Shown here one piece after another: positions 1 through 64,000 of a stretch of 64,000 nucleotides of DNA. The notes beneath the pieces were generated by a model. The model did no database searches. It had not been told where the DNA came from and saw only the letters and a list, made by a program, of their open reading frames with translations. Source of the DNA: a virus. Taxonomy: Duplodnaviria > Heunggongvirae > Uroviricota > Caudoviricetes. The stretch covers positions 36,685 to 100,684 of IMG/VR virus record IMGVR_UViG_3300031998_000033; one strand, 5' to 3'. Position 1 is the stretch's first letter; each line of letters opens with the position of its first letter. Position numbers and translations under genes: made by a program.

Positions 1-198
1 TCTTCTTGTCGATAGACCTGAGTTTCTTATACTTCGCATAATCGGCGGCGGTAATATTGTCATCCACGTTTATATAGAAAACATCTACTTTGTCATAGAT
101 AGTCTATCCGATAACGGCCTTTATGGCGCGCTGCAGATATTCGAACCTTTTAGGATACGTCGTAAGGCTTACTATAAATTTTTTTCCATTATCAGTCA
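1..198 (-). CDS. Hypothetical protein, N-terminal part; gene runs off the left edge. One in-frame TAG near 104-106.
   Basis: Minus-strand ATG at ~196-198 with an AT-rich upstream region. Reads MTDNGKKFIVSLTTYPKRFEYLQRAIKAVIG(TAG)TIYDKVDVFYINVDDN... Missed by the ORF track because of the TAG. Confidence 0.4.
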
Positions 199-242
199 TT
201 TGCCACCGTTTAAATTATCTAATATCCATTATATAATATACA

Positions 243-276
243 AAAAAGGCAGGCTTTTACAGCCCGCCTTTTCAGC
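243..276 (-). terminator. Rho-independent terminator after the tail-fibre gene
   Basis: Imperfect GC hairpin ggcgggctgtaaaagcctgcc followed by TTTTTT on the minus strand, just after the TGA stop at 295-297. Confidence 0.55.
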
Positions 277-294
277 AATTCATCCCACTCCGGT

Positions 295-3200
295 TCAATC
301 TGAAAGCTCGTCGCGGATGTCCATAAAGCATTTCACGACTGCGCTCAGCCCGGCGCTGAGGTTCGAGCTCAGCTCGTCAGACGGGAACGTGAGCGTGATG
401 GCGTCGCAGATTTTCGCCTTGACTTCGGCCGCCACTGAATCCCGAATCATGTCATGTATTATGCTCCCGAGGCCTACGACATATTCGCCGGCTCCGCGGA
501 ACTCAACGCCGACGGCATTATCCAAAACCTGCTTATAATCTGGATTTCCGTTATCTGCCGTCAACACCAGACGGTCTACGACGCCGGAGTGGACCGACAG
601 GTTCGGAATCTTGATATATCCTTCGGACGTATCAGTCGTCATGCCGGCTTCCAGCAATACGCTTGTCGTCGCATTGCTGAGCGCATCTATGTTATGAGCG
701 ACAATAGAGAACGTAGCCGGTGTTTCGCCGTTGTATACGTGAACGCTGGCGTTTTCCTCGTTATGTATAGGCAGATAGTTGCTAAGACTGGAATTTATTC
801 TTTCAACCTGAGTTTCTACCGCCTAAACGGCTGAAACCGTCGCATAAGAAGAAAGTCCGACTTCCAGGTCTTCAATTCTTCCGGAAAGCGCTGCGTCGGC
901 TGCGTCGATTTCGGCCGAACTTGAAGTCTCGGTCTTCTTGTAATAGCCGCTGAGATTAACGGATGCCGTCAAATCGGCCAACGCCGCGGATATCTGGTTC
1001 GACGACGAAGTCTCTGTCTTCTTGTAATAGCCGCTGAGATTTTCAAACGAAGGCAGGCTGTCGAACGCATTCTATATTTCTCCGGCCGACGAAGTCTCAG
1101 TCTTCTTGTAATAACCGCTGAGATCGACGGATGCCGTCAAATCGGCCAACGCCGCGGATATCTGGTTCGACGACGAGGTTTCCGCCTTAGAATAATAGCC
1201 GTCGGAAAGCGCCTAGGCTGTAACGAAATCGGAAAGCCTGCTTTCTACAGCTTCAAGATCGGCTACCGTCGCGTACCCGGACAAATCGACCGAAACATCG
1301 GCGAACGCATCAGACAACTGAGCCGCAGAAGACGTTTCTGTTTTCGGATAGAACAGGGACGAAATCCCGCGCAGATCATAAATACGCGCAACCGTATCGG
1401 GCTTAACTTCTTGGCCGGGCTTGGTGAATTCGTATACGCTGGCCTGATCGCCCGTCTTCGTCGTAATAACGAAACCGGCCGTACCATCTCCGAGTTCGTA
1501 GTTTTCGTTTTTAGAATCGAGCTTTTCAGCAAGTCCTTCAACAGACGCGACCTTGCTCCAATCGAGGCAAAACGTCTTATCGTCCGACAGCTCGATTCCG
1601 TCGCCGGACGCGCGGTATACGTCTATGAGGTCGGCGACGTCGCAGGATACGGTTTTTGTCCTGCCTTCCGCAAGCTCTATAACAAAAAACAGCGCTTTTG
1701 ACGACAGCCCTGAAGACACCTCGTATTCAGCTATGTACGCGTCCGAAAGCATTCCGTCGAACGCAAGCTTCGACACGTCCGCGGTAAGCGTCTGGCCGCC
1801 GAACTCAATATACAGGCTCTGTTCGGCATCGTCGTAGCCGAACGATTTCGCGCTGATCTCGTCGAGCCTGGACTGAAGCGTCCTGCCGTTGAAAGTTATC
1901 TCGCCGCCGTCTATCGTCGTCTCGCCGTTTTCGGTCTTGACTCCGAATACGCCGGAAACCTCGCCGCCTTCAAGAGAAAGCCGTTTTTCGACCGCGGCGG
2001 AAAGCGCGTCGTCGCCGGCTGTCCTGTCTTGAATTTCCTGGGCAAGCCTGGCGTCGAGATCGTCAAGGCGTCCGACGATCTCGCTCTGGGAAATGTCGAA
2101 TATCATGAACCGGCGGCCGCTGTCGACCTCCTGAAACCTGAAGGACGTGCACTTGCCGCATTCGACCAGCATCTCGGCGGGAGACCCGTCGTCGAAATAT
2201 ACGGGATCGCCCTGCGGGGTCATAAACCTAACATTGGCGAAACGTCCCTGTTCCGCGGCGCGCGGCTGGAGCATAAACAAAAACTCGCGGGACTTCGTCG
2301 ACCCGTCCGGCTTGTCAGGAATTTCGATTACGATGTCGCCTACGCCGTACTCCCAATATCCCGCTTTATCGTACCTGCGCCTGAACTCGAGGTTCGGATA
2401 TCCGCCGGATCCGCCTCCGACTGGCCTGATGTCGAACTTGTTGGATTCGAAATCGCCGTCCGTCGACTTTACGTAGACGAGCTCATATTGCGTATCATTG
2501 CAAGTCCTGGCCGATACGCTGGAATCAAAGCTGTATTCGTTAAGCCCGAGTATCTGCGCGAACTTGATGTCATAATCCGCGTCCGAATAGGCGATAAACT
2601 TGCATGAACCCGTCTCGGAATCATACCCTTCGACGTGTCCGACGATCTGATTCGTGTCAGGATATACCACGAAGGCATCCGGCATGTCGTAGTTGACAAG
2701 CCTGTTGACGGCGAATTCGCGGGCCTTGATAGGCATAGCCGGCCCGTCGTCCATCGTATAGATCTCGTATCTAGCCGCCCCGTCGGCGTATGCGGTTAAA
2801 GCCGAAGATATCGCCTCATCGGCGGCCTGACGGACAGAACGCTCATTGTCAAAAGCCGCGCTTAGGCCCGAAATCTCAGACGCGGTCTGCTCATCGGCGG
2901 CGCGGCGCGCGTTAGATTCCGATTCAAGCGCCACGTATACGCCAGCGGAAAGCGCCTCGACCGTGTCTTTAAGCCCGTCCAATACGCCAGAGAGGTCGGG
3001 GGGTATGGCCGATACGGAATCGCTGATCGCCTGAATGTCCGCGGCGCATTCGCCTATGGCGTCAAGCAGATCCTCATGAACGTACGTCGAAAGTTCCTAA
3101 AGCTAATCGCCAAACGTTCCAAGCTCTATCCTGCCGCCTTCCGACGTTTTAAGGACTGGATCTACAAGCGTCGCGCCGTAAATATCAACAGACGACAGCG

Positions 3201-3369
3201 TACCCTGGAAAATTTCAGCTTTTCCTTTAATACCGCCTGAAAAAGTACCCCAATATTCGTTTTCTTCGTTATAAAAACGGACTTTCTAAGTCGTAACACG
3301 ATCCTCAGGCTTAAACCCGACCGTTATCGTCTCTTTGACGCGGTTCTTCAAATCTGTATAAGTAGACAT
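295..3369 (-). CDS. Tail-fibre-like protein of about 1024 aa, read through 7 in-frame TAG codons
   Basis: ATG at 3367-3369 with an aggaa RBS; TGA at 295-297. Track ORFs 1213..2982 and 295..657 and the unlisted segments between are all one frame. They are separated only by TAG at 3286, 3103, 3097, 1213, 1072 and 823. Tandem repeats LSGYYKKTETSSSNQISAALADLTASV x3 (about 880-1210) and a fibre-like motif VDIYGATLVDPVLKT. Confidence 0.7.
880..1210 (-). repeat. Three near-identical ~87-nt coding tandem repeats inside the tail-fibre gene
   Basis: The unit gtctcggtcttcttgtaatagccgctgagat...gccaacgccgcggatatctggttcgacgacga recurs at about 920, 1010 and 1090. Confidence 0.8.
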
Positions 3370-3468
3370 TGCCGATGGTTTCCTTCTGGCTTGATTTATC
3401 AAATCTATTTACTTAAAAGGAACCGACAAACAAATATGCGCATTGAATGCGTATATAACGGCAATATA

Positions 3469-4083
3469 TCAGCTTTTTTTAGATTCGTCTATCAGTTTCG
3501 ACAACGGAAAATGAGCTTCGAACGCCGCAAGGCTGGCCTTTTGCTCGGGAGTCAATCCCGCTTCCATCTTTCTGGCTTCGGAAACAGCCATTTCCCAGTA
3601 TTTTCTAGAATATTCGTCTATATTTGGATCATACTGCCCGCCGCCGCCCATGCCGGCTATCAGCTATTCTATAGACGGCGTAACGCCCCATTCTCCCAGG
3701 CCGGGCGCATTTCCAATATGCCTGATCTCGGGACGAGCCGGCGCCTGCCTTACGACGCGCCCGGTCTTGAAGTCCAACACGGTGCCGTCATACGTCATAA
3801 ACAGGTCCGACCTTCCCGAGACAAACCCGGACTAAGGAACTTCGGCCCCGAGCATAGCGTCCGGCGCGGTATCCGGAACGGTAAGCCTCCTAGACGCGCC
3901 GTATTTTGCCTCGTACTCCGGCGTCCCGTACATCGGCTGATCCTGATTGGGGACGGTCAGGTTCTTTGCATCCTTGCCGGTATGGCTTATGTACCCGCCC
4001 GCCGCGGCCTTGTGCACGTTGTAGTTGCCGAAACGCCGCTCATTAAACGGATTGGCTTCCGGATAGATCGTCCTGCCCATCAT
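3469..4083 (-). CDS. Hypothetical protein of about 204 aa, read through 2 TAGs (3832-3834, 3664-3666)
   Basis: Track ORFs 3832..4083 and 3469..3651 are in one frame and joined only by TAG codons. Stop is TAA/TGA at 3469. Confidence 0.5.
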
Positions 4084-4750
4084 AGAAATGGAAATTCCTA
4101 GTTATCTCCAGCCATTCCAGCATTTCGGCGTCCATCGAAGACGGAGGAACATGCATGACCTGCCCGGCGACGAGGTCTTTTCCGTATTCCCGGACCCAGC
4201 TTCTCACGGTGTCGGGCACCTTAATCCCCCTGCCGTCAGCGACTTTGGCCAGCCCCGGTATCCATTTGCCGTTGAACAGCCTGAATACGAACACCGACGA
4301 GGCAATCTCGGAAACGTCGTCCATCTTGCCGACCAGGCCTTTGCGGTAGAGGTCATTGTACAGCAGGCCGGCGTAAGTGAGCAGCCCTCCGAACTTTTCG
4401 TCTTCGGTCTTGGACTCGTCCTTGAAGTCCAGAAGCCCGACGACTTCGTCCGGACTGCGCCCGTCCAGTTGCTTTAGGACCGACTTAACCGAGCTGGCGT
4501 CTATGAACGCCTGATCGAGGTCCGGAACATGCGCCGCCGCGATCTCCCTACAGCGCGCCGCCGACATGACGTACAGGAACGGGCATGCGAAGTCCACGCC
4601 CGGCCTCTGGATAAACTCCAGTACCGCATCGTCATCGTAAAGCACACCGAGGCCGACAAGCCGCCTAAGCAGCCTGGCGACTTCGCCATATGTCATGTCC
4701 CGCGTATAAGGTGTGTCTCTGCTTTCCGTATTTTCCATGTCTGTCCTCAC
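4043..4750 (-). CDS. Hypothetical protein, 235 aa, no TAG
   Basis: Intact ORF. 4-nt overlap with the upstream kinase-like gene suggests translational coupling. Confidence 0.5.
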   Translation of the reverse strand: MRTDMENTESRDTPYTRDMTYGEVARLLRRLVGLGVLYDDDAVLEFIQRPGVDFACPFLYVMSAARCREIAAAHVPDLDQAFIDASSVKSVLKQLDGRSPDEVVGLLDFKDESKTEDEKFGGLLTYAGLLYNDLYRKGLVGKMDDVSEIASSVFVFRLFNGKWIPGLAKVADGRGIKVPDTVRSWVREYGKDLVAGQVMHVPPSSMDAEMLEWLEITRNFHFYDGQDDLSGSQSV

Positions 4751-5325
4751 GTTACTATCTGGTGTCCGCCCATGCGCTCCACGACATGCTGGACGATTAT
4801 GTCGGCGCTCATCAGGTCGCCCTCGACCTCCTTGAAGTCGACGCCGTACGCCTTGAGCATTTCCTTGATCTGTATCCCGTACTTATCGGACTCCTCCTCC
4901 GTCTGCAGGCGCCCAACCGGGTTGTACTTCTTGACGCGCCTGAGGAAGTAGTTCAGGTTATCGTAGCGCGCGGATATCGTGTAGACCAACTGCTTGAGAG
5001 ACTCGTCTATCTCGGGATCCTTGTTGTAGAACGGGCTGAGGAACAGCGGCGAGTCGGTGACGATCACATCGACCTTTCCGGCGCAGCGACTCATCCTGTA
5101 GTACTGCTTCGCGAAGATGTATATCTGGTTGGAGAGCGCCTCGTTGTTCTTCTCCCAGACCTTGTCCTTCGCGAACTCTGTGACGAGCTCGCAGTTGACG
5201 CCCATCATCTTAAGCTTCGCGAATACATAGGCGGCAAGTGTAGATTTGCCTGAACCCGGAGGACCGAACAAATTTATCGAACAAACTTTTTTATCTATAT
5301 TAATACCAGCTTCAGCCATTGCCAT
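4747..5325 (-). CDS. P-loop NTPase or nucleotide-kinase-like protein (AAA_33-like)
   Basis: Walker A motif NLFGPPGSGKSTLAAY and Walker-B-like IVTDSP. 192 aa, no TAG. Confidence 0.55.
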   Translation of the reverse strand: MAMAEAGINIDKKVCSINLFGPPGSGKSTLAAYVFAKLKMMGVNCELVTEFAKDKVWEKNNEALSNQIYIFAKQYYRMSRCAGKVDVIVTDSPLFLSPFYNKDPEIDESLKQLVYTISARYDNLNYFLRRVKKYNPVGRLQTEEESDKYGIQIKEMLKAYGVDFKEVEGDLMSADIIVQHVVERMGGHQIVT

Positions 5326-5514
5326 TGACCTTCTCCACTATCATCTTATAGTCTGCGTATACTGCGCCGTCTTCATCCCATGTCGCGTCGACTACTGTTT
5401 TTCCGTTGGCGTCGACAACTTCGCATATCAGCGTCTTGGATCCGCCGCTACGCCTTGTCTTAAGCCTCCACGGCAGCGGGCTTATGGCGTGCTTCGGTAC
5501 TTTTGGCGTCCTCA

Positions 5515-5898
5515 TTACAGCGTAAACTCCCCGCCCTGGCCTTTAGTCGAATTAACTACAGCCACATCTCCGCCGGTCGCGATCTTAATGCCGGATATCT
5601 CGGATTTATAGCCGCCTACGAGTTCCTTCTCGATCTCGTCCTCCGTCAGCGTATACATGATCTGAGTAAACGGCACAGTTAAATTCTTTTCCAGACGCTT
5701 AACTGTAAACGGCGCGCATACGGGCTTTATAGCCACATGGACATCGCCGCGCATTGTCGGAACCATCATCACAAGGCGCGGATCCTCCAGATTGACGCCA
5801 ATAGGAGACCAACTAGATAAATTAGTCTACGGCATTTCCTTGCCTATGACTATCTCTCCACCATAAAGACGCATCAAAACTATCTTACTCTCTTCCAT
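5515..5898 (-). CDS. Hypothetical protein of about 127 aa with one in-frame TAG at 5827-5829
   Basis: ATG at 5896-5898 with an aggat RBS. Track ORF 5515..5772 is the C-terminal part. Confidence 0.45.
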
Positions 5899-5921
5899 GA
5901 TTATCCTTTCTTTTTAAAAAA

Positions 5922-7112
5922 TTATACTTTCTTATATCCGAACCGCAAAACCAACGTATTCATGAAGTTGACCGCGTATACGGAGACGAGAACACCGAAC
6001 AACGCCGCCTGCGAAAGAGATAATACCGACAGGACAAACGTCGACACGGCGAATGCGAACAGGCTTGCAAAACCCCATGCGCTGAGAAGCAGCCCATGGC
6101 AGAAGCTGAGTTCGGAACTGCCGTACCGCTCAAGCAGCACAGCCGGCGCCATCGCGAAACCGCATCCGTAACACGCGTTGACGATAATAAACGAAATCGG
6201 GGCGCACCGCGGATCGACCAGCACCAAAACAAGCGCGACTATCTCGAGGGCAAGGGCGCACAGCCATGAGTCAACGCGCCGACCCATATAGTCGCTTACG
6301 GCCGGAAACAGAAGGCGCCCGCCGCCGTTTGAAAGACCGCACAGCATCATTACGAATACAACAGCGCCTTCAGTAAGGCCGGACTCGGAAAGCATACCGG
6401 CGCATTGCCCGATTATCACCAGCCCCATGGCGATATTAAGGAACATGAACGTCCAGCACTGCAGAAAATAAGAATCCGAGACATACTTCAAAATCGAATA
6501 CGACTTGCCAGTCTGTTTTTTCAACGCGGCTTTCGCATACTTCGGCTTATCTATCATTATAGACCCTATAGACATCGAAAGCAAATAAACGCCCGCGAAA
6601 AAGAAAAACACGTTCTCTATCCCGAAATACGGAAACGCGTATTTGAACATATAAGAACAGATCGAAGAGCCGAGGCCGAAAGACACTATGGAAATCGCCA
6701 TTATAAGCGCCTTGTGGCTGGACTTGCCGAACCACAGCAGAAGGTTCTTGACCGGCGTGACGTACCCGACGCCTTCGGCAAGGCCACACAATACGCCGCA
6801 TCCGGCGTACAAAAGCCACACATTTTTAACATGCATCGCCAACGCCGATACGCAAAGACCGGCGAACAGCAGCGCTGTCGAAAGCCATGCCGCGCGCTTG
6901 ATGTTCTTCTCGACAAGCGAACCAAACGTGGCGGCTCCCATGCCAAGGAAGAAAATATTCAGGCAAAACGCGAACTGAACCGCGGCCTTAGACGCGCCGA
7001 GGCATCCCTGCGCCGGTCCAGAAAATAAGCTGAACGCGTACGTCCAGCCTATCGCCGTCGTCAGGAGAAAACACGGAATCAGCGACTTGCTCGCTTTATA
7101 TAAAAAAGACAT
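5922..7112 (-). CDS. MFS transporter (oxalate/formate-antiporter-like), about 396 aa, no TAG
   Basis: About 12 predicted transmembrane helices in a typical MFS layout. Likely start is MSFLYKASK at 7110-7112; the track ORF extends to 7190. TAA stop. Confidence 0.6.
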   Translation of the reverse strand: MSFLYKASKSLIPCFLLTTAIGWTYAFSLFSGPAQGCLGASKAAVQFAFCLNIFFLGMGAATFGSLVEKNIKRAAWLSTALLFAGLCVSALAMHVKNVWLLYAGCGVLCGLAEGVGYVTPVKNLLLWFGKSSHKALIMAISIVSFGLGSSICSYMFKYAFPYFGIENVFFFFAGVYLLSMSIGSIMIDKPKYAKAALKKQTGKSYSILKYVSDSYFLQCWTFMFLNIAMGLVIIGQCAGMLSESGLTEGAVVFVMMLCGLSNGGGRLLFPAVSDYMGRRVDSWLCALALEIVALVLVLVDPRCAPISFIIVNACYGCGFAMAPAVLLERYGSSELSFCHGLLLSAWGFASLFAFAVSTFVLSVLSLSQAALFGVLVSVYAVNFMNTLVLRFGYKKV

Positions 7113-7322
7113 CGTTATACCTTCTTCTTCAATGTTCCAAGAAAACACGCGGCGGCTTCGCCGGTAAGCTCGAACGGGCCAAACCCGCATACGCTGGCGA
7201 ACCTTGCCATGCGTTCCGCGGCGTCAACATCGGCGCCCCCGACCACAGCCTTCAAATACAGCTCTGGATCGGTGTTCGCCAAATCAGCGGCGTTCACTGT
7301 CTTGTCCCAGTCTACGTTCATA

Positions 7323-7748
7323 TCAAAGCTTCTTCAAGAAAAGTTCCTTGGCGTACGCGGACGCAAACTTCCGATCGGCGTTTTTTGGCAGCGCTTTCAT
7401 AACGGCGCCTATATTCGCGGCGCCCGAAGCCACGGCGTCGTCCACAAGCCTGCGCGTATCGTCTTCGGAGAGAAGAGCCGGGACAAAAGCCGAAAGGCAT
7501 TCCAATTCCTTTTTCTCCTTTTCCGCCAGTTCGGCCCGTCCGGCGTTTTCGAACTGTTCAATGGCTTCGCGCCGCATCTTAACAGCCTTGGCCGCACATG
7601 CCGCGACCGCGTCGTCGGTAACGGGCTTTCCTTCGTTCACAGTCTTGTTCTTTACGTCTGAGAGAAGGCAGCGCAGGCAATTCCGCTTCACGTCGTCGTG
7701 CGCAATCATGGCCTTCTTTATTTCTTCCTGCAGTTTCTCGTATATCAT
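7323..7748 (-). CDS. GatB/YqeY-domain protein, 141 aa
   Basis: Full-length resemblance to YqeY-family proteins (KRNCLRCLLSDVKNKTVNEGKP...AELAEKEKKELECLSAFVP). No TAG. Confidence 0.6.
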   Translation of the reverse strand: MIYEKLQEEIKKAMIAHDDVKRNCLRCLLSDVKNKTVNEGKPVTDDAVAACAAKAVKMRREAIEQFENAGRAELAEKEKKELECLSAFVPALLSEDDTRRLVDDAVASGAANIGAVMKALPKNADRKFASAYAKELFLKKL

Positions 7749-7785
7749 AGAGTATGAATTTACGTAGTGGTTCTTGTTAAAACAA

Positions 7786-8823
7786 TTAAATGATTTTATA
7801 GCCGGGTTCTAGCACGGGCCATTCTTTTACTTCTGTCTCATAATAATAATCTATCCATTTAGAACCGTCCCAGCATACCGTGTCGCTTATCGACATTCGC
7901 TCCCCGTCCGGACCATGCGCGACGCAACGAAGGTAGCATGCATCCCCAGGCTTCAGTCCGCCGGCGGCTTCGCGCTCGACCGCAAACTCTTCGACACTGG
8001 TAAACGCATGCGCCGGCTCGTATATCTTATCGGGCGTAAGACCTATGCGCGGAAGCACGTTCACCTTGCTCTCATTCAGATTCCTCGCCCTGACATAGTA
8101 TGAATAGCCTGAATGCCTGTCGGAAACATATCCGCGATCGACATAGCCCATATTTCTGAAGAACCGGCCGTCTCCGAGAGAAACATAGTCAGAACATCCA
8201 AGTTTCATGTCATTATAATAAAAACCGAACCCAACGCGGCCGTCGGCGCCAAATGTAAAACCGCATTCGGATTTGAAATGCGCCCTGTTGCGAAACTGGC
8301 CGCAGCCGCACAGAAATTTCGCGTTATTCCCGTCTAAGGTCCTGAGCGGATCAAAAAGCGCCGGATCCGCCTTCGCATCGTCGTTGAAGCCAAGCTTGAC
8401 GTATATGCTGTCAGACCGCTTGTTGACTTCGATAAGCCATGCGCCGCCGTATGTTTTCTCCATTTCAGCTATGAGATCCGCGACGCACAGCATGAACTGA
8501 GAGTGTTCGTAGTTCTTTTTCCACGCCGGAAGCGAAAGGAAAAACACGCCGAGATTATGCGAGACTTTCAAGCCGGACACCAACCGCGCACACTGGAACA
8601 CCGAATGCGGGTTTCCGAGCACATCGTAATAATGCAGTACACCTATCAGGCCTGGAGACTCGAACTTCTCCGAAACGCGCTTGCATATGGCGTCGAGATC
8701 CGAATGCCGTTTTTCAGTATGCGGAACATGGCACCAGACTTCGTCGAAGTTCTTGTCATAATTCAACAGCAAATCCGCCTTGAATTCAATGGGATTCTTT
8801 GAAAAATATATAGAATTACGCAT
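7786..8823 (-). CDS. Hypothetical protein, 345 aa, no TAG
   Basis: Intact ORF. Confidence 0.45.
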   Translation of the reverse strand: MRNSIYFSKNPIEFKADLLLNYDKNFDEVWCHVPHTEKRHSDLDAICKRVSEKFESPGLIGVLHYYDVLGNPHSVFQCARLVSGLKVSHNLGVFFLSLPAWKKNYEHSQFMLCVADLIAEMEKTYGGAWLIEVNKRSDSIYVKLGFNDDAKADPALFDPLRTLDGNNAKFLCGCGQFRNRAHFKSECGFTFGADGRVGFGFYYNDMKLGCSDYVSLGDGRFFRNMGYVDRGYVSDRHSGYSYYVRARNLNESKVNVLPRIGLTPDKIYEPAHAFTSVEEFAVEREAAGGLKPGDACYLRCVAHGPDGERMSISDTVCWDGSKWIDYYYETEVKEWPVLEPGYKII

Positions 8824-9256
8824 TTTCGTCAGACTGGTTTTCTTTAGCGTAGGATTTCTCGACTTCCGACAAATACCTATCGATTACGTCTGGGTCGAAG
8901 TTTGAAATAGTCTTGTCCTCTTTCTTCCACATAAGAAGAATCGCTTCTACAACCTCGCACGCGTTTTCGCCTTCTTCCATATGCAGGAAATGATTAACTA
9001 TATTGAATTCGAACAGCTTGCTTTTCACTGTACCGTCCTTTGCGACGGCGCATAGAAAATTAATAGGCTGAAACCCATAGAACGACTTCTTGTCGCAGGC
9101 TAGAGACGCGTCGCGGTGGAGGATCTGCCCGTCTACAACATACCTCGCATACTCGGCGCTCTTCATTTCGCGGCGCTTATCCGCAGTAAAAAGATCTAAA
9201 GCAAGACGTCTTTTCGCCGTATTCAAAAGACGCGTAATGTTTTTTCTATTAAGCAT
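8816..9256 (-). CDS. Hypothetical protein, 146 aa
   Basis: Intact ORF. First gene of the leftward block that diverges from the terminase operon. Confidence 0.45.
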   Translation of the reverse strand: MLNRKNITRLLNTAKRRLALDLFTADKRREMKSAEYARYVVDGQILHRDASLACDKKSFYGFQPINFLCAVAKDGTVKSKLFEFNIVNHFLHMEEGENACEVVEAILLMWKKEDKTISNFDPDVIDRYLSEVEKSYAKENQSDENA

Positions 9257-9389
9257 ATTAAAATTATCCGAAAGCAGAAAACGAACGGTACGTCTTTTAA
9301 ATGTTTTTTCTTCAGTTAAGACATATTAAAAAGTAAATCCTATTCTAAATAAATTCTAAAAACGAATAAATTCTAAAACTGATGTAAAT

Positions 9390-9773
9390 ATGAATATGGA
9401 TATGAATATGAATACGAATCAAGACAGATAGCTTTCGCATATTAAAAAACCCGGCGAAATAGACAGGATTTCCAAAGAAGAATTCGAATACCGCATTTCG
9501 GAAATCGCGAAATGCAAACGCGACATCAATTATTTCGCATCTAAATATTTTCGCATAATCAGCTTGGATTAGGGTCTTTAGATCATAAACCCATATCCTA
9601 AGCAGAAAGAACTTCTTGATTTTTTTGTACATGAAAACCGCGCGATAATAATAGCGTCGAGGCAGACCGGCAAATGTGTTTGCAAAAATACAAAAATCAA
9701 AATTAAAAATAAAAAGACAGGCGAAATAGAAGAATTGACAATTGAAGATTTCTATAAACGGTTTAAATTATAA
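9390..9773 (+). CDS. terL: Large terminase fragment A: N-extein ending in Walker-A SRQTGK, fused to a 32-aa N-intein (IntN1). Three in-frame TAGs.
   Basis: Frame-3 translation gives ...YFASKYFRIISLD(TAG)GL(TAG)IINPYPKQKELLDFFVHENRAIIIASRQTGK|CVCKNTKIKIKNKKTGEIEELTIEDFYKRFKL, then TAA at 9771. The extein resembles T4 gp17 (YFKI..SLDHGL...YQRDLLK.MHENRF...LSRQLGK). Missed by the ORF track. Confidence 0.7.
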
Positions 9774-11274
9774 GTAAATAAATCTAGCATTACGTTAGAA
9801 AGGAAAATACGTTTATGAAATTTTTCACACATTGTTGCCATTGTGGAAATAAATTTGAAACTAAATCGAAAAAAGCCAAATACTGTAGCTGGCTATGTAA
9901 AAAAATTGAAATTACCAAAGCACAATTTCCGAATGGATCAGATTATGTTGAATGCAAAATATGCGGTCTGCGCGGCAAGCAGATCATATAGCATATAACA
10001 AAAGTCCATAAGATGGAAATTAATGAATACTGCAAAAAATTCAATGTTAAATATGAAGATTTATAGACAAAAAGTTTAAGTATTCAAATGTCGACTAATA
10101 CAAAAAAAGCCTGCGTAGAAGGTCGCTGCGGTTTTCAAAAAGGCGGAGACAATCCGTCGAAAAAAGAAGAATGCCGGAACGGCCGGAACAGCGTATGGTC
10201 GATAAACTTCAAGGGATATGACGGTCTTTCCGATGAAGAGAAAACAGCCAGAATAAAGGCGCTGAGCGAACGAGCGCAGGCGTCACGCGACAGCAGACAC
10301 AACAACGCGACCAAGATCGACTACTACTTGACACGAGGATATTCCGAACAAGACGCGAAAAAAATGCTGCGGGAAAGACAGCGGACGTTCACGCTTGAAA
10401 AATGCGTGGCTAAACACGGAGAGGAAGAAGGCAGCAGGATATACGAGGACAGGCAGCGACGGTGGCAGAACACAATGAAGTCGAAGCCAGTTGAGGAAAT
10501 AGAACGCATCAACAAGGCTAAATTATTTAGCAACCGTAGAGGTTTTTCTATAATCAGTTAGGAATTGTTCGAAAATATAGTTAAACAATTACATGGTCGG
10601 TATAAAAAAATACATTATGCAACTATTACGCCGGGGCGTATTGACGGCGAATACATGGTATATAACAAACATACTAAAACTACATATTTTTTGGACTTTT
10701 ATATAGAAGACAACAACAAGGTAATAGAGTTCGACGGCGATTACTGGCATGGCGAAAAGCGCGGAAACCAGAAACGCGATGCGGAACGCGAAGCGAATCT
10801 CCGTAAGCTGGGCTACGCCAATATCCTGCGCGTCAAGGAACGAGACTACAAAGCCGATCCGGACGCGGTCACGGCGCAGTGCGTCGAATTCATAACGAAA
10901 GGCGATTTATGAACCTCTCTGATACTGTATCCCGTAAATTCGTAGATTCGGCAGACGCGTCGGATTATGAGATCCTGACCGACTCCGGCTGGTAGGATTG
11001 CGTCGCCGTACACAAGACGGTCAAATACGAGATATGGCGCGTCTAGACTGAACGCCATTCGCTGGAGTGCGCCGACGACCATATAGTATTCCGCGAAGAC
11101 ATGAGCCAGGCATTCGTCAAAGACCTTGTACCGGGCGACGCGATAATGACCGAGGACGGCGTTGAAAAAGTAATCTCAATGGAACGGACGGGGTAGTTCG
11201 AGAACATGTTCGACGTCGAGCTGGCCGACGACACAGACCATAAGTACTACACTAACGGGATACTGTCGCATAAT
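9675..11274 (+). mobile_element. Split intein 1 in the terminase P-loop: IntN1 9675..9770, nested homing endonuclease gene, IntC1 10912..11274
   Basis: IntN block A CVCKNT..I. IntC is about 121 aa with block B LECADDHIVF and blocks F/G FDVELADDTDHKYYTNGILSHN, followed by +1 Thr. Splicing would give SRQTGK-TTSYTIF, matching T4 gp17 SRQLGKTT. Confidence 0.65.
9815..10912 (+). CDS. Free-standing homing endonuclease (N-terminal zinc ribbon plus C-terminal Vsr/DUF559-like nuclease), about 365 aa, 3 in-frame TAGs
   Basis: ATG at 9815 with an aggaaaa RBS. Cys clusters CCHCGNKF...CSWLCKK and CKICG. C-terminal motif EFDGDYWHGEKRGNQKRDAEREANLRKLGYANILRV. TAGs at codons 59, 84 and at 10559. TGA at 10910-10912 overlaps the next ATG (ATGA). 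Confidence 0.6.
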
Positions 11275-11634
11275 ACGACGTCCTACACAATATTCGCGCT
11301 CTGGACGCTGATATTCAATCCAGAACAGCGGATAATGCTTCTTGCGAACAAAGCCGATACGGCGATCGAAATTCTTTCGCGAATCCAGCTTGCGTATGAA
11401 TATATTCCTACATGGTTGAAACCGGCTGTCATTACGTGGAACAAGAGCGAAATAATTTTTTCAAACAAATCCGTCATAAAAGGCTTCGCCACGGCATCGG
11501 ACGCGGCAAGAGGCTATAGCGCGAACTGCGTCGCCGGCGACACCAAGATAACAGTGCGGTTTAAAATACTGCCGTTTATGAAATTTAAAATACCAATATC
11601 CTGGCTGAGGTTCCTCGGCAAAGATAGTAAATAA
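10909..11634 (+). CDS. terL: Large terminase fragment B: Met + IntC1 + middle extein + IntN2
   Basis: Middle extein TTSYTIFALWTLIFNPEQRIMLLANKADTAIEILSRIQLAYEYIPTWLKPAVITWNKSEIIFSNKSVIKGFATASDAARGYSAN aligns to T4 gp17 residues following Walker A. It is followed by IntN2 CVAGDTKITVRFKILPFMKFKIPISWLRFLGKDSK and TAA. Confidence 0.7.
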
Positions 11635-13389
11635 ATATATGACAAAAGAAATAACAATAGAACAGCTTAAAAAAGATCTAGCGGACCTGCTTGAAACGTC
11701 GCCGGACAACTACGCGAGATTTCTGAAATCCGAAAAGTACAAAGACAAGTATGAAGGATACATCGACAAGATAAACGAACTGACGCCGCTTCTGCAGGAT
11801 CCGTATTATAAGCTGAAGACGAAAATATACTGGATACTGCACGACATACGCGATTTTCCTAGATGCCATTGCGAAGGATGCCATAATGTGATCGCACGTA
11901 ATGTCGTAAGCGCCGTCGTAGGATACAGCGGCACCGGCCTTTTCTGTTCGAACAGCTGCGCGCAGAAAAGCCAGATGCATAAAGACAAAATGCAAAAGCT
12001 GGCAAGGGAAAAATACGGAAGCGACACCGTCGTCGGATCGCCGGCCGTTCGCATGAAAATAAAAGAGGTGTTCAAACAGAGAGTCGCAGAGAATCCGAAC
12101 TTCTACGTCGGGCGCGCGGAGAAAAGCCGAAAAACATGCAGGATGAGGTACGGCGTGGACAATCCGCAGCAGGACGAGGAGATCCGCAGCCGGACTATGA
12201 CAACGTTCAAAAAGACAATGCTTAGAAAATACGGATATAACAATGCCCTGGACGTACCGGAGATCAGACGGAAAATACGGCAGACCAACATCAAAAAATA
12301 CGGCGTCGAATCCGTATTCCAGAATTCGGAAATGATGCAGACTGTACAGGAGCGCGCTAAATCTCCGGAATCGAAAGCCAAGCGGAAACAGACATTAGAA
12401 GAAAAATACGGCGTCGGCAATTCATTTCAGACGCAGCAGTCTAAAGACGCGGCGATAACGTCCATAAAGACAAAATGCTACAACAGGCTTCTGACAACAA
12501 GCGTTATTCCTAATTTTTCCCTTGAAGACTACTTGAACATAAAGGACTCGGGCAAAAACATAAAAACCGTACTGTCGTGGCACTGCGCCGAATGCGGCAG
12601 AGATTTCGACGCCGTGCCTTTCGAGCATTGCTATGGCAGATCCATAGCAAGGTGCATGCACTGCCATCCCATAATAAACACCGGCTATTCCGTTATGGAA
12701 AAAACGGTGCTCGACTTCGTAAAGGAGCTTCTTCCCGGCGAACGAATAATGGAAAACGACAAGACTATGCTTGTAAATCCCGAAACAGGCAGGAATCTAG
12801 AGCTGGACATCTTCATACCGTCGCTCATGAAGGCCATAGAGTTCCAGGGAACATACTAGCACAGCTTCGAAAAACAGAAGAAGTATGACGCGATAAAAAT
12901 AGAAGAATGCCGGAACAACGGAATAGACCTTATGCAGCTAGACGAAAGCATGTGGACAGACGACAGGGACGCCGCGAAAGCCGCGATATCTGATTTCATA
13001 TTCAACTTAGAAGACCAAACGCTATGAAGCTTTCAGAATCGATAAAACGCCTGTATAAGAAGATAACAAGCATACGCGGCGCAGTGGAGGTGGAAACCGA
13101 CCGCGGATGGGAACCTGTCGAATACGTCATGCAGACGCCGGCGCAGCAGATATACGAGATAACGACCGAGAATGGCCTGGTTTTGAAATGTTCCGCCGAC
13201 CATATCCTGATAGACGCCGAAGGCAATGAAATGCTCGCGAAGGATTCGGCCGGCAGAAAAGTAAAAACCGCCGGGGGCAACGCCGAAATAGTACGGGTGA
13301 GAACGACGGACGAAAAGGCGGAACTATACGATCTTTCGCTCGGCGGAGACCGCCATGCGTACTATGCCGGCGGAATATTGTCGCACAAC
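11527..13389 (+). mobile_element. Split intein 2 at the terminase Walker-B site: IntN2 11527..11631, nested homing endonuclease gene, IntC2 13027..13389
   Basis: IntN block A CVAGDTKIT. IntC has block B LKCSADHILI and blocks F/G LYDLSLGGDRHAYYAGGILSHN, followed by +1 Cys. Splicing would give ARGYSAN-CVICDEFGFV, matching the gp17 Walker-B region. Confidence 0.65.
11639..13027 (+). CDS. Free-standing homing endonuclease 2 (zinc finger, KYG repeat modules, C-terminal Vsr/DUF559-like domain), about 462 aa, 1 in-frame TAG
   Basis: Frame-2 ORF between the two halves of intein 2. Motifs HCEGCHN...CSNSC, repeated KYGVDNPQQDEEIR / KYGYNNALDVPEIR / KYGVESVFQNSEMM modules, and ELDIFIPSLMKAIEFQGTY. TAG at 12857. 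TGA at 13025 overlaps the ATG at 13024. Confidence 0.55.
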
Positions 13390-14745
13390 TGCGTCATATG
13401 CGACGAATTCGGTTTTGTCGCCAATAATATAGCCAACAAGGTCTTCGAGTCCATCTACCCCGTAATCTCTTCGTCGAAGAAGTCGAAATTCATAATCGTG
13501 TCGACCCCCAACGGCGCCGATCCGAACAACCTCTACTACAACCTGTGGCAGCAGGCCAACCAGAAGAGCTACGATAAGAACAAAGAAGGCTGGAAACCGT
13601 TCAGAATCGACTGGTGGGACGTGCCCGGCCGCGACCAGAAGTGGAAAGAGATGACCATCGCGTCGATCGGCGAAAGGCGGTTCGCGCAGGAGTTCGGCAA
13701 TGAGTTCCTGGCCGGCAAACAGAGCCTCAAGCTCATCCCGGACGACATAATAGAGAAATTCAGGATGGAAGCGTCGCGGATGAAAGCATAGGGGCAGGCG
13801 CCGGTCGAGCAGCAGATCCTTTCTGAAAACGAGCAGATGGTGTACAAGTTCAGGATGTGGGCGGAGTTCGACCCGAAAAGAACGTATGCCGCGGCGGCAG
13901 ATATCGCGGAAGGCGTCGGAAAAGACAGCTCCGTATTATATATATTCGACGTCACCGACCTTAGCCGCATAATAATGTGCGCGGCGTTCTCGTCCGATAC
14001 CGTGTCTCTTGTAGAATTCGCGTACGTATGCTCGAAAATCCTTCCGCTTTACGGATCGCCGCCGCTGTTCGCGGAAAGGAACGGCGTTTCAGCCGGTATG
14101 CTGGATTCGTTACGTATAACCTATAAATACCCCAATATAGCGAGGGAATCCAAAAACGGAGAAGCCGGCATCTACTCGCATGTAACAATAAAAGGCCGGG
14201 CTTGCCTATGGGCGCGCGACATGATGACGACGATGGGATTCGGTTTCATTCTTCCCGACCAGGCCCTGCTCGACGAAATGGGCACTTTCGTTAAGAAAGA
14301 AACAAGCGGGCGACATACCGTATTCCAGGCCGCTTCGGGCTCGCATGACGACCACATCATGGCGCTGGTATGGCTATGCTGGGGACTAAATAAGGAAATT
14401 GTCGACAAATATTTCATCGTAGTGAAGACATTCGAATCCCAGCTCGGCGAACTTCTGCCGCAGATGCTCATGCCGATGACAGCATACAACGGCGCGCAGA
14501 TAAAACAGATATCCTAGGATCCCATATACCGCCGGTTCGTGGAAATAAAAAATGAATGTCTCTCGTCCTACAACGCGGCGATGAACGCCGAACAGAACGC
14601 GCAGGAAGACATATTCCAATGGAAAAAAAACCAGCCTCAGTATTTCGACGACGAATGGATAAGTCCGTCATGGAATGAAAACGAAAATCTACAACAGCGG
14701 TCAGTCAATCCAAATAACATCATGCCGTCATTTTTCATAAGCTGA
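13024..14745 (+). CDS. terL: Large terminase fragment C: Met + IntC2 + C-extein (Walker B, ATPase C-motif, nuclease domain). Two in-frame TAGs.
   Basis: C-extein CVICDEFGFVANNIANKVFESIYPVISSSKKSKFIIVSTPNGADPNNLYYNLWQQA matches T4 gp17 MIYIDECAFIPNF...QPVISSGRRSKIIITTTPNGLNHFYDIW. TAGs at 13789 and 14515 are in frame. TGA at 14743. Confidence 0.75.
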
Positions 14746-15249
14746 CAAAATCCGTTATTTTTCCAGTTGTTAACGTTCTGCAATGTCTACACGTTGATAA
14801 CGATCGGCGTCATGGGTTTTCGTCTCAGCGCCCGGCTTCCGCTTTTGAGAGATACCGTTCGAATCTGTTGAGGAATTCCGATACGTCGACATATTCCTAT
14901 ATGAACTCATTGCGCTACTCCCGCGTCATATTCTTTATATATGGAACAGCGGCGTCGTCCGCCTTGCACCACAATATCAAATAATGCCTGAACCATGTCT
15001 TTATCCGCGGTCCGTACTCCGCAATAAAAGCCTAAAGAGTCTCCTGCGGATATTCGTTTTCCAACGTTCGGATCTGTACGTTTCCGATATCTTGCTATCG
15101 GAGAATACGCCTTTCCGCCCTGCGGCGTTGCCGGTCCGCGCGCTTCTGGCTTTTGCTCTCCGAAGATTTCTCCTCACGGGATGTTAGATCTTCCATGTAT
15201 ATATTTACAAAAAAGACCTCTGTTAGCAAACTCTGCAAAACCAGCAACG

Positions 15250-15951
15250 TTACGCCCGCGTTTTTTGTCGGTTGACGTCTTGCAATGTCGCTATGGTCGC
15301 GGACAAAGGCATCATATGCATGTTCATTACGGCCCGGCTGCCGCATATGCACGGCCATGACGTAGTCTTGACGTTGGTCGCCAATATATATCTTCCAACG
15401 GGCATCTCAAGGTCCTTGGGCACGTATCCGAACAAGCTCCATCGGCTGTCGTATCTGTACCGCAGCTCTATGCCTAAACCCATTCCGCCGGGCTGATCAT
15501 CCCCCATAACGCATACATTGCATTCGAACTGAGACGGATCCAGCCGCGCGCACAAAAGCCGCGTTCCCGCTTCGGTTTTTGTTTTTCCGTAATGGATATT
15601 GTCTATCCCGACCGCATCGAACCCATCGAAGTAAAACCATTTTTTTACGGCGGTTGGGCGCTCGTCGAGAAACAAGAATACCTGCTGAAGGCTTCGTTTC
15701 GTAAAGTCGTCTTCGCTTTCAGCCGTCCCGACTAGACACCGCAGCAGCGAGTCCTGCGGAATAAATATCGCCATGAGCGCGCCGAGCTCCTTTAACTCGG
15801 ACGCCGTATTGAATGCGCGTTCTCCGTATGCGTCTTCCGGCGTATATTCAGGGGAAGGAATCCTGCGCATATTGTCTATCAGCGTGTACCGGTCTGCCTC
15901 TTGATACCTGTACGTCCGCGCCCGATCGCGTTCTAGTTCTTGGTCTATCAT
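15250..15951 (-). CDS. Hypothetical protein, 233 aa, no TAG
   Basis: Intact ORF directly downstream of the ClpP-like gene. Confidence 0.45.
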   Translation of the reverse strand: MIDQELERDRARTYRYQEADRYTLIDNMRRIPSPEYTPEDAYGERAFNTASELKELGALMAIFIPQDSLLRCLVGTAESEDDFTKRSLQQVFLFLDERPTAVKKWFYFDGFDAVGIDNIHYGKTKTEAGTRLLCARLDPSQFECNVCVMGDDQPGGMGLGIELRYRYDSRWSLFGYVPKDLEMPVGRYILATNVKTTSWPCICGSRAVMNMHMMPLSATIATLQDVNRQKTRA

Positions 15952-16023
15952 ATCAAACTTGCGTACATTTCGGCTTCACCCGGCGGAATTTCTTCGTCCG
16001 TTTCTCGTATTTCCAGAGGCATT

Positions 16024-16611
16024 TCATGTTATCTCGTCGCAGATTCCGTATTTCAGACATTGCTCCGCGTCGAGGTACAGCTTGTCATCCTTCAGCATCT
16101 CGGCGAGCTTCTTCTTCGGGATTTTCGTATGCTCCGAATAAATGCGAAGGATCTTGTTAAAATGCTTTATGTTGTTCTCCGCTTCGCGCTTAAGCTGCTC
16201 GAAAGTCGAAAATTCTGCCCCGGCGCATCCCAGATGCAGCAGATGGTCGGAATACCTTGACATCGTCCTGTAATCACCGTACGCCGCCAATATTGATCCC
16301 GCCGAATATGCGACGCCGATTACGTGCGTATGTACCGATATGCCTTTGCTTTTCGCGACATCAAGCACGGAAAGCAGCCCAAACAATTCATAAGCATCTC
16401 CGCCGCACGAATTGATGTATATGTGTATGACCGGATCCTTGAACGCTTCCATCTGGTTAACCAGCGACGTGACGGCGTGTATCACCTCTGTCGAAATCGT
16501 AGAATCGAATTCACCGAGTATATACACATTGCCGTCGTCGGTTACGAAATTCCGCGACTTCACATTCTGGTTTCGCATAGGTGTATCTGTCTTTTTGTTT
16601 TCTGTCTTCAT
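16024..16611 (-). CDS. ClpP-family serine protease (a possible prohead protease)
   Basis: IHIYINSCGGDAYELFGLLSVL and VIGVAYSAGSILAAYG align to ClpP IYLYINSPGG and CMGQAASMGAFLLTAG (catalytic Ser). A His and an Asp follow with ClpP-like spacing. Confidence 0.65.
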   Translation of the reverse strand: MKTENKKTDTPMRNQNVKSRNFVTDDGNVYILGEFDSTISTEVIHAVTSLVNQMEAFKDPVIHIYINSCGGDAYELFGLLSVLDVAKSKGISVHTHVIGVAYSAGSILAAYGDYRTMSRYSDHLLHLGCAGAEFSTFEQLKREAENNIKHFNKILRIYSEHTKIPKKKLAEMLKDDKLYLDAEQCLKYGICDEIT

Positions 16612-16616
16612 GGCTT

Positions 16617-16892
16617 TTACTTTATAAATTTTATAAAACCAGACTTCTGTTTCGGAAGTCTCCTAAGCAACCATAAATATAATGTCTTGTCGTCAAGGCG
16701 TTCAAGCGTGACATAATTGTCCATCACTATCTGTCTTACGCGCGGATCGGGACTCATTGTCATATATTTGCGGCAGATGAATCCGGCGAAATCCTTGAAA
16801 TTTGGATCTTCTATATGACGACGCCAGGTTTCTTCGGACTTCGTCACAAGGATATTGTTCATTGCGTCAAATAGCATAGTCGATCTTGCCAT
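16617..16892 (-). CDS. Hypothetical small protein, 91 aa
   Basis: Track ORF in a compact minus-strand operon. Confidence 0.35.
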   Translation of the reverse strand: MARSTMLFDAMNNILVTKSEETWRRHIEDPNFKDFAGFICRKYMTMSPDPRVRQIVMDNYVTLERLDDKTLYLWLLRRLPKQKSGFIKFIK

Positions 16893-17250
16893 ACGTCAAT
16901 CCTATATAGACATTATATAAATCTATGACTGCCATTCTGTCTTCGTCGTTTTTTGCCGCGGCTTTAATATACGCCTCTTCCAGGGACGCGGACTGTTCAC
17001 CCGGTTTTGACAACACCGCTTTTTCGAGATCGTCCAATATCGAATTTTTTACTTCTGCCGCCCATTCAGGCGGAGGTTCGACGCCGTCTATGTCGGCCGC
17101 TATGCGAAGATACGCCTGCATTTCTGGAATTTCGAAATCCGGATCTTTTTTTATTTCGGCGTCTTTTTCCTGCTGCGACCTGGCGTCTTCCGATATCTTC
17201 TGCAGCTCTTCTGCGTCTACAGCAGAGGCATTGCCGTTAAGAATCTTCAT
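16867..17250 (-). CDS. Hypothetical acidic protein, 127 aa
   Basis: Track ORF. Confidence 0.35.
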   Translation of the reverse strand: MKILNGNASAVDAEELQKISEDARSQQEKDAEIKKDPDFEIPEMQAYLRIAADIDGVEPPPEWAAEVKNSILDDLEKAVLSKPGEQSASLEEAYIKAAAKNDEDRMAVIDLYNVYIGLTYGKIDYAI

Positions 17251-17653
17251 CTTCGGAACTCCTTATTCCGATCAGATCTTTTATGACGGCGGCTTTGCCT
17301 GTCTTGTTTTGAACAACTGCCTTCAGATAGCCTTCTTCCGTGAGGTCTGTCTGGTCCCATCCCATGATATTCGCGAATCCAGCCAGCCGCGCTTTTTCGT
17401 CCGGTACATTTATAATCGCGTTTTCCATCAAACCGGATCCATATTCCTTTGGCGACGAACCTTTCGGCATTTCATGCCTGTATTCGCCGGCGGCGACCGC
17501 CTTTATATATTCTGCATCGGGGTCAAGCTCCTCCATATACGAAAAACCGTTATCCAGCTTATCCATTAAGTCGCCGGCATATTCTGACTCAAGCTCCGGC
17601 GGAAGATCTAGATCTTCGAAAGAGAGTTCACGGTCAAGCCAGTTTTTGTCCAT
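17237..17653 (-). CDS. Hypothetical acidic protein, 138 aa
   Basis: Track ORF adjacent to the clamp loader; a gp62-like role cannot be shown from sequence. Confidence 0.35.
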   Translation of the reverse strand: MDKNWLDRELSFEDLDLPPELESEYAGDLMDKLDNGFSYMEELDPDAEYIKAVAAGEYRHEMPKGSSPKEYGSGLMENAIINVPDEKARLAGFANIMGWDQTDLTEEGYLKAVVQNKTGKAAVIKDLIGIRSSEDEDS

Positions 17654-17654
17654 G

Positions 17655-18603
17655 TCAGCTCCTGGCGTATTTCCTGACGGCAGTTACCATGGCAAACAGT
17701 CCGACTTCCTTGTCTATGACGACATTAAGCTGGTACAGCAAATCGGCCAAAACAAGAGTTCCGTCTTCGGTTACTATATTGTTGTCAAGAGCGTAATTGA
17801 ATACGTCGGATCCGAAAGCGACGAAATCCGATACCTTCTCCTTATTCGCAAGATAAAAACGCCTAATGTTAAGCAAGTCTCTCTCTGTCTTTATCTTCTT
17901 GAACAGATCTTTCAGGAATTCGTCTTTGCCAGAATCCGCTATCTGACTTAATTTAACTACCAGTTCTCCCGTACCGCAGCAGAACTGAAGATAGTTCACA
18001 ATACGTCTGCAGTCGGGATAGAACTTAAACGACTCCTCGATAAACGCCTTCAGACTGTCTCTGGTATATTTGACCTGTTCGGAGTCCAGTATGAACTTGA
18101 CGCGCTGCAGCAAATCGCGCTGGTCGAATTTCAGCGGAATAAGAGGGCATCTGCTCAAAATAGCCGGCACGATTTTCGCGGCGTAATTGCATGTACAGAT
18201 AAACCTGGTATCGCTCTGCGCGCTTTCTATAAGCGTACGAAGCGCCAGCTGAAAGTTATTAACGCCGGACGACGACGCCGAATCGAGTTCGTCCAATATT
18301 ACGACTTTAAGCCGGCCTTCTATCGACATAGCGTTGCAGAACTCGGATATCTTCGTCCTGAGCACGTCCAACGTTCCGTCTGTCGCGCATTTCACGAACA
18401 GCGTCTCGGCGTTCAGCGACTTCGCCAATAGCTTTGCGAGAGTAGTTTTTCCGCTGCCCTGCACGCCAGCGAACAGACAATTCTACGGCGCGTTATTCGC
18501 GACCATCGCCTTGAAATAATCGCGAAGGTCCGGGTTCAAAACATAGTCATCCAACGTATTCGGCGCGTACTTGTCGACCCAAAGCTCTTTTATCTCTTCC
18601 ATA
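17655..18603 (-). CDS. Clamp-loader ATPase (T4 gp44 / RFC-like), about 316 aa, 1 in-frame TAG near 18483
   Basis: ATG at 18601-18603 gives MEEIKELWVDKYAPNTLDDYVLNPDLRDYFKAMVANNAP(TAG)NCLFAGVQGSGKTTLAKLLA...VVILDELD...SRC. This is the RFC box II/III, Walker A, DEAD-like and SRC motifs. Confidence 0.75.
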
Positions 18604-18714
18604 TTTATATTATTCGTCCTCAGGACCGAATCCGATACGGTTCCTTTTTTTTCTTCATGTTTATATTGAAATGCATCAGCTTTAGCTCTGTAAGTGTCAA
18701 AGCCTCAGACTGGG

Positions 18715-18778
18715 ACGCGCCGGTATTGGAGTTGTGCTATTCCAATATGTATCGGCGCCGGCGGTCTTCTTTTTTTAG
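18715..18778 (+). ncRNA. Candidate structured RNA or terminator element in a 410-bp intergenic region
   Basis: Nested hairpins: cgccgg[tattgga-gttgtgcta-tccaata]tgtatcggcgccggcg, followed by a T7 run. Confidence 0.3.
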
Positions 18779-19015
18779 TCACTTACACACTCACTGCTTA
18801 CACAGACATAGCTTGCGCACCGGTTAAACTCCATAAGCTTGTTCTTGATAGCCTCTAACTTATCAGGGCCCTAAATGCACAACTTAAGCTCGCACTCAGG
18901 ATCGATATCCAGATGCTGATTATCCAGTTCTGTCAATTCTACGTTTTCATGAACGATCTCTCCTGTGAGATCCCATGCCGCGCGAAGGAAATCATTATAT
19001 TGGATATTGTCCACG

Positions 19016-19976
19016 TCAGAAGCTCATCATAAACGACTTGAGGTCGGACACAGGATTCAGCACGTCTTCCGAATAAAGTGACTCGTTTATCGCCTTCTTT
19101 ATCCGTTCGGTAAGTTCAGCCGGTATTTCGCTGAATGAAATTATCTTCTTGTTCAGCTTGTATTTCTCCGCCGCGTCTGCGCTTTCAAGCAGTTTCCTAT
19201 CAAGTTCGTCCCGGTTCTTTACTAGCGACAGCGCCGTCTTGGGCCCGCACCGCAAAAATACCTACGATATATTGTCAGACTTATCGCCCATTAGTATCTT
19301 CCCGAGCAGAAAATCCTCAGCCGACACAATCTCGTCGCCAAGCTTGCGCTATGCCTCTTTCCCGAACAGGTCGAATTCCCTCACGTTTTCGAGCTGCAGA
19401 AAATCACGGTCGGACGAAATTAATATCGATCCGGCATAGTCCTTCGCGAATTTTGTCATAAACGTCGCAATCACGTCATCGCCTTCTGCGCCTTCTACCG
19501 TTATGAACTTATATCCGTAATCTTCTTCTAGCTTGAGTTCCTTGTAGAGAACGTTTTTGATATAATTCTTGATGGTGTCAAGCCTATAATTGCGCTTTAC
19601 CGTCAACCGGTTAGCCTTGTACTGCGGGTAAAGGTCAAGGCGGAAGTTGCGTTTCAACTTGTCGTCGCACGCGAACACTATGTCTATCTGCTCGCACGAA
19701 TTTATCTCGTCTTCGAAATTCGCCTTCGCGATGCCTTCCAACGCCTGAAGCTTGTCCATCACATATTGCCTAAGAACCTTGCGGTACTCGTTGCAGCTGA
19801 TAAGGTCGGGGAGATTGTCCTGATCGCATTCATCGATTGGTTTTATCCATTCTGCAGCCTAAACGGGATACCGCTTCACGAAATCATTAACGCTGCCAAA
19901 TATACAGAAATACGTTACGTATGAATTGTCCGCCAAAATAAGAAACTTACGCTTGTTTTGATTCATATAAATATAA
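19016..19976 (-). CDS. RNase H / flap endonuclease (T4 RNase H / FEN-1 family), about 320 aa, 3 in-frame TAGs
   Basis: Motifs GAEGDDVIAT, ISSDRDFLQL, GDKSDNI and GCGPKTA. Track ORFs 19349..19762 and 19016..19255 are one frame, joined by TAGs at 19349 and 19262. The N-terminal extension to ATG ~19974 contains a further TAG. Confidence 0.7.
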
Positions 19977-19984
19977 TACGAATA

Positions 19985-20018
19985 AAAGAAAAAAGGCACG
20001 GAATATCCGTGCCCTTTC
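19985..20018 (-). terminator. Rho-independent terminator
   Basis: Hairpin ggcacgg-aatat-ccgtgcc with a T-run on the minus strand, just after the TGA of the 20037 gene. Confidence 0.55.
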
Positions 20019-20036
20019 ACAATCAAGCTGATCCGT

Positions 20037-21046
20037 TCAGCTTCTACGCATACCTGTGCTAGACACCATTGCGGCGCATGCCGTGCCGCTTTCTTCGTCG
20101 TAATTGAACCCTTCGTTCAGATCGATCCACTCCGTCCAATTATTGGCGTCTTCGCTGTCCGAAATCTCTTCGGCAAAGTCATTTAGTTCTTCGCGTAAGC
20201 CCGATGGTATTATGCCGTTGTCCAACGCCTTTTCGCAGAACCACTGTAGTATGCCGTATATAAGCATATATGAAATATTATATCCGAGCGTCTTGTATCC
20301 GTGCCGGGCGGCGTCAGCGAGTATTTCGTTCAGCCTATCGACGTATACTTCCATACCGCCTACCCTACCGTTCTTGCTGACTGCTTCCTTGTGGCGGACA
20401 TTCTTAGATGAGCATTCTTTGTACACCTACAGGGCCTTCTCAGCAGTGGCAAGAGCTTGATCTGGGAACTTGTGGCTGTTTGCTTGGTCCCATGGAACGA
20501 CTTCCCCGCTGGGTCGCACCTCCAGCGCAACCTTATCAAGGTCGTCTCCGGCCGGCTTTAGCTTGATGAGGAACAGGAAGTCGGTTTTGCGGGTAGCGAA
20601 ATACCTCTTGAAATGGTCTTGGTTGTCAGTCGAAATACACCACCCAGTAGACTTGCCCTTATAAAACCTGCCGAGGACCTTGGCCGCATCGTAGCTCGGG
20701 ACTAGCCAGACTTCGTACCCGTCTACGTCCGGCGACAGCATCTCCGCTCCGGCGCGCTCGGCCTGCGCTTTGTACTCGGTGTCCTTCCGCTCCGATCGGT
20801 TTCTCGTGTCGAACTGCTGGACGAAATCCCTGAACTCGGAAAACGGCCTGGCCTGCCAGTACTCTATCGCGTTCTCTGGGCTCTTGCACTTGTGCCGCAC
20901 AGTGTTCCAGTACAGGCCGAACAGGTTTTCGAAGTCCGGCTCAGCCCCGTACTTTTTCTAAAACGCCTGCTTGTCCTCTGACAGAAGCACGCCTTCCCAA
21001 TAGGAGATAGCCTCCGCGATCTGCCTCTTAGTATACATCTTCTTTA
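20037..21046 (-). CDS. Leader-family protein 1 (MYTKRQIAEAISYW...) with a 'YEVW...GKS.GWCIST' domain, about 336 aa, 2 in-frame TAGs
   Basis: Track ORFs 20427..20900 and 20037..20426 are in one frame joined by TAG 20427. The N-terminal extension passes through a further TAG to ATG ~21044. The central domain is paralogous to 49810..51321. Confidence 0.5.
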
Positions 21047-21054
21047 TGATGTTA

Positions 21055-21834
21055 TCTTTCTTTTATTGACGTTATCTCAATGTCCTTGAAGTTATATTCT
21101 TCTGGATGTTCATTTAAAAACTTCTTTCTAGCTTCAGCTTCATCTTTAGCTTCAACCTCAGTCTGATATTTGTCTTGATGCCAAGCTGTATAACCTATAG
21201 TGAATGTCTTTACAGCATTGATTTCTTCTCCATACCAATCATCGCTGTCCTAGGAGTATATGTCTTTACCTGCAGCAGCTCGTTCTACCATTTTCACATA
21301 TGAGTCTATTTCATTCACCAGCCTGTCTGCCTTGTATGTGATATTCCAGTCTTCAGAGAATGAGCGGCGGTGGCGATTCGTGAAAGTCTTTTCTACGAAA
21401 TTGTCTACTTCAGCAAGATCTTTGCCGTCATCATGAACTGTGAATTTACCAGTGTCTATGTCAACATATAAACTTCCGCCATCCGCGCCTCCGCCTTCTA
21501 TCCCGAACAGTCTGTCTTTAATTCTATTAAAACCTAGATTATGGAACCAGCCATTAGTTTTGAACTTGTTATAATAATGGTAAAAATCTTTTTTATACTA
21601 ATATTTTCCGCCTATATCGGTATATTTGACCTTACCATGCTTGAATAAGTCTGTGACTAGCTAATGAGCTTTCCTTAGCTTTGGAAGCAGCTTGATGATC
21701 TAATTGCATGAGTCTCGCAAATCAATGTTCTAATAAGCTTTCTCACATATGCTCTTGTAGTTTCCAGCTCTAAGCTGCTTCTTCCAGTAAGCGATCGCCT
21801 CCGTAATTTGCTTCTTTGTGTATGTCTTTTTCAT
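21055..21834 (-). CDS. Leader-family protein 2 (MKKTYTKKQITEAIAYWKKQL...), about 259 aa, 5 in-frame TAGs
   Basis: ATG at 21832-21834. Translated by hand to TAA ~21055. No track ORF because of the TAG density. Confidence 0.5.
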
Positions 21835-21988
21835 CTTTTTGTTTTCCTTTATCGTAACGGAAGTCCGTACCATCTTGAACGGCCGCGGTTTTGTGTTAGC
21901 CATAGAAATATCCCCGTCCCAGTCTTCAGGATCGACGAACTTCCCGCCGTCTACGACCAGAAACGCGTCGTCGTGCCCGGCCGGCGAA

Positions 21989-24073
21989 TCAGCGGAACGA
22001 GAACGGACGCAGGAACATTTCCTTTCTGAGCTGCTGGTTCCTGTACGTCCCGTAGCCGTACGACTTTCCGGCCTTTATCAGGTTGGCGGCGGCCTTCCTG
22101 TCTCCCATGTCGTAGAACGTCTTGAGCATGTTGTTCAGATAGTTCACGAGGGCCGGCGCGCTGTAGTCGTCGTACCGCGCCGGCTCATACGGGAAAGACT
22201 GGTTTACCATGGCGCGCGCCAGCCGCAGGTCCACGACGTTGTCCCTGAACCTCTGGAACACTCCGGCGACGTCGCCGACGGTCTCGTCGAGGGTTTTGGC
22301 GAAAGCCATGAGCTTCTCGCTTCCAAACTGGTTGTGCATGGACAGCGTGGGCGAAGTCGGACTGGCTTCGAACTCCAGCTTGTTGAACCATCCGTCCTCG
22401 CCCAGCCCCCAGAACGCGAACCAGCGCCCGGCCTGGGCCGACGCCCTCGACTTCCCGGCGAGGCCCGTCGAGCAGTAGAACGGGACGAGGGCTTTTCCTA
22501 TAGACGCCACGACGATGACGCGCCCCGCATATACCATGAACTTGTCGTATCTCCCCGGCGCCATCCCCACTAGATCGGGCATGCCGCAGATGGCCTCCGC
22601 CTTCTGCCGGGCGGCTCCGCCGGCGGAGTTGGCCTTCATGCGCACTCTGGCCTTCTTCTGCCGCGCTGCCTTCCGCTCGGCCTCGCGCCTCGACTCCTCG
22701 CCGAGCTGCCGGTCCTCGCGGTCTTCGAGGATGAGGCGCTTGTCCTCCATGGCCTCGTCGAGCATGTGCGCCCAGTAGTATATCTGTCTGTCCGATTCGG
22801 ATATTGTTTTCGTTTCGCCCGTCTTCACCATCTTGAACGGTCTCGGCTTCGTGTTGTCCGGCGTAATCTCGCCGTCGTATTCGTCCGGGCGCACGAATTT
22901 CTTGCCGTCCTTCACCAGAAAGGCGTCGTCGTGCCTGCCGCTGTTCAGCCATTTCTCGAGCTTTTCCCAGTCCATCTCGCCGCCCCAGTAGACGTTCGTG
23001 TCGTCCGGCATCGGAACCTTCTTGAAGCCGTAGTCCTGCAGCCTCGAAATGCCGCTGATCCCGCCCGGCGTCGCCCCGCCGCGCGCCTGCAGCTCCATGC
23101 CCTTCTCGCACGACGCCGCCAGGGCCTTATACATGTCGTCCAGCACCTTCTCGTCCTTCGGCGCGGTCCCGAAGTTCTCGAAGTGCATCTGCCAGGCGCC
23201 GTCCTGGTCTATGACTACCATGAACGGCTTCTCCTGGTCGAAGCCGGGATTGACGTCCTTGTGCGCCAGGACGAACCCGTCATAGCCCCAGCACATGTCC
23301 TTCTGCTTCTCGCACGCGTCCAGGCGCAGGACGCGCCCGAGGTCCGACACGGGCGGCTTTCCGGCGTCCTCCTGCAGCCGTCTAGGCCCGCGGCCCCGCC
23401 CTCTGCACGCCTCGACCGCGGCCTTGACGCGCGCCGGGTCGTCGCTCTGCATGTCGTCCGCCTTGTGCTGCAGAAGCCAGTTCACCTCTCTCATGGAAAG
23501 CGTATACGCCACGCTGGACTGCACGTCCGGGTCGATTGACATCAGCGATCCGGGGCCGTCTATGATCCCCTTTATCCCGGGCTTGGCGCGGATCATGTCG
23601 TCAAGCACGACTTTGTACGGGTGGACGTGTTCGGCCCTGGCCCTTTCCATTATCTCGGCCGCCCATTCCGCGAAGTCCAGCAGCTCCCGGTCCGTCGCCT
23701 CCATTACGCCGTCCATTGGGGCGTATTCGTCGTCCAGCTTCTTCAGCGCGGCGCGTATGGACTTAGCGCTATGTCCGCCTCCGGCCATCTCCAGAAACCG
23801 GCCGAGGCAGTGCGTCACGGTCTCCAGGGCGTCTCCCTGCAGAAAGCTTTCCGCCGCCGCCGGGTAGCCGCACAGCTCTTCGACGGAGTCCTTCCACACG
23901 TCGAACACCGGAAGGTTCTTGTCCAGGAACGCGACGAATACCACCGGACGCCACATGTCGCAGCCGAACAGGTCCATGTATTCGAACTCGTTAGAGAAAA
24001 ACGCCGGGCGGGCGGGACTGGCGTTTATGTCCGGAAAGCGCGAACTCTGCTTGCGATACCATACTCTGTTCAT
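21989..24073 (-). CDS. Large hypothetical protein, 694 aa, GC-rich (about 62%) and free of TAG
   Basis: Single intact ORF with a TGA stop. GC and codon usage differ from neighbours. All other long ORFs at this locus are alternate-frame artefacts of the high GC. Confidence 0.6.
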   Translation of the reverse strand: MNRVWYRKQSSRFPDINASPARPAFFSNEFEYMDLFGCDMWRPVVFVAFLDKNLPVFDVWKDSVEELCGYPAAAESFLQGDALETVTHCLGRFLEMAGGGHSAKSIRAALKKLDDEYAPMDGVMEATDRELLDFAEWAAEIMERARAEHVHPYKVVLDDMIRAKPGIKGIIDGPGSLMSIDPDVQSSVAYTLSMREVNWLLQHKADDMQSDDPARVKAAVEACRGRGRGPRRLQEDAGKPPVSDLGRVLRLDACEKQKDMCWGYDGFVLAHKDVNPGFDQEKPFMVVIDQDGAWQMHFENFGTAPKDEKVLDDMYKALAASCEKGMELQARGGATPGGISGISRLQDYGFKKVPMPDDTNVYWGGEMDWEKLEKWLNSGRHDDAFLVKDGKKFVRPDEYDGEITPDNTKPRPFKMVKTGETKTISESDRQIYYWAHMLDEAMEDKRLILEDREDRQLGEESRREAERKAARQKKARVRMKANSAGGAARQKAEAICGMPDLVGMAPGRYDKFMVYAGRVIVVASIGKALVPFYCSTGLAGKSRASAQAGRWFAFWGLGEDGWFNKLEFEASPTSPTLSMHNQFGSEKLMAFAKTLDETVGDVAGVFQRFRDNVVDLRLARAMVNQSFPYEPARYDDYSAPALVNYLNNMLKTFYDMGDRKAAANLIKAGKSYGYGTYRNQQLRKEMFLRPFSFR

Positions 24074-24099
24074 ATTGTTACCAAATAGGATTTATCTTA

Positions 24100-24135
24100 T
24101 TAAATTTTACGAAATGGTTAATTTCCACGTCAACC
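24100..24135 (-). promoter_or_regulatory. Sigma70-like promoter for the 694-aa gene
   Basis: Minus strand TTGACG-18nt-TAAAAT, about 30 nt upstream of the ATG at 24073. Confidence 0.45.
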
Positions 24136-24159
24136 AATCATAAATTGTTTACTCTCATC

Positions 24160-24975
24160 TTACGATAAACAGAAAAAAGAACCGCGAGATTCTGCCTTGA
24201 TTATTTCTTCCTCTATCTTGTCAAGTTCCTGCCGACCTTCATCGCCGATGGAAGTATCGATAGAACCGCCGCCCGGAAGCGGAACATTCTGGAATTTCTT
24301 GCGGATCTGGCCTAAAAGTATCTTGGCTTTCGCAAGGCAGATACGCTTGACGTACTCGTTGCCGTAATAACGGGAAAGCGGAAGCTGCCGGTTGCACGTT
24401 AACAGAATACACTGGTTCGCGCACCTAGGTTCCGGCATCAGCCTCAATATCCCGGTATATTCGTCATACGTCCAGTCCGGATTGCTGCCCATCATGCGCT
24501 GCGCGGTGTCATACCATTCATGCAGGTTCTGGAACGTCACCCATGATCCGACGAAGTTGGTCTGACCGCCCATACCGAACATCGGGGATCCAACGCCCTG
24601 TCCGAACGCCGCGTACGGGGAGAAAAACAGGTCGCCATATCCGTGCAGCACATTGTCCTTCTGGAACGAAATCTGCTTGATCGACGCTATCTTAAGTTCG
24701 GACAGATCGATGCCGACGCCCGGCTTGTAATACCGGAGGTTGACTATGCAGTATTCTTCCGGATGGTATTCATATTTAGTGTAGAACTAAATTGAATCGC
24801 CTATTATGACGTTCAAGTGTTTCTGCAGCAGTTCGACCGTCTGAAGCCCGCCGCCTAAATTGAGGATAATCCAGTCCTTCAGCTGCTCCAATGTCGTTAC
24901 GCTAGGATTCAGCCATGTAGAATTCGGGCTTAAGTCTGAAAGCTCGTCTTTAGGTCTTTTAACTGCATTCTTCAT
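24160..24975 (-). CDS. Hypothetical protein of about 271 aa, 1 in-frame TAG
   Basis: Track ORFs 24787..24975 and 24160..24651 are in one frame, joined by TAG at 24787. Confidence 0.45.
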
Positions 24976-25069
24976 ATGCTTTATTTACCATCCACTGGCG
25001 CTGATATGCGAAAGACGCCGGCCTTACGGCCGACGTCCTTGCCCGCGGAAACCGCATTTTCGAAGCTGA

Positions 25070-25405
25070 TCAGATATGTCCGTGCTGGAGCAGCGAGTTC
25101 AACTGACTTATGAAATCATAGTCCCTTTCGGCTTCGTCGGACGAGCTTCCGCCCTCGACGGTGATTTCGAGCCGGCCTAAACCGGAGTTGTTGGCCAGTT
25201 CGCCGCCGAACTTCCTGTACAGCGCGTCGAACATAGCGTCGGCCGCGGTATAGCTGTTGGCGCCGTCATATTTGATCTTCAGCGTCGCCTCGCAGCTGCA
25301 CTTGTTGCCCTCGATCTCATTAAGGCGCTTTGTCCAGTAGTCGATAGCCTCTTTGATGCATTTCTTAGTATACTTCTTCATGTGACAATCCTTTTTAGAT
25401 TTCAT
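25070..25405 (-). CDS. Leader-family protein 3 (..MKKYTKKCIKEAIDYWTKRL...), 111 aa
   Basis: Leader begins at the second Met. TGA stop. Confidence 0.5.
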   Translation of the reverse strand: MKSKKDCHMKKYTKKCIKEAIDYWTKRLNEIEGNKCSCEATLKIKYDGANSYTAADAMFDALYRKFGGELANNSGLGRLEITVEGGSSSDEAERDYDFISQLNSLLQHGHI

Positions 25406-25447
25406 TTTTATTTACTTCTAAGCATAGCGCATACGGTAAATAAAAAC

Positions 25448-26284
25448 ATGAACAAGCATCAATACGACATTTTCGGGCTGGACCCGATTCCTTTCGGTCC
25501 ATGGGCGCCGGGTAGGCCCCATCCGCCGCGCCATGACGATCCGTATGTCAAAGAGACGACGAAGGTCGCGGAGATAAAAGACCGCTTCATGAAGACGCGG
25601 TACAAGGTCGCGCTGACGGACTTCGACGGAGAAGAACCGGCGCATGACGATCTGACGCATGAAGATTTATTCTTCCAAGTAACGGCTGTATCGTACAACT
25701 ACGACGAACCTCTTGAAATTATCCATCGCGATTTCAGGAATTTCGAAGACGCCGTCAGGTTTTTCGAAAAAACCGTAGACCAATTGCAGGCGCTGGCCAA
25801 ACTTGATTCGCGCGACGCGCAGGATATCAGAATATACGCCGACAAGACAGGATACCATAAAATCGATCCAGACTGCTGCCGCAACTGTAAATGGGCTGTT
25901 CCGGCCGACAAACATAACTGCCTGTTCCGCGAATGGCGCGGCAGACTTCGCGGAAAGTTCTTCTGCATGAACTCGAAATTATATTCTAAGCGCATGCCCG
26001 ACCTCGTTCCGGACGAAGGACAGCACGATGTATATCACGATTTCCAACATACCAGATGGAACGTAATCGACATAACTCCGGAAGTAGATCCAGACGGCAT
26101 CTGTGACGGATACGAGCGTAGGGAAAAAGAAACGCCGCCATGCCCGCCGCCAAGGCCACCTTGTCCTCCTATTCCGCCCGGGCCTCCTGTCCCGCCTGGA
26201 CCTCCTGTCCCGCCTGGACCTCCTGTTCCACCCGGGCCTCCGCATCCGTACGTGCCGGGACCGCTTCCGTATGGAAGGCCATAA
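25448..26284 (+). CDS. Hypothetical protein with a C-terminal collagen-like PPG/PGPPVP repeat, about 278 aa
   Basis: Likely start MNKHQYDIF at 25448. Cys motif CCRNCKW...HNC. C-terminal PPCPPPRPPCPPIPPGPPVPPGPPVPPGPPVPPGPPHPYVPGP. Lone plus-strand gene among minus-strand genes, with its own terminator. Confidence 0.5.
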   Translation: MNKHQYDIFGLDPIPFGPWAPGRPHPPRHDDPYVKETTKVAEIKDRFMKTRYKVALTDFDGEEPAHDDLTHEDLFFQVTAVSYNYDEPLEIIHRDFRNFEDAVRFFEKTVDQLQALAKLDSRDAQDIRIYADKTGYHKIDPDCCRNCKWAVPADKHNCLFREWRGRLRGKFFCMNSKLYSKRMPDLVPDEGQHDVYHDFQHTRWNVIDITPEVDPDGICDGYERREKETPPCPPPRPPCPPIPPGPPVPPGPPVPPGPPVPPGPPHPYVPGPLPYGRP

Positions 26285-26292
26285 AGAAAAAA

Positions 26293-26319
26293 GACGGCGT
26301 TTACGCCGTCTTTTTTTTA
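26293..26319 (+). terminator. Rho-independent terminator
   Basis: gacggcgt-tt-acgccgtc followed by T9. Confidence 0.7.
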
Positions 26320-26339
26320 TGTCGATTCATGCTAAACCG

Positions 26340-27011
26340 TCAACCGCCATAGACGGACGCCATATATTCTTGCCATCCGGCCTGCCAGATAAACCACGAT
26401 ATAAGCAGCGATATCAAACCGCCAATATTTCCAGACATAATATTGAACACTCCCCAGCATGCGAAAAGCGCTGCGAATACGCGTCCGACATTCATCGCCG
26501 TCCGTGTCGCGTCCTGTCTGGGCTTTTTCCGGCTAAGCCATGCGCGTAAAATCCGTCCGCCGTCCATGGGAAATCCAGGCAGCAGATTGAAAAATCCAAG
26601 TCCGGCGTTCAGGCCTGAAAGTACGGTAAAAGACTGAAACAAGAAAGCTACGCGACAGAATAGAAATGCGACCACTGAAAATACAACGGCAAGCGCGAGT
26701 GACGTGCCAGGCCCGGCCAGCGCCACGAGCATTTCTTGCTTCGGGACTTTCGGAATACTCTCCAGCTCGGCGCACCCGCCGAGCATTGAAAGCGTTATCT
26801 TCCGCGTTCTGCATCTGTATTTTCTGGCGACAAGACAATGCCCGAACTCATGCGCCAATATTGAAAAACCGAAACCGACTGTAATGAGAACGCCAAACAG
26901 GAAGCCCATGCCGCACATAAGCACCAAAACCGCTATAAATAAAAACGATATGTCGACATATAACGGTATGCCGAATGCAGAGCCCAGCTGAAAAACCTTC
27001 GTTTTAAACAT
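26340..27011 (-). CDS. Site-2 protease family (M50) intramembrane metalloprotease
   Basis: HEFGH zinc motif inside a polytopic membrane protein, with a downstream LPGFPMDGG (LDG-like) motif. 223 aa, no TAG. Confidence 0.65.
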   Translation of the reverse strand: MFKTKVFQLGSAFGIPLYVDISFLFIAVLVLMCGMGFLFGVLITVGFGFSILAHEFGHCLVARKYRCRTRKITLSMLGGCAELESIPKVPKQEMLVALAGPGTSLALAVVFSVVAFLFCRVAFLFQSFTVLSGLNAGLGFFNLLPGFPMDGGRILRAWLSRKKPRQDATRTAMNVGRVFAALFACWGVFNIMSGNIGGLISLLISWFIWQAGWQEYMASVYGG

Positions 27012-27089
27012 CGAATCTCCGTTGTTTTTACGACATCATAATCCGGACATAAACAATCATAGCCTTCGATATAGATTCAGCCCGGTATG

Positions 27090-27398
27090 TCAATCGTCGT
27101 CTTCTCCGTCTTTCTCGGTCGTCTTAGCATAATATGCACCGCAAACAGCCAATAAAAACAACAGCAGCGCCGCCGCCGGCCATAATACGCTTATGAAAAA
27201 AGCGAACCCCGCGCATTTGCAGACTTCGGTTTTTGTATAGTCTTCCCAATCCGGAAAAACAGGACAGAAAAAAATCAGAAAACAAACCAACGCTATAATA
27301 CCATAAATAATCGTAACAGTCGTCATTTCATTTCCCTCCAAAATCTTAAAAAGACGGATCCCGATATGAATACGCGCCGTTGAAAGACAACCGCGCAT
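27090..27398 (-). CDS. Small membrane protein
   Basis: Two hydrophobic helices; probable start at MTTVTIIYG (~27326). Confidence 0.4.
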   Translation of the reverse strand: MRGCLSTARIHIGIRLFKILEGNEMTTVTIIYGIIALVCFLIFFCPVFPDWEDYTKTEVCKCAGFAFFISVLWPAAALLLFLLAVCGAYYAKTTEKDGEDDD

Positions 27399-27774
27399 GC
27401 GAACCGCGCCGTCTTCTGATCTTGCCGTCTATTACATCGCACCAATACCAGTTTTTTCCGTAGCGTCCAATGTAATCGAACTCCGAATGCGGCCCGGCGG
27501 GCTCAGACGCCATAGTTTTGAAAACCGCGTCCGCCGGCAGTTTGGATGTCATACTCCCTTCGGTCCAAGACCCGATAAAAGCTGAATCTGCCCGAACAAG
27601 GCCGGCCAGCCTTCCGGGCTTGATTATTTCTATGACGAAATACCCGTATGAATCGGAACCAACCTGCTGCGTACAGCCTTGCCCGACAAATTCGGGACCC
27701 GTAAATTCACGTTTCTCGGCCTTCTGTCTGATTTCTTCAGACTGGTTTTCCAAAAAATAATGCATTATATTCAA
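27346..27774 (-). CDS. Hypothetical protein, 142 aa
   Basis: Track ORF, no TAG. Confidence 0.4.
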   Translation of the reverse strand: MNIMHYFLENQSEEIRQKAEKREFTGPEFVGQGCTQQVGSDSYGYFVIEIIKPGRLAGLVRADSAFIGSWTEGSMTSKLPADAVFKTMASEPAGPHSEFDYIGRYGKNWYWCDVIDGKIRRRRGSHARLSFNGAYSYRDPSF

Positions 27775-27796
27775 CCTTTTAAATTTTACATAATGA

Positions 27797-28225
27797 TTAT
27801 ACCGTCAGATCAAACATGCCATGGCATTTCCTGTTCGGATACCTCTCAGGCTGAACAGGATCAGGCAAGCCGAGAAGCCTAGCCTTCAATCTACGGCATT
27901 CATTAAGAGACTGTCCGCGCCTGAACGCCTTGGCCAGGACGTAATCGGCGGCGCAGGCCGGAACGCCAGGCAGAAATGACGCGACGGACATATGGAACTT
28001 GAACAAGTCGAAGTCGTCGGCACTATACCCCATCGCGAACTCCACGAGCCTGCTAAACGCCGCCTTTCCGTCCAGGCTTTTTCTAAGCAGCCTTTTCAGA
28101 AAAAAATCCGGAATTTTCAAATAGTCGACTTTAAGCTCGTGGCCGAGAAAATAATAATTTCTGTCCGATCTGAACTCCAGCGCGGAAAGAACCTTATAGA
28201 AAAGTCTTTTAATGAGACTTGCCAT
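27797..28225 (-). CDS. Hypothetical protein, 142 aa
   Basis: Track ORF. Confidence 0.4.
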   Translation of the reverse strand: MASLIKRLFYKVLSALEFRSDRNYYFLGHELKVDYLKIPDFFLKRLLRKSLDGKAAFSRLVEFAMGYSADDFDLFKFHMSVASFLPGVPACAADYVLAKAFRRGQSLNECRRLKARLLGLPDPVQPERYPNRKCHGMFDLTV

Positions 28226-28242
28226 AAAACACGCTCTTCGCT

Positions 28243-28788
28243 TTAGACATTCGATAAGTCAGGATTCGGCGCCGCCGAAAACGGACTTTTGTCTATCATG
28301 ACAAGATCATCCTCGCTCATCTGTAAAATAGGTCTGTCTGTAGGCAACATGACGACGTACAGGCAGAATATCACCTCGTTTGCCCAATTCCTATATATGC
28401 GAGTCTTAAATGGATTAATATGTACTCTGTAATTGCCAGGCGACGCCTCGAACAGGAACTTCACATTATTGAAGCCAAGCATAAGTTCATTATCGAGAAG
28501 GGCTGACATAGTCGCCGAACGATGAACGACCATATCTGGCCATGGCTGATCCGCCTCGACATAGAAGCCGCAGGGAATGACATCCGCCATAAACTTCGCG
28601 CCCCAGATATTACACAGCGTCTTGCCGAATACCATTGTAAACATGTTTTCGTCACGGTCGCAGTCTACGGCGATCAACGGACGAAATTCCGACGTGCCCC
28701 ATGTGGACTCGACGTACGTCTTGGCCGGATCAAGCCCATACTTTTCCACCGCCATGCGCAGAAGACCGTTAAACTCCTTTGTAGTCAT
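28243..28788 (-). CDS. Hypothetical protein, 181 aa
   Basis: Track ORF. Confidence 0.4.
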   Translation of the reverse strand: MTTKEFNGLLRMAVEKYGLDPAKTYVESTWGTSEFRPLIAVDCDRDENMFTMVFGKTLCNIWGAKFMADVIPCGFYVEADQPWPDMVVHRSATMSALLDNELMLGFNNVKFLFEASPGNYRVHINPFKTRIYRNWANEVIFCLYVVMLPTDRPILQMSEDDLVMIDKSPFSAAPNPDLSNV

Positions 28789-29138
28789 TTCTGTCTAGTC
28801 CTCGTCCAGTCTTCGAAAACCCCGTTTGGCAAATGCCTGGTATCCATCCAGGCAAGCCTTACATATGACGGTTCGATACCGTCATATTTCTCAATACACA
28901 GACGTTCTATTAATTCTATGCCTTTATACCGGCTGAGGATGCGTCTTGTTTTATTAAGCCAGTCTACGGCGTCAATGTCACAATAATCAGTATGTTCGGC
29001 ATAGTAAATTTTGGTATTGCCGCTCATAACGGAAAAATACGGCAGTTCGTCATTCAGTCTGAACGTACGCCGTCTGAAAAACATTATTAATGCCGAAACA
29101 AGTCCGACTATGACGAATGTAACTAATGTTAAATTCAT
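28785..29138 (-). CDS. N-terminally membrane-anchored protein, 117 aa
   Basis: N-terminal hydrophobic segment LTLVTFVIVGLVSALIMFF. 4-nt overlap with the downstream gene. Confidence 0.4.
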   Translation of the reverse strand: MNLTLVTFVIVGLVSALIMFFRRRTFRLNDELPYFSVMSGNTKIYYAEHTDYCDIDAVDWLNKTRRILSRYKGIELIERLCIEKYDGIEPSYVRLAWMDTRHLPNGVFEDWTRTRQK

Positions 29139-29139
29139 T

Positions 29140-29586
29140 TTACATATGAATAAAATGACGAACGCTGTCGACGGCCGTCTCCACCGCGGATACGTCTTGA
29201 TCCAAATACATGATCTTTCCCGAAACCGTTTTCACCATCGTAACGGTCTTCTCGCCGACTTTGTTTATTTCTATATCATAGATCTTATCGTCATTCCAAT
29301 TGGTCCACCACCATTCTTTGAACTTTGAGATGTTCTTCCGTCTGCACTTGATTTCAATAATCGGATATGTCTGCTGCTGAAAATATTCGATCTGAAGCGC
29401 GTTCAGTTTGAATGCCATGGGCTTTTCGTAAGTCTTCCAGACATTAAATATTTTATTGTCGTCATCTTTGAAATAATGAAGATACCCGTTCGGAAGTCTG
29501 AACGAGTCGTCCGTATATCCTGATACAACGGCGTCTATGACGGCGCCTTCTGTTTTTCTGTCTTCTTCCATGATCTTCTCCTCCAA
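29140..29586 (-). CDS. Hypothetical protein, 148 aa
   Basis: Track ORF. Confidence 0.4.
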   Translation of the reverse strand: MEEKIMEEDRKTEGAVIDAVVSGYTDDSFRLPNGYLHYFKDDDNKIFNVWKTYEKPMAFKLNALQIEYFQQQTYPIIEIKCRRKNISKFKEWWWTNWNDDKIYDIEINKVGEKTVTMVKTVSGKIMYLDQDVSAVETAVDSVRHFIHM

Positions 29587-29587
29587 A

Positions 29588-30787
29588 TCAGCATCCGCTC
29601 GGACGGTTTAACATGTCCTCGTAAAGCCTCACGGCCGCAAGCGCGATCGCCGGTACTTTCCGGCCGTTGCGGCAGTAGGCCGCGTCTACCAGCTCGGACA
29701 TGAATTGATACCTGTCCTTCCATGAAAACGATATACGCTCATGCTCGTCCAGTTTCTGGCTAAACTCCGCGTACTTGGCATAGTCAAGGTCTACATAGAA
29801 ATAGTGCATCGTATTCGTCATGAAAGCCGGGTTCGGGTTTGTCAATCCAAGCTTTATGACCTTCGACTTATCGAAAACGGAAATCCCCGTCTCCTCCCTC
29901 AGTTCGCGGACGGCCGCGTCGAGCGGGTCTTCGCCCGGCTCGACCATGCCGCACGGAAATTCCTCTATTTCCTCTCCGGCGCCATATCTGAATTGCTTTA
30001 CGGTCAAAACGTTATGGCCTTTCTGAACTATGACAGTCACCCAATCGGGAGCCTTGACAAGAATAGGCTTCAACCCCGTCTCAGCCTCCGCACCGCGTAC
30101 GATATCGAAGATCGGAGTATGCAGGAGAACATGCTCGTCAGCGGATCCGTCTATTTCGGCCAGCGCGTCTTTAACATATTCTTCCGGTCCGCCCGAATTC
30201 ATATACTTCCCGCGGACGGCGGAGGCTGAAACGCCTGCGAACTTCGAATCGATATCGACAGTCTTCAGCTTACCTTCGAACGCCGTATTTTCCTTAAGGA
30301 ACAGCTTCTCGTCGAATTCCGAACCGCTACGGCCGACGACGGCTATGATTCCGCCGCTCTGCGATAGAATATCCTGCCATGCGAACCATGTTTTAAAATT
30401 AAGAAGCTCGTCGACGCCGATGATCGGCCAGAACTCGCGGTCTGGAGAATATCTGTCCAGCTTGATTCGAAGCAGCGTATCTATAAACCGCCAGCTCTTG
30501 ACGGCATGCTCGGTCAGATTTTTACTTCCGGAACAAAGTTCTTTCCGTTTCAATTCCGTATCGTCGATGTATACGGGACAAAGGCCTTTCGTCATGGCCT
30601 TTATTACCTCGATCTTCTCATCAGTACGAAGCCATTGCGTCTTGCCGGCCCGGTGCCAGTCTACGATCGTCGGCGCTATTATGACCGCGTCGACAATATG
30701 CCGTTCAAGAACCTGCTTCACGATCTCGCGGTGCGCCGTAGTAAACGGATCCGCCGTACAGCCGAATATGCCTATTTTCTCTTTCAT
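29588..30787 (-). CDS. Bifunctional NMN/NaMN adenylyltransferase plus Nudix hydrolase (similar to KVP40 NatV)
   Basis: N-terminal (H/T)xGH nucleotidyltransferase motif GIFGCTADPFTTAHREIV. C-terminal Nudix box GMVEPGEDPLDAAVRELREETGI. 399 aa, no TAG. Confidence 0.7.
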   Translation of the reverse strand: MKEKIGIFGCTADPFTTAHREIVKQVLERHIVDAVIIAPTIVDWHRAGKTQWLRTDEKIEVIKAMTKGLCPVYIDDTELKRKELCSGSKNLTEHAVKSWRFIDTLLRIKLDRYSPDREFWPIIGVDELLNFKTWFAWQDILSQSGGIIAVVGRSGSEFDEKLFLKENTAFEGKLKTVDIDSKFAGVSASAVRGKYMNSGGPEEYVKDALAEIDGSADEHVLLHTPIFDIVRGAEAETGLKPILVKAPDWVTVIVQKGHNVLTVKQFRYGAGEEIEEFPCGMVEPGEDPLDAAVRELREETGISVFDKSKVIKLGLTNPNPAFMTNTMHYFYVDLDYAKYAEFSQKLDEHERISFSWKDRYQFMSELVDAAYCRNGRKVPAIALAAVRLYEDMLNRPSGC

Positions 30788-31149
30788 TCGTCATCGCCTC
30801 CGAAAAGATCATCGTCATCCAGCGCATAGTATTTGATCACCGCTTCTAACCTGCGCGAAACCTCTTCTAGCTTTTCCGCTGTTTTTTCGCATTTATCGCA
30901 TCTACATCCATTAGACGCTAAGCCTTTCGATTCGCTTGAAACAATCATTAAATATATTGCGAAAATGCCTAATAATACAGGCAAATAATACCTTGTCAGC
31001 TTCATATTCCAAAACAATTCCCGGAAAAGCTCCGCCGAAAATATTTCAGGCAACGACAAGTTTTTAATAGCGCATACAAGCGACGTCATAACCCAAAAAA
31101 CAACGGCGGCCGCTGAAGACAATACCAATATGGACAATGCAATATTCAT
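30784..31149 (-). CDS. Small membrane protein, 121 aa
   Basis: Two transmembrane segments and an acidic tail. Overlaps neighbours by 4 nt. Confidence 0.4.
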   Translation of the reverse strand: MNIALSILVLSSAAAVVFWVMTSLVCAIKNLSLPEIFSAELFRELFWNMKLTRYYLPVLLGIFAIYLMIVSSESKGLASNGCRCDKCEKTAEKLEEVSRRLEAVIKYYALDDDDLFGGDDE

Positions 31150-31502
31150 TCAGGTCTCCCGGGGTTTTCGTCTTCGCCGGTATTTTCTTTCAGTTTTCTC
31201 ATACACCCGGCCGCCTCTTTTTTCCGCAGCCATCCGATTCCGATCGCCGATATAACAACGCATGCGATCGCCAGCGCGATATACGGACAATGAATAACCA
31301 GCATGATAGCTAAATACGCGCCGCCGGCGGTTATCAGCCCGACGAGAGTAAACGCAAACGCGGCGAATATAACAACCTGCGCAATACCTAAAAGCAATTT
31401 AAAACCATACTCGCATGGACTCATCAGTTCGGCCGGCGACCAAACAGACATCCATCTTGGAAATTCGGCAAACCAGTCAAGAACTTTGAATATGCGTTTC
31501 AT
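31146..31502 (-). CDS. Small membrane protein, 118 aa
   Basis: Hydrophobic core. Sits upstream of the SPFH gene across an intergenic hairpin. Confidence 0.4.
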   Translation of the reverse strand: MKRIFKVLDWFAEFPRWMSVWSPAELMSPCEYGFKLLLGIAQVVIFAAFAFTLVGLITAGGAYLAIMLVIHCPYIALAIACVVISAIGIGWLRKKEAAGCMRKLKENTGEDENPGRPE

Positions 31503-31540
31503 CTTCGCGTCTTAATTCTCTGTTCCGCCTTTGCATTGTC

Positions 31541-31571
31541 GAAATCCGCGTTTCGAAACGCGGATTTCGAC
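31541..31571. other. Perfect 13-bp inverted repeat (hairpin) between convergently arranged gene ends
   Basis: gaaatccgcgttt-cg-aaacgcggatttc. Confidence 0.5.
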
Positions 31572-31592
31572 TGCTGCAAACCGCGCGGCGCT

Positions 31593-32396
31593 TTACTTGT
31601 CGGCCTGAATCAGCAGGCTTGAAGGCTTGCCGTCGAACACAAGCGTAGTCGGCATGACGCCGTTCCATTTCTCGATGGCGTTCAGCATCATGACGTCCTT
31701 GTTCTTGTTGAGGGCCTCGGCCCTGATCTGGATCGCCTCGGCCTCGGCTTTCGCCGTCACGAGCTTCTGCTTGGCCTCCTCCTCGATCTCGGCGGTCTTG
31801 TTCTTGGCCTCTAGCGCTCTCTGCTGCGCCACCTGCTTCGACTCGATCGCCTTCTCGAACACGTCGCTGTAGTCGATGTTCATGATGTTGATCTGCTTGA
31901 CCGAAACCGGCTTGTCCGCGACAAGCCCTATGACCTTCTCCGAAATGGCGGCCGTCGCCTTCTCGCGGTTGTTCACCAGCTGCTCGGCCTCCCACTGCCC
32001 GACGACGTCCTTCACCGCCGACTGGACCGCCGGCTCTATGATGACCGACGCGTAGCGGTCGCCGTACTTCACATGCAGGTCCACGAGCTCGGCCTTCTTG
32101 ACGGCGTACGTCACCGCGATCTCGAAATCGGCCTGCTGCATGTCTTTCGTGTACGCCTGCATTTTGTAGTTGACGCGGACGTCGCGGAGCGTATAGCACT
32201 TCATCGACCCGCCGACGGGATTCACGAAGTACAGCCCGGGGTCGAGCACGGGTGTGTCGACCTTGCCGAACCAAGTCTTAAACCCGGCCTCATCGGCGTC
32301 GATCTGCCCACATCCAGACATTAAAACGACCATAACCGCGCTTAAAACAGCAAATACAATATTCTTCATACGACTTTCCTTTCTATAGTTGTTCAT
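31593..32396 (-). CDS. SPFH/band-7 (prohibitin/stomatin-like) lipoprotein
   Basis: Signal peptide plus lipobox LMSGC. SPFH core with a coiled-coil E/A/K-rich C-terminus. 267 aa, no TAG. Confidence 0.6.
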   Translation of the reverse strand: MNNYRKESRMKNIVFAVLSAVMVVLMSGCGQIDADEAGFKTWFGKVDTPVLDPGLYFVNPVGGSMKCYTLRDVRVNYKMQAYTKDMQQADFEIAVTYAVKKAELVDLHVKYGDRYASVIIEPAVQSAVKDVVGQWEAEQLVNNREKATAAISEKVIGLVADKPVSVKQINIMNIDYSDVFEKAIESKQVAQQRALEAKNKTAEIEEEAKQKLVTAKAEAEAIQIRAEALNKNKDVMMLNAIEKWNGVMPTTLVFDGKPSSLLIQADK

Positions 32397-32413
32397 AATA
32401 TGATTTTACCATG

Positions 32414-32442
32414 TTAAAAAACGGCAGAGAATCCTCTGCCGT
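32414..32442 (-). terminator. Rho-independent terminator
   Basis: cggcagag-aatcc-tctgccg followed by T6 on the minus strand after the TGA at 32480. Confidence 0.55.
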
Positions 32443-32479
32443 CAAAAAGCCGCCGTCTTAGAACCTATATGCGGAATTT

Positions 32480-33166
32480 TCAGAACGAAAAAGCCAAACA
32501 CGCGCAAATGGCATGGCCGGGACTCCAGTCGTGTTCTTTTGCGGATTTTACCTCGATCAAACGATAGAACAATTCGGCCGAACAGTTCTCCATCAAACTG
32601 AAAGCGGCGCCGAAATCCGTCCAAAACTGGCAGAACTTATCGTTTTTCCTTATATATCGGTCTTTCGAGCCTTCGTCAAAATACCATTCATAAGCCATGA
32701 ACAGCTTTATGTCTTTGACGGCGCCGGCTTCGCACAATACGGGAGTATACGCCTTCGTAAGGTTTCTATACCGGAAATACGGCCTTTCGCCTTCTAAATC
32801 CCGTATAACGAATCTCGACCTGTTCAGAACCTTGAACCCGCAGAACACGTCATGCACGAGAATATTAGCGCCCGGCCTGTTATCGCGCCTATACCTCGTG
32901 TCGGAACCGTTCCGCAGCAATACTATATCGTCCTGAACGCCGACAGACATCCATCTAAGCAGCGCATAGTCGACGAATACCGTCGTATGGAACTCGTCGA
33001 TCTTTTTCGCCGTCTGGGACTGATCGACGCCTACTCTAGCTTCTTCTGAAAAACCGACATTAAACTGGTCAACTTTCTTCGAAGCCTGCACCGTATTCCA
33101 TGACTCTATACTGTTCGCAGACGCGCAATATGCCGTAGCCAAAATAATGTATAAAAAACGTTTCAT
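32480..33166 (-). CDS. Secreted or outer-membrane hypothetical protein
   Basis: Signal peptide MKRFLYIILATAYCASA. 228 aa, no TAG. Confidence 0.45.
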   Translation of the reverse strand: MKRFLYIILATAYCASANSIESWNTVQASKKVDQFNVGFSEEARVGVDQSQTAKKIDEFHTTVFVDYALLRWMSVGVQDDIVLLRNGSDTRYRRDNRPGANILVHDVFCGFKVLNRSRFVIRDLEGERPYFRYRNLTKAYTPVLCEAGAVKDIKLFMAYEWYFDEGSKDRYIRKNDKFCQFWTDFGAAFSLMENCSAELFYRLIEVKSAKEHDWSPGHAICACLAFSF

Positions 33167-33196
33167 AGCTTAAAATTCTCCGACATACGGCTATAA

Positions 33197-33859
33197 TTAT
33201 CTGGCGTTCCGAATGCGTTTCCGGCCTGAAACGACGCTTAAACCCTGGCCCTGATACCCGGTCGGAAAAATCCTCGGAACCCTGTCGAGGCCTGTATCGG
33301 GAAAATCATATTCATATCCGTTCAAAAACAACATGCTAGTCAACATCGGAACTCTGATAAAAAGCGTAGCGGCTAATTCATCGCGGATTTCGGCATCCGG
33401 CATTCCATGTGTCGACTTAGACACGCGGGCAAGCGTATTTTCTCTGAATTCCTCATATTCTTCGAATCCCATAGCCAGCTGATCTATGGAAATCTTGAAC
33501 TTCAATGCCTTTGTCATATCCGGAAGAAACTCTATCGGAACGGTAGAATATACAACAGCGATCAGCTTCTCTCTGCAGAGGCGGCTCTGACCCTTCATCA
33601 TTTCCGGCGCCATTTCGGTAAACCTGCGCGTCTTGACGTCATCCGGCGCCGGATACATCGATATCGATGTAAGTATCCTACGACAGAACTCCTCTTTATC
33701 AGAATCGGCAAGGCGCTGAAAAACTGAATTGAAAACCTGGCCGTCTTTCGCAGAAGGTCCTATTTTAGCAAGCCATTCAAACCTCTGAAGCCTGTTCGCA
33801 TCAGATCCCGCCGATACAAGCGCGGTTAAAATTAAAACGACAGCATATAACATCTTCAT
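33197..33859 (-). CDS. Secreted hypothetical protein
   Basis: Signal peptide MKMLYAVVLILTALVSAG. 220 aa. Confidence 0.45.
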   Translation of the reverse strand: MKMLYAVVLILTALVSAGSDANRLQRFEWLAKIGPSAKDGQVFNSVFQRLADSDKEEFCRRILTSISMYPAPDDVKTRRFTEMAPEMMKGQSRLCREKLIAVVYSTVPIEFLPDMTKALKFKISIDQLAMGFEEYEEFRENTLARVSKSTHGMPDAEIRDELAATLFIRVPMLTSMLFLNGYEYDFPDTGLDRVPRIFPTGYQGQGLSVVSGRKRIRNAR

Positions 33860-34018
33860 GACTAATTTTTATCCTTTCTTTAACATATTTATTTCAAAAC
33901 CTGATCTATATACGGTGAGAACCGCCATGGTGACACGGCATTTGGCGATCTTCTTTATCGTATCCTCTTTTCGTTTTTAAAACATCCGCAGTTAGGCGAA
34001 CGCGCGGGCCTGAATTTA

Positions 34019-34441
34019 TCATCGTCCATTAACGGCCTTTCTCACCATTCTGTTCCACCACCTCACAGCGGCCTTCCTCGTCTTGAACACGGCGCCGTCG
34101 CCGCCGATCCGCGGCACGGAACCCAGTCCCCACCATTCGAAACCTTCGGTCGCTATCAGGCATTCCCTGCTGTGGGGAATGTCGCCGGTCTTCCTGAGCG
34201 CGCCCTTACGGCCGTAATCGCGCGTGTGCTCGATAACATACCAAAGACCTGACCACGGCGCCTTTTCATATTCAGGATCGTAGTCGTGGCAATTTCCTTC
34301 ATCGTCCTCCACCCTGATGTGGGGCACAGCTCCGCAAAACGGACACGGGTCGAAGCCGTCGGGGTTGCCGTAGTTCGGCCTGCGCTTTCTGTCCTTCGTC
34401 TGGAAATCAAGGCACAGCTGGTTTAAGTCTTTTTCCATCAT
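34019..34441 (-). CDS. Zinc-finger protein (Lar-like CPFCG motif), 140 aa
   Basis: CPFCGAVPH...H..C Zn motif. Function speculative. Confidence 0.35.
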   Translation of the reverse strand: MMEKDLNQLCLDFQTKDRKRRPNYGNPDGFDPCPFCGAVPHIRVEDDEGNCHDYDPEYEKAPWSGLWYVIEHTRDYGRKGALRKTGDIPHSRECLIATEGFEWWGLGSVPRIGGDGAVFKTRKAAVRWWNRMVRKAVNGR

Positions 34442-35016
34442 CTTGCTTTCTCTTTGATCTGAAACCCAAGCTTTGCCGCTAAGTCTTCCGGCGACTTAGG
34501 ATCAAGCTCTTCATACAGCTTTGCTATAGAGTAATTTGCTCTACGCTTTCTGTCATATACTGCCGGATCAAACGCCATCTCCGCTCTTCCAGGCCCATTT
34601 TCGCAGAAGTCTTTCAGCAGAGACTTGGCAGCAAGCTCATGAGAAAGGTCTCCATCTGCCCAAGACCCGCCTAATGAGTATCCTGATGACCAAGGATAAT
34701 AACAGTCATCCCAACTCAGACTGGCATACCATGTGCCGTCTTTCCGCTTGCCGTGATTTAGCGTGACAAAGCCGTCATACAAATGAAGCTTTGCATATAG
34801 AGTCTTCATCACCATCAGCCAGCTACCTTTGCGAAGCTTTTTCTTCTGCGCTGCGCAACCATGTTCAAGCGCATTTGCCGCACTGACAGAGTCTTCGCAT
34901 ACGTTCACTAGGTTAAGCAGCGGCTCCAACCGGCTTTCAAACTTGACTAGCATCTCTAGCTGGCCTTTGTCTATGCGCTCTAATGCGTCGGCAATGTTTT
35001 TCATATATGCAGTCAT
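34438..35016 (-). CDS. Hypothetical protein, 192 aa; paralogue of the N-terminal half of the 35371 gene
   Basis: Shares ...DGTWY..SLSWDDC... and RA(E/K)M..DPAV..R.R(K/R)ANYS.A(K/R)LYEELDPKSPEDLAAKLG with 35371..36714. Confidence 0.45.
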   Translation of the reverse strand: MTAYMKNIADALERIDKGQLEMLVKFESRLEPLLNLVNVCEDSVSAANALEHGCAAQKKKLRKGSWLMVMKTLYAKLHLYDGFVTLNHGKRKDGTWYASLSWDDCYYPWSSGYSLGGSWADGDLSHELAAKSLLKDFCENGPGRAEMAFDPAVYDRKRRANYSIAKLYEELDPKSPEDLAAKLGFQIKEKAR

Positions 35017-35064
35017 ATCGTCTCCTCACGCTTCCGCGCATGCCTTAGTCCTCCGGCTAACGCT

Positions 35065-35352
35065 TCAGCATCCGCCAACAGCCCGCCTCGGAGCCTTTTC
35101 TGGCACTTCATCCAGCAAGTCACAAACTTGCTTCTCTAGCTCGGCGTTCTTCGCTTCGAGCTTCCGAAGCCGTTTTACTGCTTCGTTAACAGCGGCCAGC
35201 TCTCCCGGAACTTCATCTTCATGGAGCTCTGACTTGTCAAGATGAAGCCATTCAAGCGCTTCGCAGAGTTCTTCAGTAGTGAGATCCTCAGGTTCGACAA
35301 TAGCTATCTTGCCGTCTCTCATAGCTTCCACTTTTGCTTTGCCGTCACTCAT
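35065..35352 (-). CDS. Hypothetical acidic coiled-coil protein, 95 aa
   Basis: Track ORF. Confidence 0.35.
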   Translation of the reverse strand: MSDGKAKVEAMRDGKIAIVEPEDLTTEELCEALEWLHLDKSELHEDEVPGELAAVNEAVKRLRKLEAKNAELEKQVCDLLDEVPEKAPRRAVGGC

Positions 35353-35370
35353 GCCTCAGCCTCCATCCAT

Positions 35371-36714
35371 TTACATACCCGGGTTTCCGTCCGCGCCGCA
35401 ATAGCACCCCGGAGTGCAGCCGCACATCATTCCCAGGCCGGGCATCATCTTCAGCCTGCGCCTGAGCTCGGCATCGTGCGCAGCCGAGCCGGTGGTCCGC
35501 TCGATCATCTTCTGCACGATGCCGTCGATGGTCGTCGGGTTCTCTTTCTTCCATTCTTCCATGCGCTTCCGCATCTCCCTCTTGAAAGACTGGCGGGCGT
35601 CTTCGGTCCTGATCCTGGCCTCTTCGTGGTCGTCCGCGCCGAGTACCCGCACGGCCTTCGCGACGCCGATTCCGGCGTTAAAGTGCGGAAAATCGTCTCC
35701 GATCCCATGCCCGAGGCCGATGATGGAGTTGACTACGCGGTCAAAAAGCCTGTCATCATCATATTCGTACGTCACCTGGTCGAGGACGACGAACTTGTCC
35801 ACTGACGCCGAGAAGATCTCCTCGAAGTGGTCAAGGCAATGCTTGACGATTTCCGGGTTGGTGTAGACATGTTCATAGCTGAAGTGCCTGGTGTTTTTGG
35901 ACTCTTCGTCGCCCTTTTTCGGCTTATACATGCACGGAGTCTCGCCGAGGACGCACCCTGGGACGCCGAGTTTCTCTTCGAGCTCCCGGAGCTTGGCCGC
36001 GTCCTCCTCGCTCGGCCCCTTGCCGTAGCGCTTCCAGGCCTCGGCCTCGGTATGCGGGTTTATGAGCACGACCTTCGCTTTGGCCTTCTTCACGATCTTT
36101 CTCAGCTCGCCCACCGCGTGGGAATCGAAATGCCCGCGCTCCTTGTCGTAGGAGATGGGGTAGTCGCCGAGCGCGTTTTTGGGATCGACGAATATGACGT
36201 TGACATTCGGGAGCTCGCCGGGCTTCACTTCGGTCCCGACTTTCGCCTTCTCGGTTTCCCCCTCGGCCTTCGCCTTCTTCTCCCTGACGGCATATCCCAG
36301 CTTGGCGGCCAGGTCTTCGGGGGACTTCGGATCGAGCTCCTCGTACAGCCTGGCCACGGAGTAGTTGGCCTTGCGCTGTCTTTCCCCCACGGCCGGATCG
36401 AGGTGCATCTTCGCCCTTCCGGGGCCTTCATAGCAGAAGTCCTCCACCGTCGACTTGGCCGCGAGCGCGCGGTCGGTCGTCTTACGGGCGAAAGACGCCT
36501 CCGCCAGCGTGTAGTAGGCCCACGGCGCCTTGGGGCAGTCGTTCCACCTGATACCGACGTACCACGTGCCGTCGCGGCGTGCGCCGCGTCTTATCGTGAC
36601 GTAACGGTCGTACGAGCGCAGCTTTTCGTACAGGGCGTTCGCGATTGTCGTCCAGCCGGCGGCGCGGAGCTTGGGCTTCCCGGCGGTTTCTGTCTTGGTT
36701 TTATCATGCTTCAT
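35371..36714 (-). CDS. Hypothetical two-domain protein, 447 aa
   Basis: N-terminal domain paralogous to 34438..35016. C-terminal domain with a GxG-rich Cys tail. No TAG. Confidence 0.5.
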   Translation of the reverse strand: MKHDKTKTETAGKPKLRAAGWTTIANALYEKLRSYDRYVTIRRGARRDGTWYVGIRWNDCPKAPWAYYTLAEASFARKTTDRALAAKSTVEDFCYEGPGRAKMHLDPAVGERQRKANYSVARLYEELDPKSPEDLAAKLGYAVREKKAKAEGETEKAKVGTEVKPGELPNVNVIFVDPKNALGDYPISYDKERGHFDSHAVGELRKIVKKAKAKVVLINPHTEAEAWKRYGKGPSEEDAAKLRELEEKLGVPGCVLGETPCMYKPKKGDEESKNTRHFSYEHVYTNPEIVKHCLDHFEEIFSASVDKFVVLDQVTYEYDDDRLFDRVVNSIIGLGHGIGDDFPHFNAGIGVAKAVRVLGADDHEEARIRTEDARQSFKREMRKRMEEWKKENPTTIDGIVQKMIERTTGSAAHDAELRRRLKMMPGLGMMCGCTPGCYCGADGNPGM

Positions 36715-36715
36715 G

Positions 36716-36820
36716 TCTCAGCCTCCAGTCGATGCAGCGCTTCAGGTACTCGACGTACTCGCTGTCACGGCACATGCCTTTACCTTCGACGTCCGATATA
36801 ATCTTTTTCATAATTAGATT
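36716..36820 (-). pseudogene. 34-codon ORF duplicating the C-terminal tail of the pncB-like gene
   Basis: MKKIISDVEGKGMCRDSEYVEYLKRCIDWRLRHEA versus PncB-like C-terminus SKGMCRDNDYVDYLKRTIDWRLKYE. TGA overlaps the ATG of the 35371 gene. Confidence 0.4.
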
Positions 36821-36855
36821 ATATCACGTAATTAATAGTTTGTATATTTTTATTT

Positions 36856-37728
36856 TTACTTTAATCTTCCACGTATAAAAGTAGAATTTGGACAGTTTTT
36901 AGCATATACTTCTATATTTCCATCTGTCCACCAATGACTACCTTTTATCGTGTTAGCTTGTTTTCTATGCCACTCAGCAAATCTTTTAGGATCATTTTTC
37001 TTAATATTCAAAATGCCTTCTTTTGATTTGCTTGCATTCAATTTTAATTTCAAACACACTTCATTAGAAAATGGTAATCGTCCTTTAATGAATCCGGTCG
37101 GACAATCAAATTGAAAAACTTCTACTGTACCATTATTCCACCAATGCTTTCCAATGCTGGCTTTACCAATATTTTTCTTATGCTCCTCGGATAACTTCAT
37201 CCCCATATGCGATTTACGTATTTTATCTCGCCATTGTTTTCCCTTTATGGGATCATTAGCAATTTTTCTAATTGTTTCTTTAGCTTTAGAATTTGCTTTC
37301 TATCTCGCACGTTTCTATACAATAGCTTCTTTAGACATAAAGTCTTCTGCGTTTTTGCCATACATTGGATTATTACATCCAGACATATCAGCTGAATGCG
37401 TTTTAGAAAATTCCTGTTTTATTTTTTCGTATGTTCTAGCAGTTATTTGTATGTCTTTGCAAATTGCGAATTTCCAAACTGCTGCAACAGCCGCGTTATA
37501 ACGTCTATCATTGTTTCCATATTCGCTTTGATACCATTTTGCCAAAAGCCTATGCGCAATGAAATGTTCACGCGCAGTCAATGCAACAATGTTATTTGGA
37601 TCATGTTCAAGCTCTGGATAAAGTGATCTCATCTTAATATGATGATATTCACAATAACAAATTGAACGATCAATCTTGTTAGTTAGTCTTTTCTAAATAA
37701 GACTATTATATATCTTCTTGTAGTTCAT
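36856..37728 (-). CDS. HNH homing endonuclease with NUMOD3-like DNA-binding repeats, about 290 aa, 3 in-frame TAGs
   Basis: HNH core CYCEYHHIK...PELEHDPNNIVALTAREHFIAH. C-terminal HWWNNGTVEVF...CPTGFIKGRL and HWWTDGNIEVY...CPNSTFIRGRL. Track ORFs 37315..37632 and 36856..37206 are one frame joined by two TAGs. The extension to ATG ~37726 crosses a third. Confidence 0.6.
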
Positions 37729-37845
37729 GTTTAGTTTCCTTTATTTAAGTGACATTGACGTGTCACATTTATTGTTTACTCTTCTTAAATACAAAAATAG
37801 CGCTAGCCGTCAAACTAGCGCTTGTAGCATGAACTACAAATTTAT

Positions 37846-39069
37846 TTACTCGTACTTCAATCTCCAATCAATTGTACGTTTCAAATAATCAACATAGTCA
37901 TTATCTCTACACATACCTTTTGAAGGTGTATTTGAAAGTTTTGCGACTGGCTTTCCATTGCACTCAACCATCTTGAATACAATGTTAAGTGGATCTACTG
38001 GCAGATCGCAAGTCAAAAATGTGCCAATTCCAAATGCCACATTCGTCCTGTCCTTGAAGTGCTTCCTTATAGCAGTCGCCTTTTCAAAGTTCAGCGAATC
38101 CGAAAACAAGAGAGTCTTGGTCTTAGAATCAATGCCAAGCTTCTTGTAGTAGTCAAGCATCAGCTCACCCCACCAGATAGGGTCACCAGAATCATGACGG
38201 ACTCCGCTGAACAACGTAGCGAAGTTCTTGTCGAAATCCTTCAAGAAGACTTCAGTTCCAATCGTGTCAGTAAGAGCGATGCCCAAGTCGGTCTTGTAAA
38301 CCTCATTCCAGACTTTCATGATCTCGGCATTAGTGTAGGACTTCTCAAGGCCCGGCTTCTGCTGCACACCCATATAAAGCTCATGTGCCTGCGTACCAAT
38401 TGGCTTTGTGCCATATTTATGCGCCAGCCAAACATTCGAAGTCCCGACAAAGCCTGGAATATTCTCATTGACGAGATACTTGATAAGCCACTCCTGCATC
38501 TTCTTCGAGTAGCGACGGCGGGTGCCGAACTCCGAAAAGACCCCAATATCGTAAACACCGTCCTTGACTTTGCTGAATTTCTCGATAGTCCTCTTCTGAA
38601 ACTCGATATCGAGCTCATCAAGCCTGTCTGCATACTTCATCCTGAACCAGACTTCCGAGACGATCGCAAGAATAGCTATCTCGTAGAGTGACGTATCAAG
38701 CCAAGTACCTTCGGCCTCGATTGCAAGGCCGCAATCATTATAGGTCTGCATTCCTATCTCATTGATATGGATGTCTTCGCGGTTAGGATGCCAATTCTTG
38801 AGATTATTGACGATGTATGCAGGCGGTAGCCATCTAAAATCGATTTTTAATCCAGTAATCTCTTCTTTAGAGAAAGTAAGCTTGCAGAACCAGTCAATCT
38901 GGTCCTTTATTTCTTTTACCATTTCTGGCGTAAAACGCACATCGGAATTACGTACCTTCAAGGCCCAGCGCGCGGTGTAATCACCGTAATACCGGTCAAT
39001 GACCGCGCCCATATTAGGCTTATAGGCATCTATATCTGTTAAATTAGTTATAATTGGTGGAAGTATCAT
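37846..39069 (-). CDS. pncB: Nicotinate phosphoribosyltransferase (PncB)
   Basis: TDAYK, FSEFGTRRR, VGTSNV...IGTQAHE, GIALTDTIG, GVRHDSGDP, FGIGT.LTCD and VECNGKPVAKLS all co-linear with E. coli PncB. 407 aa, no TAG. Confidence 0.8.
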   Translation of the reverse strand: MILPPIITNLTDIDAYKPNMGAVIDRYYGDYTARWALKVRNSDVRFTPEMVKEIKDQIDWFCKLTFSKEEITGLKIDFRWLPPAYIVNNLKNWHPNREDIHINEIGMQTYNDCGLAIEAEGTWLDTSLYEIAILAIVSEVWFRMKYADRLDELDIEFQKRTIEKFSKVKDGVYDIGVFSEFGTRRRYSKKMQEWLIKYLVNENIPGFVGTSNVWLAHKYGTKPIGTQAHELYMGVQQKPGLEKSYTNAEIMKVWNEVYKTDLGIALTDTIGTEVFLKDFDKNFATLFSGVRHDSGDPIWWGELMLDYYKKLGIDSKTKTLLFSDSLNFEKATAIRKHFKDRTNVAFGIGTFLTCDLPVDPLNIVFKMVECNGKPVAKLSNTPSKGMCRDNDYVDYLKRTIDWRLKYE

Positions 39070-39698
39070 TACAGCAATTCTCCGTTAAGGTATTTCTTTT
39101 CTCTGTCTTCTATCAATGTTATGATTTTACCTGGGATTTCCTCGTCCATCGGGAAAAGCGAACACGTCGGCGGATGGTCATGCCCGTCCATCGCTATAAC
39201 CAGATAGCAGTCGTCGGACGCATCCGACGTAAAATTGAATTTTTTCTTCCACTTGTCCGGCGTATAAGGCTGGCCGATGACTTTGACCGGAACGAATTTT
39301 CTGCACATATACGCCCAGGCGTAGTCTCCGACGTCGAATTTTATCGCGTCGGGCGGCGTCCCAGCATAGGTTCCGTCCCGCCAGTCTGAAGAAAACGGAG
39401 AATACGCCAACGGCTTGCCGTCTTTCGTATAGGACCATTCCTGCTCGTATATAGGCGACCAGACATCGTTTTCGAACAGCATGCGGTTGACTCGGACTTC
39501 CCTGACGAAAAACCCGAGAAGCCGCGGCCCCCAGTCGCATTCGCAGAAATCCGCGACGCATTTGGCAATCGCCTTCTCCGCGTTCTTCTTGGTGCTGTAG
39601 ACGCCGAAGTCTTTTTTGTCTACCGCCCGCGCAAAGCCGCGGCAATGCCTGCCCGATTCATTCGTCAGCCTTGTCGCAATATATACTTTTCCAGCCAT
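39069..39698 (-). CDS. Hypothetical protein, 209 aa
   Basis: Track ORF, no TAG. Confidence 0.4.
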   Translation of the reverse strand: MAGKVYIATRLTNESGRHCRGFARAVDKKDFGVYSTKKNAEKAIAKCVADFCECDWGPRLLGFFVREVRVNRMLFENDVWSPIYEQEWSYTKDGKPLAYSPFSSDWRDGTYAGTPPDAIKFDVGDYAWAYMCRKFVPVKVIGQPYTPDKWKKKFNFTSDASDDCYLVIAMDGHDHPPTCSLFPMDEEIPGKIITLIEDREKKYLNGELL

Positions 39699-39883
39699 AT
39701 ATTGATTATGCCGCCGTCTCGGAAGTAAATATATTTGAATTGCGTCTACTAAAGGAAGACGGCGATGCCGTGCAAATCTACGATCCGTATGCAGGCAGCA
39801 GTTATTCCGTAGGTTCAGAAGGCGTCGTTGCTAATTAAGTTGAATGCGCTAGGAAGCCGAATAAATAAAAAACAGGAGACAAC

Positions 39884-40508
39884 TGTGAAGAAGACATACA
39901 CGAAGAAGCAGATCCAGGAAGCCATCGCCTACTGGAAGAAGCAGCTCGCGAAGGGCAACTACAGGAAAGTCAACGAGGCGTTTGAGTATTCTGGCGAAAA
40001 TCCTTACGACATCGACAACTGCAAGGCTTCTGGCTGGGTAATGTATTTCAGGAAAAACGGCGAAGCATACTTGCCGGTTGACTATACTGTCAGTCATAGG
40101 CTGCATCCGGAAGACGATCCCAGCCCGCACGCGGCGGATATTCGCGCGACCGACGAGCAGATGAATCGCGTACGTCTCGCGCAGGCTAACGCTAGCACTG
40201 TCGCCAGCCGGTCGTGCAGGTTCGTTCTGGACGGGCGCAGAGTGTCAGCTACGTTTTTTGCGACGCGTGACGCCGCGCAAAGGGCGGCGGACGCTTCCGA
40301 AATGGACGGCGGCGGAGCCCAGTCCTGCGCGTACATCTGGGACTGCGTCAACCTCGGCTATGTATCTGAAAACGATGTCGGCGATCTCGAAAAGACCGAC
40401 GTCGAGATTATAGACACCTATATTTGCGGAAATGGCGCTGTCATTTTCGGACAAGATGCGCTTGAGGACAACGCGGACGAATGGGAACGCGACACGCGTC
40501 GCCTATGA
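39884..40508 (+). CDS. Leader-family protein 4 (VKKTYTKKQIQEAIAYWKKQLAKGNYRKVNE...), about 207 aa
   Basis: GTG start at ~39884 after an aggaga RBS; the track ORF begins further upstream. TGA at 40506. Confidence 0.5.
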
Positions 40509-40746
40509 TGGAATCTGAATTTGGAGCAGATACTTCGCATAGCGAGAAGATTATACCGGCGATTGTCGCATGGCTTTGCATAAACGACAGAAACGCACTA
40601 ATAGCCGCCCTTGACGGCATCGGAGTAAGCTTAAACGACCGTTAGCGAATCGCTTTGTACCATACCGCCATGCGGCAAATAAAGTGCAATCAGAAGAAAT
40701 TGCCGTACATAACGCTGAACATGGACGGCCTTTAGCCAAATTAAAG
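40507..40746 (+). CDS. Small hypothetical protein of about 79 aa, 2 in-frame TAGs
   Basis: ATG overlaps the upstream TGA (TGATG). Translated by hand to TAA. Confidence 0.3.
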
Positions 40747-40815
40747 AAGCAAAGAAGAGATACAGACGCTGCTGGGCAACCATTAAGTTTAGCGTAAGGC
40801 ACCATAAATGACGAA

Positions 40816-40846
40816 AGGCGCGGAAATTTCCGCGCCTTTTTATTTC
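40816..40846 (+). terminator. Rho-independent (bidirectional) terminator between convergent genes
   Basis: aggcgcgg-aaattt-ccgcgcct followed by TTTTATTTC. Confidence 0.6.
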
Positions 40847-40877
40847 TACTATTTCCGGCTGTTACAGTCGGTCGTCT

Positions 40878-41413
40878 GACATATTGAAGATGTTTAATTA
40901 AATCTATGCTGTTGAATCAGTTATAAAATAGAAATCCTTGCCACGCTGTTCTAGCCTGTAGACGCAATAGAAACTACCGTTTACGTCGGCGACAACCGCC
41001 ATGTCATAATCATCGTCAAATGCTTCAAAGGCTTCTTGCCAAATTTCATAATAGTTCTATCCGGTATATCCGGCAGTAACTGGCTTTGCGATTAAAGATA
41101 GCAACAATCCCTCATCATCATTCGGATGCGGAATCCTTTGAACCCCATCTATTGTAAGTATTTGATTTCCAAACTATACAAAACATTCTGGATCTAACGG
41201 TCTGTTATTGTTATCAATTTTTACATAATCATCTGGATTGCAGTCGTAAATATCACCAACCCCGAGGCTTTCATCATTATTTTTCTGTACGAGAATTGTT
41301 GTTTCATCATTTTTAAGGTTCTCGTTCACCTTTCGGTAGTTGCCCTTCGCGAGCTGCTTCTTCCAGTAGGCTATCGCCTCGACGATTTGCTTTTTGGTGT
41401 ATGTCTTCTTCAC
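40878..41413 (-). CDS. Leader-family protein 5 (MKKTYTKKQIVEAIAYWKKQLAKGNYRKVNE...), about 178 aa, 3 in-frame TAGs
   Basis: Track ORF 41174..41413 continues in frame through TAG 41174 and two more TAGs to TAA ~40878. Confidence 0.45.
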
Positions 41414-41526
41414 AAATGTTTTCCTTTACTTTATAGGTTTAATTTTATTTACCTAAACCTCTAAAAATAACCTATCGTAGAGCGCTCCTATCTCTTCCTG
41501 TTTCTCCATATTTATAAATTATGCTT

Positions 41527-41558
41527 CTAAAAAGAAAAGGCCCGGAAAACCGGGCCTT
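41527..41558 (-). terminator. Rho-independent terminator
   Basis: aggcccgg-aaaa-ccgggcct with a T-rich run on the minus strand. Confidence 0.55.
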
Positions 41559-41640
41559 TGGCCGAATGCTTTAACATAATGCTGTAACAGTTAAAGCATA
41601 ATTTGTTTACCTCCGGGGATCAGGCGGATCAGAACGTATC

Positions 41641-42111
41641 TCAATTATAGTCATCCGCCGAACCGTCGTCGTACTGATAGTTGTCGAAGTAGAACTCCAC
41701 TCCGAATTCGCCTTCCCCGTTTTTCACGCTCGCAACCACAGTGTCGTAATTAAGTTCGGCGTCGCACGAGTCTTCTAAAGCCCAAAGCACCTTTTCTTCG
41801 AAATCCTCGACAGACAGGGTAGTCTTGGCTGTTACGGAAATCCCATGCGACGTATCGGAAACATTGACGTCCGAAATTCCATCGACGCTTTCGATTTCGT
41901 TTTTGATCGCTTCTAGCCCAACTAACTCTATTTCGTATCCGGCGTCGTCTTCGTATCCGGCGTCGTCTTCGTATCCGGCGTCGTCTTCGTATCCGGCGTC
42001 GTCCAAATCATTCATATCTTCGTTTACCTTGCGGTAATTGCCCTTGGCGAGCTGTTTCTTCCAGTAGGCGATGGCTTCCTAGATCTGCTTCCTGGTGTAG
42101 GTCTTCTTCAT
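41641..42111 (-). CDS. Leader-family protein 6 (MKKTYTRKQI(TAG)EAIAYWKKQLAKGNYRKVNE...) with (DDAGYE)x4 repeat, about 156 aa
   Basis: The TAG sits at the leader position that is Q, V, T or A in the other members. TGA at 41641. Confidence 0.5.
41935..42010 (-). repeat. 18-nt perfect tandem repeat x4 (gtatccggcgtcgtcttc) encoding DDAGYE
   Basis: Read directly from the sequence. Confidence 0.8.
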
Positions 42112-42180
42112 AACGGTATTCCTTTAAAGATATTTACCTTATAAAAATTATTTACCTTGAACAGGCCAGGATTTCTACCG

Positions 42181-45108
42181 TCACAGGCTGAAAATGTCGA
42201 ACATTACCTGCTTTGACGGATCAATATTGGAAAACCTGCATGCTTCCCTGAATGACTTTAGCGAATCGAGAACCGTTTTCTCAAACATCTTCTTGTAGTC
42301 CGGTTTGAACATGCTGTCGAATTCAGCCGGCCATTGCCCGTCCTTGAACGCGATTACGTTTATGCGGTACGGGTTGTTTTCGTCAAGATAAACCAGGCGG
42401 ACTTTGTCGCCGACTCTGAGCTGCTCGTATTTCCGGCTGAGCCCAAGCTTGCTGATAATCTGGTTGAAGTACACGCAGGCCTTGGCTATTCCGGTAGTGC
42501 CGACTGTCTTGCCCGTCAGCGGGTTTACCGTCTGCGCCATCTGGAGGAATCCGTCTGCCTCGCGCTCGGTGTTGTACCCCTTGAAAAAGCTGATGTCGTC
42601 AATTGAAAACGTCTTGAACTTGTCATATAGATCGGTAACGTACGCGTGGTAGTCTTGTTCCTTCCAGTCGTGCAGAATGACGCCTTCGTATATGTCGTTC
42701 AGATATTTCTTCACGAACTTCGGGAGACTGCCTTTCTTCATCTCGATGCCGGAGTACTTGATCTTGTCTACCGGATCGCCTTCTTCCATGAACTTCCGTA
42801 TGGAATAATGCTTCTTTTTTTCATAAATTCCAACGTCACCCATGTATTCCAGCTCGTACGTCAAGATGTCCTGCCGCGACGTATGGCAGAAATCATGGGC
42901 TAGCCCCCGCACGAACCCGTTGACGTCCTTGTCTACGAACTCGGCGACGGTCTTCCACAGCTCTAGCCTGTCTTTCTTCCTCCAGTCTTTTATCGCCGGA
43001 GGAAGGCTGTATTCTTTTTTCATCCACGCCGTCACAGGCTCGAGGTTGAGGAAAATGCTGTCCGTATCTCCACTGCTTGCAGTCACGTAGTTCGGGTCCG
43101 CGCCGTACCGCCTGACAAACTCGTCGTGCACAAACTTCGCGCTGGACATATTCGCGAAGCGGCCCATCCTCGTAATCGTCTGCGAGATATTCGGATCGGC
43201 GATCGGGCTAAACGACGTGCCGGTCGCGCCGTAAATCGAGTTAATGCAGATCTTCAATGCCATCTGGAGCGCATGGTAGTTCTCCATCTTCGTCTCGAGA
43301 ACTTCGCGCTCGCCCGGCTTCAGCGCCGCGACGAACTCCTCGTTGTGCAGGTCATGGAAGATCTTGAGCTCCTTCTTCTTGTTGGCCTTGCGCTGGCTGT
43401 AGAAGAACTCGCACCACTTCGCTATGACGCCTTCCTTGATCTCGTGCTTGAGGAACAGCGTGTTGTTCGGCGTCCAGATGCACTTCGTCTCTATCATGCC
43501 GCGCAGCTGGCTGAGCGACAGCATTTTCCTCTGCCGCTGCGGCCCCGGAAGCATAAGCTCAAAATGGTCTATTTCGGGATCGCCCGCGTTTATGGTGACG
43601 CGGGCCCTCGCACCGGTTTCGTCCTCGCCCCATTCAGAGTCGCCGTCGTTGAACGGGTCGAACTTGACCTCGTGGTCCGGATCGCACGTGACGTTGCCGG
43701 ACGCGTTCTTGAAATAGATAAGTACCTTACCGACGTACGTTTCGATCGAAATATTGAGAGCTCGAATAATAGACGGATACAAACTCGCAAAATCAATACA
43801 TCCTATTCCATCTTTATAGATGCCGGCTATGCACGGGAACACGAACGCGCCCTCGAACCCGGCGAAATTATGCCGTTCCTTGAGATACGACTTGAACACA
43901 AGCCCGCCCATCTTATGCTTCGCGAACGCGACGCACGAACCTATCAGGTAGCCGAGCGACGAATAAATCGAATCGTAATTGCACAGCCCGATGGACGCAA
44001 TTCTCCGAGCAAGCGAAGTGAGCTTGCATTTGTCGTCTACCCGTTTGCAAAGGTCTACATCCCGCACATTATACTCGTAGAACCGCTGCCAGTCCTTGAC
44101 GTACAAATCCTTAAGCGACCCCTTGTACTTGATTTTATGCCCGAGGCCTTCGTATTCGCCGACGTTGTCGAGGCTGTATCCGCCGTCGAGAGTCGACCCC
44201 GCGATCTTGAACTTGTCGCGGTACAGGAGCAGACCATCCGACTGGAACACACCGTCGATGTTGACCTCTATTTCCGCGGCGACGTCCGCCCTCGCGTTAT
44301 CGTGATTGACTTCCTTGACATAGCACCTGCCGACGGGTGACAGCCTATCGGCGTCCTTCCTGCTGAGAACCTTGCCCAGGCGCGTATACAAATACGGAAT
44401 ATCGTATCCCTTTATGTTCCAACCGTACAGCACGTCCGCCCTGTTAGAATCCAGCCAGTCGATGAAATGCTCAAGCATCTTGTACTCGCTGTCGTTGAAC
44501 TCGAACAGCATGAACTTGTCTTTCGGATACTTGTCGAGCGGCGCTTCCTTGAAATCTATGTCGCAGTGCTGTAGACTCCACGTATAGAATTTGTCGGTCA
44601 AGCTATCGTGCACCGTTATCATGTTGATGCGGTTGTCGGCGACGGACGGTTTCATGAACTGGTCGGAAATTTCCGTCTCGATGTCGAGCGACTGCACGCG
44701 CATCGGCTGGTTGTTGAAATCTGGCTCGAACACCACGTCGCCGAACACCTTCTAGAGGAACTCCGACTCAGGCCGCAAAGCCTCCATGACGGCCAGGCCG
44801 TCCGCCTGCTCCAAATATTTGCGCCTGGCCTGCGCCGTGTCGAACCATTTCGTCGCGACATAGCGGCCGAAAATGTCCTTCTCCTCTGTATCGTATTTTA
44901 CGGCGTACTTAATCCAGCTCCGGTGCGGGCAAATGAACGTCTTCTCGTTACCGGCCAAATCGTATCCGAAAAGTATTATATTTCCTTTTTTGTCGTATCC
45001 TGTCGCATAGCACGCCGACCGGTATCCTGGTCCTATGTACTTCGTCCGCCAGGCTTCAACCGGTATTTCCGAGAGGTCTATCGCGTTATTAAAAATATTT
45101 TCACTCAT
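42181..45108 (-). CDS. Family-B DNA polymerase (T4 gp43-like), about 975 aa, 1 in-frame TAG at 44752
   Basis: ExoI SLDIETE, DFASLYPSII, KICINSIYG and SSGDTDSIF. The N-terminal 118-aa track ORF (44752..45108) and the 855-aa ORF are the same frame, separated only by TAG. Confidence 0.85.
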
Positions 45109-45277
45109 ATCAATAATTTATATATCTAAGAACAACCACCGAACATGGCTTCACCTATACAGATTAAAATAATACGAAAACAGGAAAAGCAGCCGGGACC
45201 GACGTCATGTGCAATAAAACAAGAAGGGCGCGAAAACCCGCGCCCTTCTTTGGTCTTTCAACAAATCCGTCAGGCAA

Positions 45278-45706
45278 TTAGCCTAAACCGAAACTGGCTT
45301 CAGCCGCGGGCTCAGGCCCGGCGTCTAATTCAGACTCCTCGTCGCCGGCTTCGTCGCCGCCTCCGAGATCGCCTTCATTGCCGCCTTCATCGCCGCCTTC
45401 GCCTTCACCCTCGCCGCCTTCTCCGCCTTCGGCTCCACCGGCTTGTTTCGGTGACGCAGCGGCCGATGCGGCTTTCTCCTCAGCCTCAACATCCTTTTTG
45501 AGACGGATCGGCGACTTAAAGTCAACAGGCGGATTCTCCTCAGAGACCAGGTCGGCGAAATAATCAGCTATGGCCACCAGCTGCTTTTCGCGGATAAGCT
45601 CGCGGAAGTTATCTTCAATGTCCTTATCCGACATGCCGAGATACTTACGCATGACCGTTATCTTAGAGATCTCATCCTAGTCGGCGAACGCCTTGTATAT
45701 CGTCAT
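45278..45706 (-). CDS. Acidic Gly/Glu-rich small protein (possible prohead core / internal head protein), about 142 aa, 1 in-frame TAG
   Basis: ATG ~45704. Low-complexity GGAEGGEGGEGEGEGGDEGG tail. Immediately downstream of the portal gene. Confidence 0.4.
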
Positions 45707-45769
45707 CTTGGCGTCGACAAGCTTCTGAATCTCGTACAGGTCATACAGCACGGGCTTGACGAACTCGAT

Positions 45770-47122
45770 CTATATGTCGGAGTCAATGAGGTCATATCCG
45801 TCCTTGTCCCAGATGTCGCGCAGCTTGAGATGCGTTATGAAGCTCTTCTTGAAGCCGTCGGCGAACCTCCGCTGGAAACGCATGATCATACGGGAGAACG
45901 CGTACTCCTCATACGAAATAGCGTCGTTCTTCTCCATGGTATTCTCCGGAGTCTTGTAGCGCGTCCACGGTACCTTGAACTGCTTGATCAGCTGCCTGAG
46001 GAAATACTCGATGTCGTCCATCTGGTCGTATGTGGCGGAAGACCCTACCGACTCCACCGATGTGCCGTCGTTGCCGTCCGACTTGCCGAACACATAGCTC
46101 TTCAGCATCGTCGGCGGACTGTACGTGCCGTAGATGTCCCGGCCGTTAGGCGCCGCGACCTTCTTCGACTTGAGCTCCATCGCGAACCTGCGTACATACT
46201 CGTCTGCGTAGTTCTAGGTCATCTTGCCGGTCGAGACGTTGAACAGCAGCCTCTCCGGGGCATGCGTCACGCGGAGGATCACCGCCGAGTCTTCGAGCAG
46301 CGCGAGCCTGTGGTACTGCTGCTTCGCGTTCTCGATAAGCGGGTATGAAATCATATAGTCATTCGAATATTCTCCCGAATTGATATATGTCACCTGATTC
46401 CACAAAAGCGGAACGCACGTGTCTTTCGCAAGGTGGAAGTTATACGTAGTCGGCGCGATCGTATTGAATACGGCCGCGCAGCCGGCTATAGAATTGAGGT
46501 ACATCTGACGGCACTCTTCGGCGAACTGCTCTACGTCGAATACAATGCCGATCGGCAGGCCTGTCTCGGCGTTTATCAGGGTATCGTAATATTCGGCGGG
46601 CAGGAATTTCACTCCGATGATGCCGAGGTCCGGATACTGGGGGTTGATAATGTTCTCCCACGCGAGCTCGCCCTCCGTCAGGAACCGCTTGATGAGGTTG
46701 AACCCGTCGTCGCGCATGTTGAACAAATTCATGAATTTTTTGAATTCGTTCTGAAGGATCTCCTGCTGCACTGAATTAAGCCGCTATGGAAGCGCCAGAG
46801 TTATGAAATTCTTGTTCTCGTCGTCATGGATGAAGTCATCCGCGATTTCATCCATGCACCAGCGGCATATCGGATACTGCGCGATCTGCCGGTACATCTG
46901 TATGCGCTGCGCCTTGTCGGACGCGACAGGCATGGCCAGCACGTCCCCGAAGTCGATCGCGCATGTCGGATTTGCATACCTGGCGATACGCTCCTGCGCT
47001 GCCCTCGAGACCATCGACCTCGAGTTTATTATAGTAGCTATGTCGTTATTGATACGGCTGAACGCTCCGTAATTCGAATTGTTCATCACGCCAGCGGCGG
47101 CCTGCGTAGTATTGATTCCCAT
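45770..47122 (-). CDS. Portal protein (T4 gp20-like), about 450 aa, 2 in-frame TAGs
   Basis: Track ORFs 46784..47122, 46214..46771 and 45770..46180 are one frame joined by TAG 46784 and TAG 46214. HRLALLEDSAVILRVTHAPERLLFNVSTGKMT resembles gp20 [30 protein letters not shown]. Confidence 0.7.
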
Positions 47123-47134
47123 ATGCCTGTCCCA

Positions 47135-47875
47135 TTATTTCTTTCTGCGCTTCGAGCGCCCGTCTTCGTCTTCTTCCTTATTGTCCTCGTCCTCGTCTTC
47201 GTCTTCGGAATCTTCATCTTCTGGTATCGTGAACTGAACGTCTGAAAACGCGCCGGATTTCGCGAGGCTCTTAACGACGTCGTCCGTATTGAAAGTATAC
47301 CCGCCTTCCTGCTGCGCGTCTACGGCACCGTCCTTCATCTTCTCGCGCAGAAGCTCCATGTTATGCCTATGCTTCAGCTCGGCCAGCTCTATCCGCTGCT
47401 GCTGCTGGAAAACCATCAGCTTAACCTTCTCTACAAACTTGGACTTCGCCTTGTATATGGAGATGAACTCCGCGACGTTCAGATGTATGCTTTCGAGAAA
47501 AGCCGCGGCCGCATGGACGAGTTCGGGGTCCAGGAGGTCGGAGGACGTTATGTTGCCCACGACATGCTGGAACACCTGCTGCGCCGACACGACCATCTTC
47601 TCGATCTCACGAAGCGACGCCGTCATGTCGCCAAGGGCCAGCTGCCCGCCGACCTCGCTGCGCTGAAGTTCCTCAGCCTTTCTGTCTATCAGTGCGGCCT
47701 CGGCGTTTATACGCTCATCCATACCGTCGAACGCCTTGTGGAACTCTTCGGTCTCGACGTTAAGGCTTTCGAGCATCTCGTCGAGGGACTTCCCGCCCGA
47801 GATGCCGAGCGCCTGGTCTATGCGCTCCTTGGTCGTCAGCCTGCGGTCGGAGTCCTGCATGTCAATCGGCGTCAT
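47135..47875 (-). CDS. Acidic coiled-coil protein (scaffold-like?), 246 aa
   Basis: Track ORF with a DEDSEDEDEDEDNKEEDED tail and no TAG. Confidence 0.4.
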   Translation of the reverse strand: MTPIDMQDSDRRLTTKERIDQALGISGGKSLDEMLESLNVETEEFHKAFDGMDERINAEAALIDRKAEELQRSEVGGQLALGDMTASLREIEKMVVSAQQVFQHVVGNITSSDLLDPELVHAAAAFLESIHLNVAEFISIYKAKSKFVEKVKLMVFQQQQRIELAELKHRHNMELLREKMKDGAVDAQQEGGYTFNTDDVVKSLAKSGAFSDVQFTIPEDEDSEDEDEDEDNKEEDEDGRSKRRKK

Positions 47876-48446
47876 CTTCGATATACTGCTTGATGCTGCG
47901 GCTGAGACTCGTCGCGCAACTCATTCCGGGGAAAGATTCCATTTCCGACAGAAGCTTCTGCATCAGGTCTTTCTTAATGTTGATCTGCTTATAGTATTTC
48001 TTCAGGCAGGTCAAATACGAGTTAAATATAGACGTCGAACACCAGCTGAACGGATTCGTGAAATTGAAATCGTAGTTCTTCAAACCGCGGATTAATTTAT
48101 ACCATGCGAAGCCCTGCAGATCTTCCTTCAGCTCGCGCGGATAATTGCGGAACTCGCTTCGGTTCAGTATCTTGGCCGTAAGGGCCATGAACATGCGGCC
48201 AAGTTCTTCTGATATTATGCGGTCTTCGACGTTCTTCGCCGAATCGCGCCATTTTATAAGCTCGGCGAGAAGCTCCTTGTTCGTGCAGTAGAACCTGTCT
48301 TTATTGGCAGGATCGCCCCGCTTCGCCTTTTCGGCCTGTTTGACCTTCTAGGCCCTAAGTTTGATCTGTTTCTTTTGTTCGTACGAAAGCCTGCTGGCCT
48401 CGCTCTGCTTACGCGGCCGCTTTGCTGTAATTTCTTTTGTCGGCAT
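47862..48446 (-). CDS. Late-transcription sigma factor (T4 gp55-like), about 194 aa, 1 in-frame TAG
   Basis: RFYCTNKELLAELIKWRDSAKN..VEDRIISEELGRMFMALTAKILNRSEF...NYDFNFTNPFSWCSTSIFNSYLTCLKKYYKQ parallels gp55 [39 protein letters not shown]...[29 protein letters not shown]. ATG ~48444. Confidence 0.6.
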
Positions 48447-48592
48447 TAACTTCGCCTTTCTTTTTTTTAAGTATATATTTACTCGACTTTTAATATAATA
48501 TACATAGAAATCTTGAAAAACGAAAAAATATTTCCCGATTATACTGATAATACCGTAAAAGTAAATAGTATTTATAAAAATAAGGAGAATTT

Positions 48593-49810
48593 ATGATTAA
48601 CCTCGACGATATATTCCGTACGGCGGACGACGCGATAAACGAATCCAAAAAAACCGACGTATGCGAACTCGACCGCGTATGCACGACGTTCGCAGACGTC
48701 CGCGACGCCATGCGCCGGGCGGCCAAAGACGCCATCCAGATAACGCCGCTCGAAAACTGCGTAAAGGCGTACGTCACGCAGAAAGACGGAGACTTCGTCG
48801 TATCGCCGGATGTCCCGGGCAAAACCCAGTTTAAGCCGATGCAGCAGGCGAAGGCGTCCGACTGGAAAGTATCAAAACAACAGAAACCGATGCTCGACAA
48901 ATCGCTGAAAGACATTCATGATACGCTCCGCGGCATGAGCGACGACATGTCTTCGACATGGGGCAACGGAAGGAGCTGCGTGGAATGCGTTCTCGCGGCG
49001 CCGCCTGAGGGGCATGAAAAAGAATACGGCGGCAAATTCCTGGCCGTGTTCCCGGAAATCCTGCAGTTCGACGCGGGCGGAAACAGGATAGAAGGCCGGC
49101 CCGAAGGCGCCGAAGACCTCCTGGCGCAGATGAAAGAATGCCCATGCTGCGCCCAGACGAGCAAGACATGCATAGACGCGCTCAAGCATGCGCAGAAATG
49201 CAAGGAAAAGCTGGAGTCGCTCGAGAAGCGCCTTGAGAAAATGACTGACGGCCTCGGATGGCGCTGCTCGCTGGACCAATATGTCGACGACAAGTATTCA
49301 AGATATATAGTGAACGCGGCGATGCGGCACGGCATAGACGTGTCGCGAGACTCGCAGTTTGTTAAAAGCCTCGTGCGCAGGCTGGCTGAAATCGCGGTCA
49401 GGGGAAAGCCTACGCGGTCCGATCTCGCCACGTACGCGAAAGGCGACAAGGTGGACTTCAAATCGGACGCGTGCAGGCAGTTCATCGCGGACGTCGAACA
49501 GAACGCGGAGGAAACAAACGGCGAAGTGCTCGGCCCGATCCGCGATTTTACGACATGCCTCGCCAAGGCCGCGGCGAACATGGCGCTGGCGATAGCGCAG
49601 CTAGACGGCACCGACGACGTCAAAGACCTGGAGAAATGCCGGATACTGTCCGAAGAAGACGCTGCTCCCGGCCGCAAAACGCTTGAAAATGTCGTCAAAT
49701 ACTGCGAACGGGGACCGAAGACTAAAATCGTCGGGTGCAACGGCAGGCTGTATCTCATGCAGGCCGACTTCAGCGGAATAAACGCGATAACGCAGCTGTT
49801 CGGAATATAA
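48593..49810 (+). CDS. Hypothetical protein, 405 aa, no TAG
   Basis: aaggaga RBS; TAA stop overlapping the next ATG. Confidence 0.5.
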   Translation: MINLDDIFRTADDAINESKKTDVCELDRVCTTFADVRDAMRRAAKDAIQITPLENCVKAYVTQKDGDFVVSPDVPGKTQFKPMQQAKASDWKVSKQQKPMLDKSLKDIHDTLRGMSDDMSSTWGNGRSCVECVLAAPPEGHEKEYGGKFLAVFPEILQFDAGGNRIEGRPEGAEDLLAQMKECPCCAQTSKTCIDALKHAQKCKEKLESLEKRLEKMTDGLGWRCSLDQYVDDKYSRYIVNAAMRHGIDVSRDSQFVKSLVRRLAEIAVRGKPTRSDLATYAKGDKVDFKSDACRQFIADVEQNAEETNGEVLGPIRDFTTCLAKAAANMALAIAQLDGTDDVKDLEKCRILSEEDAAPGRKTLENVVKYCERGPKTKIVGCNGRLYLMQADFSGINAITQLFGI

Positions 49811-51321
49811 TGTCGAAAGACCGTGCCATGACCGTTTTCGCAGACATGCTATTCGAAAGCAGAAAAGAATACCTGTCGAAATACGCGGACCAACCGGGCG
49901 TAAAAGACGTCCTAGATAGGTTCTGGTCGCTTCGGCATAGGATTTCCGCGCCGAAAAACGACATAGACTGGTGGATAAAGAAGCCCTATGGCGAGCTCAA
50001 GGCGTTCGTCGACGGCTTTGACGCGCGTAACAGACAGGCAAAGCGCCGTGACGAGCATATTGCGAGAGCCGAAAAGTACGGCGCGAAAAAGCTGGGCGAA
50101 ACCGGCATGTACGAGGTCTGGTACATACCGTCGCATGAGGCCGCGCAGGAAATAGGGCGCATGTACAAGGGCAAGTCGGCCAGCTGGTGCATATCGACTG
50201 AGAGCTCGCAGTACTTCGACTACAACTACAAAGACTCCGAATTCGTGTTCATGGTGCTGCGCGACGGCGCGGAGGCCGAACTGGACGGATGCGACAAGAT
50301 CGCGCTGCAGACGTCGCTCGACGAAGACGGCGCGGTCGAGCTCGACGCCGTATGGGACATCCGCGACAGCCGGATAGACGACGGCGACGAGTACGACGGC
50401 ACGCCGTTCTCGGAGACTGAAACCTACAAAGAAGTCTACGAGGCGCTCGGGATGTTCGAACAGAGCCGCCTGAACAGGACCGTATACCGCGAAAAGCAGC
50501 TCGAAAGGATAATGCGGGACCCGGAGCAGATCAAAAACGTAGTGTTCAAAGACGCCGCGGCGAAGCCCGGCGAAGACGGGTCGTGGACGAACGACTACGG
50601 CCTGGACGACGTCTGCGACCTGATCGACGGGGAAAGCCGCGACGCCGTCAGCGAGAAGTTCATCCGCAGAATACTGGACCCGGAAGGCGACTTATACGAC
50701 ATATTCTATTCCCCGGACGAGCCGTCGTTCGAGTACATGCGCAAGGCCGAAAAGGCGTTCGAGGACGCCGTCGGCAGGTTCGGAGTGAAATGGGACGCGA
50801 TCGAGAAGGCATACGAAGGCGACGAAATAGAAGGCCTAGCCGAGGACGTCCAGGACTGGATGCGCGACCAAATACATGAAGATTTCTATGGAGGGAACGG
50901 GTACGGCGTCGTCTGGCGCGACTGCTGGGAAAACGGCACCGTCGAGGAAGCCCGTAAAGACATAGTCAGACAGATCAGCGACAAAATCGGCGCGACGGAG
51001 TACAACTGGCAGGACGGCGTCTTCGTAGTGCGGTTCAAGCCATCGCAGATACGCGACATGGCCAAGATGCGGCTTGCCGGAAACGACGAGAACGCGCTTC
51101 GGCTCTCGATGTACGAGAATACCGACGACGACGCGCCGGAAACGATATGCGTCTACGAACCGCAGTACGGCTGGGACGGGTTCGACGAAGACATGATGGC
51201 CGAGGCCGCCGCGTCGTTCGGCAAAAGGCTTGCCGGCAGGATTACAATGCAGAAAGACGCGCCGGGGCAGATGTTCTTCAGCTTCGACAGTCCGGACAAT
51301 CCCGACAACATGGAGGAATGA
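49810..51321 (+). CDS. Hypothetical protein with a 'YEVW.IPS..AA...GR.YKGKS..WCIST' domain, about 503 aa
   Basis: Probable start MSKDRAMTVF at 49810. Central domain paralogous to that of 20037..21046. Confidence 0.5.
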   Translation: MSKDRAMTVFADMLFESRKEYLSKYADQPGVKDVLDRFWSLRHRISAPKNDIDWWIKKPYGELKAFVDGFDARNRQAKRRDEHIARAEKYGAKKLGETGMYEVWYIPSHEAAQEIGRMYKGKSASWCISTESSQYFDYNYKDSEFVFMVLRDGAEAELDGCDKIALQTSLDEDGAVELDAVWDIRDSRIDDGDEYDGTPFSETETYKEVYEALGMFEQSRLNRTVYREKQLERIMRDPEQIKNVVFKDAAAKPGEDGSWTNDYGLDDVCDLIDGESRDAVSEKFIRRILDPEGDLYDIFYSPDEPSFEYMRKAEKAFEDAVGRFGVKWDAIEKAYEGDEIEGLAEDVQDWMRDQIHEDFYGGNGYGVVWRDCWENGTVEEARKDIVRQISDKIGATEYNWQDGVFVVRFKPSQIRDMAKMRLAGNDENALRLSMYENTDDDAPETICVYEPQYGWDGFDEDMMAEAAASFGKRLAGRITMQKDAPGQMFFSFDSPDNPDNMEE

Positions 51322-52205
51322 CAGTGGGGGACTTCATCCAGTTTCTCGCCGAGCAGAACGAAATCGGCCTTGGTTTCGAAAAAGCCACGGCGAAGAACGT
51401 CAACAGGTGGCTTTCCAAAAACGGAATGGCCGGAAAGTTCAAAGCCGAACGGTTCAAGCCGGGCAGGGGCCAGCGCTCCGAGAATTTCCCCGACGTCAGC
51501 GTGTCGTCGGCCGACGGGAATTTCTTCATAGAATGCAAACAATATTCGCGAGCCAACATGCTGAATACGAAATTCGACCTGGATGAAGACTGCGGGGCGA
51601 AGGCGCATGACGGCCTGTATTCGGAACTGGCCGCGCAGATAAACGGGTCGGACCAATTCCGCAGATTCCGCAAATTTATGACGTCCGGCCAGAAGCTGCT
51701 CGGCGGGGCGAAGCCGATAGACGTATACCTCGGAAAAAAAGAGTTCGATCCGAAGAAGATAATCCCGAAATACAACAAGATGGTGCGGAACGGGCTTACG
51801 GAGGCCGACTGCAAGGAATTCGACATGGACAATCTGCGGAAGTCGACGGCCGGGACCGTCTCGTGCGCTCTGTCGTGGAGGATCGCGGGCAAAGGCACAT
51901 GGGATATCTGCAGGATAAAGACGGATTTCAAGCCGTATCTCGTCGGAAAATACGGCGGCGGGGCGAAGGTCAAATACCTGCAGCTCGGCGAAAACCTATT
52001 CATAATAGATTCAGACGACAATCCGTTCGGTATAGACGTTCCGGCGCTTCCAGAAAAGGTGACCGGGCTGTTTACGCTGAAATTCACGCCGAGATTCGGG
52101 GTCGGCGGCGTATATATAACGCCGAGATCGGAAATCACAGACAGGCTGGAATCGCCGGCGGACTTCAACAATTCGAAAAAATGGCCTTCCATAAAAGGTA
52201 AATAA
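51318..52205 (+). CDS. PD-(D/E)xK nuclease-like protein, about 295 aa
   Basis: ATG overlaps the upstream TGA. Motif PDVSVSSADGNFFIECKQYS (D...E.K). The track ORF's upstream in-frame extension overlaps the previous gene. Confidence 0.45.
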   Translation: MTVGDFIQFLAEQNEIGLGFEKATAKNVNRWLSKNGMAGKFKAERFKPGRGQRSENFPDVSVSSADGNFFIECKQYSRANMLNTKFDLDEDCGAKAHDGLYSELAAQINGSDQFRRFRKFMTSGQKLLGGAKPIDVYLGKKEFDPKKIIPKYNKMVRNGLTEADCKEFDMDNLRKSTAGTVSCALSWRIAGKGTWDICRIKTDFKPYLVGKYGGGAKVKYLQLGENLFIIDSDDNPFGIDVPALPEKVTGLFTLKFTPRFGVGGVYITPRSEITDRLESPADFNNSKKWPSIKGK

Positions 52206-53252
52206 TGAAAATGAAAAACAATAAGACCATTCAAGCCGGGATTGAAAAACCCAATAACATTTTCGAGTGCGCCAATTTTAACATAACGGACGAAATACTC
52301 GAAAAAGCCAAGATTATGGCGTATATGTACAATCTCCAAGCCGACAATGACAACGGCGAGGAAAAACCGTACATGCCGAAATTCTTTCCGGAAAAGGCCA
52401 TAGACATAATAGTGCGGTTCAACGACGAGTTCATAGTCGAGATCTTCCTTCTTACGAAAACAGGCGAATGGGATTCCAAGTTCAGATATGACGGACAGAT
52501 ATGCAAGTTGTCCGCCGACCAGATGGAGCAGTTCTTTAAATCGGAATTCTACAGGAAAATGCTCGAATCGCTGTCTAAGACATGGCCGGCCGCGGATCCC
52601 ATGTACAGCGGACTGCTAAAGGCGTGCGTCCATAAAAAAATGCGGACCGGCTTTTCGGAAAAGGAACTGCAAGGCAGTCTTCAAGAAGTAGACCAGCCCA
52701 ATAAACGCGTCGACCTCGCCAATAAAGACATAACCGGCGACGGCGTACGCGATTATACGTCTACCGGCCGCAAAATCATCAAATTCGGCGACATGGGCGT
52801 CAAAGGCGGCTCCGGCAAGTATTACTGCTGGCCGAACCCGAAATTCCCGTTTAAATGGTCGCAGTGGAAAGACTGGAAAAAAATCAAACCGCTGTGCAAG
52901 ATGACTTTCAAATACAACGGACGCGAATACATGATATCGCTTTCACTGTTCGACGAGAACTTCGACAACAGGGGTTTCCGCGGCGCCGATACACAGTGGA
53001 CGCCTCCTCTGGCATGGCTTACGCCCGGCGAATGCGCGGAGGTAATGGAACTCAGCATAGTGTAGAAATTCACAAAACAGTGTATAAGGCGGATACGGGA
53101 ATACCTCAATATGACGCCGCATGAAGTATACGAAAAGATCAACAACAAGGATAAGATCACTGTCAAGGAAATCGAAAAGACTCAGCGCGTTATAAAACAT
53201 GTGATCACGACGGCGCTGAAGCAAAACCAGGCCGATACATACTGTTGGGATT
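52205..53252 (+). CDS. Hypothetical protein of about 348 aa, read through TAG 53063
   Basis: Track ORF 52205..53065 continues in frame after TAG to TAA ~53250. Confidence 0.4.
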
Positions 53253-53258
53253 AAGACT

Positions 53259-55286
53259 ATGGAAAACGACAATACCGCATTAACAAAAGACGGGTCCAGC
53301 GCCGGCTATGTCATAATGGCTTTGTCCGATAGAGGTTTTCCCGTGCTACCGTTCGACGCCGACTACAACATAGAGTACTGCAAGAAGTGCATGCAGACAG
53401 ATGTCAACAACCGCGATTTTGATGGGATGTTCTTGACTGGATGGGAAAAATTCAAGAAAAGATGTGGTGGATGGACCTAGGCAAAAGCACTAGCCAAGAT
53501 AAACGGTCTCAACAAAGTTCTTGGAGTGTCAGTATTCAGCAAGAGAGCTACAGCTGAAGAAGCGATGAGAGAAGGTGAAGTCGCTGAGTGCGGTGGCCAG
53601 TATATGCTATGGGGATACGATGAGGAGAGCATCCTCCCCAACGGACTGGGCCAATATATGCTTGACCACAGCGCTGACTGGGGGATATTTCCAGTATAGT
53701 ACAAGCCAGGTGAACCCGTAAAGTTGCTGTCTGAACAGCCTTTGATGCGATATTTCGATAAAGACTACCAGAAACAGATGCGCGCCTAGATACAATAGAT
53801 AGACAGCAGGATGCCGGGATTTGCCGACAAAATGGAAAAAAAGCTAAACGCCGGTAAAACTAAATTCGGCGGGCCGAAAACAGTACGGGAGCTCTACTCG
53901 TTCCTCGACGAGCAGGACAGACAGAAAAACGGCGATACGTGGATTTACTGGAATGTCAAAGGCCGAGAAATAAAAGCTCAGCCGTATTTTGTGAAGACGA
54001 CACCGCATACAGTTGAAATGCAGCTGCTTCAGTCGTCGACATCAGAGTGCAGCGTTTATTCCCTCCTTAAGGCCGTCAAGGATATATTAGACGACTATGT
54101 GCTAGAAGACAATAAAAAGGACAAGTACTTTGTTTTTAAATACGAATACGACGATAAGGCCTATGAAATAGGATCGATAACAAAAACGATGCAAAGGCTT
54201 GAATTCAACATGATAGACTGGGGAATGGACGAAGCCAAGACATTAGTCGATGAAATCTTTGACCAAATCGACGAATGTGAAGGCGGCTGCGCCTGCGGCG
54301 GAAACTGCGGAGGCGACTGCGGCGGAAACTGCGGCGGCGGAGACGGCGGAATCTCGACCGGAGACGTACTCGGGCCTGACGGAAATTTCGAAAACGGCAA
54401 AGGCAGCATGGGTCCCGGCGACTTCCACGTACCGTTCCCGGTGATGCCATGCCTTGTCAGATGGCCGACAAATTGGCTCGGAGGAAACGCGAAAAAGCGC
54501 AGAAAGAAAAATATGCCAAAGGCCGCGACAGGTTCCAACCCGTACGCGAAAGGCATGAAGACAATCGTCGCGGAAGATGAAGACAGCGTCCAAGTGTTCG
54601 AGTATCAGGGATTCGCGCGCCAAAAATTCGAAGAAATAACGCAGGACGTCGATAACGTATTCACCGGCGTGCTTACGTTCAACAGGAGAATGCGTCTCGC
54701 GTGGCTTATCAACGACAAGGGCTTTATGGAATTCTACAAGCCCATTCGGGATTGGGACGAAAAAACGCATGAACCCATACCCGGCGGAAAATGGCGTATA
54801 TACCATACGCGTCTCGACCGGAACGGTGAAATAGAGCTGCTGGACATATCAGACATGGAATATGGGACAGAAGACGCCGCGCTGAACGCCGTGTTCAAGG
54901 CTGTGCAGGAACACCGGCAGAAACTCACTGAGCGCCTTGAAAAGAAAATAGAAGAATCAAGGCCAGATCCGCGCGAACTCATAAAATGGATAGCGCAAGG
55001 CAAAGACCCTGCCCGATTCCCTATGCATAGGCCGGAAATAGACGCCCGCCGGCTCGAAAATGAAATCCGCATGAAGTTTCCGCACCAGTTCGAAAATGTA
55101 AAACTGTCGAACGCGGCCGGACGATGGACATTGGAATTCACCGCCGAAATTCCCGAAGGCCAAAGCGAATTACGCGGGCAGACGCGCGTGTCGGCGGCCG
55201 TTCCGATGGTCAATAGGATAGTATCGTTTCTTAGGACTCGCGGCGTCGATGTGAACAGCTATGATGTAACAGCTGTCGAACGCTGA
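53259..55286 (+). CDS. Large hypothetical (possibly structural) protein of about 675 aa with 4 in-frame TAGs and a Cys/Gly-rich CGGNCGGDCGGNCGG motif
   Basis: Track ORFs 53259..53480 and 53811..55286 share a frame. No TAA or TGA lies between them, only TAG at 53478, 53697, 53787 and 53796. An internal start at 53811 is also possible. Confidence 0.45.
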
Positions 55287-55303
55287 AAGTAAAACTGCAG
55301 ACA

Positions 55304-55957
55304 ATGGCCGACAACGTCACAATACAGCCTGGAACAAGGCCTGAAATCATGCTGGGACCTGTACCCGGACAGCTTCCGAGCCAGGACCAGCTAGGTTCCA
55401 ATAATCCGCTTCCCGCAAACATATACGGGATGGATCTGAATTACGCGGCGGCTAACAGCTGGTATCTATACCTTCCGATAGAAAATATTCTCGGCGTATC
55501 ATATAATGGACTAAACCTTCATGTGACGAGGTTTTCGCTTCCGCAGATGGAGATAACCAGTTCGACGGTCAGCTACAAAGGCTATTCGAAGGAAATACCG
55601 ACAAAGGTGATAAATTCGGACAGTAAAATGCTGACGATCGAATACATTATCGACGAAAAATGGGTGAATTACGCCTGTCTGTACGCCTGGCTTTCGCACG
55701 TATACGGTACGCTGAATCCGATGATCGAAGACGACGACACCGCGCCTATACAGCCTTCGGACTACCTGCCCCTGCGTCTTTATCTTCTCGATAATTACAA
55801 AAGAAAGATCATGGAATTCCAATTTTTGGACTGTTGGATAAAAAATTTCGGAGACCTTGCATTAGACGTGACAAGCCCGGCCGAAACCCATCATTCGTTT
55901 ACAATCTGCTACGATACTTATAAGATAACGAAAACGGGTAATTTTGGAATAGTCTAA
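55304..55957 (+). CDS. Tail tube protein (T4 gp19-like), 217 aa
   Basis: C-terminal EFQFLDCWIKNFGDLALDVTSPAETHHSFTICYDTY parallels gp19 IEIKGLWPTNVGELQLDWDSNNEIQTFEVTLALDYW. Confidence 0.5.
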   Translation: MADNVTIQPGTRPEIMLGPVPGQLPSQDQLGSNNPLPANIYGMDLNYAAANSWYLYLPIENILGVSYNGLNLHVTRFSLPQMEITSSTVSYKGYSKEIPTKVINSDSKMLTIEYIIDEKWVNYACLYAWLSHVYGTLNPMIEDDDTAPIQPSDYLPLRLYLLDNYKRKIMEFQFLDCWIKNFGDLALDVTSPAETHHSFTICYDTYKITKTGNFGIV

Positions 55958-56003
55958 GCGGAAAAAGTAAATAAAAACAGTATAAAACTACAGGATCAGC
56001 ACA

Positions 56004-57156
56004 ATGAGCAAATACCTTACAGAATTTGACGAGCTCCAGGCGGCGCTTAGGAAAGTCCGTCTTGACGAGGACTGCATGATATACCGCAACGGCATGCTTC
56101 TCGAAGACAGCAAGGCCGACGCGTACAGGAAAGTATAGAAACTTCTGCAGTCTCCGCAGATGAGCGAAGCGCATCCATGGCTGTATAAACGCGATATTGA
56201 TTTCCTTACAGAAGAGGAAATCGAGCGCATAAATAAGCTTTTCGACTATGGCGTGAAAAACGGATTCGTTGACAACAGCTTCGAAGAAGAGCTCGAAAAA
56301 AGCGAAAACCCCGATGCCGTCGTCGCCGATGAAGAGCCTGAAAAGGCCGAGCAGACCGCGGAACCGCCTGCATAGGATGAAAAACGCAACGTACCGATTC
56401 CGTGCTGGACGATTTTGTACAGCGCGACAAAAAACGGCGAAACAAAATGCGGCGAATGCTACTCCAACGCGATTTCAGTATCGGCCGCGAAAGCCGACTG
56501 CCTTGCCAAACTCGAACGTTTCGGTTATGCCAATATAACAGTGCTTGCTATCGAAGCCGGCGATCCAGACTGCGCTAAAATACAGAATTCCGACATTGAA
56601 CAAAATCGTTTCCAGCAAGTAGATGAAGCGGAAGAATCTGACGACGGCTCCGACGACAGCTCCGACGACAGCTCCGACGACGCCGGTGATGATACAGACG
56701 ATACCGGTTCTGATGATTTTAGCAGTGACGATACCGGTTCTGATGATTTTAGCGGTGACGATACTGATGACGACACTGGTTCAGACGATACCGAGTCCGA
56801 CGATACCGAGTCCGACGATACCGGCGACGATACCAGTTCCGACGATACCGGTGACGACACCGAATCCGACGATACCGGCGACAACACCGAAGATAAAGGT
56901 GAAGACGATACTGACGATGATGAAGAACTTTCAGACGAAGAAAAAGCTCAGCTGAAAGACGAATATAAAACAAAATTCCAGGAAATTATGATCGCCTGCG
57001 GTTTTGAAGACAGATCGTTTATCGATCTAACCATCCCGGAAAAAACCAGGTTCTTCGAAAAGATGAATGCCCAGTGGGACAAGGCCGATCCGACGAAATT
57101 CATGTCTGAAGACGAGCAGAATCAGCTTGAATCGATCACTGTGACTGTGAAATAAT
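56004..57156 (+). CDS. Acidic low-complexity protein with (S/T)DD tandem repeats, about 384 aa, 2 in-frame TAGs
   Basis: Track ORFs 56160..56375 and 56415..57155 plus an upstream segment from ATG 56004 form one frame, joined by TAG 56136 and TAG 56373. D/S/T-rich repeats lie at about 56630-56900. Confidence 0.45.
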
Positions 57157-57361
57157 GGTCCAATCCGAGCAAATAGACGAAAAAAGTACCTGCTGTTTCA
57201 ACTGCAGGTACTTTTGTCATAGAACGGGATTTTGCAGAAAAAACCCTCCGCAGGTAATAGTCCAATATGTAAATAGATCTGCTTTTCCAACCGCCGTATT
57301 TCCGAAAATAGCCGTACCTACGCTTGACTGGTGCGGCGAATTCAAACATAAAGACACTTAA
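57155..57361 (+). CDS. Small Cys-rich protein (CCFNCRYFCHRTGFC), 68 aa
   Basis: ATG overlaps the upstream TAA. Followed by a strong terminator. Confidence 0.4.
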   Translation: MVQSEQIDEKSTCCFNCRYFCHRTGFCRKNPPQVIVQYVNRSAFPTAVFPKIAVPTLDWCGEFKHKDT

Positions 57362-57383
57362 GTCAAAGCAAACATATAAAGCA

Positions 57384-57415
57384 GGCCGGCACAATATGCC
57401 GGCCTTTTTTATTTC
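57384..57415 (+). terminator. Rho-independent terminator
   Basis: ggccggca-caatat-gccggcc followed by T6. Confidence 0.7.
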
Positions 57416-57985
57416 AATCCGAAAGCCCGTTTTATAGAAGGATATCCAATAAATATTTTGCGCGCTTTACCGGTCAGCCTGGACTTCATGCTTGCCAAGG
57501 CGACGCCGAATTTCCTGCAAAAGACCTTCGGAACCACTTTACAGACATATATTCCGAACTTCTGCCAAGTCCATTTCTGATTAAGCGAAAACGCGCGGCC
57601 GCCGTCATGCAGCGCAAACTGGCCTTTAACATCCAAATAGACGCTTACGCATGACTGTTTCATCGCGGAAAGTGGTATTTTGAACTCTTTCGCAAGCGCG
57701 GGATAAAGCGCCGGATTGAACTATACTATAAAGTCAGGCGTATAGATATGCTCTCGGAACAGGCACCGCTACTTTCCTTGCGAATCTTCATATTTTACGG
57801 CATCGAACAGGCAGAAAGGCGCAGGCTAATACTGAAAATCCTGAAGAATCGACAACTAACGGGCTTCGCAGGCCCAATTGACGAAATCGACCTCCTCTGA
57901 CGAATCTACTGAAAGCGTTACTCCGTGCTCGGTGTCTTCGACAATAAGCTATTTGCGCTTATTCTTTCCGGCTAATTGCTCCATA

Positions 57986-58642
57986 TCAAACGCTCCATTC
58001 CATTCCGGTGCATTCTGCGATGTACTGCTTCAAGGACCTCATTATTTTGAAGGCGTCTTCTGTCCTGTTAAGACGAGACTTATCGCATACGGTACGTTCT
58101 ATTTCATCGTTGACGTTCAATATGCACCGTCTATGCCCGCCGAGTACGTCCGAATCCATGTCCAAGCAGTTCGTCTTCCCAAACGCCGCAGTCATAAACG
58201 CGCGGAGCGTTCCAGCGCCGAGCCTCATATGCGATATGGCGAACATGTTCTTCGGCATGCAGGCCTTGCGCCTGAAAAGCCTGCTGAATACGAAAGCCGC
58301 GCGTCTGTTAAAAGACCTCGTATCTATACTTATATCCTGTTCGGCCAGCCGGTATCTCGACTTTTTCCCGGTATAGCGGATGCCGTCTAATTCAAGCAAG
58401 ATATTCTCAGCGGGCCTGCAATCGCCTAGGATAAAATAATAGTCTAGAGAAAATACATCGAAACCGCCGGCGAGCGACAGCGCCTTCTTTTCAAGACCCT
58501 CTCCGAATGACTCCGATCCAAAAATGTCTTTCCCGCATACATATTCACCGACGGAATTCTTAAAAAAACCGCCGTCTAAACCTTCAAAAGTCTTACGGGT
58601 ATAAGCGTCCAATATGGAATCGAACCGGACGAGATGTATCAT
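57986..58642 (-). CDS. Hypothetical protein, 218 aa
   Basis: Track ORF, TGA stop. Confidence 0.4.
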   Translation of the reverse strand: MIHLVRFDSILDAYTRKTFEGLDGGFFKNSVGEYVCGKDIFGSESFGEGLEKKALSLAGGFDVFSLDYYFILGDCRPAENILLELDGIRYTGKKSRYRLAEQDISIDTRSFNRRAAFVFSRLFRRKACMPKNMFAISHMRLGAGTLRAFMTAAFGKTNCLDMDSDVLGGHRRCILNVNDEIERTVCDKSRLNRTEDAFKIMRSLKQYIAECTGMEWSV

Positions 58643-58755
58643 ATTACCATACCTGCTGGTCGGAAAAACCCGGCGGAATAACAGATGTTATACGTTCTGA
58701 ATGCTTTTCTGTCGCCGCCGGATATTTCTTATTCATATTGATATTTTACGAAACA

Positions 58756-59424
58756 TCAGTCTGGATACGTAAAGTAGAAATAATCTGGTTTTTTAGACGC
58801 GGTTGGAATCCCGTCATATGCAGACTGGGCCAATACGGAAAGCTAGTTGTATTTTCCGCCGTCTACCTACAAATTACTGACGGTTAAATTCGTAATATTG
58901 GCATTTGTCGCGGTAAAATCATTAAAATATCCGTACTGCGCGGAAATGCTCGGAAGCTTATACCAGTTAAGAACGCCGGAAAGCGCGCTTGTAAACCTGA
59001 ATGTGCCTAAAGACGAAAGAAGAATGCCGTTGCTGGAATATATGGCCGATATCAACCGCGGACTGTATTCGCCGTTTTCATACATATAGACATAGGCGCT
59101 TGTATCGCAGCTCATTTTTTCGAGCATGTCCTAATACGGCAGAAGCCCTGCGAGGTCGTCGCTAATCTACGCCGTATCCTCGCGCATGCCCCGTATATCC
59201 ATGATATCGGCCATCCACGCTTCTAGATCGTCGGCCGTCGCGTAATACGACATATATCCGGTATCTGTCATCTCGGAAGGATCGCACGGCTTGGAAATAA
59301 GCAGCAGATCCTTTCTGCCAATGCCATCCGACGTTATTGTAATAGTCGAAAGCTGTGAAATGGGAAGATTCGTCAAGACGTTGTCGGTGACTATAAGACT
59401 GTCGTCCCAATCTTTAATTATCAT
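58756..59424 (-). CDS. Hypothetical (possibly structural) protein of about 222 aa with 4 in-frame TAGs
   Basis: Track ORFs 59167..59424 and 58867..59127 are one frame. TAGs at 59167, 59131, 58867 and 58843. TGA at 58756. aaggaat RBS. Confidence 0.45.
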
Positions 59425-59457
59425 ATCGATATTCCTTTACTGAATATTTACGTCCTT

Positions 59458-60504
59458 TTACGACAAATAGATCTTATCGTATTCCTTTTTCCTGCCGCCG
59501 ACGTATATCATGACGGGTACCGCCCAATATGACGGATGGACGACGCCGGCCGGAGGATCCGCCTGTGTCGTTTTCAGCTCGAGCCGGCACGACTTCATGT
59601 TTATGGTCGCATTGTACGTCTTTGGGCTTTGCGCGGTACCTGCACCGCCTCCGTAATGCACTGTGTCCTTGCCGAGGTTCTACCAGTTGTCCGTACTGTC
59701 GAAATGACTGTTCTCGATATCCGGAACAAGCCTGACGCTGGCGTCAAGACTGTTAATCGGATGCTCATGCGCGGCAAGCGCGACATGCTGCGGAACCTGT
59801 TCGAACCTGCATGTACGGACTCCTTCGGCGGACGAATATTCCGTAAACGGATTCAATTTGACGAACTGCCCGTATAGATCGGGCACGCGCAGCGTCTAGC
59901 CGTATATAAACGGATTCGAGTCCCTTGTAACAAATTTATTGCCGCTTTTAGTAAACTAAGAAGGATCGATATCGAACTGGCTGCCGTCGGGATATACCCA
60001 GCCGTCAAAATCGCTAGACCGTATATATGCGGAATCTATCTAAGGCATTCCGACCTTGGAATACATGAACCGGACCGTCCCGTATTCAGGTTCATCCGGA
60101 ATAGACGGCTGCAACATTGGACAATATATGTCTGCAACGCTATACTGGCCTGTTTTAAACCCGTCGGCGCCGGCGACGCCGGCGGACAATGTGCCTATCT
60201 TCTAAGTGCTTCCGTCGGATGTCTAACCGTATTTAAGCGTCGGCTGGGCATTAACGTAATTTCCGTGTTTGTGTCCGGACAATGAATACTGCCAACTGTC
60301 GGCGAATGCCATTGTTCCGACATGCATAAGATCTAAAGCGCGCTATTTCACGTCGGAGCTTAGTTCGCTGTAACAGGCCCTGTATGTCTGCTGGCCGTTC
60401 TGAACCGCGAAAACAGTATCCGCACAGGCCTAAGCTTGGGCTGGAAGATCCTGGGATCTGAATCCATGAACGCTGACAGCCGTATTGTCTAAATTAATGC
60501 CCAT
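59458..60504 (-). CDS. Fibre/baseplate-like protein of about 349 aa with 8 in-frame TAGs
   Basis: Translated codon by codon from ATG 60502-60504 (TAATG overlap with the upstream gene) to TAA 59458. Track ORFs 59680..59886 and 59458..59661 are internal pieces. Contains IDSAYIRSSDFDGWVYPDGSQFDI. Confidence 0.5.
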
Positions 60505-61445
60505 TACTGTTTTTTCCCTATGTATATCATTATCGGCAGATATCTGAACGAAGGATAGGATTCTTTATTGAACTAAGCGCTGGAGCCGCCTATATCGCAG
60601 CCGCTTACTTCGATCTCGCTGACCTTAAGCGCCAGCGTACTTGTAAACGTCTTATTCGGCGTATACGGCTCATCGCCGTTATGCATACTTCCATAATCCG
60701 ACGCCGTACCTGCGTTTTTAGTCACCTTCGCCTGTATGCGGACAGTCTGGCTTCCGCCGTTGAGCTGAACGGACTGGCTATGGCTATGCCGCGGAAACGT
60801 GCCGTTGCTGAATGTATGGAAAGTCGCGCACGAAACATCGGCCGGAACAACAAAGCCGTCGATGTTCGGAATCTAAAGCGTCGTAGCCGTCTCGTTCTGG
60901 CCGAAACACAGCTTCGCGGCTTTAAAATGCTAAGCCTAGACTGAATAACTCTAGCCGGCCGGATAGACCCATCCGTCGAAAGCTCCGCTGTTTATATCTA
61001 TCTCAGACTGGTCAGGAATATACGGCAGCGCCTTGAACTTCAGCTCGCCAACGACCGGCTCGGCGGCGGCGTACGTCCATAACCTAGGCATGCACAGCCT
61101 TACCGTCCTGTTCCCGATCTTAAACGTCGCAAGCGTAGTATAATCCGGATCCTTATAGTCGTAATCGGCTTTAACGTCAAACGTATTATACCAATGCGTA
61201 TGGTCTGCCTTCGAATACGCGCTGGAAATCTCATGAGACATAGATCCGAAACCAAACCCCGCGCTAAGATCTGCAAACATACTTTCCACCAGATCGCCGT
61301 ATGTAAGCGATTTGGATATATAGTTCTTGTATCCGGAATACAGCGAAGCGGGATGGCTGATGAAAAACCTGTCTTCAGCCCTTATGCGGTCTGTCTGCTG
61401 AAGCTCCTGCAGCTGGACTATGGAATCGCCTGTAAGATTTGACAT
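60504..61445 (-). CDS. Fibre/baseplate-like protein of about 313 aa with 5 in-frame TAGs
   Basis: ATG 61443-61445 behind an aggtgagg RBS. The track ORF 60951..61514 continues through TAG 60951 and four more TAGs to TAA 60504. Shares the motif INSGAFDGWVYPAG with the downstream gene. Confidence 0.5.
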
Positions 61446-61455
61446 ATAAGGCACC

Positions 61456-64000
61456 TCACCTGTTATACGATACCTACTGGAATGACACCCTAAACACGTT
61501 CTCCATGTCTTCACCGCATGGATTCTTGATCACCTTCACGTCATCGGCGTCGAACCGCATTTTATAATAAAACCGGTCGATCTTGAAATACCATGGATCG
61601 AACGCGTCGTTCAGCTCCTATGCCGTAGTAAGCTGCTCGATGTCTATAACGGGCTGGACGGAGCCGTCCGTCGGAAACATCGAATCTATCCATGCGAATC
61701 TTGTAAGCAGGCATCCGGCCAGATATATCTTGCCGTCCGTTATAACCGACATATACTCCGGCACTGTCTTCAGAATCTTTTCAAACATCAGATTCTCAAG
61801 TTCCGCCGGTGTCATCGCGAACCATGTAACCTCATACTGCTCGTCATATACTTTCAAGCTCATGTTCATTACATGATCGGCGATCTTCCATGGATTATTC
61901 GGACTGAGTCTGTAATCGTTTATATCAAATTGTTTGCCGGCGTCTACAACGTATTTTGCGCTGACAAGACTATTCCCGTCGAAATGGTAAAGACAAAGGC
62001 TTTTTAACTGCTGCAGCATCCCGTCAACGCCGTATGTACGCAAATCTGCCGCGATATTATGGTATGTATAATCATAGCATTCGCCGTTCGCATCCATAAA
62101 TACAAGAACAGGCGTCATCAGCGTAGACGCAGTCGAATTTCCAACAGTATACCGCCTGAACTTCGCGCCAAGCGCGTTCGGCTGCTTCTGCTATAGCGTC
62201 TCCCCCTGGTCTTCCTTCGCGAAATTCAGCGCGTTTGGCGAAAGCTCGTCGACGAGAAACCGCAGATGTTCATCGTACACCGGCTGCTGCTCGCATTCAA
62301 GTCCGGCCAAAAGGAACTTCTGCTTCGAAAACCAGATTTGAAACTGCTCGCTGTTCCACAATTTCTTCTGGTATACGGCGCACGGCCCGCATCCGAAAAG
62401 CGAATATATAAAAAGGCACGGCATGCCTTTACGCCTCGCCTCCTCATATATATCGCGCGCGTTATAATACCATTTGCCTGTCTGGAAATTCACCTTCGCC
62501 GTCTTATCCGGCTGATAATCCGGACGCGGCTCCGGATCGTAATGGTAGTAATTGTCGAAATATGTAAAATACGTATCCGGAGGCATGTCCTTGCACCATA
62601 TGTCGACATTATGCCGAAGTCCGAAAAATCCGGTGGAATCTATAGCTTTGACTGTATTCGCGGGATTGATGAAAGTTATCTGATCCAGCCGGTTCCCGTC
62701 AGGCATCTCATAGTTCTGATTCAGCTCTGTCACTTTATACGACTTCGCGCCTGTTCCCGTAAGCTGATTCAACAATGCGACATACTGGTCGTTAAGATCC
62801 TGCATCGCCCTGAAACTGGAGTCTACCTAAGTACGATAGAGCGGCAAATTTCCGCCGTGGCTGTTTATATACGCGTTTTGCTCGTTTACGATTTTGGTAT
62901 ATTCATCGTCTGCAAGCGCCTAAAACGAATACTCGTCTGAAATCTGCGACGCGAACTTTATTCCGGACTTCCTCTTAACAGAACTTCCGAACTTCGCGCA
63001 GGCCAGCCCGTAATTTGAATATGTCTTCAAAGTCGAATTGACGCCGCTGTTCGTTCCGTAGAAATGCTGGTTTATGGCCTTGAACACAGTATCGCGCAGC
63101 GTGCCTGTCAGCTTATTAGTCAACGCCGTAAGCCTGCTTCCCATTTTCGTCTTCAGCCTGCTTATCGCGGCGGACGGGTTTTCTACCCAATCGACGCCGT
63201 TAAGATATTCGAACTGGCCCAGATCGAGGGTATATCCGACGAATACGGCCTTCATCTGCTTTTTCGTCCCGCCGGCCTTTGCATAGTCCTAATACCGCTT
63301 TATCTCGGCGGCAGTATAACCCTCGTCCTGTTTCTGCCGTACAAAATCGGAATCCGCCCATGTTTCGTAATCCGCAAAATTATACGCGTCAACGAGGTCG
63401 GAATCCTTAAGGTATTTGCAGTTTATCTTTTTAGAACCTATTTGAACGCTGAGATAGAATGACGGCTGGACTACGCCGGGCTGTTCGAGCATGCCGTTTC
63501 CAAGCGCGGCGGCGACCATGTCCTCCGGCGTATAGAACATGTCGTCGGTCTCGCATTCTTCATGCGTTACGCCTATTGCGAGAACGACAGGCAGATTCTG
63601 CTCGGCGGCGGCGTCTATTATCGCTGTCATTGTCCTGTAATTGTCGGCGCTGCGCGCGGTCTAACCGTCGTATTCTTCATGCGAAACAAGCGCGTCTTCA
63701 TCATCTATGCCGGATTCGACATATTTCTCATATGTCGGATACAGCGCATAGTAGGGTTCCCTGAATGAATACTGCGTATTCAGGTATAGGTCGAATCCAA
63801 GATTCGGCACGCTGTATTGCTGCTCGACCGATATCTAGCTGATACCTATGCCATGGAATTTCACCCTACGCAGGTTCGGCATATTGGAAAAACAGAACGG
63901 GTCTATTTCGTCCAGCGAGTCTATCGACTGCGGAATTTCAAGCGAAGACACGTTCACGCAGCCGTAGAACGCATTTTTCTACATGTCGTTTATCGCCGAC
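61456..64000 (-). CDS. Very long structural-like protein (>840 aa, 5' end outside the window) with at least 6 in-frame TAGs
   Basis: Track ORFs 63289..63630, 62920..63255, 62191..62805 and 61618..62118 are all in one frame. They are joined only by TAG at 63661, 63289, 62920, 62827, 62191, 61618 and 61474. TGA at 61456. Confidence 0.5.

Follow-up and report, generated by a model that had tools for sequence, protein, structure and literature searches.

What can two genes that are set apart on the genome of a large phage contribute to the NAD supply of the infected cell? The stretch of DNA that raises this question, in the following called the window, comprises 64 kb of a 277,570-bp metagenomic contig of a T4-like phage in which TAG is a sense codon. 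A preliminary description of its sequence had proposed that the two genes form an NAD salvage module, consisting of a PncB-like nicotinate phosphoribosyltransferase and an adenylyltransferase fused to a Nudix domain.

Results

Two TAG-Free Genes in a Recoded Gut Phage

The window stems from a large gut phage that has reassigned TAG to an amino acid. Translation with TAG as Gln yields a DNA polymerase of family B (phrog_262, E 5.9e-146), a portal protein of the T4 type (phrog_213, E 6.3e-70), and a large terminase. The genes of interest lie within a block devoid of this codon:

26340..39698, minus strand: TAG-free block of 18 co-oriented genes, both focal genes included (ORF codon count)
37846..39069, minus strand: pncB, nicotinate phosphoribosyltransferase, 407 aa (Pfam, NCBIfam, PDB alignment)
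30152..30787, minus strand: NadD-type (NaMN) adenylyltransferase domain, residues 1 to about 212 of the fusion protein (Pfam, NCBIfam, fold search)
29588..30142, minus strand: ADP-ribose-pyrophosphatase-like Nudix domain, residues about 216-399 of the fusion protein, plus TGA stop (Pfam, PDB, Foldseek)

The block (about 13 kb) has no in-frame TAG in 3,793 codons versus about 29 expected from the rate of 7.8 per 1,000 codons in 11 window ORFs with clear recoding. Its stop codons are TAA (nine) and TGA (nine), never TAG, and within its limits TAG is present solely in the gene of an endonuclease. Neither focal gene contains an in-frame TAG, as had been stated before. The absence of TAG is the one feature that suggests early expression of both genes, and their location would be compatible with expression ahead of the switch of the phage to TAG read-through. 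A preprint (bioRxiv 10.1101/2021.08.26.457843) reported that recoded stops are concentrated in structural and lysis genes. The 7 kb between pncB and the fusion gene hold 10 unrelated genes and the mobile endonuclease gene, and the two genes do not form an obvious operon.

The pncB Gene and Its Mobile Surroundings

The pncB ORF is intact (ATG start, TAA stop), and its sequence identifies the product as a true PncB. The protein matches NAPRTase_N (E 2e-19) and NAPRTase (E 8.5e-69) in Pfam, and it passes the curated cutoffs of TIGR01514 (NCBIfam; 384 bits, cutoff 269.55) and PRK05321 (422 bits, cutoff 379). It can be aligned end to end with the solved structures 1yir (residues 6-399) and 3os4 (residues 4-399), and likewise across its full length with 4hl7. 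The motifs FGTRRR, GTxAHE, RHDSGDP, and FGIGT of the PncB structures are retained, and G225-T-x-A-H229-E230, R291-H-D-S-G-D-P297, and F346-G-I-G-T350 are invariant in four phage PncBs. The model cutoffs and the structure alignment therefore bear out the colinearity with PncB and the presence of the catalytic motifs that had been noted earlier. The suggested proteobacterial host origin did not hold: the nearest cellular PncBs are found in rumen Spirochaetia MAGs and in Lachnospiraceae/Clostridia (49-54% identity), whereas the enzymes of Pseudomonas aeruginosa and Yersinia pestis are only 41 and 38% identical, respectively. In a phylogeny with bacterial PncBs the phage proteins form a clade of their own, which also argues against that origin, and within this clade the window PncB sits on a long branch.

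The immediate surroundings of pncB contain four further features:

39069..39698, minus strand: protein of 209 aa with no assigned function, the stop of which overlaps the pncB start codon
37799..37822, minus strand: terminator-like hairpin (10 pairs, then a T run), 24 nt past the pncB stop codon (consensus-scan match only)
36856..37740, minus strand: HNH homing endonuclease gene with three in-frame TAG codons (phrog_655 and phrog_12434 matches)
36704..36811, minus strand: 3'-terminal remnant (about 31 codons and a stop) of a second pncB allele (tblastn)

The 209-aa protein is kept at the same place upstream of pncB in the related contig L004 (57% identity); its sole Pfam match, DUF7336, is weak and below the cutoff, and its membership in an NAD module is uncertain. 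The endonuclease gene is inserted immediately downstream of pncB and forms a single ORF of about 290 aa if TAG is read as Gln. It matches a homing endonuclease family (phrog_655, E 2.8e-29) and an HNH endonuclease family (phrog_12434), while a Pfam search yielded no match. The remnant separates the endonuclease gene from the gene that follows. Its translation, ISDVEGKGMCRDSEYVEYLKRCIDWRLRHEA followed by the stop, matches the C-terminus of the L001 PncB with 83% identity across 30 aa (tblastn), and it is nearer to the C-termini of L001, L004, and L011 than to that of the window's own PncB. In two phages pncB is 93% identical, whereas the fusion proteins of the same two phages share just 55% identity. 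The pncB region is clearly mobile. Promoter-like sites were also seen on both sides of the endonuclease gene (37733-37705 and 36846-36818).

A NadD-Type Adenylyltransferase Fused to a Nudix Domain

The fusion gene (29588-30787, minus strand) is intact and encodes 399 aa between an ATG start and a TGA stop. Pfam matches to CTP_transf_like and NUDIX confirmed that a nucleotidyltransferase is fused to a Nudix domain. The N-terminal domain scores 28.8 bits against CTP_transf_like (cutoff 21, residues 7-151), and its top NCBIfam match is NadD TIGR00482, with 64.7 bits under the cutoff of 112.45. Its AF2 model (pLDDT 91.6, pTM 0.89) retrieved bacterial NadD enzymes as all of the best 50 Foldseek matches in the PDB (target TM-scores 0.57-0.76). 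G9, D13-P-F-T16-x-A18-H19, and S187-A188...R192 do not vary across 65 members of the family, the nucleotidyltransferase motif being T-x-A-H in place of H-x-G-H. Because of this motif and the score below the NadD cutoff, the substrate could differ from that of canonical NadD.

The earlier comparison with NatV of phage KVP40 applies to the domain order, namely an N-terminal nucleotidyltransferase and a C-terminal ADPRase-like Nudix domain, but not to the enzyme family. The NMNAT domain of NatV has been reported to be alignable with that of NadR (PMC13464706). For the window protein a NadM/NadR-type N-terminal domain was rejected, since TIGR00482 is the best model and the top 50 folds are bacterial NadD. 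The models of NadM-Nudix proteins (PRK05379 group) reach 19-27 bits versus cutoffs of 346-449 and align essentially with the Nudix half alone, and tblastn revealed no match to KVP40 among 50,697 phage records.

The C-terminal domain matches Pfam NUDIX with 57.7 bits (cutoff 21.1, residues 250-352). The Nudix box is complete and invariant in the 65 members (G280-x5-E286-x7-R294-E295-x2-E298-E299-x-G301), and P318 is likewise invariant. A proline 16 residues past the Nudix box is a signature of the ADPRase subfamily, and SQPWPFPxS is the motif of NudC-type Nudix enzymes; a search of the fusion protein for the latter was negative. The best PDB sequence matches are the T. thermophilus ADPRase (1v8i), NUDT5, and NudE, and the top 50 Foldseek neighbors of the structure model (pLDDT 89.9) are ADPR or ADP-sugar pyrophosphatases (target TM-scores about 0.6-0.84). 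The scores against the NudE and YffH models are both under the cutoff. From the similarities we infer that ADP-ribose is the probable substrate.

Directly downstream of the fusion gene lies a further small gene:

29140..29586, minus strand: protein of 148 aa with no assigned function

It has no match in Pfam or PHROG. A protein of 50% identity is encoded two genes further downstream of the fusion in L004, and one of 36% identity directly 3' of the fusion, before NadE, in L001; its membership in an NAD module is uncertain, too.

The Fusion in Related Phages

At 90% identity the fusion family falls into at least 120 clusters; at 50% identity (E <= 1e-30) there are 67, of which about 45 are full-length fusions. 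Neither domain shows any change in its catalytic motifs across 65 homologs that share 47-67% identity with the window protein, which indicates selection on both activities. The gene order PncB, NadD-Nudix, NadE was found in L001, L011, and L013. NadE also directly follows the fusion in L012, where pncB is not visible because the contig begins just upstream of the fusion. The L001 NadE passes TIGR00552. An isochorismatase-family gene is near the fusion in L001, L011, and L012, and the best matches of the L001 protein are solved nicotinamidases; a NADAR-domain gene likewise lies in the vicinity in L001. Thus, in related phages the set around this fusion is more complete and comprises PncB, NadD-Nudix, NadE, and a PncA-like nicotinamidase. 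NadE, PncA, NadD, and Nudix recur in more distant phages, on the IMG/VR contigs L008-L010, and PncB is additionally present on L009 and L010. On these contigs NadD, with canonical HIGH or TPGH motifs, and Nudix are encoded by separate genes, so the fusion joins partners that are already found together.

The window contains just the first two enzymes of this set, PncB and NadD-Nudix. A six-frame search of the 64-kb window with family-specific HMMs revealed no NadE or PncA homolog (best E about 0.9), and none of the best 120 relatives of the phage NadE is on the large contigs of the clade (277,570, 125,776, and 120,010 bp). Therefore, the pathway appears to be incomplete without the host.

Discussion

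The identities of PncB and NadD-Nudix uphold the assignment of both genes to NAD salvage. It is likely that in the infected cell they perform the two initial committed steps of the Preiss-Handler (deamidated) route to NAD and clear ADP-ribose. PncB would use nicotinate, PRPP, and ATP to form nicotinate mononucleotide (NaMN), which the NadD-type domain would adenylylate to nicotinate adenine dinucleotide (NaAD). The Nudix domain would cleave ADP-ribose to AMP and ribose-5-phosphate, which the host could turn into PRPP again. For the conversion of NaAD to NAD by NadE, and of any nicotinamide to nicotinate by PncA, the phage would depend on the host or on genome regions beyond the window.

Clusters of pncB, nadD, and nadE have already been published for gut jumbo phages, e.g., Kuafu_71 (Li et al., 2024, Microbiome, PMC11662467). 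These phages are also large, stem from animal gut metagenomes, and encode pncB and nadD, and the published cluster is matched by PncB, NadD, and NadE in a row in close relatives of the window fusion. The kind of module is therefore known from genome surveys. However, that paper, a genomic survey without a functional test, mentions neither a Nudix domain nor its fusion, and does not describe a nicotinamidase as a cluster member. As no nadE was seen in the window, it may fall outside the complete-pathway definition of the survey. A similar architecture is that of NARP2 and of KVP40 NadV plus NatV, where a large phage likewise encodes a phosphoribosyltransferase and an adenylyltransferase-Nudix fusion (bioRxiv 10.1101/2024.02.11.579819; PMC9503650). 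NARP2 leads from nicotinamide via NMN to NAD, whereas the window route would lead from nicotinate via NaMN to NaAD and requires NadE. The families also differ, PncB and NadD versus NadV and a NadM/NadR-type NMNAT, and thus the window fusion looks like an independent, convergent joining of adenylyltransferase and ADPRase. NARP1 (Adps and Namat) and NARP3 (PnuC and NadR; PMC13464706) share phage-encoded NAD restoration with the window module, but their enzymes and chemistry are wholly unlike. NARP1 also handles ADP-ribose, but keeps it intact and re-attaches nicotinamide, and NARP3 imports nicotinamide riboside. Cellular housekeeping clusters of Clostridia/Lachnospiraceae, which are not of phage origin, contain the same enzymes side by side (pncA-pncB-nadE in L024 and L033, pncB-nadE-nadD in L039). 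Their NadE and PncA are 38-48 and 32-39% identical to the phage versions, but they lack the Nudix fusion and their NadD is just about 26% identical to the phage N-terminal domain.

It is possible, though we lean against it, that the genes serve general auxiliary metabolism and not counter-defence, either by supplying NAD for NAD-consuming phage enzymes and a long jumbo-phage infection or by using rumen nicotinate in salvage-poor hosts. Li et al. (2024) interpret such clusters in this way and report that in some cases the NAD pathways of phage and host complement each other (PMC11662467). The window also lacks PncA, which the reuse of NADase-released nicotinamide needs, and no defence-related evidence was found in it. 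However, an ADPRase-type Nudix and a nicotinamidase recur beside the synthesis enzymes in relatives, for which recycling of both NADase products is a more specific fit than overproduction, and a NADAR-domain gene accompanies the L001 set. A general boost to metabolism accounts for these facts, too, and the two readings are not mutually exclusive.

The chemistry could also differ from that proposed. It is unlikely that the Nudix domain has a main substrate other than free ADP-ribose, the candidates being immune signals derived from ADPR (cyclic ADPR isomers), NAD(H)/NaAD for pool regulation, and NAD-capped RNA. The equivalog models of NudE and YffH are not attained, relatives such as NudE hydrolyze several ADP compounds, and a NadM-fused Nudix has been proposed to regulate the NAD level (Iyer et al., 2022, PMC9503650); in addition, a 2026 preprint reports that different phage enzymes degrade Thoeris signals (bioRxiv 10.64898/2026.05.28.727677). 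The structural neighbors, P318, and the missing NudC-type motif all favor ADP-ribose. An amidated route as in NARP2, from nicotinamide via NMN directly to NAD without NadE, would account for the missing NadE and PncA, and the long branch of the window PncB and the T-x-A-H motif could go along with a changed specificity. It is nevertheless quite improbable, because the PncB equivalog model is passed, the Nampt PHROG match is weak (E 1.3e-13 versus 8.5e-69 for NAPRTase), T-x-A-H is common to relatives with an adjoining NadE, and the fold matches are all NaMN-preferring NadD enzymes. Recently captured host passengers without a role in infection might be expected from the mobility of the pncB region, with the adjoining endonuclease and allele remnant, and from the uneven identities of pncB and fusion in two phages. 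The conservation data largely refute this highly improbable reading: the closest cellular PncB is only 54% identical, the phage PncBs form a separate clade, the fusion family, with dozens of clusters at 50% identity, keeps its catalytic residues unchanged, and both ORFs are intact and TAG-free.

The window pair is thus best described as a reduced version of a set of five functions that recurs in phages, i.e., PncA, PncB, NadD, NadE, and a Nudix domain, which we propose for deamidated NAD salvage and ADP-ribose clearing. Phage pathways for NAD reconstitution have been reported to counter NADase defences, namely NARP1 and NARP2 (bioRxiv 10.1101/2024.02.11.579819) as well as NARP3 (PMC13464706), and by analogy a role against NAD-depleting defences is plausible. 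The likely purpose would be to keep NAD available for replication, which may include rebuilding it once NADase-type defences have cut NAD to nicotinamide and ADP-ribose.

Genomic context of the two NAD genes

Both open reading frames of the preliminary description are present and intact at the following positions:

37846-39069, minus strand: pncB, encoding a protein of 407 amino acids (PncB)
29588-30787, minus strand: gene for a fusion protein of 399 amino acids with an adenylyltransferase and a Nudix domain

Translation of TAG as a sense codon yields long open reading frames in the window, including those for a family-B DNA polymerase of 975 amino acids, a T4-type portal protein (four in-frame TAGs) and the large terminase. 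In the structural genes TAG serves as a sense codon, with 46 in-frame TAGs in 11 long open reading frames or 7.8 per 1,000 codons; examples of recoded regions are 295-3408, 45278-47134 and 61456-63999. No tRNA gene, and hence no suppressor tRNA, was found in the 64-kb window. The region 26340-39698 comprises 18 co-oriented genes, including the two NAD genes, and has no in-frame TAG in 3,793 codons, versus about 29 expected from the rate in the 11 recoded open reading frames. TAG is also the stop codon of none of the 18 genes. Therefore, the earlier remark that both genes are TAG-free is correct, and chance is not the reason. Recoded stops are concentrated in structural and lysis genes according to a preprint (Borges et al., bioRxiv 10.1101/2021.08.26.457843), and by analogy to this stop codon pattern both NAD genes may be expressed early.

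The contig that carries the exact fusion protein is metagenomic and, with 277,570 bp, exceeds the 200 kb that define jumbo phages (Li et al., 2024). A megablast search with positions 28000-40000 of the window retrieved no similar DNA from 50,697 GenBank phage records.

Several further features of the window were observed:

5922-7112, minus strand: MFS transporter, nearest to L-lactate and oxalate/formate-type monocarboxylate transporters, below their cutoffs
7326-7826, minus strand: YqeY-like gene, adjoining the MFS transporter gene
9782-14745, plus strand: large terminase region, interrupted; two segments (about 10807-11634 and the start of 12994-14745) end in an intein-like GILSHN, with a weak Intein_splicing match; endonuclease-like open reading frames lie beside them (DUF559/MTES_1575-like, 9782-10912; DUF7487, 11609-13027)
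16024-16662 and 26340-27035, both minus strand: ClpP-like protease and peptidase M50 (site-2 protease) homologue
21989-24091, minus strand: TAG-free open reading frame of 700 amino acids without Pfam match, in a 2-kb stretch of 63% G+C versus about 47-50% in the flanks

The composition of the last feature suggests a foreign origin. Because nicotinate is a monocarboxylate, a role of the MFS transporter in precursor uptake is conceivable.

Identity and origin of PncB

The phage PncB contains both Pfam domains of the family, NAPRTase_N (E 2e-19) and NAPRTase (E 8.5e-69), and scores above the NCBIfam equivalog cutoffs of TIGR01514 (384 versus 269.55) and PRK05321 (422 versus 379). It could be aligned over its full length to the solved PncBs of Pseudomonas aeruginosa, Yersinia pestis and Vibrio cholerae. 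The four motifs FGTRRR, GTxAHE, RHDSGDP and FGIGT are all present, and they are invariant in four phage PncBs. His229 is aligned with the histidine of GTMAHE (1yir) and GTQAHE (3os4), which we take to be equivalent to His219 of Salmonella PncB, the site of ATP-driven autophosphorylation. With the cutoffs passed and the motifs kept, the proposed identity as a PncB with its catalytic motifs is well founded; the curated models classify the protein as a nicotinate phosphoribosyltransferase, and a nicotinate-specific, ATP-stimulated activity is predicted. An assignment to the NadV/Nampt family, as in the NARP2 pathway, was also considered and was rejected, as the curated models identify PncB and the match to the Nampt family PHROG 448 (E 1.3e-13) covers only a part of the protein.

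When one genome of each GTDB species was scanned, the nearest cellular PncBs were those of metagenome-assembled genomes of rumen Spirochaetia (53-54% identity), followed by Lachnospiraceae and further Clostridia (49-52%). The patterns used for the scan were derived from the phage proteins and are hence biased to their relatives. Direct comparison, which is independent of this bias, gave only 41% identity to the enzyme of P. aeruginosa and 38% to that of Y. pestis. Neighbour-joining placed the four phage PncBs in a single clade, which is sister to a group of Spirochaetia and Bacillota. The proteobacterial, host-derived origin that had been proposed for the gene is not supported by these identities and the separate phage clade. 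An identity of only about 50% to the nearest cellular enzymes is too low to assign a recent donor or a host. In many of the Bacillota loci with the nearest PncBs the genes pncA, pncB and nadE lie side by side, and one locus has the order pncB-nadE-nadD; this clustering resembles the phage gene set.

The fusion protein combines a NadD-type and a Nudix domain

Pfam recognizes a cytidylyltransferase-like nucleotidyltransferase domain followed by a Nudix domain. The best family for the N-terminal domain is NadD (TIGR00482), with 64.7 bits over residues 7-197 versus an equivalog cutoff of 112.45, which characterizes it, at the level of sequence, as a divergent relative of NadD outside the curated equivalogs. 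Residues 1-215 were modelled with AlphaFold (pLDDT 91.6, pTM 0.89), and when the model was compared with the PDB using Foldseek, all of the top 50 matches were bacterial NadD structures (target TM-scores 0.57-0.76, probability 1.00). The window protein has GCTADPFTTAH and VSASAVR at the positions of the NadD motifs GxFDPxHxGH and ISSTxxR. In 65 homologues with 47-67% identity to the protein of the window, residues G9, D13-P-F-T16-x-A18-H19 and S187-A188...R192 are invariant. Stand-alone NadD proteins of phages retain canonical motifs, HIGH at locus L009 and TPGH at locus L010. Judged from these alignments, the nucleotide-binding motif of the fusion has drifted, yet it is conserved across the fusion family.

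The C-terminal half contains the full Nudix box GX5EX7REUXEEXGU (G280-MVEPG-E286-DPLDAAV-R294-E-L-R-E298-E299-T-G301-I), of which G280, E286, R294-E295, E298-E299 and G301 are invariant in the 65 homologues, as is P318, 16 residues past the box. The invariance of the motifs of both domains argues that both activities are under selection. In the full-length model (pLDDT 89.9) the fold neighbours of the C-terminal half are ADP-ribose and ADP-sugar pyrophosphatases, including Thermus thermophilus Ndx4, Mycobacterium tuberculosis Rv1700, NUDT5 and NudE (best target TM-score about 0.8), and the PDB sequence matches of the domain agree with these neighbours. The Nudix subfamily models scored below their cutoffs (NudE, 38.7 versus 169; YffH/AdpP, 25.1 versus 79.55). 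Two other Nudix functions were considered and rejected. A NudC-type NAD-cap hydrolase is disfavoured by the lack of the NudC-type motif SQPWPFPxS and by the ADPRase fold neighbours. A regulator of the NrtR type, in which a winged-helix DNA-binding domain follows a Nudix-like domain at the C-terminus (PMC2330246), is disfavoured by the intact catalytic Nudix box, by the N-terminal NadD partner and by the lack of a detectable DNA-binding domain.

The fusion had been likened to NatV of phage KVP40. The comparison applies to the architecture, an N-terminal adenylyltransferase and a C-terminal Nudix domain, but not to the adenylyltransferase family: model scores and fold matches point to NadD, whereas the NMNAT domain of NatV is of the NadR/NadM type (PMC13464706; PMC9503650). 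Five NadM-Nudix models of the PRK05379 group reached only 19-27 bits versus cutoffs of 346-449, and matched mainly or only the Nudix half (residues 176-304 at most). No NadM-Nudix structure was among the 34 PDB sequence matches or the top 50 fold matches. A tblastn search of the 50,697 GenBank phage records with the fusion protein at E <= 1e-5 yielded no match in KVP40; the matches were stand-alone Nudix genes only.

A recurrent set of five NAD functions in related phages

The fusion family is large: clustering at 90% identity gives at least 120 groups, and at 50% identity about 45 clusters are full-length. The gene content of loci with the fused gene is summarized below.

NAD genes and their neighbours at loci that encode the fusion protein (locus; identity of the fusion protein to that of the window; genes)
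L001; 57%; NADAR, GNAT, PncB, NadD-Nudix, NadE, isochorismatase
L011; 54%; GNAT, PncB, NadD-Nudix, NadE, isochorismatase
L012; 49%; NadD-Nudix, NadE, isochorismatase; contig begins just upstream of the fusion, pncB out of view
L013; 53%; GNAT, truncated PncB, NadD-Nudix, NadE
L004; 67%; PncB and NadD-Nudix about 7 kb apart; no adjoining NadE
Window; 100%; PncB and NadD-Nudix 7 kb apart; no adjoining NadE

The NadE of L001 scores above the cutoff of TIGR00552, and the best matches of the L001 isochorismatase are solved nicotinamidases. The contigs of the distant fused homologues P0304 and P0251 are too short to display the neighbourhood, apart from L094, where a PncB fragment lies directly upstream of the fusion. 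A scan of IMG/VR with the fusion alignment retrieved only three loci (L008-L010), which carry a split form: NadE, PncA, NadD and Nudix recur on these phage contigs, NadD and Nudix being encoded separately, and PncB is also present in L009 and L010. Thus, the gene sets of the fused and split loci define a recurrent unit of PncA, PncB, NadD, NadE and an ADPRase-type Nudix protein. The window and its closest relative locally keep only PncB and NadD-Nudix.

The 64-kb window was searched by tblastn and six-frame HMM comparison for the genes of the relatives; no homologues of NadE, PncA, NADAR, GNAT, adenylosuccinate synthetase, MVP or Nuc_deoxyri_tr2/Metallophos were detected, and the only match was the YqeY homologue at 7326-7826. 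Of the genes pncB, nadD and nadE, which would make up a complete pathway in the sense of Li et al. (2024), the first two are present and no nadE is found in the 64-kb window. Among the best 120 of 2,992 NadE relatives none was on a contig with the length of those of the window's clade, versus ten matches for other clades; within these best 120 matches, this is suggestive of the absence of NadE also from the remainder of the 277-kb contig.

Other genes recur near the NAD modules of the relatives (L001:4350-5294, L001:17002-18171, L010:5014-6096, L009:13918-16199): a NADAR-domain protein, adenylosuccinate synthetase homologues (L001, L010, L012), and a T4-type RNA ligase with a metallophosphoesterase next to it on the downstream side. 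The window has none of these genes.

Intervening genes and apparent mobility of pncB

The genes between pncB and the fusion gene mostly have no Pfam or PHROG match, and no tie to NAD metabolism was found for them. The following features were observed:

31593-32396, minus strand: SPFH/Band-7 protein, also matching a PHROG 'lipoprotein' family; at the equivalent position L004 (6994-9564) encodes a protein of 856 amino acids with a major-vault-protein shoulder domain
34019-34441, minus strand: small CPFCG zinc-ribbon protein, 79% identical to its L004 counterpart, with a weak match to a Lar-like restriction alleviation PHROG (E about 1e-3)
34438-35016 and 35371-36714, both minus strand: neighbouring genes whose proteins have a common uncharacterised domain (54% identity over 138 amino acids), without Pfam or PHROG match
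36704-37822, minus strand: mobile cassette directly downstream of pncB, composed, in this order, of a hairpin resembling a terminator, the gene of an HNH homing endonuclease and a pncB remnant

The HNH gene (phrog_655, E 2.8e-29) contains three in-frame TAGs and is readable only with TAG as glutamine. The remnant beyond it comprises 31 codons of a pncB 3' end and represents a different allele, with 83% identity to the C-terminus of the L001 protein and less to that of the window. The PncBs of L004 (1829-3049) and L011 (8553-9770) are 93.1% identical, in contrast to only 55.2% for their NadD-Nudix proteins; the window PncB is 58% identical to both. From these values it seems that divergent phages have recently exchanged pncB by lateral transfer. 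In L009 a GIY-YIG endonuclease gene lies between NadE and NadD, and in L013 IS605/TnpB genes adjoin the truncated pncB. Taken together, these features suggest that the pncB locus passes from one of these phages to another, possibly through the action of homing endonucleases.

Discussion

A survey of animal guts revealed 174 'NAD-jumbo phages', including phages with clusters of pncB, nadD and nadE, the genes of the Preiss-Handler pathway (Li et al., 2024, PMC11662467). Therefore, the module of the window is of a kind that has already been reported by a genome survey, and the pair of PncB and NadD-Nudix is a sound annotation of that module type, not a new mechanism. The term Nudix is absent from that paper, and the phage NAD genes listed by Iyer et al. 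(2022, PMC9503650) are only NadV, NadM-Nudix and NadR. The study on NARP1 and NARP2 mentions neither pncB nor NadD, and NARP3 consists of PnuC and NadR. In the literature searched, no description was found of a NadD-Nudix fusion or of a PncB-based pathway tested against defences. Two details appear to be unreported there, namely the joining of NadD and ADPRase in one bifunctional protein and the occurrence of PncA and ADPRase together with the synthesis genes.

Bacterial anti-phage systems commonly lead to a depletion of NAD. From identities, folds, conservation and gene neighbourhoods we infer substrates, timing and purpose of the enzymes as follows. PncB would convert nicotinate and PRPP to NaMN, the NadD domain would convert NaMN to NaAD, and NadE, supplied by the host in the case of the window phage and phage-encoded in its relatives, would complete NAD, while the Nudix domain would split ADP-ribose, yielding AMP and ribose-5-phosphate. 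That a nicotinamidase and an ADPRase regularly accompany the synthesis enzymes is consistent with a recycling of both products of NADase defences. The general role in NAD supply that was proposed by Li et al. accounts equally well for the reduced pair of the window. It is possible, if rather unlikely when taken as a whole, that these gut jumbo phages possess a fourth type of NAD reconstitution pathway, which takes the deamidated route and recycles both NADase products. Nicotinamide would then enter NaMN by way of PncA and PncB, ADP-ribose would flow back through the ADPRase into the ribose-5-phosphate/PRPP pool, and NadD and NadE would finish NAD. The NadD-ADPRase fusion would mark a functional coupling with an origin independent of NadM-Nudix, and the window would represent a reduced, host-dependent version, whose pncB would have been shuffled between phages by homing endonucleases.

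For annotation, it follows that an entry labelled 'nadD' in a gut jumbo phage can represent a bifunctional protein, that the fusion of the window should not be called 'NatV-like', and that the clade of phage PncBs is not a proteobacterial one. Three phage pathways that restore NAD have been tested by experiment, and the nicotinate (Preiss-Handler) route is part of none of them. If PncB and NadD-Nudix, together with NadE and PncA in the relatives, restore NAD, they would represent a new route, which is nicotinate-dependent and partly dependent on host enzymes. The fusion of an adenylyltransferase with an ADP-ribose hydrolase would then have arisen twice, independently.

What the first reader, a model, noticed from the sequence alone, without database searches (positions are those of the whole stretch)
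39884..42111. Hypervariable gene family with a conserved N-terminal leader resembling the T4 internal-protein capsid-targeting sequence
Six genes (20037-21046, 21055-21834, 25070-25405, 39884-40508, 40878-41413, 41641-42111) begin with M-K-K-T-Y-T-K-K-Q-I-x-E-A-I-A-Y-W-K-K-Q-L-A-K-G-N-Y-R-K-V-N-E. Downstream sequence diverges completely (acidic DDAGYE repeats, a Cys-containing domain, a YEVW...WCIST domain). The leader resembles the T4 internal-protein capsid-targeting sequence MKTYQEFIAEA: both begin MK(K)TY and share an Ile-x-Glu-Ala. It carries an invariant I-x-E|A site, matching the (L/I)-x-E specificity of the T4 prohead protease. Hypothesis: these are packaged and injected internal proteins (candidate anti-defence effectors, like T4 IPI) that use a shared capsid-targeting signal removed during head maturation. 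The loci are clustered and flanked by terminators, and TAG falls inside the leader of one member. The only protease in view is ClpP-family; no gp21-like protease is in this window.
Basis: inference. Interest (0 to 1): 0.85.

Follow-up and report, generated by a model that had tools for sequence, protein, structure and literature searches.

The report
Shared capsid-address leader on variable phage proteins
A huge uncultivated phage that reads TAG as glutamine carries six otherwise unrelated genes that open with the same 20-31-residue leader, and comparison with relatives suggests this leader is a cut-off "address tag" that loads varied cargo proteins into the phage head, as phage T4 does with its internal proteins.

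Summary
Six genes share a basic N-terminal leader (MKKTYTKKQIxEAIAYW-KKQL...) followed by unrelated, mostly acidic sequences. In-frame TAGs are sense codons (Gln).

The leader is under peptide-level selection (pS 0.6-0.9, pN 0.03-0.05). It matches no Pfam or PHROG family. It heads about 700 protein clusters, all metagenomic.

New here: the last conserved element of the leader is [L/V/M/I]-[N/D]-E followed by S/A/G, present in 177 of 182 leaders. In related phages the same motif is 15-fold enriched in the putative scaffold and sits at the expected propeptide position of the T4-like capsid protein. In four related contigs, leader genes lie within the module running from a T4 gp21-type protease to the scaffold and capsid genes. 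One payload occurs behind four different N-extensions, each ending x-x-E just before the conserved start.

The window has a T4-type portal, tail tube and late sigma factor, but no gp21-type protease. Leader genes have the same TAG density as virion genes.

Best reading (about 0.6): a T4-like capsid-targeting propeptide on hypervariable head cargo. Cleavage most likely falls at the leader's end, not only at I-x-E|A. Packaging, cleavage and anti-defence roles are untested.

The parts
39885..40508 (+). Member D. GTG start, 207 aa. Leader codons 39885-39977 end VNE|A. The payload has 176 aa, pI 4.4, contains Cys and has no in-frame TAG.
   Evidence: homologues P0080/P0068/P0004 keep the leader and payload
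40898..41413 (-). Member E. GTG start, 171 aa. Leader codons 41321-41413 end VNE|N. The payload is acidic (pI 4.1) with 3 in-frame TAGs.
41641..42111 (-). Member F, 156 aa. Leader codons 42019-42111 have TAG (Gln) at codon 11 and end VNE|D. The payload carries 4x DDAGYE and has net charge -34.
21055..21834 (-). Member A, 259 aa. Leader codons 21742-21834 end ICE|K. It has 5 in-frame TAGs. It is identical to database protein P0136, which was called with TAG=Gln.
20037..21038 (-). Member B, 333 aa. It has a short diverged leader, MYTKRQIAEAISYWEGVLLSE|D (20976-21038). Payload residues 18-174 are homologous to the leaderless ORF at 49810-51318.
25070..25381 (-). Member C, 103 aa. It has a short leader, MKKYTKKCIKEAIDYWTKRLNE|I (25316-25381). 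An alternative upstream ATG lies at 25405.
49810..51318 (+). Leaderless paralogue of B's payload domain (YEVW...WCIST), 503 aa. It shows that the leader is a modular add-on.
   Evidence: 36% identity over 160 aa, E 6e-33; phrog_28193 for both
21989..24073 (-). 694-aa ORF upstream of A. It has an internal degenerate leader-like segment, KTISESDRQIYYWAHMLDE|A (about 22751-22810), preceded by NTKPRPFKMV. The 21835-21990 stretch upstream of A is a decayed copy of this junction.
45278..47122 (-). T4 gp20-type portal protein. It marks the phage as having T4-type head assembly.
   Evidence: Pfam Portal_T4 E 3.7e-68; phrog_213 E 6e-70; phmmer against T4 gp20 E 1e-24
47862..48446 (-). T4 gp55-like late sigma factor.
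   Evidence: phrog_234 E 9.5e-19
55304..55957 (+). Tail tube protein.
   Evidence: phrog_45 E 1.8e-12
16024..16674 (-). ClpP-family protease homologue. It is probably not the head-maturation enzyme for this family.
   Evidence: Pfam CLP_protease E 1.2e-21; PHROG ClpP-type hits; ClpP is patchy in jumbo phages (PMC7824862)
41446..41452 (-). GTAAATA promoter-like motif 38 nt upstream of E. The same motif lies at 42131-42137 and 42149-42155 upstream of F and at 25409-25415 upstream of C. D has the variant GAATAAATA about 23 nt upstream.
   Evidence: 21 copies observed against 9 +/- 3.3 expected; also upstream of the tail-fibre-like gene and other late-region genes
40813..40840 (.). Bidirectional terminator-like hairpin between the convergent genes D and E. 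A second hairpin at 41536-41559 (-) follows F.

Best explanation
The leader is a prohead-core (capsid) targeting propeptide.

Proposed mechanism:
- Its basic amphipathic helix, with hydrophobic face I10, I14, W17 and L21, docks the newly made protein onto the assembling T4-type scaffold core.
- Late in infection, a gp21-type (Peptidase_S77) prohead protease, encoded outside this window, cuts after Glu at the leader's last conserved element, [L/V/M/I]-[N/D/x]-E | S/A/G. In the six window genes these sites are VNE|, VNE|, VNE|, ICE|, LNE| and LSE|.
- The protease probably also cuts at the invariant I-x-E|A inside the leader.
- This frees a hypervariable, usually acidic payload that stays in the head and is presumably ejected with the DNA.

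Shown here:
- the leader family and its modularity;
- peptide-level selection on the leader;
- the boundary motif;
- the same motif in head proteins of related phages;
- synteny with the protease-scaffold-capsid module in four relatives;
- T4-type portal, tube and late sigma factor in the window;
- virion-like TAG density.

Inferred, not shown:
- docking to the core;
- actual cleavage;
- presence in virions;
- ejection;
- any anti-defence role of the payloads.
For: 1. Scale and architecture.
- A leader profile finds 698 cluster representatives (205 at E<=1e-10). The leader starts at residue 1 in about 82% of cases.
- 99 payloads of at least 50 aa fall into 75 unrelated BLAST clusters.
- No Pfam or PHROG family covers the leader.

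2. Selection on the peptide: pS 0.58-0.92 against pN 0.03-0.05.

3. Boundary motif.
- 177 of 182 leaders carry phi-x-E at one of three fixed offsets from W17.
- P3 is L/V/M/I in 98%, P2 is N in 71% and D in 12%, P1' is S/A/G in 83%.
- [LIVM][ND]E occurs in 86% of leader tails against 3.8% of payload windows.
- T4-family prohead proteases all cut C-terminal to Glu in x-X-E motifs (PMC5694885). T4 IPII/III read MKTYQEFIAE|A and IPI reads ...ITE|A.

4. Head modules of related TAG-recoded phages.
- L007 has, in order, a gp21-like protease (E 4e-11 to T4 gp21; PF03420 in all 120 homologues), two leader genes, a coiled-coil putative scaffold, and a gp23-like capsid protein.
- L049 has the protease, then intervening ORFs, then a leader gene directly upstream of the scaffold and capsid genes. 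In L054 three leader genes follow the protease ORF. L016 has four leader copies within 8 kb of the protease.

5. The motif phi[ND]E[SAG] occurs 15 times in 1,096 aa of three putative scaffolds against 1.0 expected (P 4e-13). It lies at residues 53-57 of all three capsid proteins (M[LIV]NEA).

6. One payload has four different N-extensions, and homology starts right after x-x-E in each...QLDE|ARHDG...KIDE|GIHDG...TISE|ARYDG and MKNTCE|ARHDG.

7. The clade's protease N-termini carry a leader-like K-x-I-T-E-[S/A] in 112 of 120 homologues. This parallels T4, where core proteins share CTS-like N-termini.

8. The window phage is T4-type: gp20 portal, tail tube and gp55-like sigma factor. gp20 and gp21 orthologues have identical phyletic patterns in jumbo phages (PMC7824862).

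9. In-frame TAG density is 8.9 per 1000 codons in leader genes, the same as in virion genes. It is 3.1 in replication genes and 0 in 3,806 codons of the 26.3-39.7 kb block. A GTAAATA motif is shared with late-region genes.
Against: - There are no proteomic or N-terminal data of any kind. No cultured relative exists (no hit in 50,697 phage records; none in 185,579 reference genomes).
- The gp21-type protease of this particular contig was not found. It is absent from the window and was not among the top 120 homologues listed.
- Adjacency to the protease is not universal. L017, L018 and L020-L022 have no leader gene within 10 kb. In the window the six genes sit next to replication and NAD genes as well as structural genes.
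- In the six window genes P1' is A/N/D/K/I/D rather than the family's usual Ser.
- Internal leader copies inside longer ORFs show that the element need not be N-terminal.
- Payloads are acidic, unlike the basic T4 IPs.
- The 'scaffold' label rests on position and composition only (no PHROG hit).
- The capsid-protein cleavage site could not be aligned unambiguously to T4 Glu65.
Confidence: 0.6

Rival explanations
1. The leader is an uncleaved functional module. It would be an amphipathic basic helix that tethers diverse payloads to one common partner unrelated to the capsid, such as DNA or RNA, a host hub protein, a membrane, or a phage replication compartment. On this reading the terminal N-E-S is just a helix cap and linker.
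For: - Both polar and hydrophobic positions are strongly conserved.
- The leader carries net charge about +5.6 against acidic payloads.
- Internal copies exist within longer ORFs.
- Many leader genes lie far from head genes.
- AF2 predicts a helix over residues 7-22, at low confidence.
Against: This reading does not explain three things.
- The boundary motif equals the motif enriched in scaffolds and found at the capsid propeptide position.
- Unrelated N-extensions of one payload all end x-x-E just before the conserved start.
- Leader genes recur in the head module downstream of the protease and upstream of the scaffold.
Confidence: 0.2
2. The proteins are packaged and processed as proposed, but they are structural or assembly components of the prohead core (analogues of T4 gp67/gp68). 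They would be degraded and lost, not ejected as effectors.
For: - Some members lie in the head module between the protease and the scaffold and capsid genes.
- One payload family is conserved just upstream of the scaffold gene in four phages.
Against: - Payload diversity is extreme: 75 unrelated clusters among 99 payloads and about 700 clusters overall.
- Many paralogues occur per genome, in several clusters.
- Both features are atypical for stoichiometric assembly components and are typical of conflict-driven cargo.
Confidence: 0.1
3. The leader is an N-terminal degron or recognition tag for the phage-encoded ClpP (with a host unfoldase). It would give timed destruction of a set of early effectors.
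For: - A ClpP homologue is encoded in the window.
- The tag is N-terminal and basic.
Against: - ClpP is patchily distributed in jumbo phages and is not linked to head genes (PMC7824862).
- Nothing ties the ClpP gene to leader genes in the loci examined.
- The TAG density and promoter motif of leader genes match late/virion genes, not early genes.
Confidence: 0.05
4. The shared 5' end is a nucleic-acid-level element. It could be a translation-initiation or regulatory cassette, or a recombination handle kept similar by gene conversion. The peptide itself would have no function.
For: - Repeated 5' ends could promote cassette shuffling.
- A decayed duplicate of the g694 junction lies upstream of A.
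- In-frame gene fusions occur at leaders.
Against: - Synonymous sites are nearly saturated while amino acids are conserved.
- Nothing upstream is conserved beyond a purine-rich ribosome-binding site and a short promoter-like motif.
- The peptide is conserved across phages with 34-50% G+C.
Confidence: 0.03

Closest known systems
Phage T4 internal proteins IPI, IPII, IPIII (and Alt) with the capsid-targeting sequence (CTS)
   Same: - A short N-terminal leader is shared by otherwise unrelated, rapidly diversifying proteins.
- The leader ends in a hydrophobic-x-Glu site of the type cut by the gp21 prohead protease.
- Other core proteins have related N-termini.
- The host phage has a gp20-type portal and gp55-type late transcription.
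- The opening residues resemble each other: T4 MKTYQEFIAE|A against MKKTYTKKQIxE|A.
   Different: - The leader here is 20-31 residues with a second, stronger site at its end (phi-N-E|S).
- It is strongly basic and its payloads are mostly acidic, whereas T4 IPs are basic.
- It also occurs internally in multi-module ORFs.
- The family is far larger (about 700 clusters) and confined to uncultivated TAG-recoded huge phages.
- Sequence similarity to the T4 CTS is too short to show homology.
- Packaging and cleavage are unproven.
phiKZ / SPN3US / 201phi2-1 inner-body and ejection proteins processed by gp175/gp245-type proteases
   Same: - These are giant phages with many paralogous head proteins whose N-terminal propeptides are removed after Glu in an x-X-E motif.
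- SPN3US paralogues gp53 and gp54 share an identical N-terminus although the rest has diverged. Several cleavage motifs occur within one propeptide (PMC5694885).
   Different: - Those propeptides are mostly longer than 100 residues, with P3 = S/A/G.
- Those paralogues are homologous along their length (for example pfam12699). Here only the leader is shared, and no such Pfam domain is present.
Phage P1 Dar antirestriction proteins and other N-terminally addressed capsid cargo
   Same: The concept is the same: cargo is incorporated into the head through an N-terminal targeting region and delivered with the DNA. These systems surfaced only as literature hits; I did not read the papers.
   Different: There is no sequence relationship. 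P1 cargo is a handful of proteins, not a hypervariable family with one leader. I did not examine it further.
Conserved-leader / hypervariable-payload families in conflict systems (polymorphic toxins, conotoxin precursors)
   Same: The architecture is the same: a conserved trafficking or processing leader is joined to explosively diversifying payloads. These appeared in the literature context.
   Different: The biology and trafficking route are unrelated. The comparison is an analogy only.

Membership tests
T4-type CTS-bearing internal head proteins | One short N-terminal leader shared by proteins that are otherwise unrelated | tested here: met
   Six genes in the window and 698 cluster representatives carry the leader. 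75 unrelated payload clusters occur among 99 payloads.
T4-type CTS-bearing internal head proteins | Leader ends in a prohead-protease site (hydrophobic-x-Glu | small residue) | tested here: met
   At sequence level only. 177 of 182 leaders end phi-x-E, and P1' is S/A/G in 83%. All six window members end [LIV]-x-E. No cleavage data exist.
T4-type CTS-bearing internal head proteins | The phage encodes a gp21-type (Peptidase_S77) prohead protease | tested here: inconclusive
   None is in the 64-kb window. It is present in related leader-bearing contigs L007, L016, L049 and L054. It is expected from the gp20-type portal, which has an identical phyletic pattern (PMC7824862). The rest of the 277,570-bp contig could not be read.
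T4-type CTS-bearing internal head proteins | Leader homologous in sequence to the T4 CTS (MKTYQEFIAEA) | tested here: inconclusive
   Only M-K-(K)-T-Y and I-x-E-A are shared, and two indels are needed over 11-13 residues. This is too short for any statistic.
T4-type CTS-bearing internal head proteins | Proteins are present in proheads and virions, processed, and ejected into the host | not testable with these tools
   No cultured relative exists. Proteomics would be needed.
T4-type CTS-bearing internal head proteins | Payloads counteract host defence (as IPI* does with GmrSD) | tested here: inconclusive
   Among 128 representatives scanned, payloads hit only LRR_5 (2 members), Tad5 Thoeris inhibitor (1 member, E 5e-5, below the curated cut-off level) and a few marginal families. 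The six window payloads have no Pfam, PHROG or PDB relatives. AF2 models are unusable.
phiKZ-like inner-body / ejection protein paralogue families | Paralogues homologous along their length (for example pfam12699) with long propeptides cut at S/A/G-x-E | tested here: not met
   No such Pfam hit was found. Only the leader is shared, and P3 is L/V/M/I.
ClpP-type (S14) prohead protease substrates | A ClpP-like protease encoded within the head module next to the scaffold and capsid genes | tested here: not met
   The ClpP homologue (16024-16674) lies between terminase and clamp-loader genes, not beside the portal or a capsid gene. Related phages use a Peptidase_S77 enzyme in the head module.

The most novel reading that the evidence does not exclude
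The leader may be a universal capsid 'address tag' of a large clade of uncultivated, TAG-recoded, T4-core huge phages. On this reading it defines a pan-genomic set of about 700 families of head-packaged, host-injected effectors. These would include multi-module polyproteins that the prohead protease cuts apart at internal leader copies. The tag would let injected anti-defence or take-over proteins be read straight from metagenomes, and could be reused to load foreign cargo.
Probability: 0.35. Interest if true: 0.8.

Novelty: new variant of a known kind. Interest (0 to 1): 0.68.

Why it matters
If the leader is a capsid-targeting propeptide, then one short motif identifies hundreds of candidate injected proteins in huge phages that nobody has cultured. 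Injected proteins are the phage factors most likely to act first against host defences.

The finding would also extend the T4 'CTS plus hypervariable internal protein' principle to a distant lineage with a reassigned genetic code. Until now that principle was known essentially from T-even phages.

It predicts a narrower protease specificity (hydrophobic-Asn/Asp-Glu | Ser/Ala/Gly) that can be tested in vitro with a recombinant enzyme.

It suggests that cargo can be delivered as polyproteins processed at internal leaders.

Even if packaging is disproved, a roughly 700-cluster family sharing a 20-30-residue module under strong selection, and unknown to Pfam and PHROGs, deserves a description.

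Tried and rejected
- Nucleotide search of 9 kb of the window, and a tblastn of the consensus leader, against 50,697 phage records: no match. There is therefore no cultured or proteomically characterised relative.
- Degenerate leader pattern against 185,579 reference genomes: no match. This gives no prophage or host clue.
- Pfam and PHROGs for the six proteins and for 128 family representatives: nothing covers the leader and almost nothing covers the payloads. PDB sequence search for A, B and D: only noise.
- AlphaFold2 of D (4-sequence alignment, pLDDT 42) and of B's payload domain (pLDDT 49): too poor for fold search, so none was run.
- Homologue search with B's payload domain: 3 hits, uninformative.
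- Search for this contig's own gp21-type protease. None is in the window. Among the 120 listed homologues of the L007 protease, none sits on the 277,570-bp contig. The remaining 494 hits were not listed.
- General association of leader genes with the protease. Five of nine clade protease loci (L017, L018, L020-L022) have no leader gene within 10 kb. Adjacency is therefore recurrent but not universal, and I do not claim statistical enrichment.
- BLAST alignment of the clade capsid protein to T4 gp23 does not place M-L-N-E|A on T4's L-T-E|A. The capsid cleavage site remains a positional inference.
- I did not identify which family member gave the Tad5 hit. That would have cost most of the remaining profile searches.
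- The idea that the shared 5' ends are kept alike by gene conversion, or are an RNA or regulatory element, was rejected on pS against pN and on the lack of upstream conservation.
Full report
**What the window is**

The 64-kb window has 49.9% G+C. It matches positions of about 112.5-176.5 kb of a 277,570-bp ENA metagenome contig.

Many long reading frames are interrupted only by TAG, while TAA and TGA end them. The phage therefore reads TAG as a sense codon. Gln is the best reading. In leaders of this and related contigs, 5 of 7 in-frame TAGs fall on the two near-invariant Gln positions. One database entry (P0136) is identical to my TAG=Gln translation of gene A. TAG-to-Gln recoding in gut phages is established (PMC9523058 and PMC10879173, listed).

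The phage has a T4-like core:
- gp20-type portal (Pfam Portal_T4, E 3.7e-68);
- tail tube and gp55-like late sigma factor;
- family-B DNA polymerase, clamp loader and FEN/RNase H, by my reading of the ORF translations; these were not profile-scanned;
- a ClpP homologue.

No tRNA gene lies in the window.

**The observation**

All six genes exist. Four need small coordinate or frame corrections, given under the observation check.

D, E and F share a 31-residue leader, (M/V)KKTYT(K/R)KQIxEAIAYWKKQLAKGNYRKVNE. A shares it to about residue 27. C and B share the core. After the leader the six sequences are unrelated. A leader HMM finds no further member in the window.

DNA similarity starts at the start codon. 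Among D, E and F, synonymous sites differ at 58-70% and non-synonymous sites at 3-5%. These are old paralogues held by selection on the peptide. They are not recent conversion tracts and not an RNA element.

**Size and anatomy of the family**

A word-indexed search with the leader profile gave 64 short metagenomic proteins, truncated at TAG by standard-code gene callers.

An exhaustive profile search of 1.84 billion cluster representatives gave 698 hits at E<=1e-3 and 205 at E<=1e-10. Lengths run from 31 to 396 aa, and the leader starts at residue 1 in about 82%. Of 99 payloads with at least 50 aa, 75 are unrelated BLAST clusters.

No Pfam or PHROG family covers the leader. No match exists in 50,697 deposited phage genomes or in 185,579 reference prokaryote genomes.

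Related contigs carry the genes in clusters:
- six in tandem in L009;
- seven within 7 kb in L014 and in L060;
- at least nine leader copies in five separate stretches of a 432-kb contig.

Leaders are basic (mean net charge +5.6). 89% of payloads are acidic. The six window payloads have pI 4.1-6.3.

**The leader ends in a protease-type site**

This is the key new observation. I aligned leaders on the invariant Trp. 177 of 182 carry a hydrophobic-x-Glu triplet with the Glu at one of three fixed offsets (+6, +9 or +14).
- P3 is L/V/M/I in 98%.
- P2 is Asn in 71% and Asp in 12%.
- The next residue is Ser in 63%, or Ala/Gly in 20%.
- All similarity stops immediately after this point.

[LIVM][ND]E occurs in 86% of leader tails but in 3.8% of same-sized payload windows. 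The linker between the helix core and this site varies in length, yet the site is kept. That is what one expects of a processing site.

The six window genes end VNE|A, VNE|N, VNE|D, ICE|K, LNE|I and LSE|D.

T4-family prohead proteases (T4 gp21, phiKZ gp175, SPN3US gp245) all cut after Glu in x-X-E motifs (PMC5694885). The SPN3US authors argue that extra sites in a propeptide help to clear it.

**Link to the head-assembly module in relatives**

T4 gp21 was retrieved from the T4 record. It finds nothing in the window, but it does hit an ORF in L007, a TAG-recoded IMG/VR contig fetched through the leader pattern (E 1e-8; BLAST E 4e-11). All 120 listed homologues of that ORF carry Pfam PF03420, and 614 homologues were found in all. 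PHROGs labels it a head maturation protease (E 4e-35).

The L007 gene order is: protease, leader gene, leader gene, a 427-aa coiled-coil protein in the position of T4 gp22 (a putative scaffold), then a gp23-like major capsid protein (phrog_138, E 1e-72).

Three further contigs repeat the theme:
- L049: protease, intervening ORFs, then a leader gene directly upstream of the scaffold and capsid genes.
- L054: the protease ORF followed by three leader genes.
- L016 (from a 277,027-bp contig): four leader copies within 8 kb of the protease, with scaffold and capsid genes downstream.

Five other clade protease loci have no leader gene within 10 kb. The arrangement is recurrent, not universal.

**The same motif marks known protease substrates in these phages**

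The motif [LIVMF][ND]E[SAG] occurs 15 times in the 1,096 residues of three putative scaffolds. The background rate of about 0.9 per 1000 aa predicts 1.0 (Poisson P 4e-13). In T4 the scaffold is the protein that gp21 degrades at many sites.

All three capsid proteins carry M-[L/I/V]-N-E-A at residues 53-57, about where T4 gp23 loses its 65-residue propeptide. The exact alignment to T4 is ambiguous.

The three scaffolds also begin with a 19-residue stretch ending L-N-E|(S/A).

**A natural experiment on the boundary**

One payload family is encoded just upstream of the scaffold gene. It occurs in four phages behind four different N-terminal extensions. In each case homology begins exactly after x-x-Glu:
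- leader...QLDE|ARHDG in L049;
- an internal leader ...KIDE|GIHDG, fused to an LRR protein, in L016;
- an unrelated domain ...TISE|ARYDG in L054;
- only MKNTCE|ARHDG in L017.

L049 against L017 is 43.6% identical (E 1e-68). L049 against L016 is 51% identical (E 9e-51).

In the window, B's payload domain has a leaderless paralogue at 49810-51318 (E 6e-33). The leader is thus a movable module, and the residue after the Glu behaves like a conserved mature N-terminus.

**Further parallels with T4**

In 112 of 120 clade proteases the N-terminus reads (M)KTKx[L/F]K[L/M]I[T/A]E[S/A]. This shares K-x-I-T-E-A with the leader. Likewise the T4 core proteins gp22 (MLKEQLIAEA) and IPII/III (MKTYQEFIAEA) share their N-terminal motif. 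This is a short motif and only suggestive.

**Expression class**

In-frame TAG density, per 1000 codons, is:
- 8.9 in the six leader genes;
- 8.9 in twelve virion or packaging genes;
- 3.1 in three replication genes;
- 0 in 3,806 codons of the 26.3-39.7 kb block.

A GTAAATA motif resembles the T4 late promoter TATAAATA (my knowledge), and a gp55-like factor is encoded here. The motif is over-represented (21 copies against 9 +/- 3.3). It lies 23-45 nt upstream of C, E and F (D has a variant), and also upstream of the tail-fibre-like gene and several late-region genes. A and B probably ride on the transcript of the 694-aa gene. These data fit late expression, but they do not prove it.

**The missing protease**

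The window has only a ClpP homologue. In a survey of 224 jumbo phages, gp20-type portals and gp21-type proteases had identical phyletic patterns. ClpP was patchy, and the authors interpreted it as host-directed (PMC7824862).

I therefore expect a Peptidase_S77 gene in the unseen 213 kb of this contig, but I could not retrieve it.

**What remains unknown**

Payload functions are unknown. Among 128 representatives only LRR_5 (2 members), a weak Tad5 Thoeris-inhibitor hit (E 5e-5) and marginal families appear. The window payloads have no relatives with known structure, and the AF2 models are unusable.

Some ORFs contain two or three leaders with no stop codon of any kind between modules. One example is L009 2263-3100, where the internal leader lacks a Met and is preceded by L-N-E-S. 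This fits polyprotein cargo cut at internal leaders. It equally shows that the element can function, or at least persist, away from the N-terminus.

**Verdict**

A T4-like capsid-targeting propeptide is the best explanation (about 0.6). The principal cut is predicted at the leader's end.

Injection and anti-defence roles are open.

The main rival (about 0.2) is an uncleaved partner-binding helix.

I found no description of this family in the searchable literature.

Noticed in passing
whole window; block 26340-39698: TAG is read as a sense codon (Gln) and its use is very uneven. Virion genes and leader genes have 8.9 in-frame TAGs per 1000 codons and replication genes 3.1. None occur in 3,806 codons of the block encoding the M50 peptidase, NMNAT-Nudix, SPFH, NAPRTase and small ORFs. 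No suppressor tRNA gene lies in the window.
   Followed up: partly
window 9390-14745 (+): The large terminase gene appears fractured into three pieces (9390-9773, 10909-11634, 13024-14745). The break points look like split-intein junctions (...GKC / ...SHNT...ANC / ...SHNC). Two free-standing ORFs separate the pieces: 9815-10912 (DUF559/MTES_1575 endonuclease fold) and 11639-13027 (DUF7487). The terminase identity rests on my reading of the Walker A/B motifs. Only a weak Intein_splicing hit was obtained.
   Followed up: partly
window 37846-39069 (-) and 29588-30787 (-): The phage encodes NAD salvage enzymes: a nicotinate phosphoribosyltransferase (NAPRTase_N + NAPRTase) and a cytidylyltransferase-like/NUDIX fusion that looks like an NMN adenylyltransferase-Nudix protein. 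These may counter NAD-depleting defences.
   Followed up: no
window 21835-21990 and 22751-22830 (-): In A's reading frame, the stretch upstream of gene A is a decayed copy of residues about 378-420 of the neighbouring 694-aa protein (...HDDAFLV.DG.KFV.P...NTKPRPFKMV...). In the 694-aa protein that segment is followed by a degenerate leader-like sequence, KTISESDRQIYYWAHMLDE|A. This suggests duplication or recombination at leader junctions, and a two-module protein with an internal leader.
   Followed up: partly
L009 2263-3100; proteins P0065, P0066, P0067, P0100, P0112, P0114, P0172: Single ORFs contain two or three leader copies with no stop codon of any kind between the modules. In L009 the internal leader has no Met and is preceded by L-N-E-S. 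These are possibly polyprotein cargo.
   Followed up: partly
window 48593-49810 (+): A 405-aa Cys-rich protein beside the late sigma factor gene has a GTAAATA motif upstream. Its N-terminus, MINLDDIFRTADDAINE|SKK, carries the same I-N-E-S motif at residues 15-18. It may be another processed head protein.
   Followed up: no
window, 21 sites (e.g. 3412-, 25415-, 41452-, 42137-, 48482-, 48561+, 55967+, 59451-): GTAAATA is over-represented (21 copies against 9 +/- 3.3). It mostly lies 20-45 nt upstream of start codons of late-region genes. It is a candidate late promoter for the gp55-like sigma factor.
   Followed up: partly
family representatives (alignment A5): One of 128 leader-bearing proteins hits Pfam PF25190 (Tad5, type I Thoeris inhibitor) at E 5e-5. 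Two carry BspA-type LRR_5 repeats. I did not identify which member gave the Tad5 hit.
   Followed up: no
window 25448-26284 (+) and 56004-57155 (+): Two low-complexity proteins. One ends in a (PPGPPV)n proline-rich tail after a Cys-rich domain. The other has a long Asp/Ser/Thr-rich acidic repeat (SDDTGDD...). Neither has a family match.
   Followed up: no
window 5922-7190 (-), 26340-27011 (-), 31593-32396 (-): The phage carries membrane-protein genes that are unusual for a phage: an MFS transporter, an M50 site-2-type metallopeptidase and an SPFH/Band-7 lipoprotein.
   Followed up: no
L016 2666-4141; L017 8631-10001, 17448-18506, 19412-20732; window 11639-13027: DUF7487 ORFs recur next to head genes and inside the fractured terminase gene in this phage clade. 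They behave like a mobile (homing-endonuclease-like) gene family.
   Followed up: no
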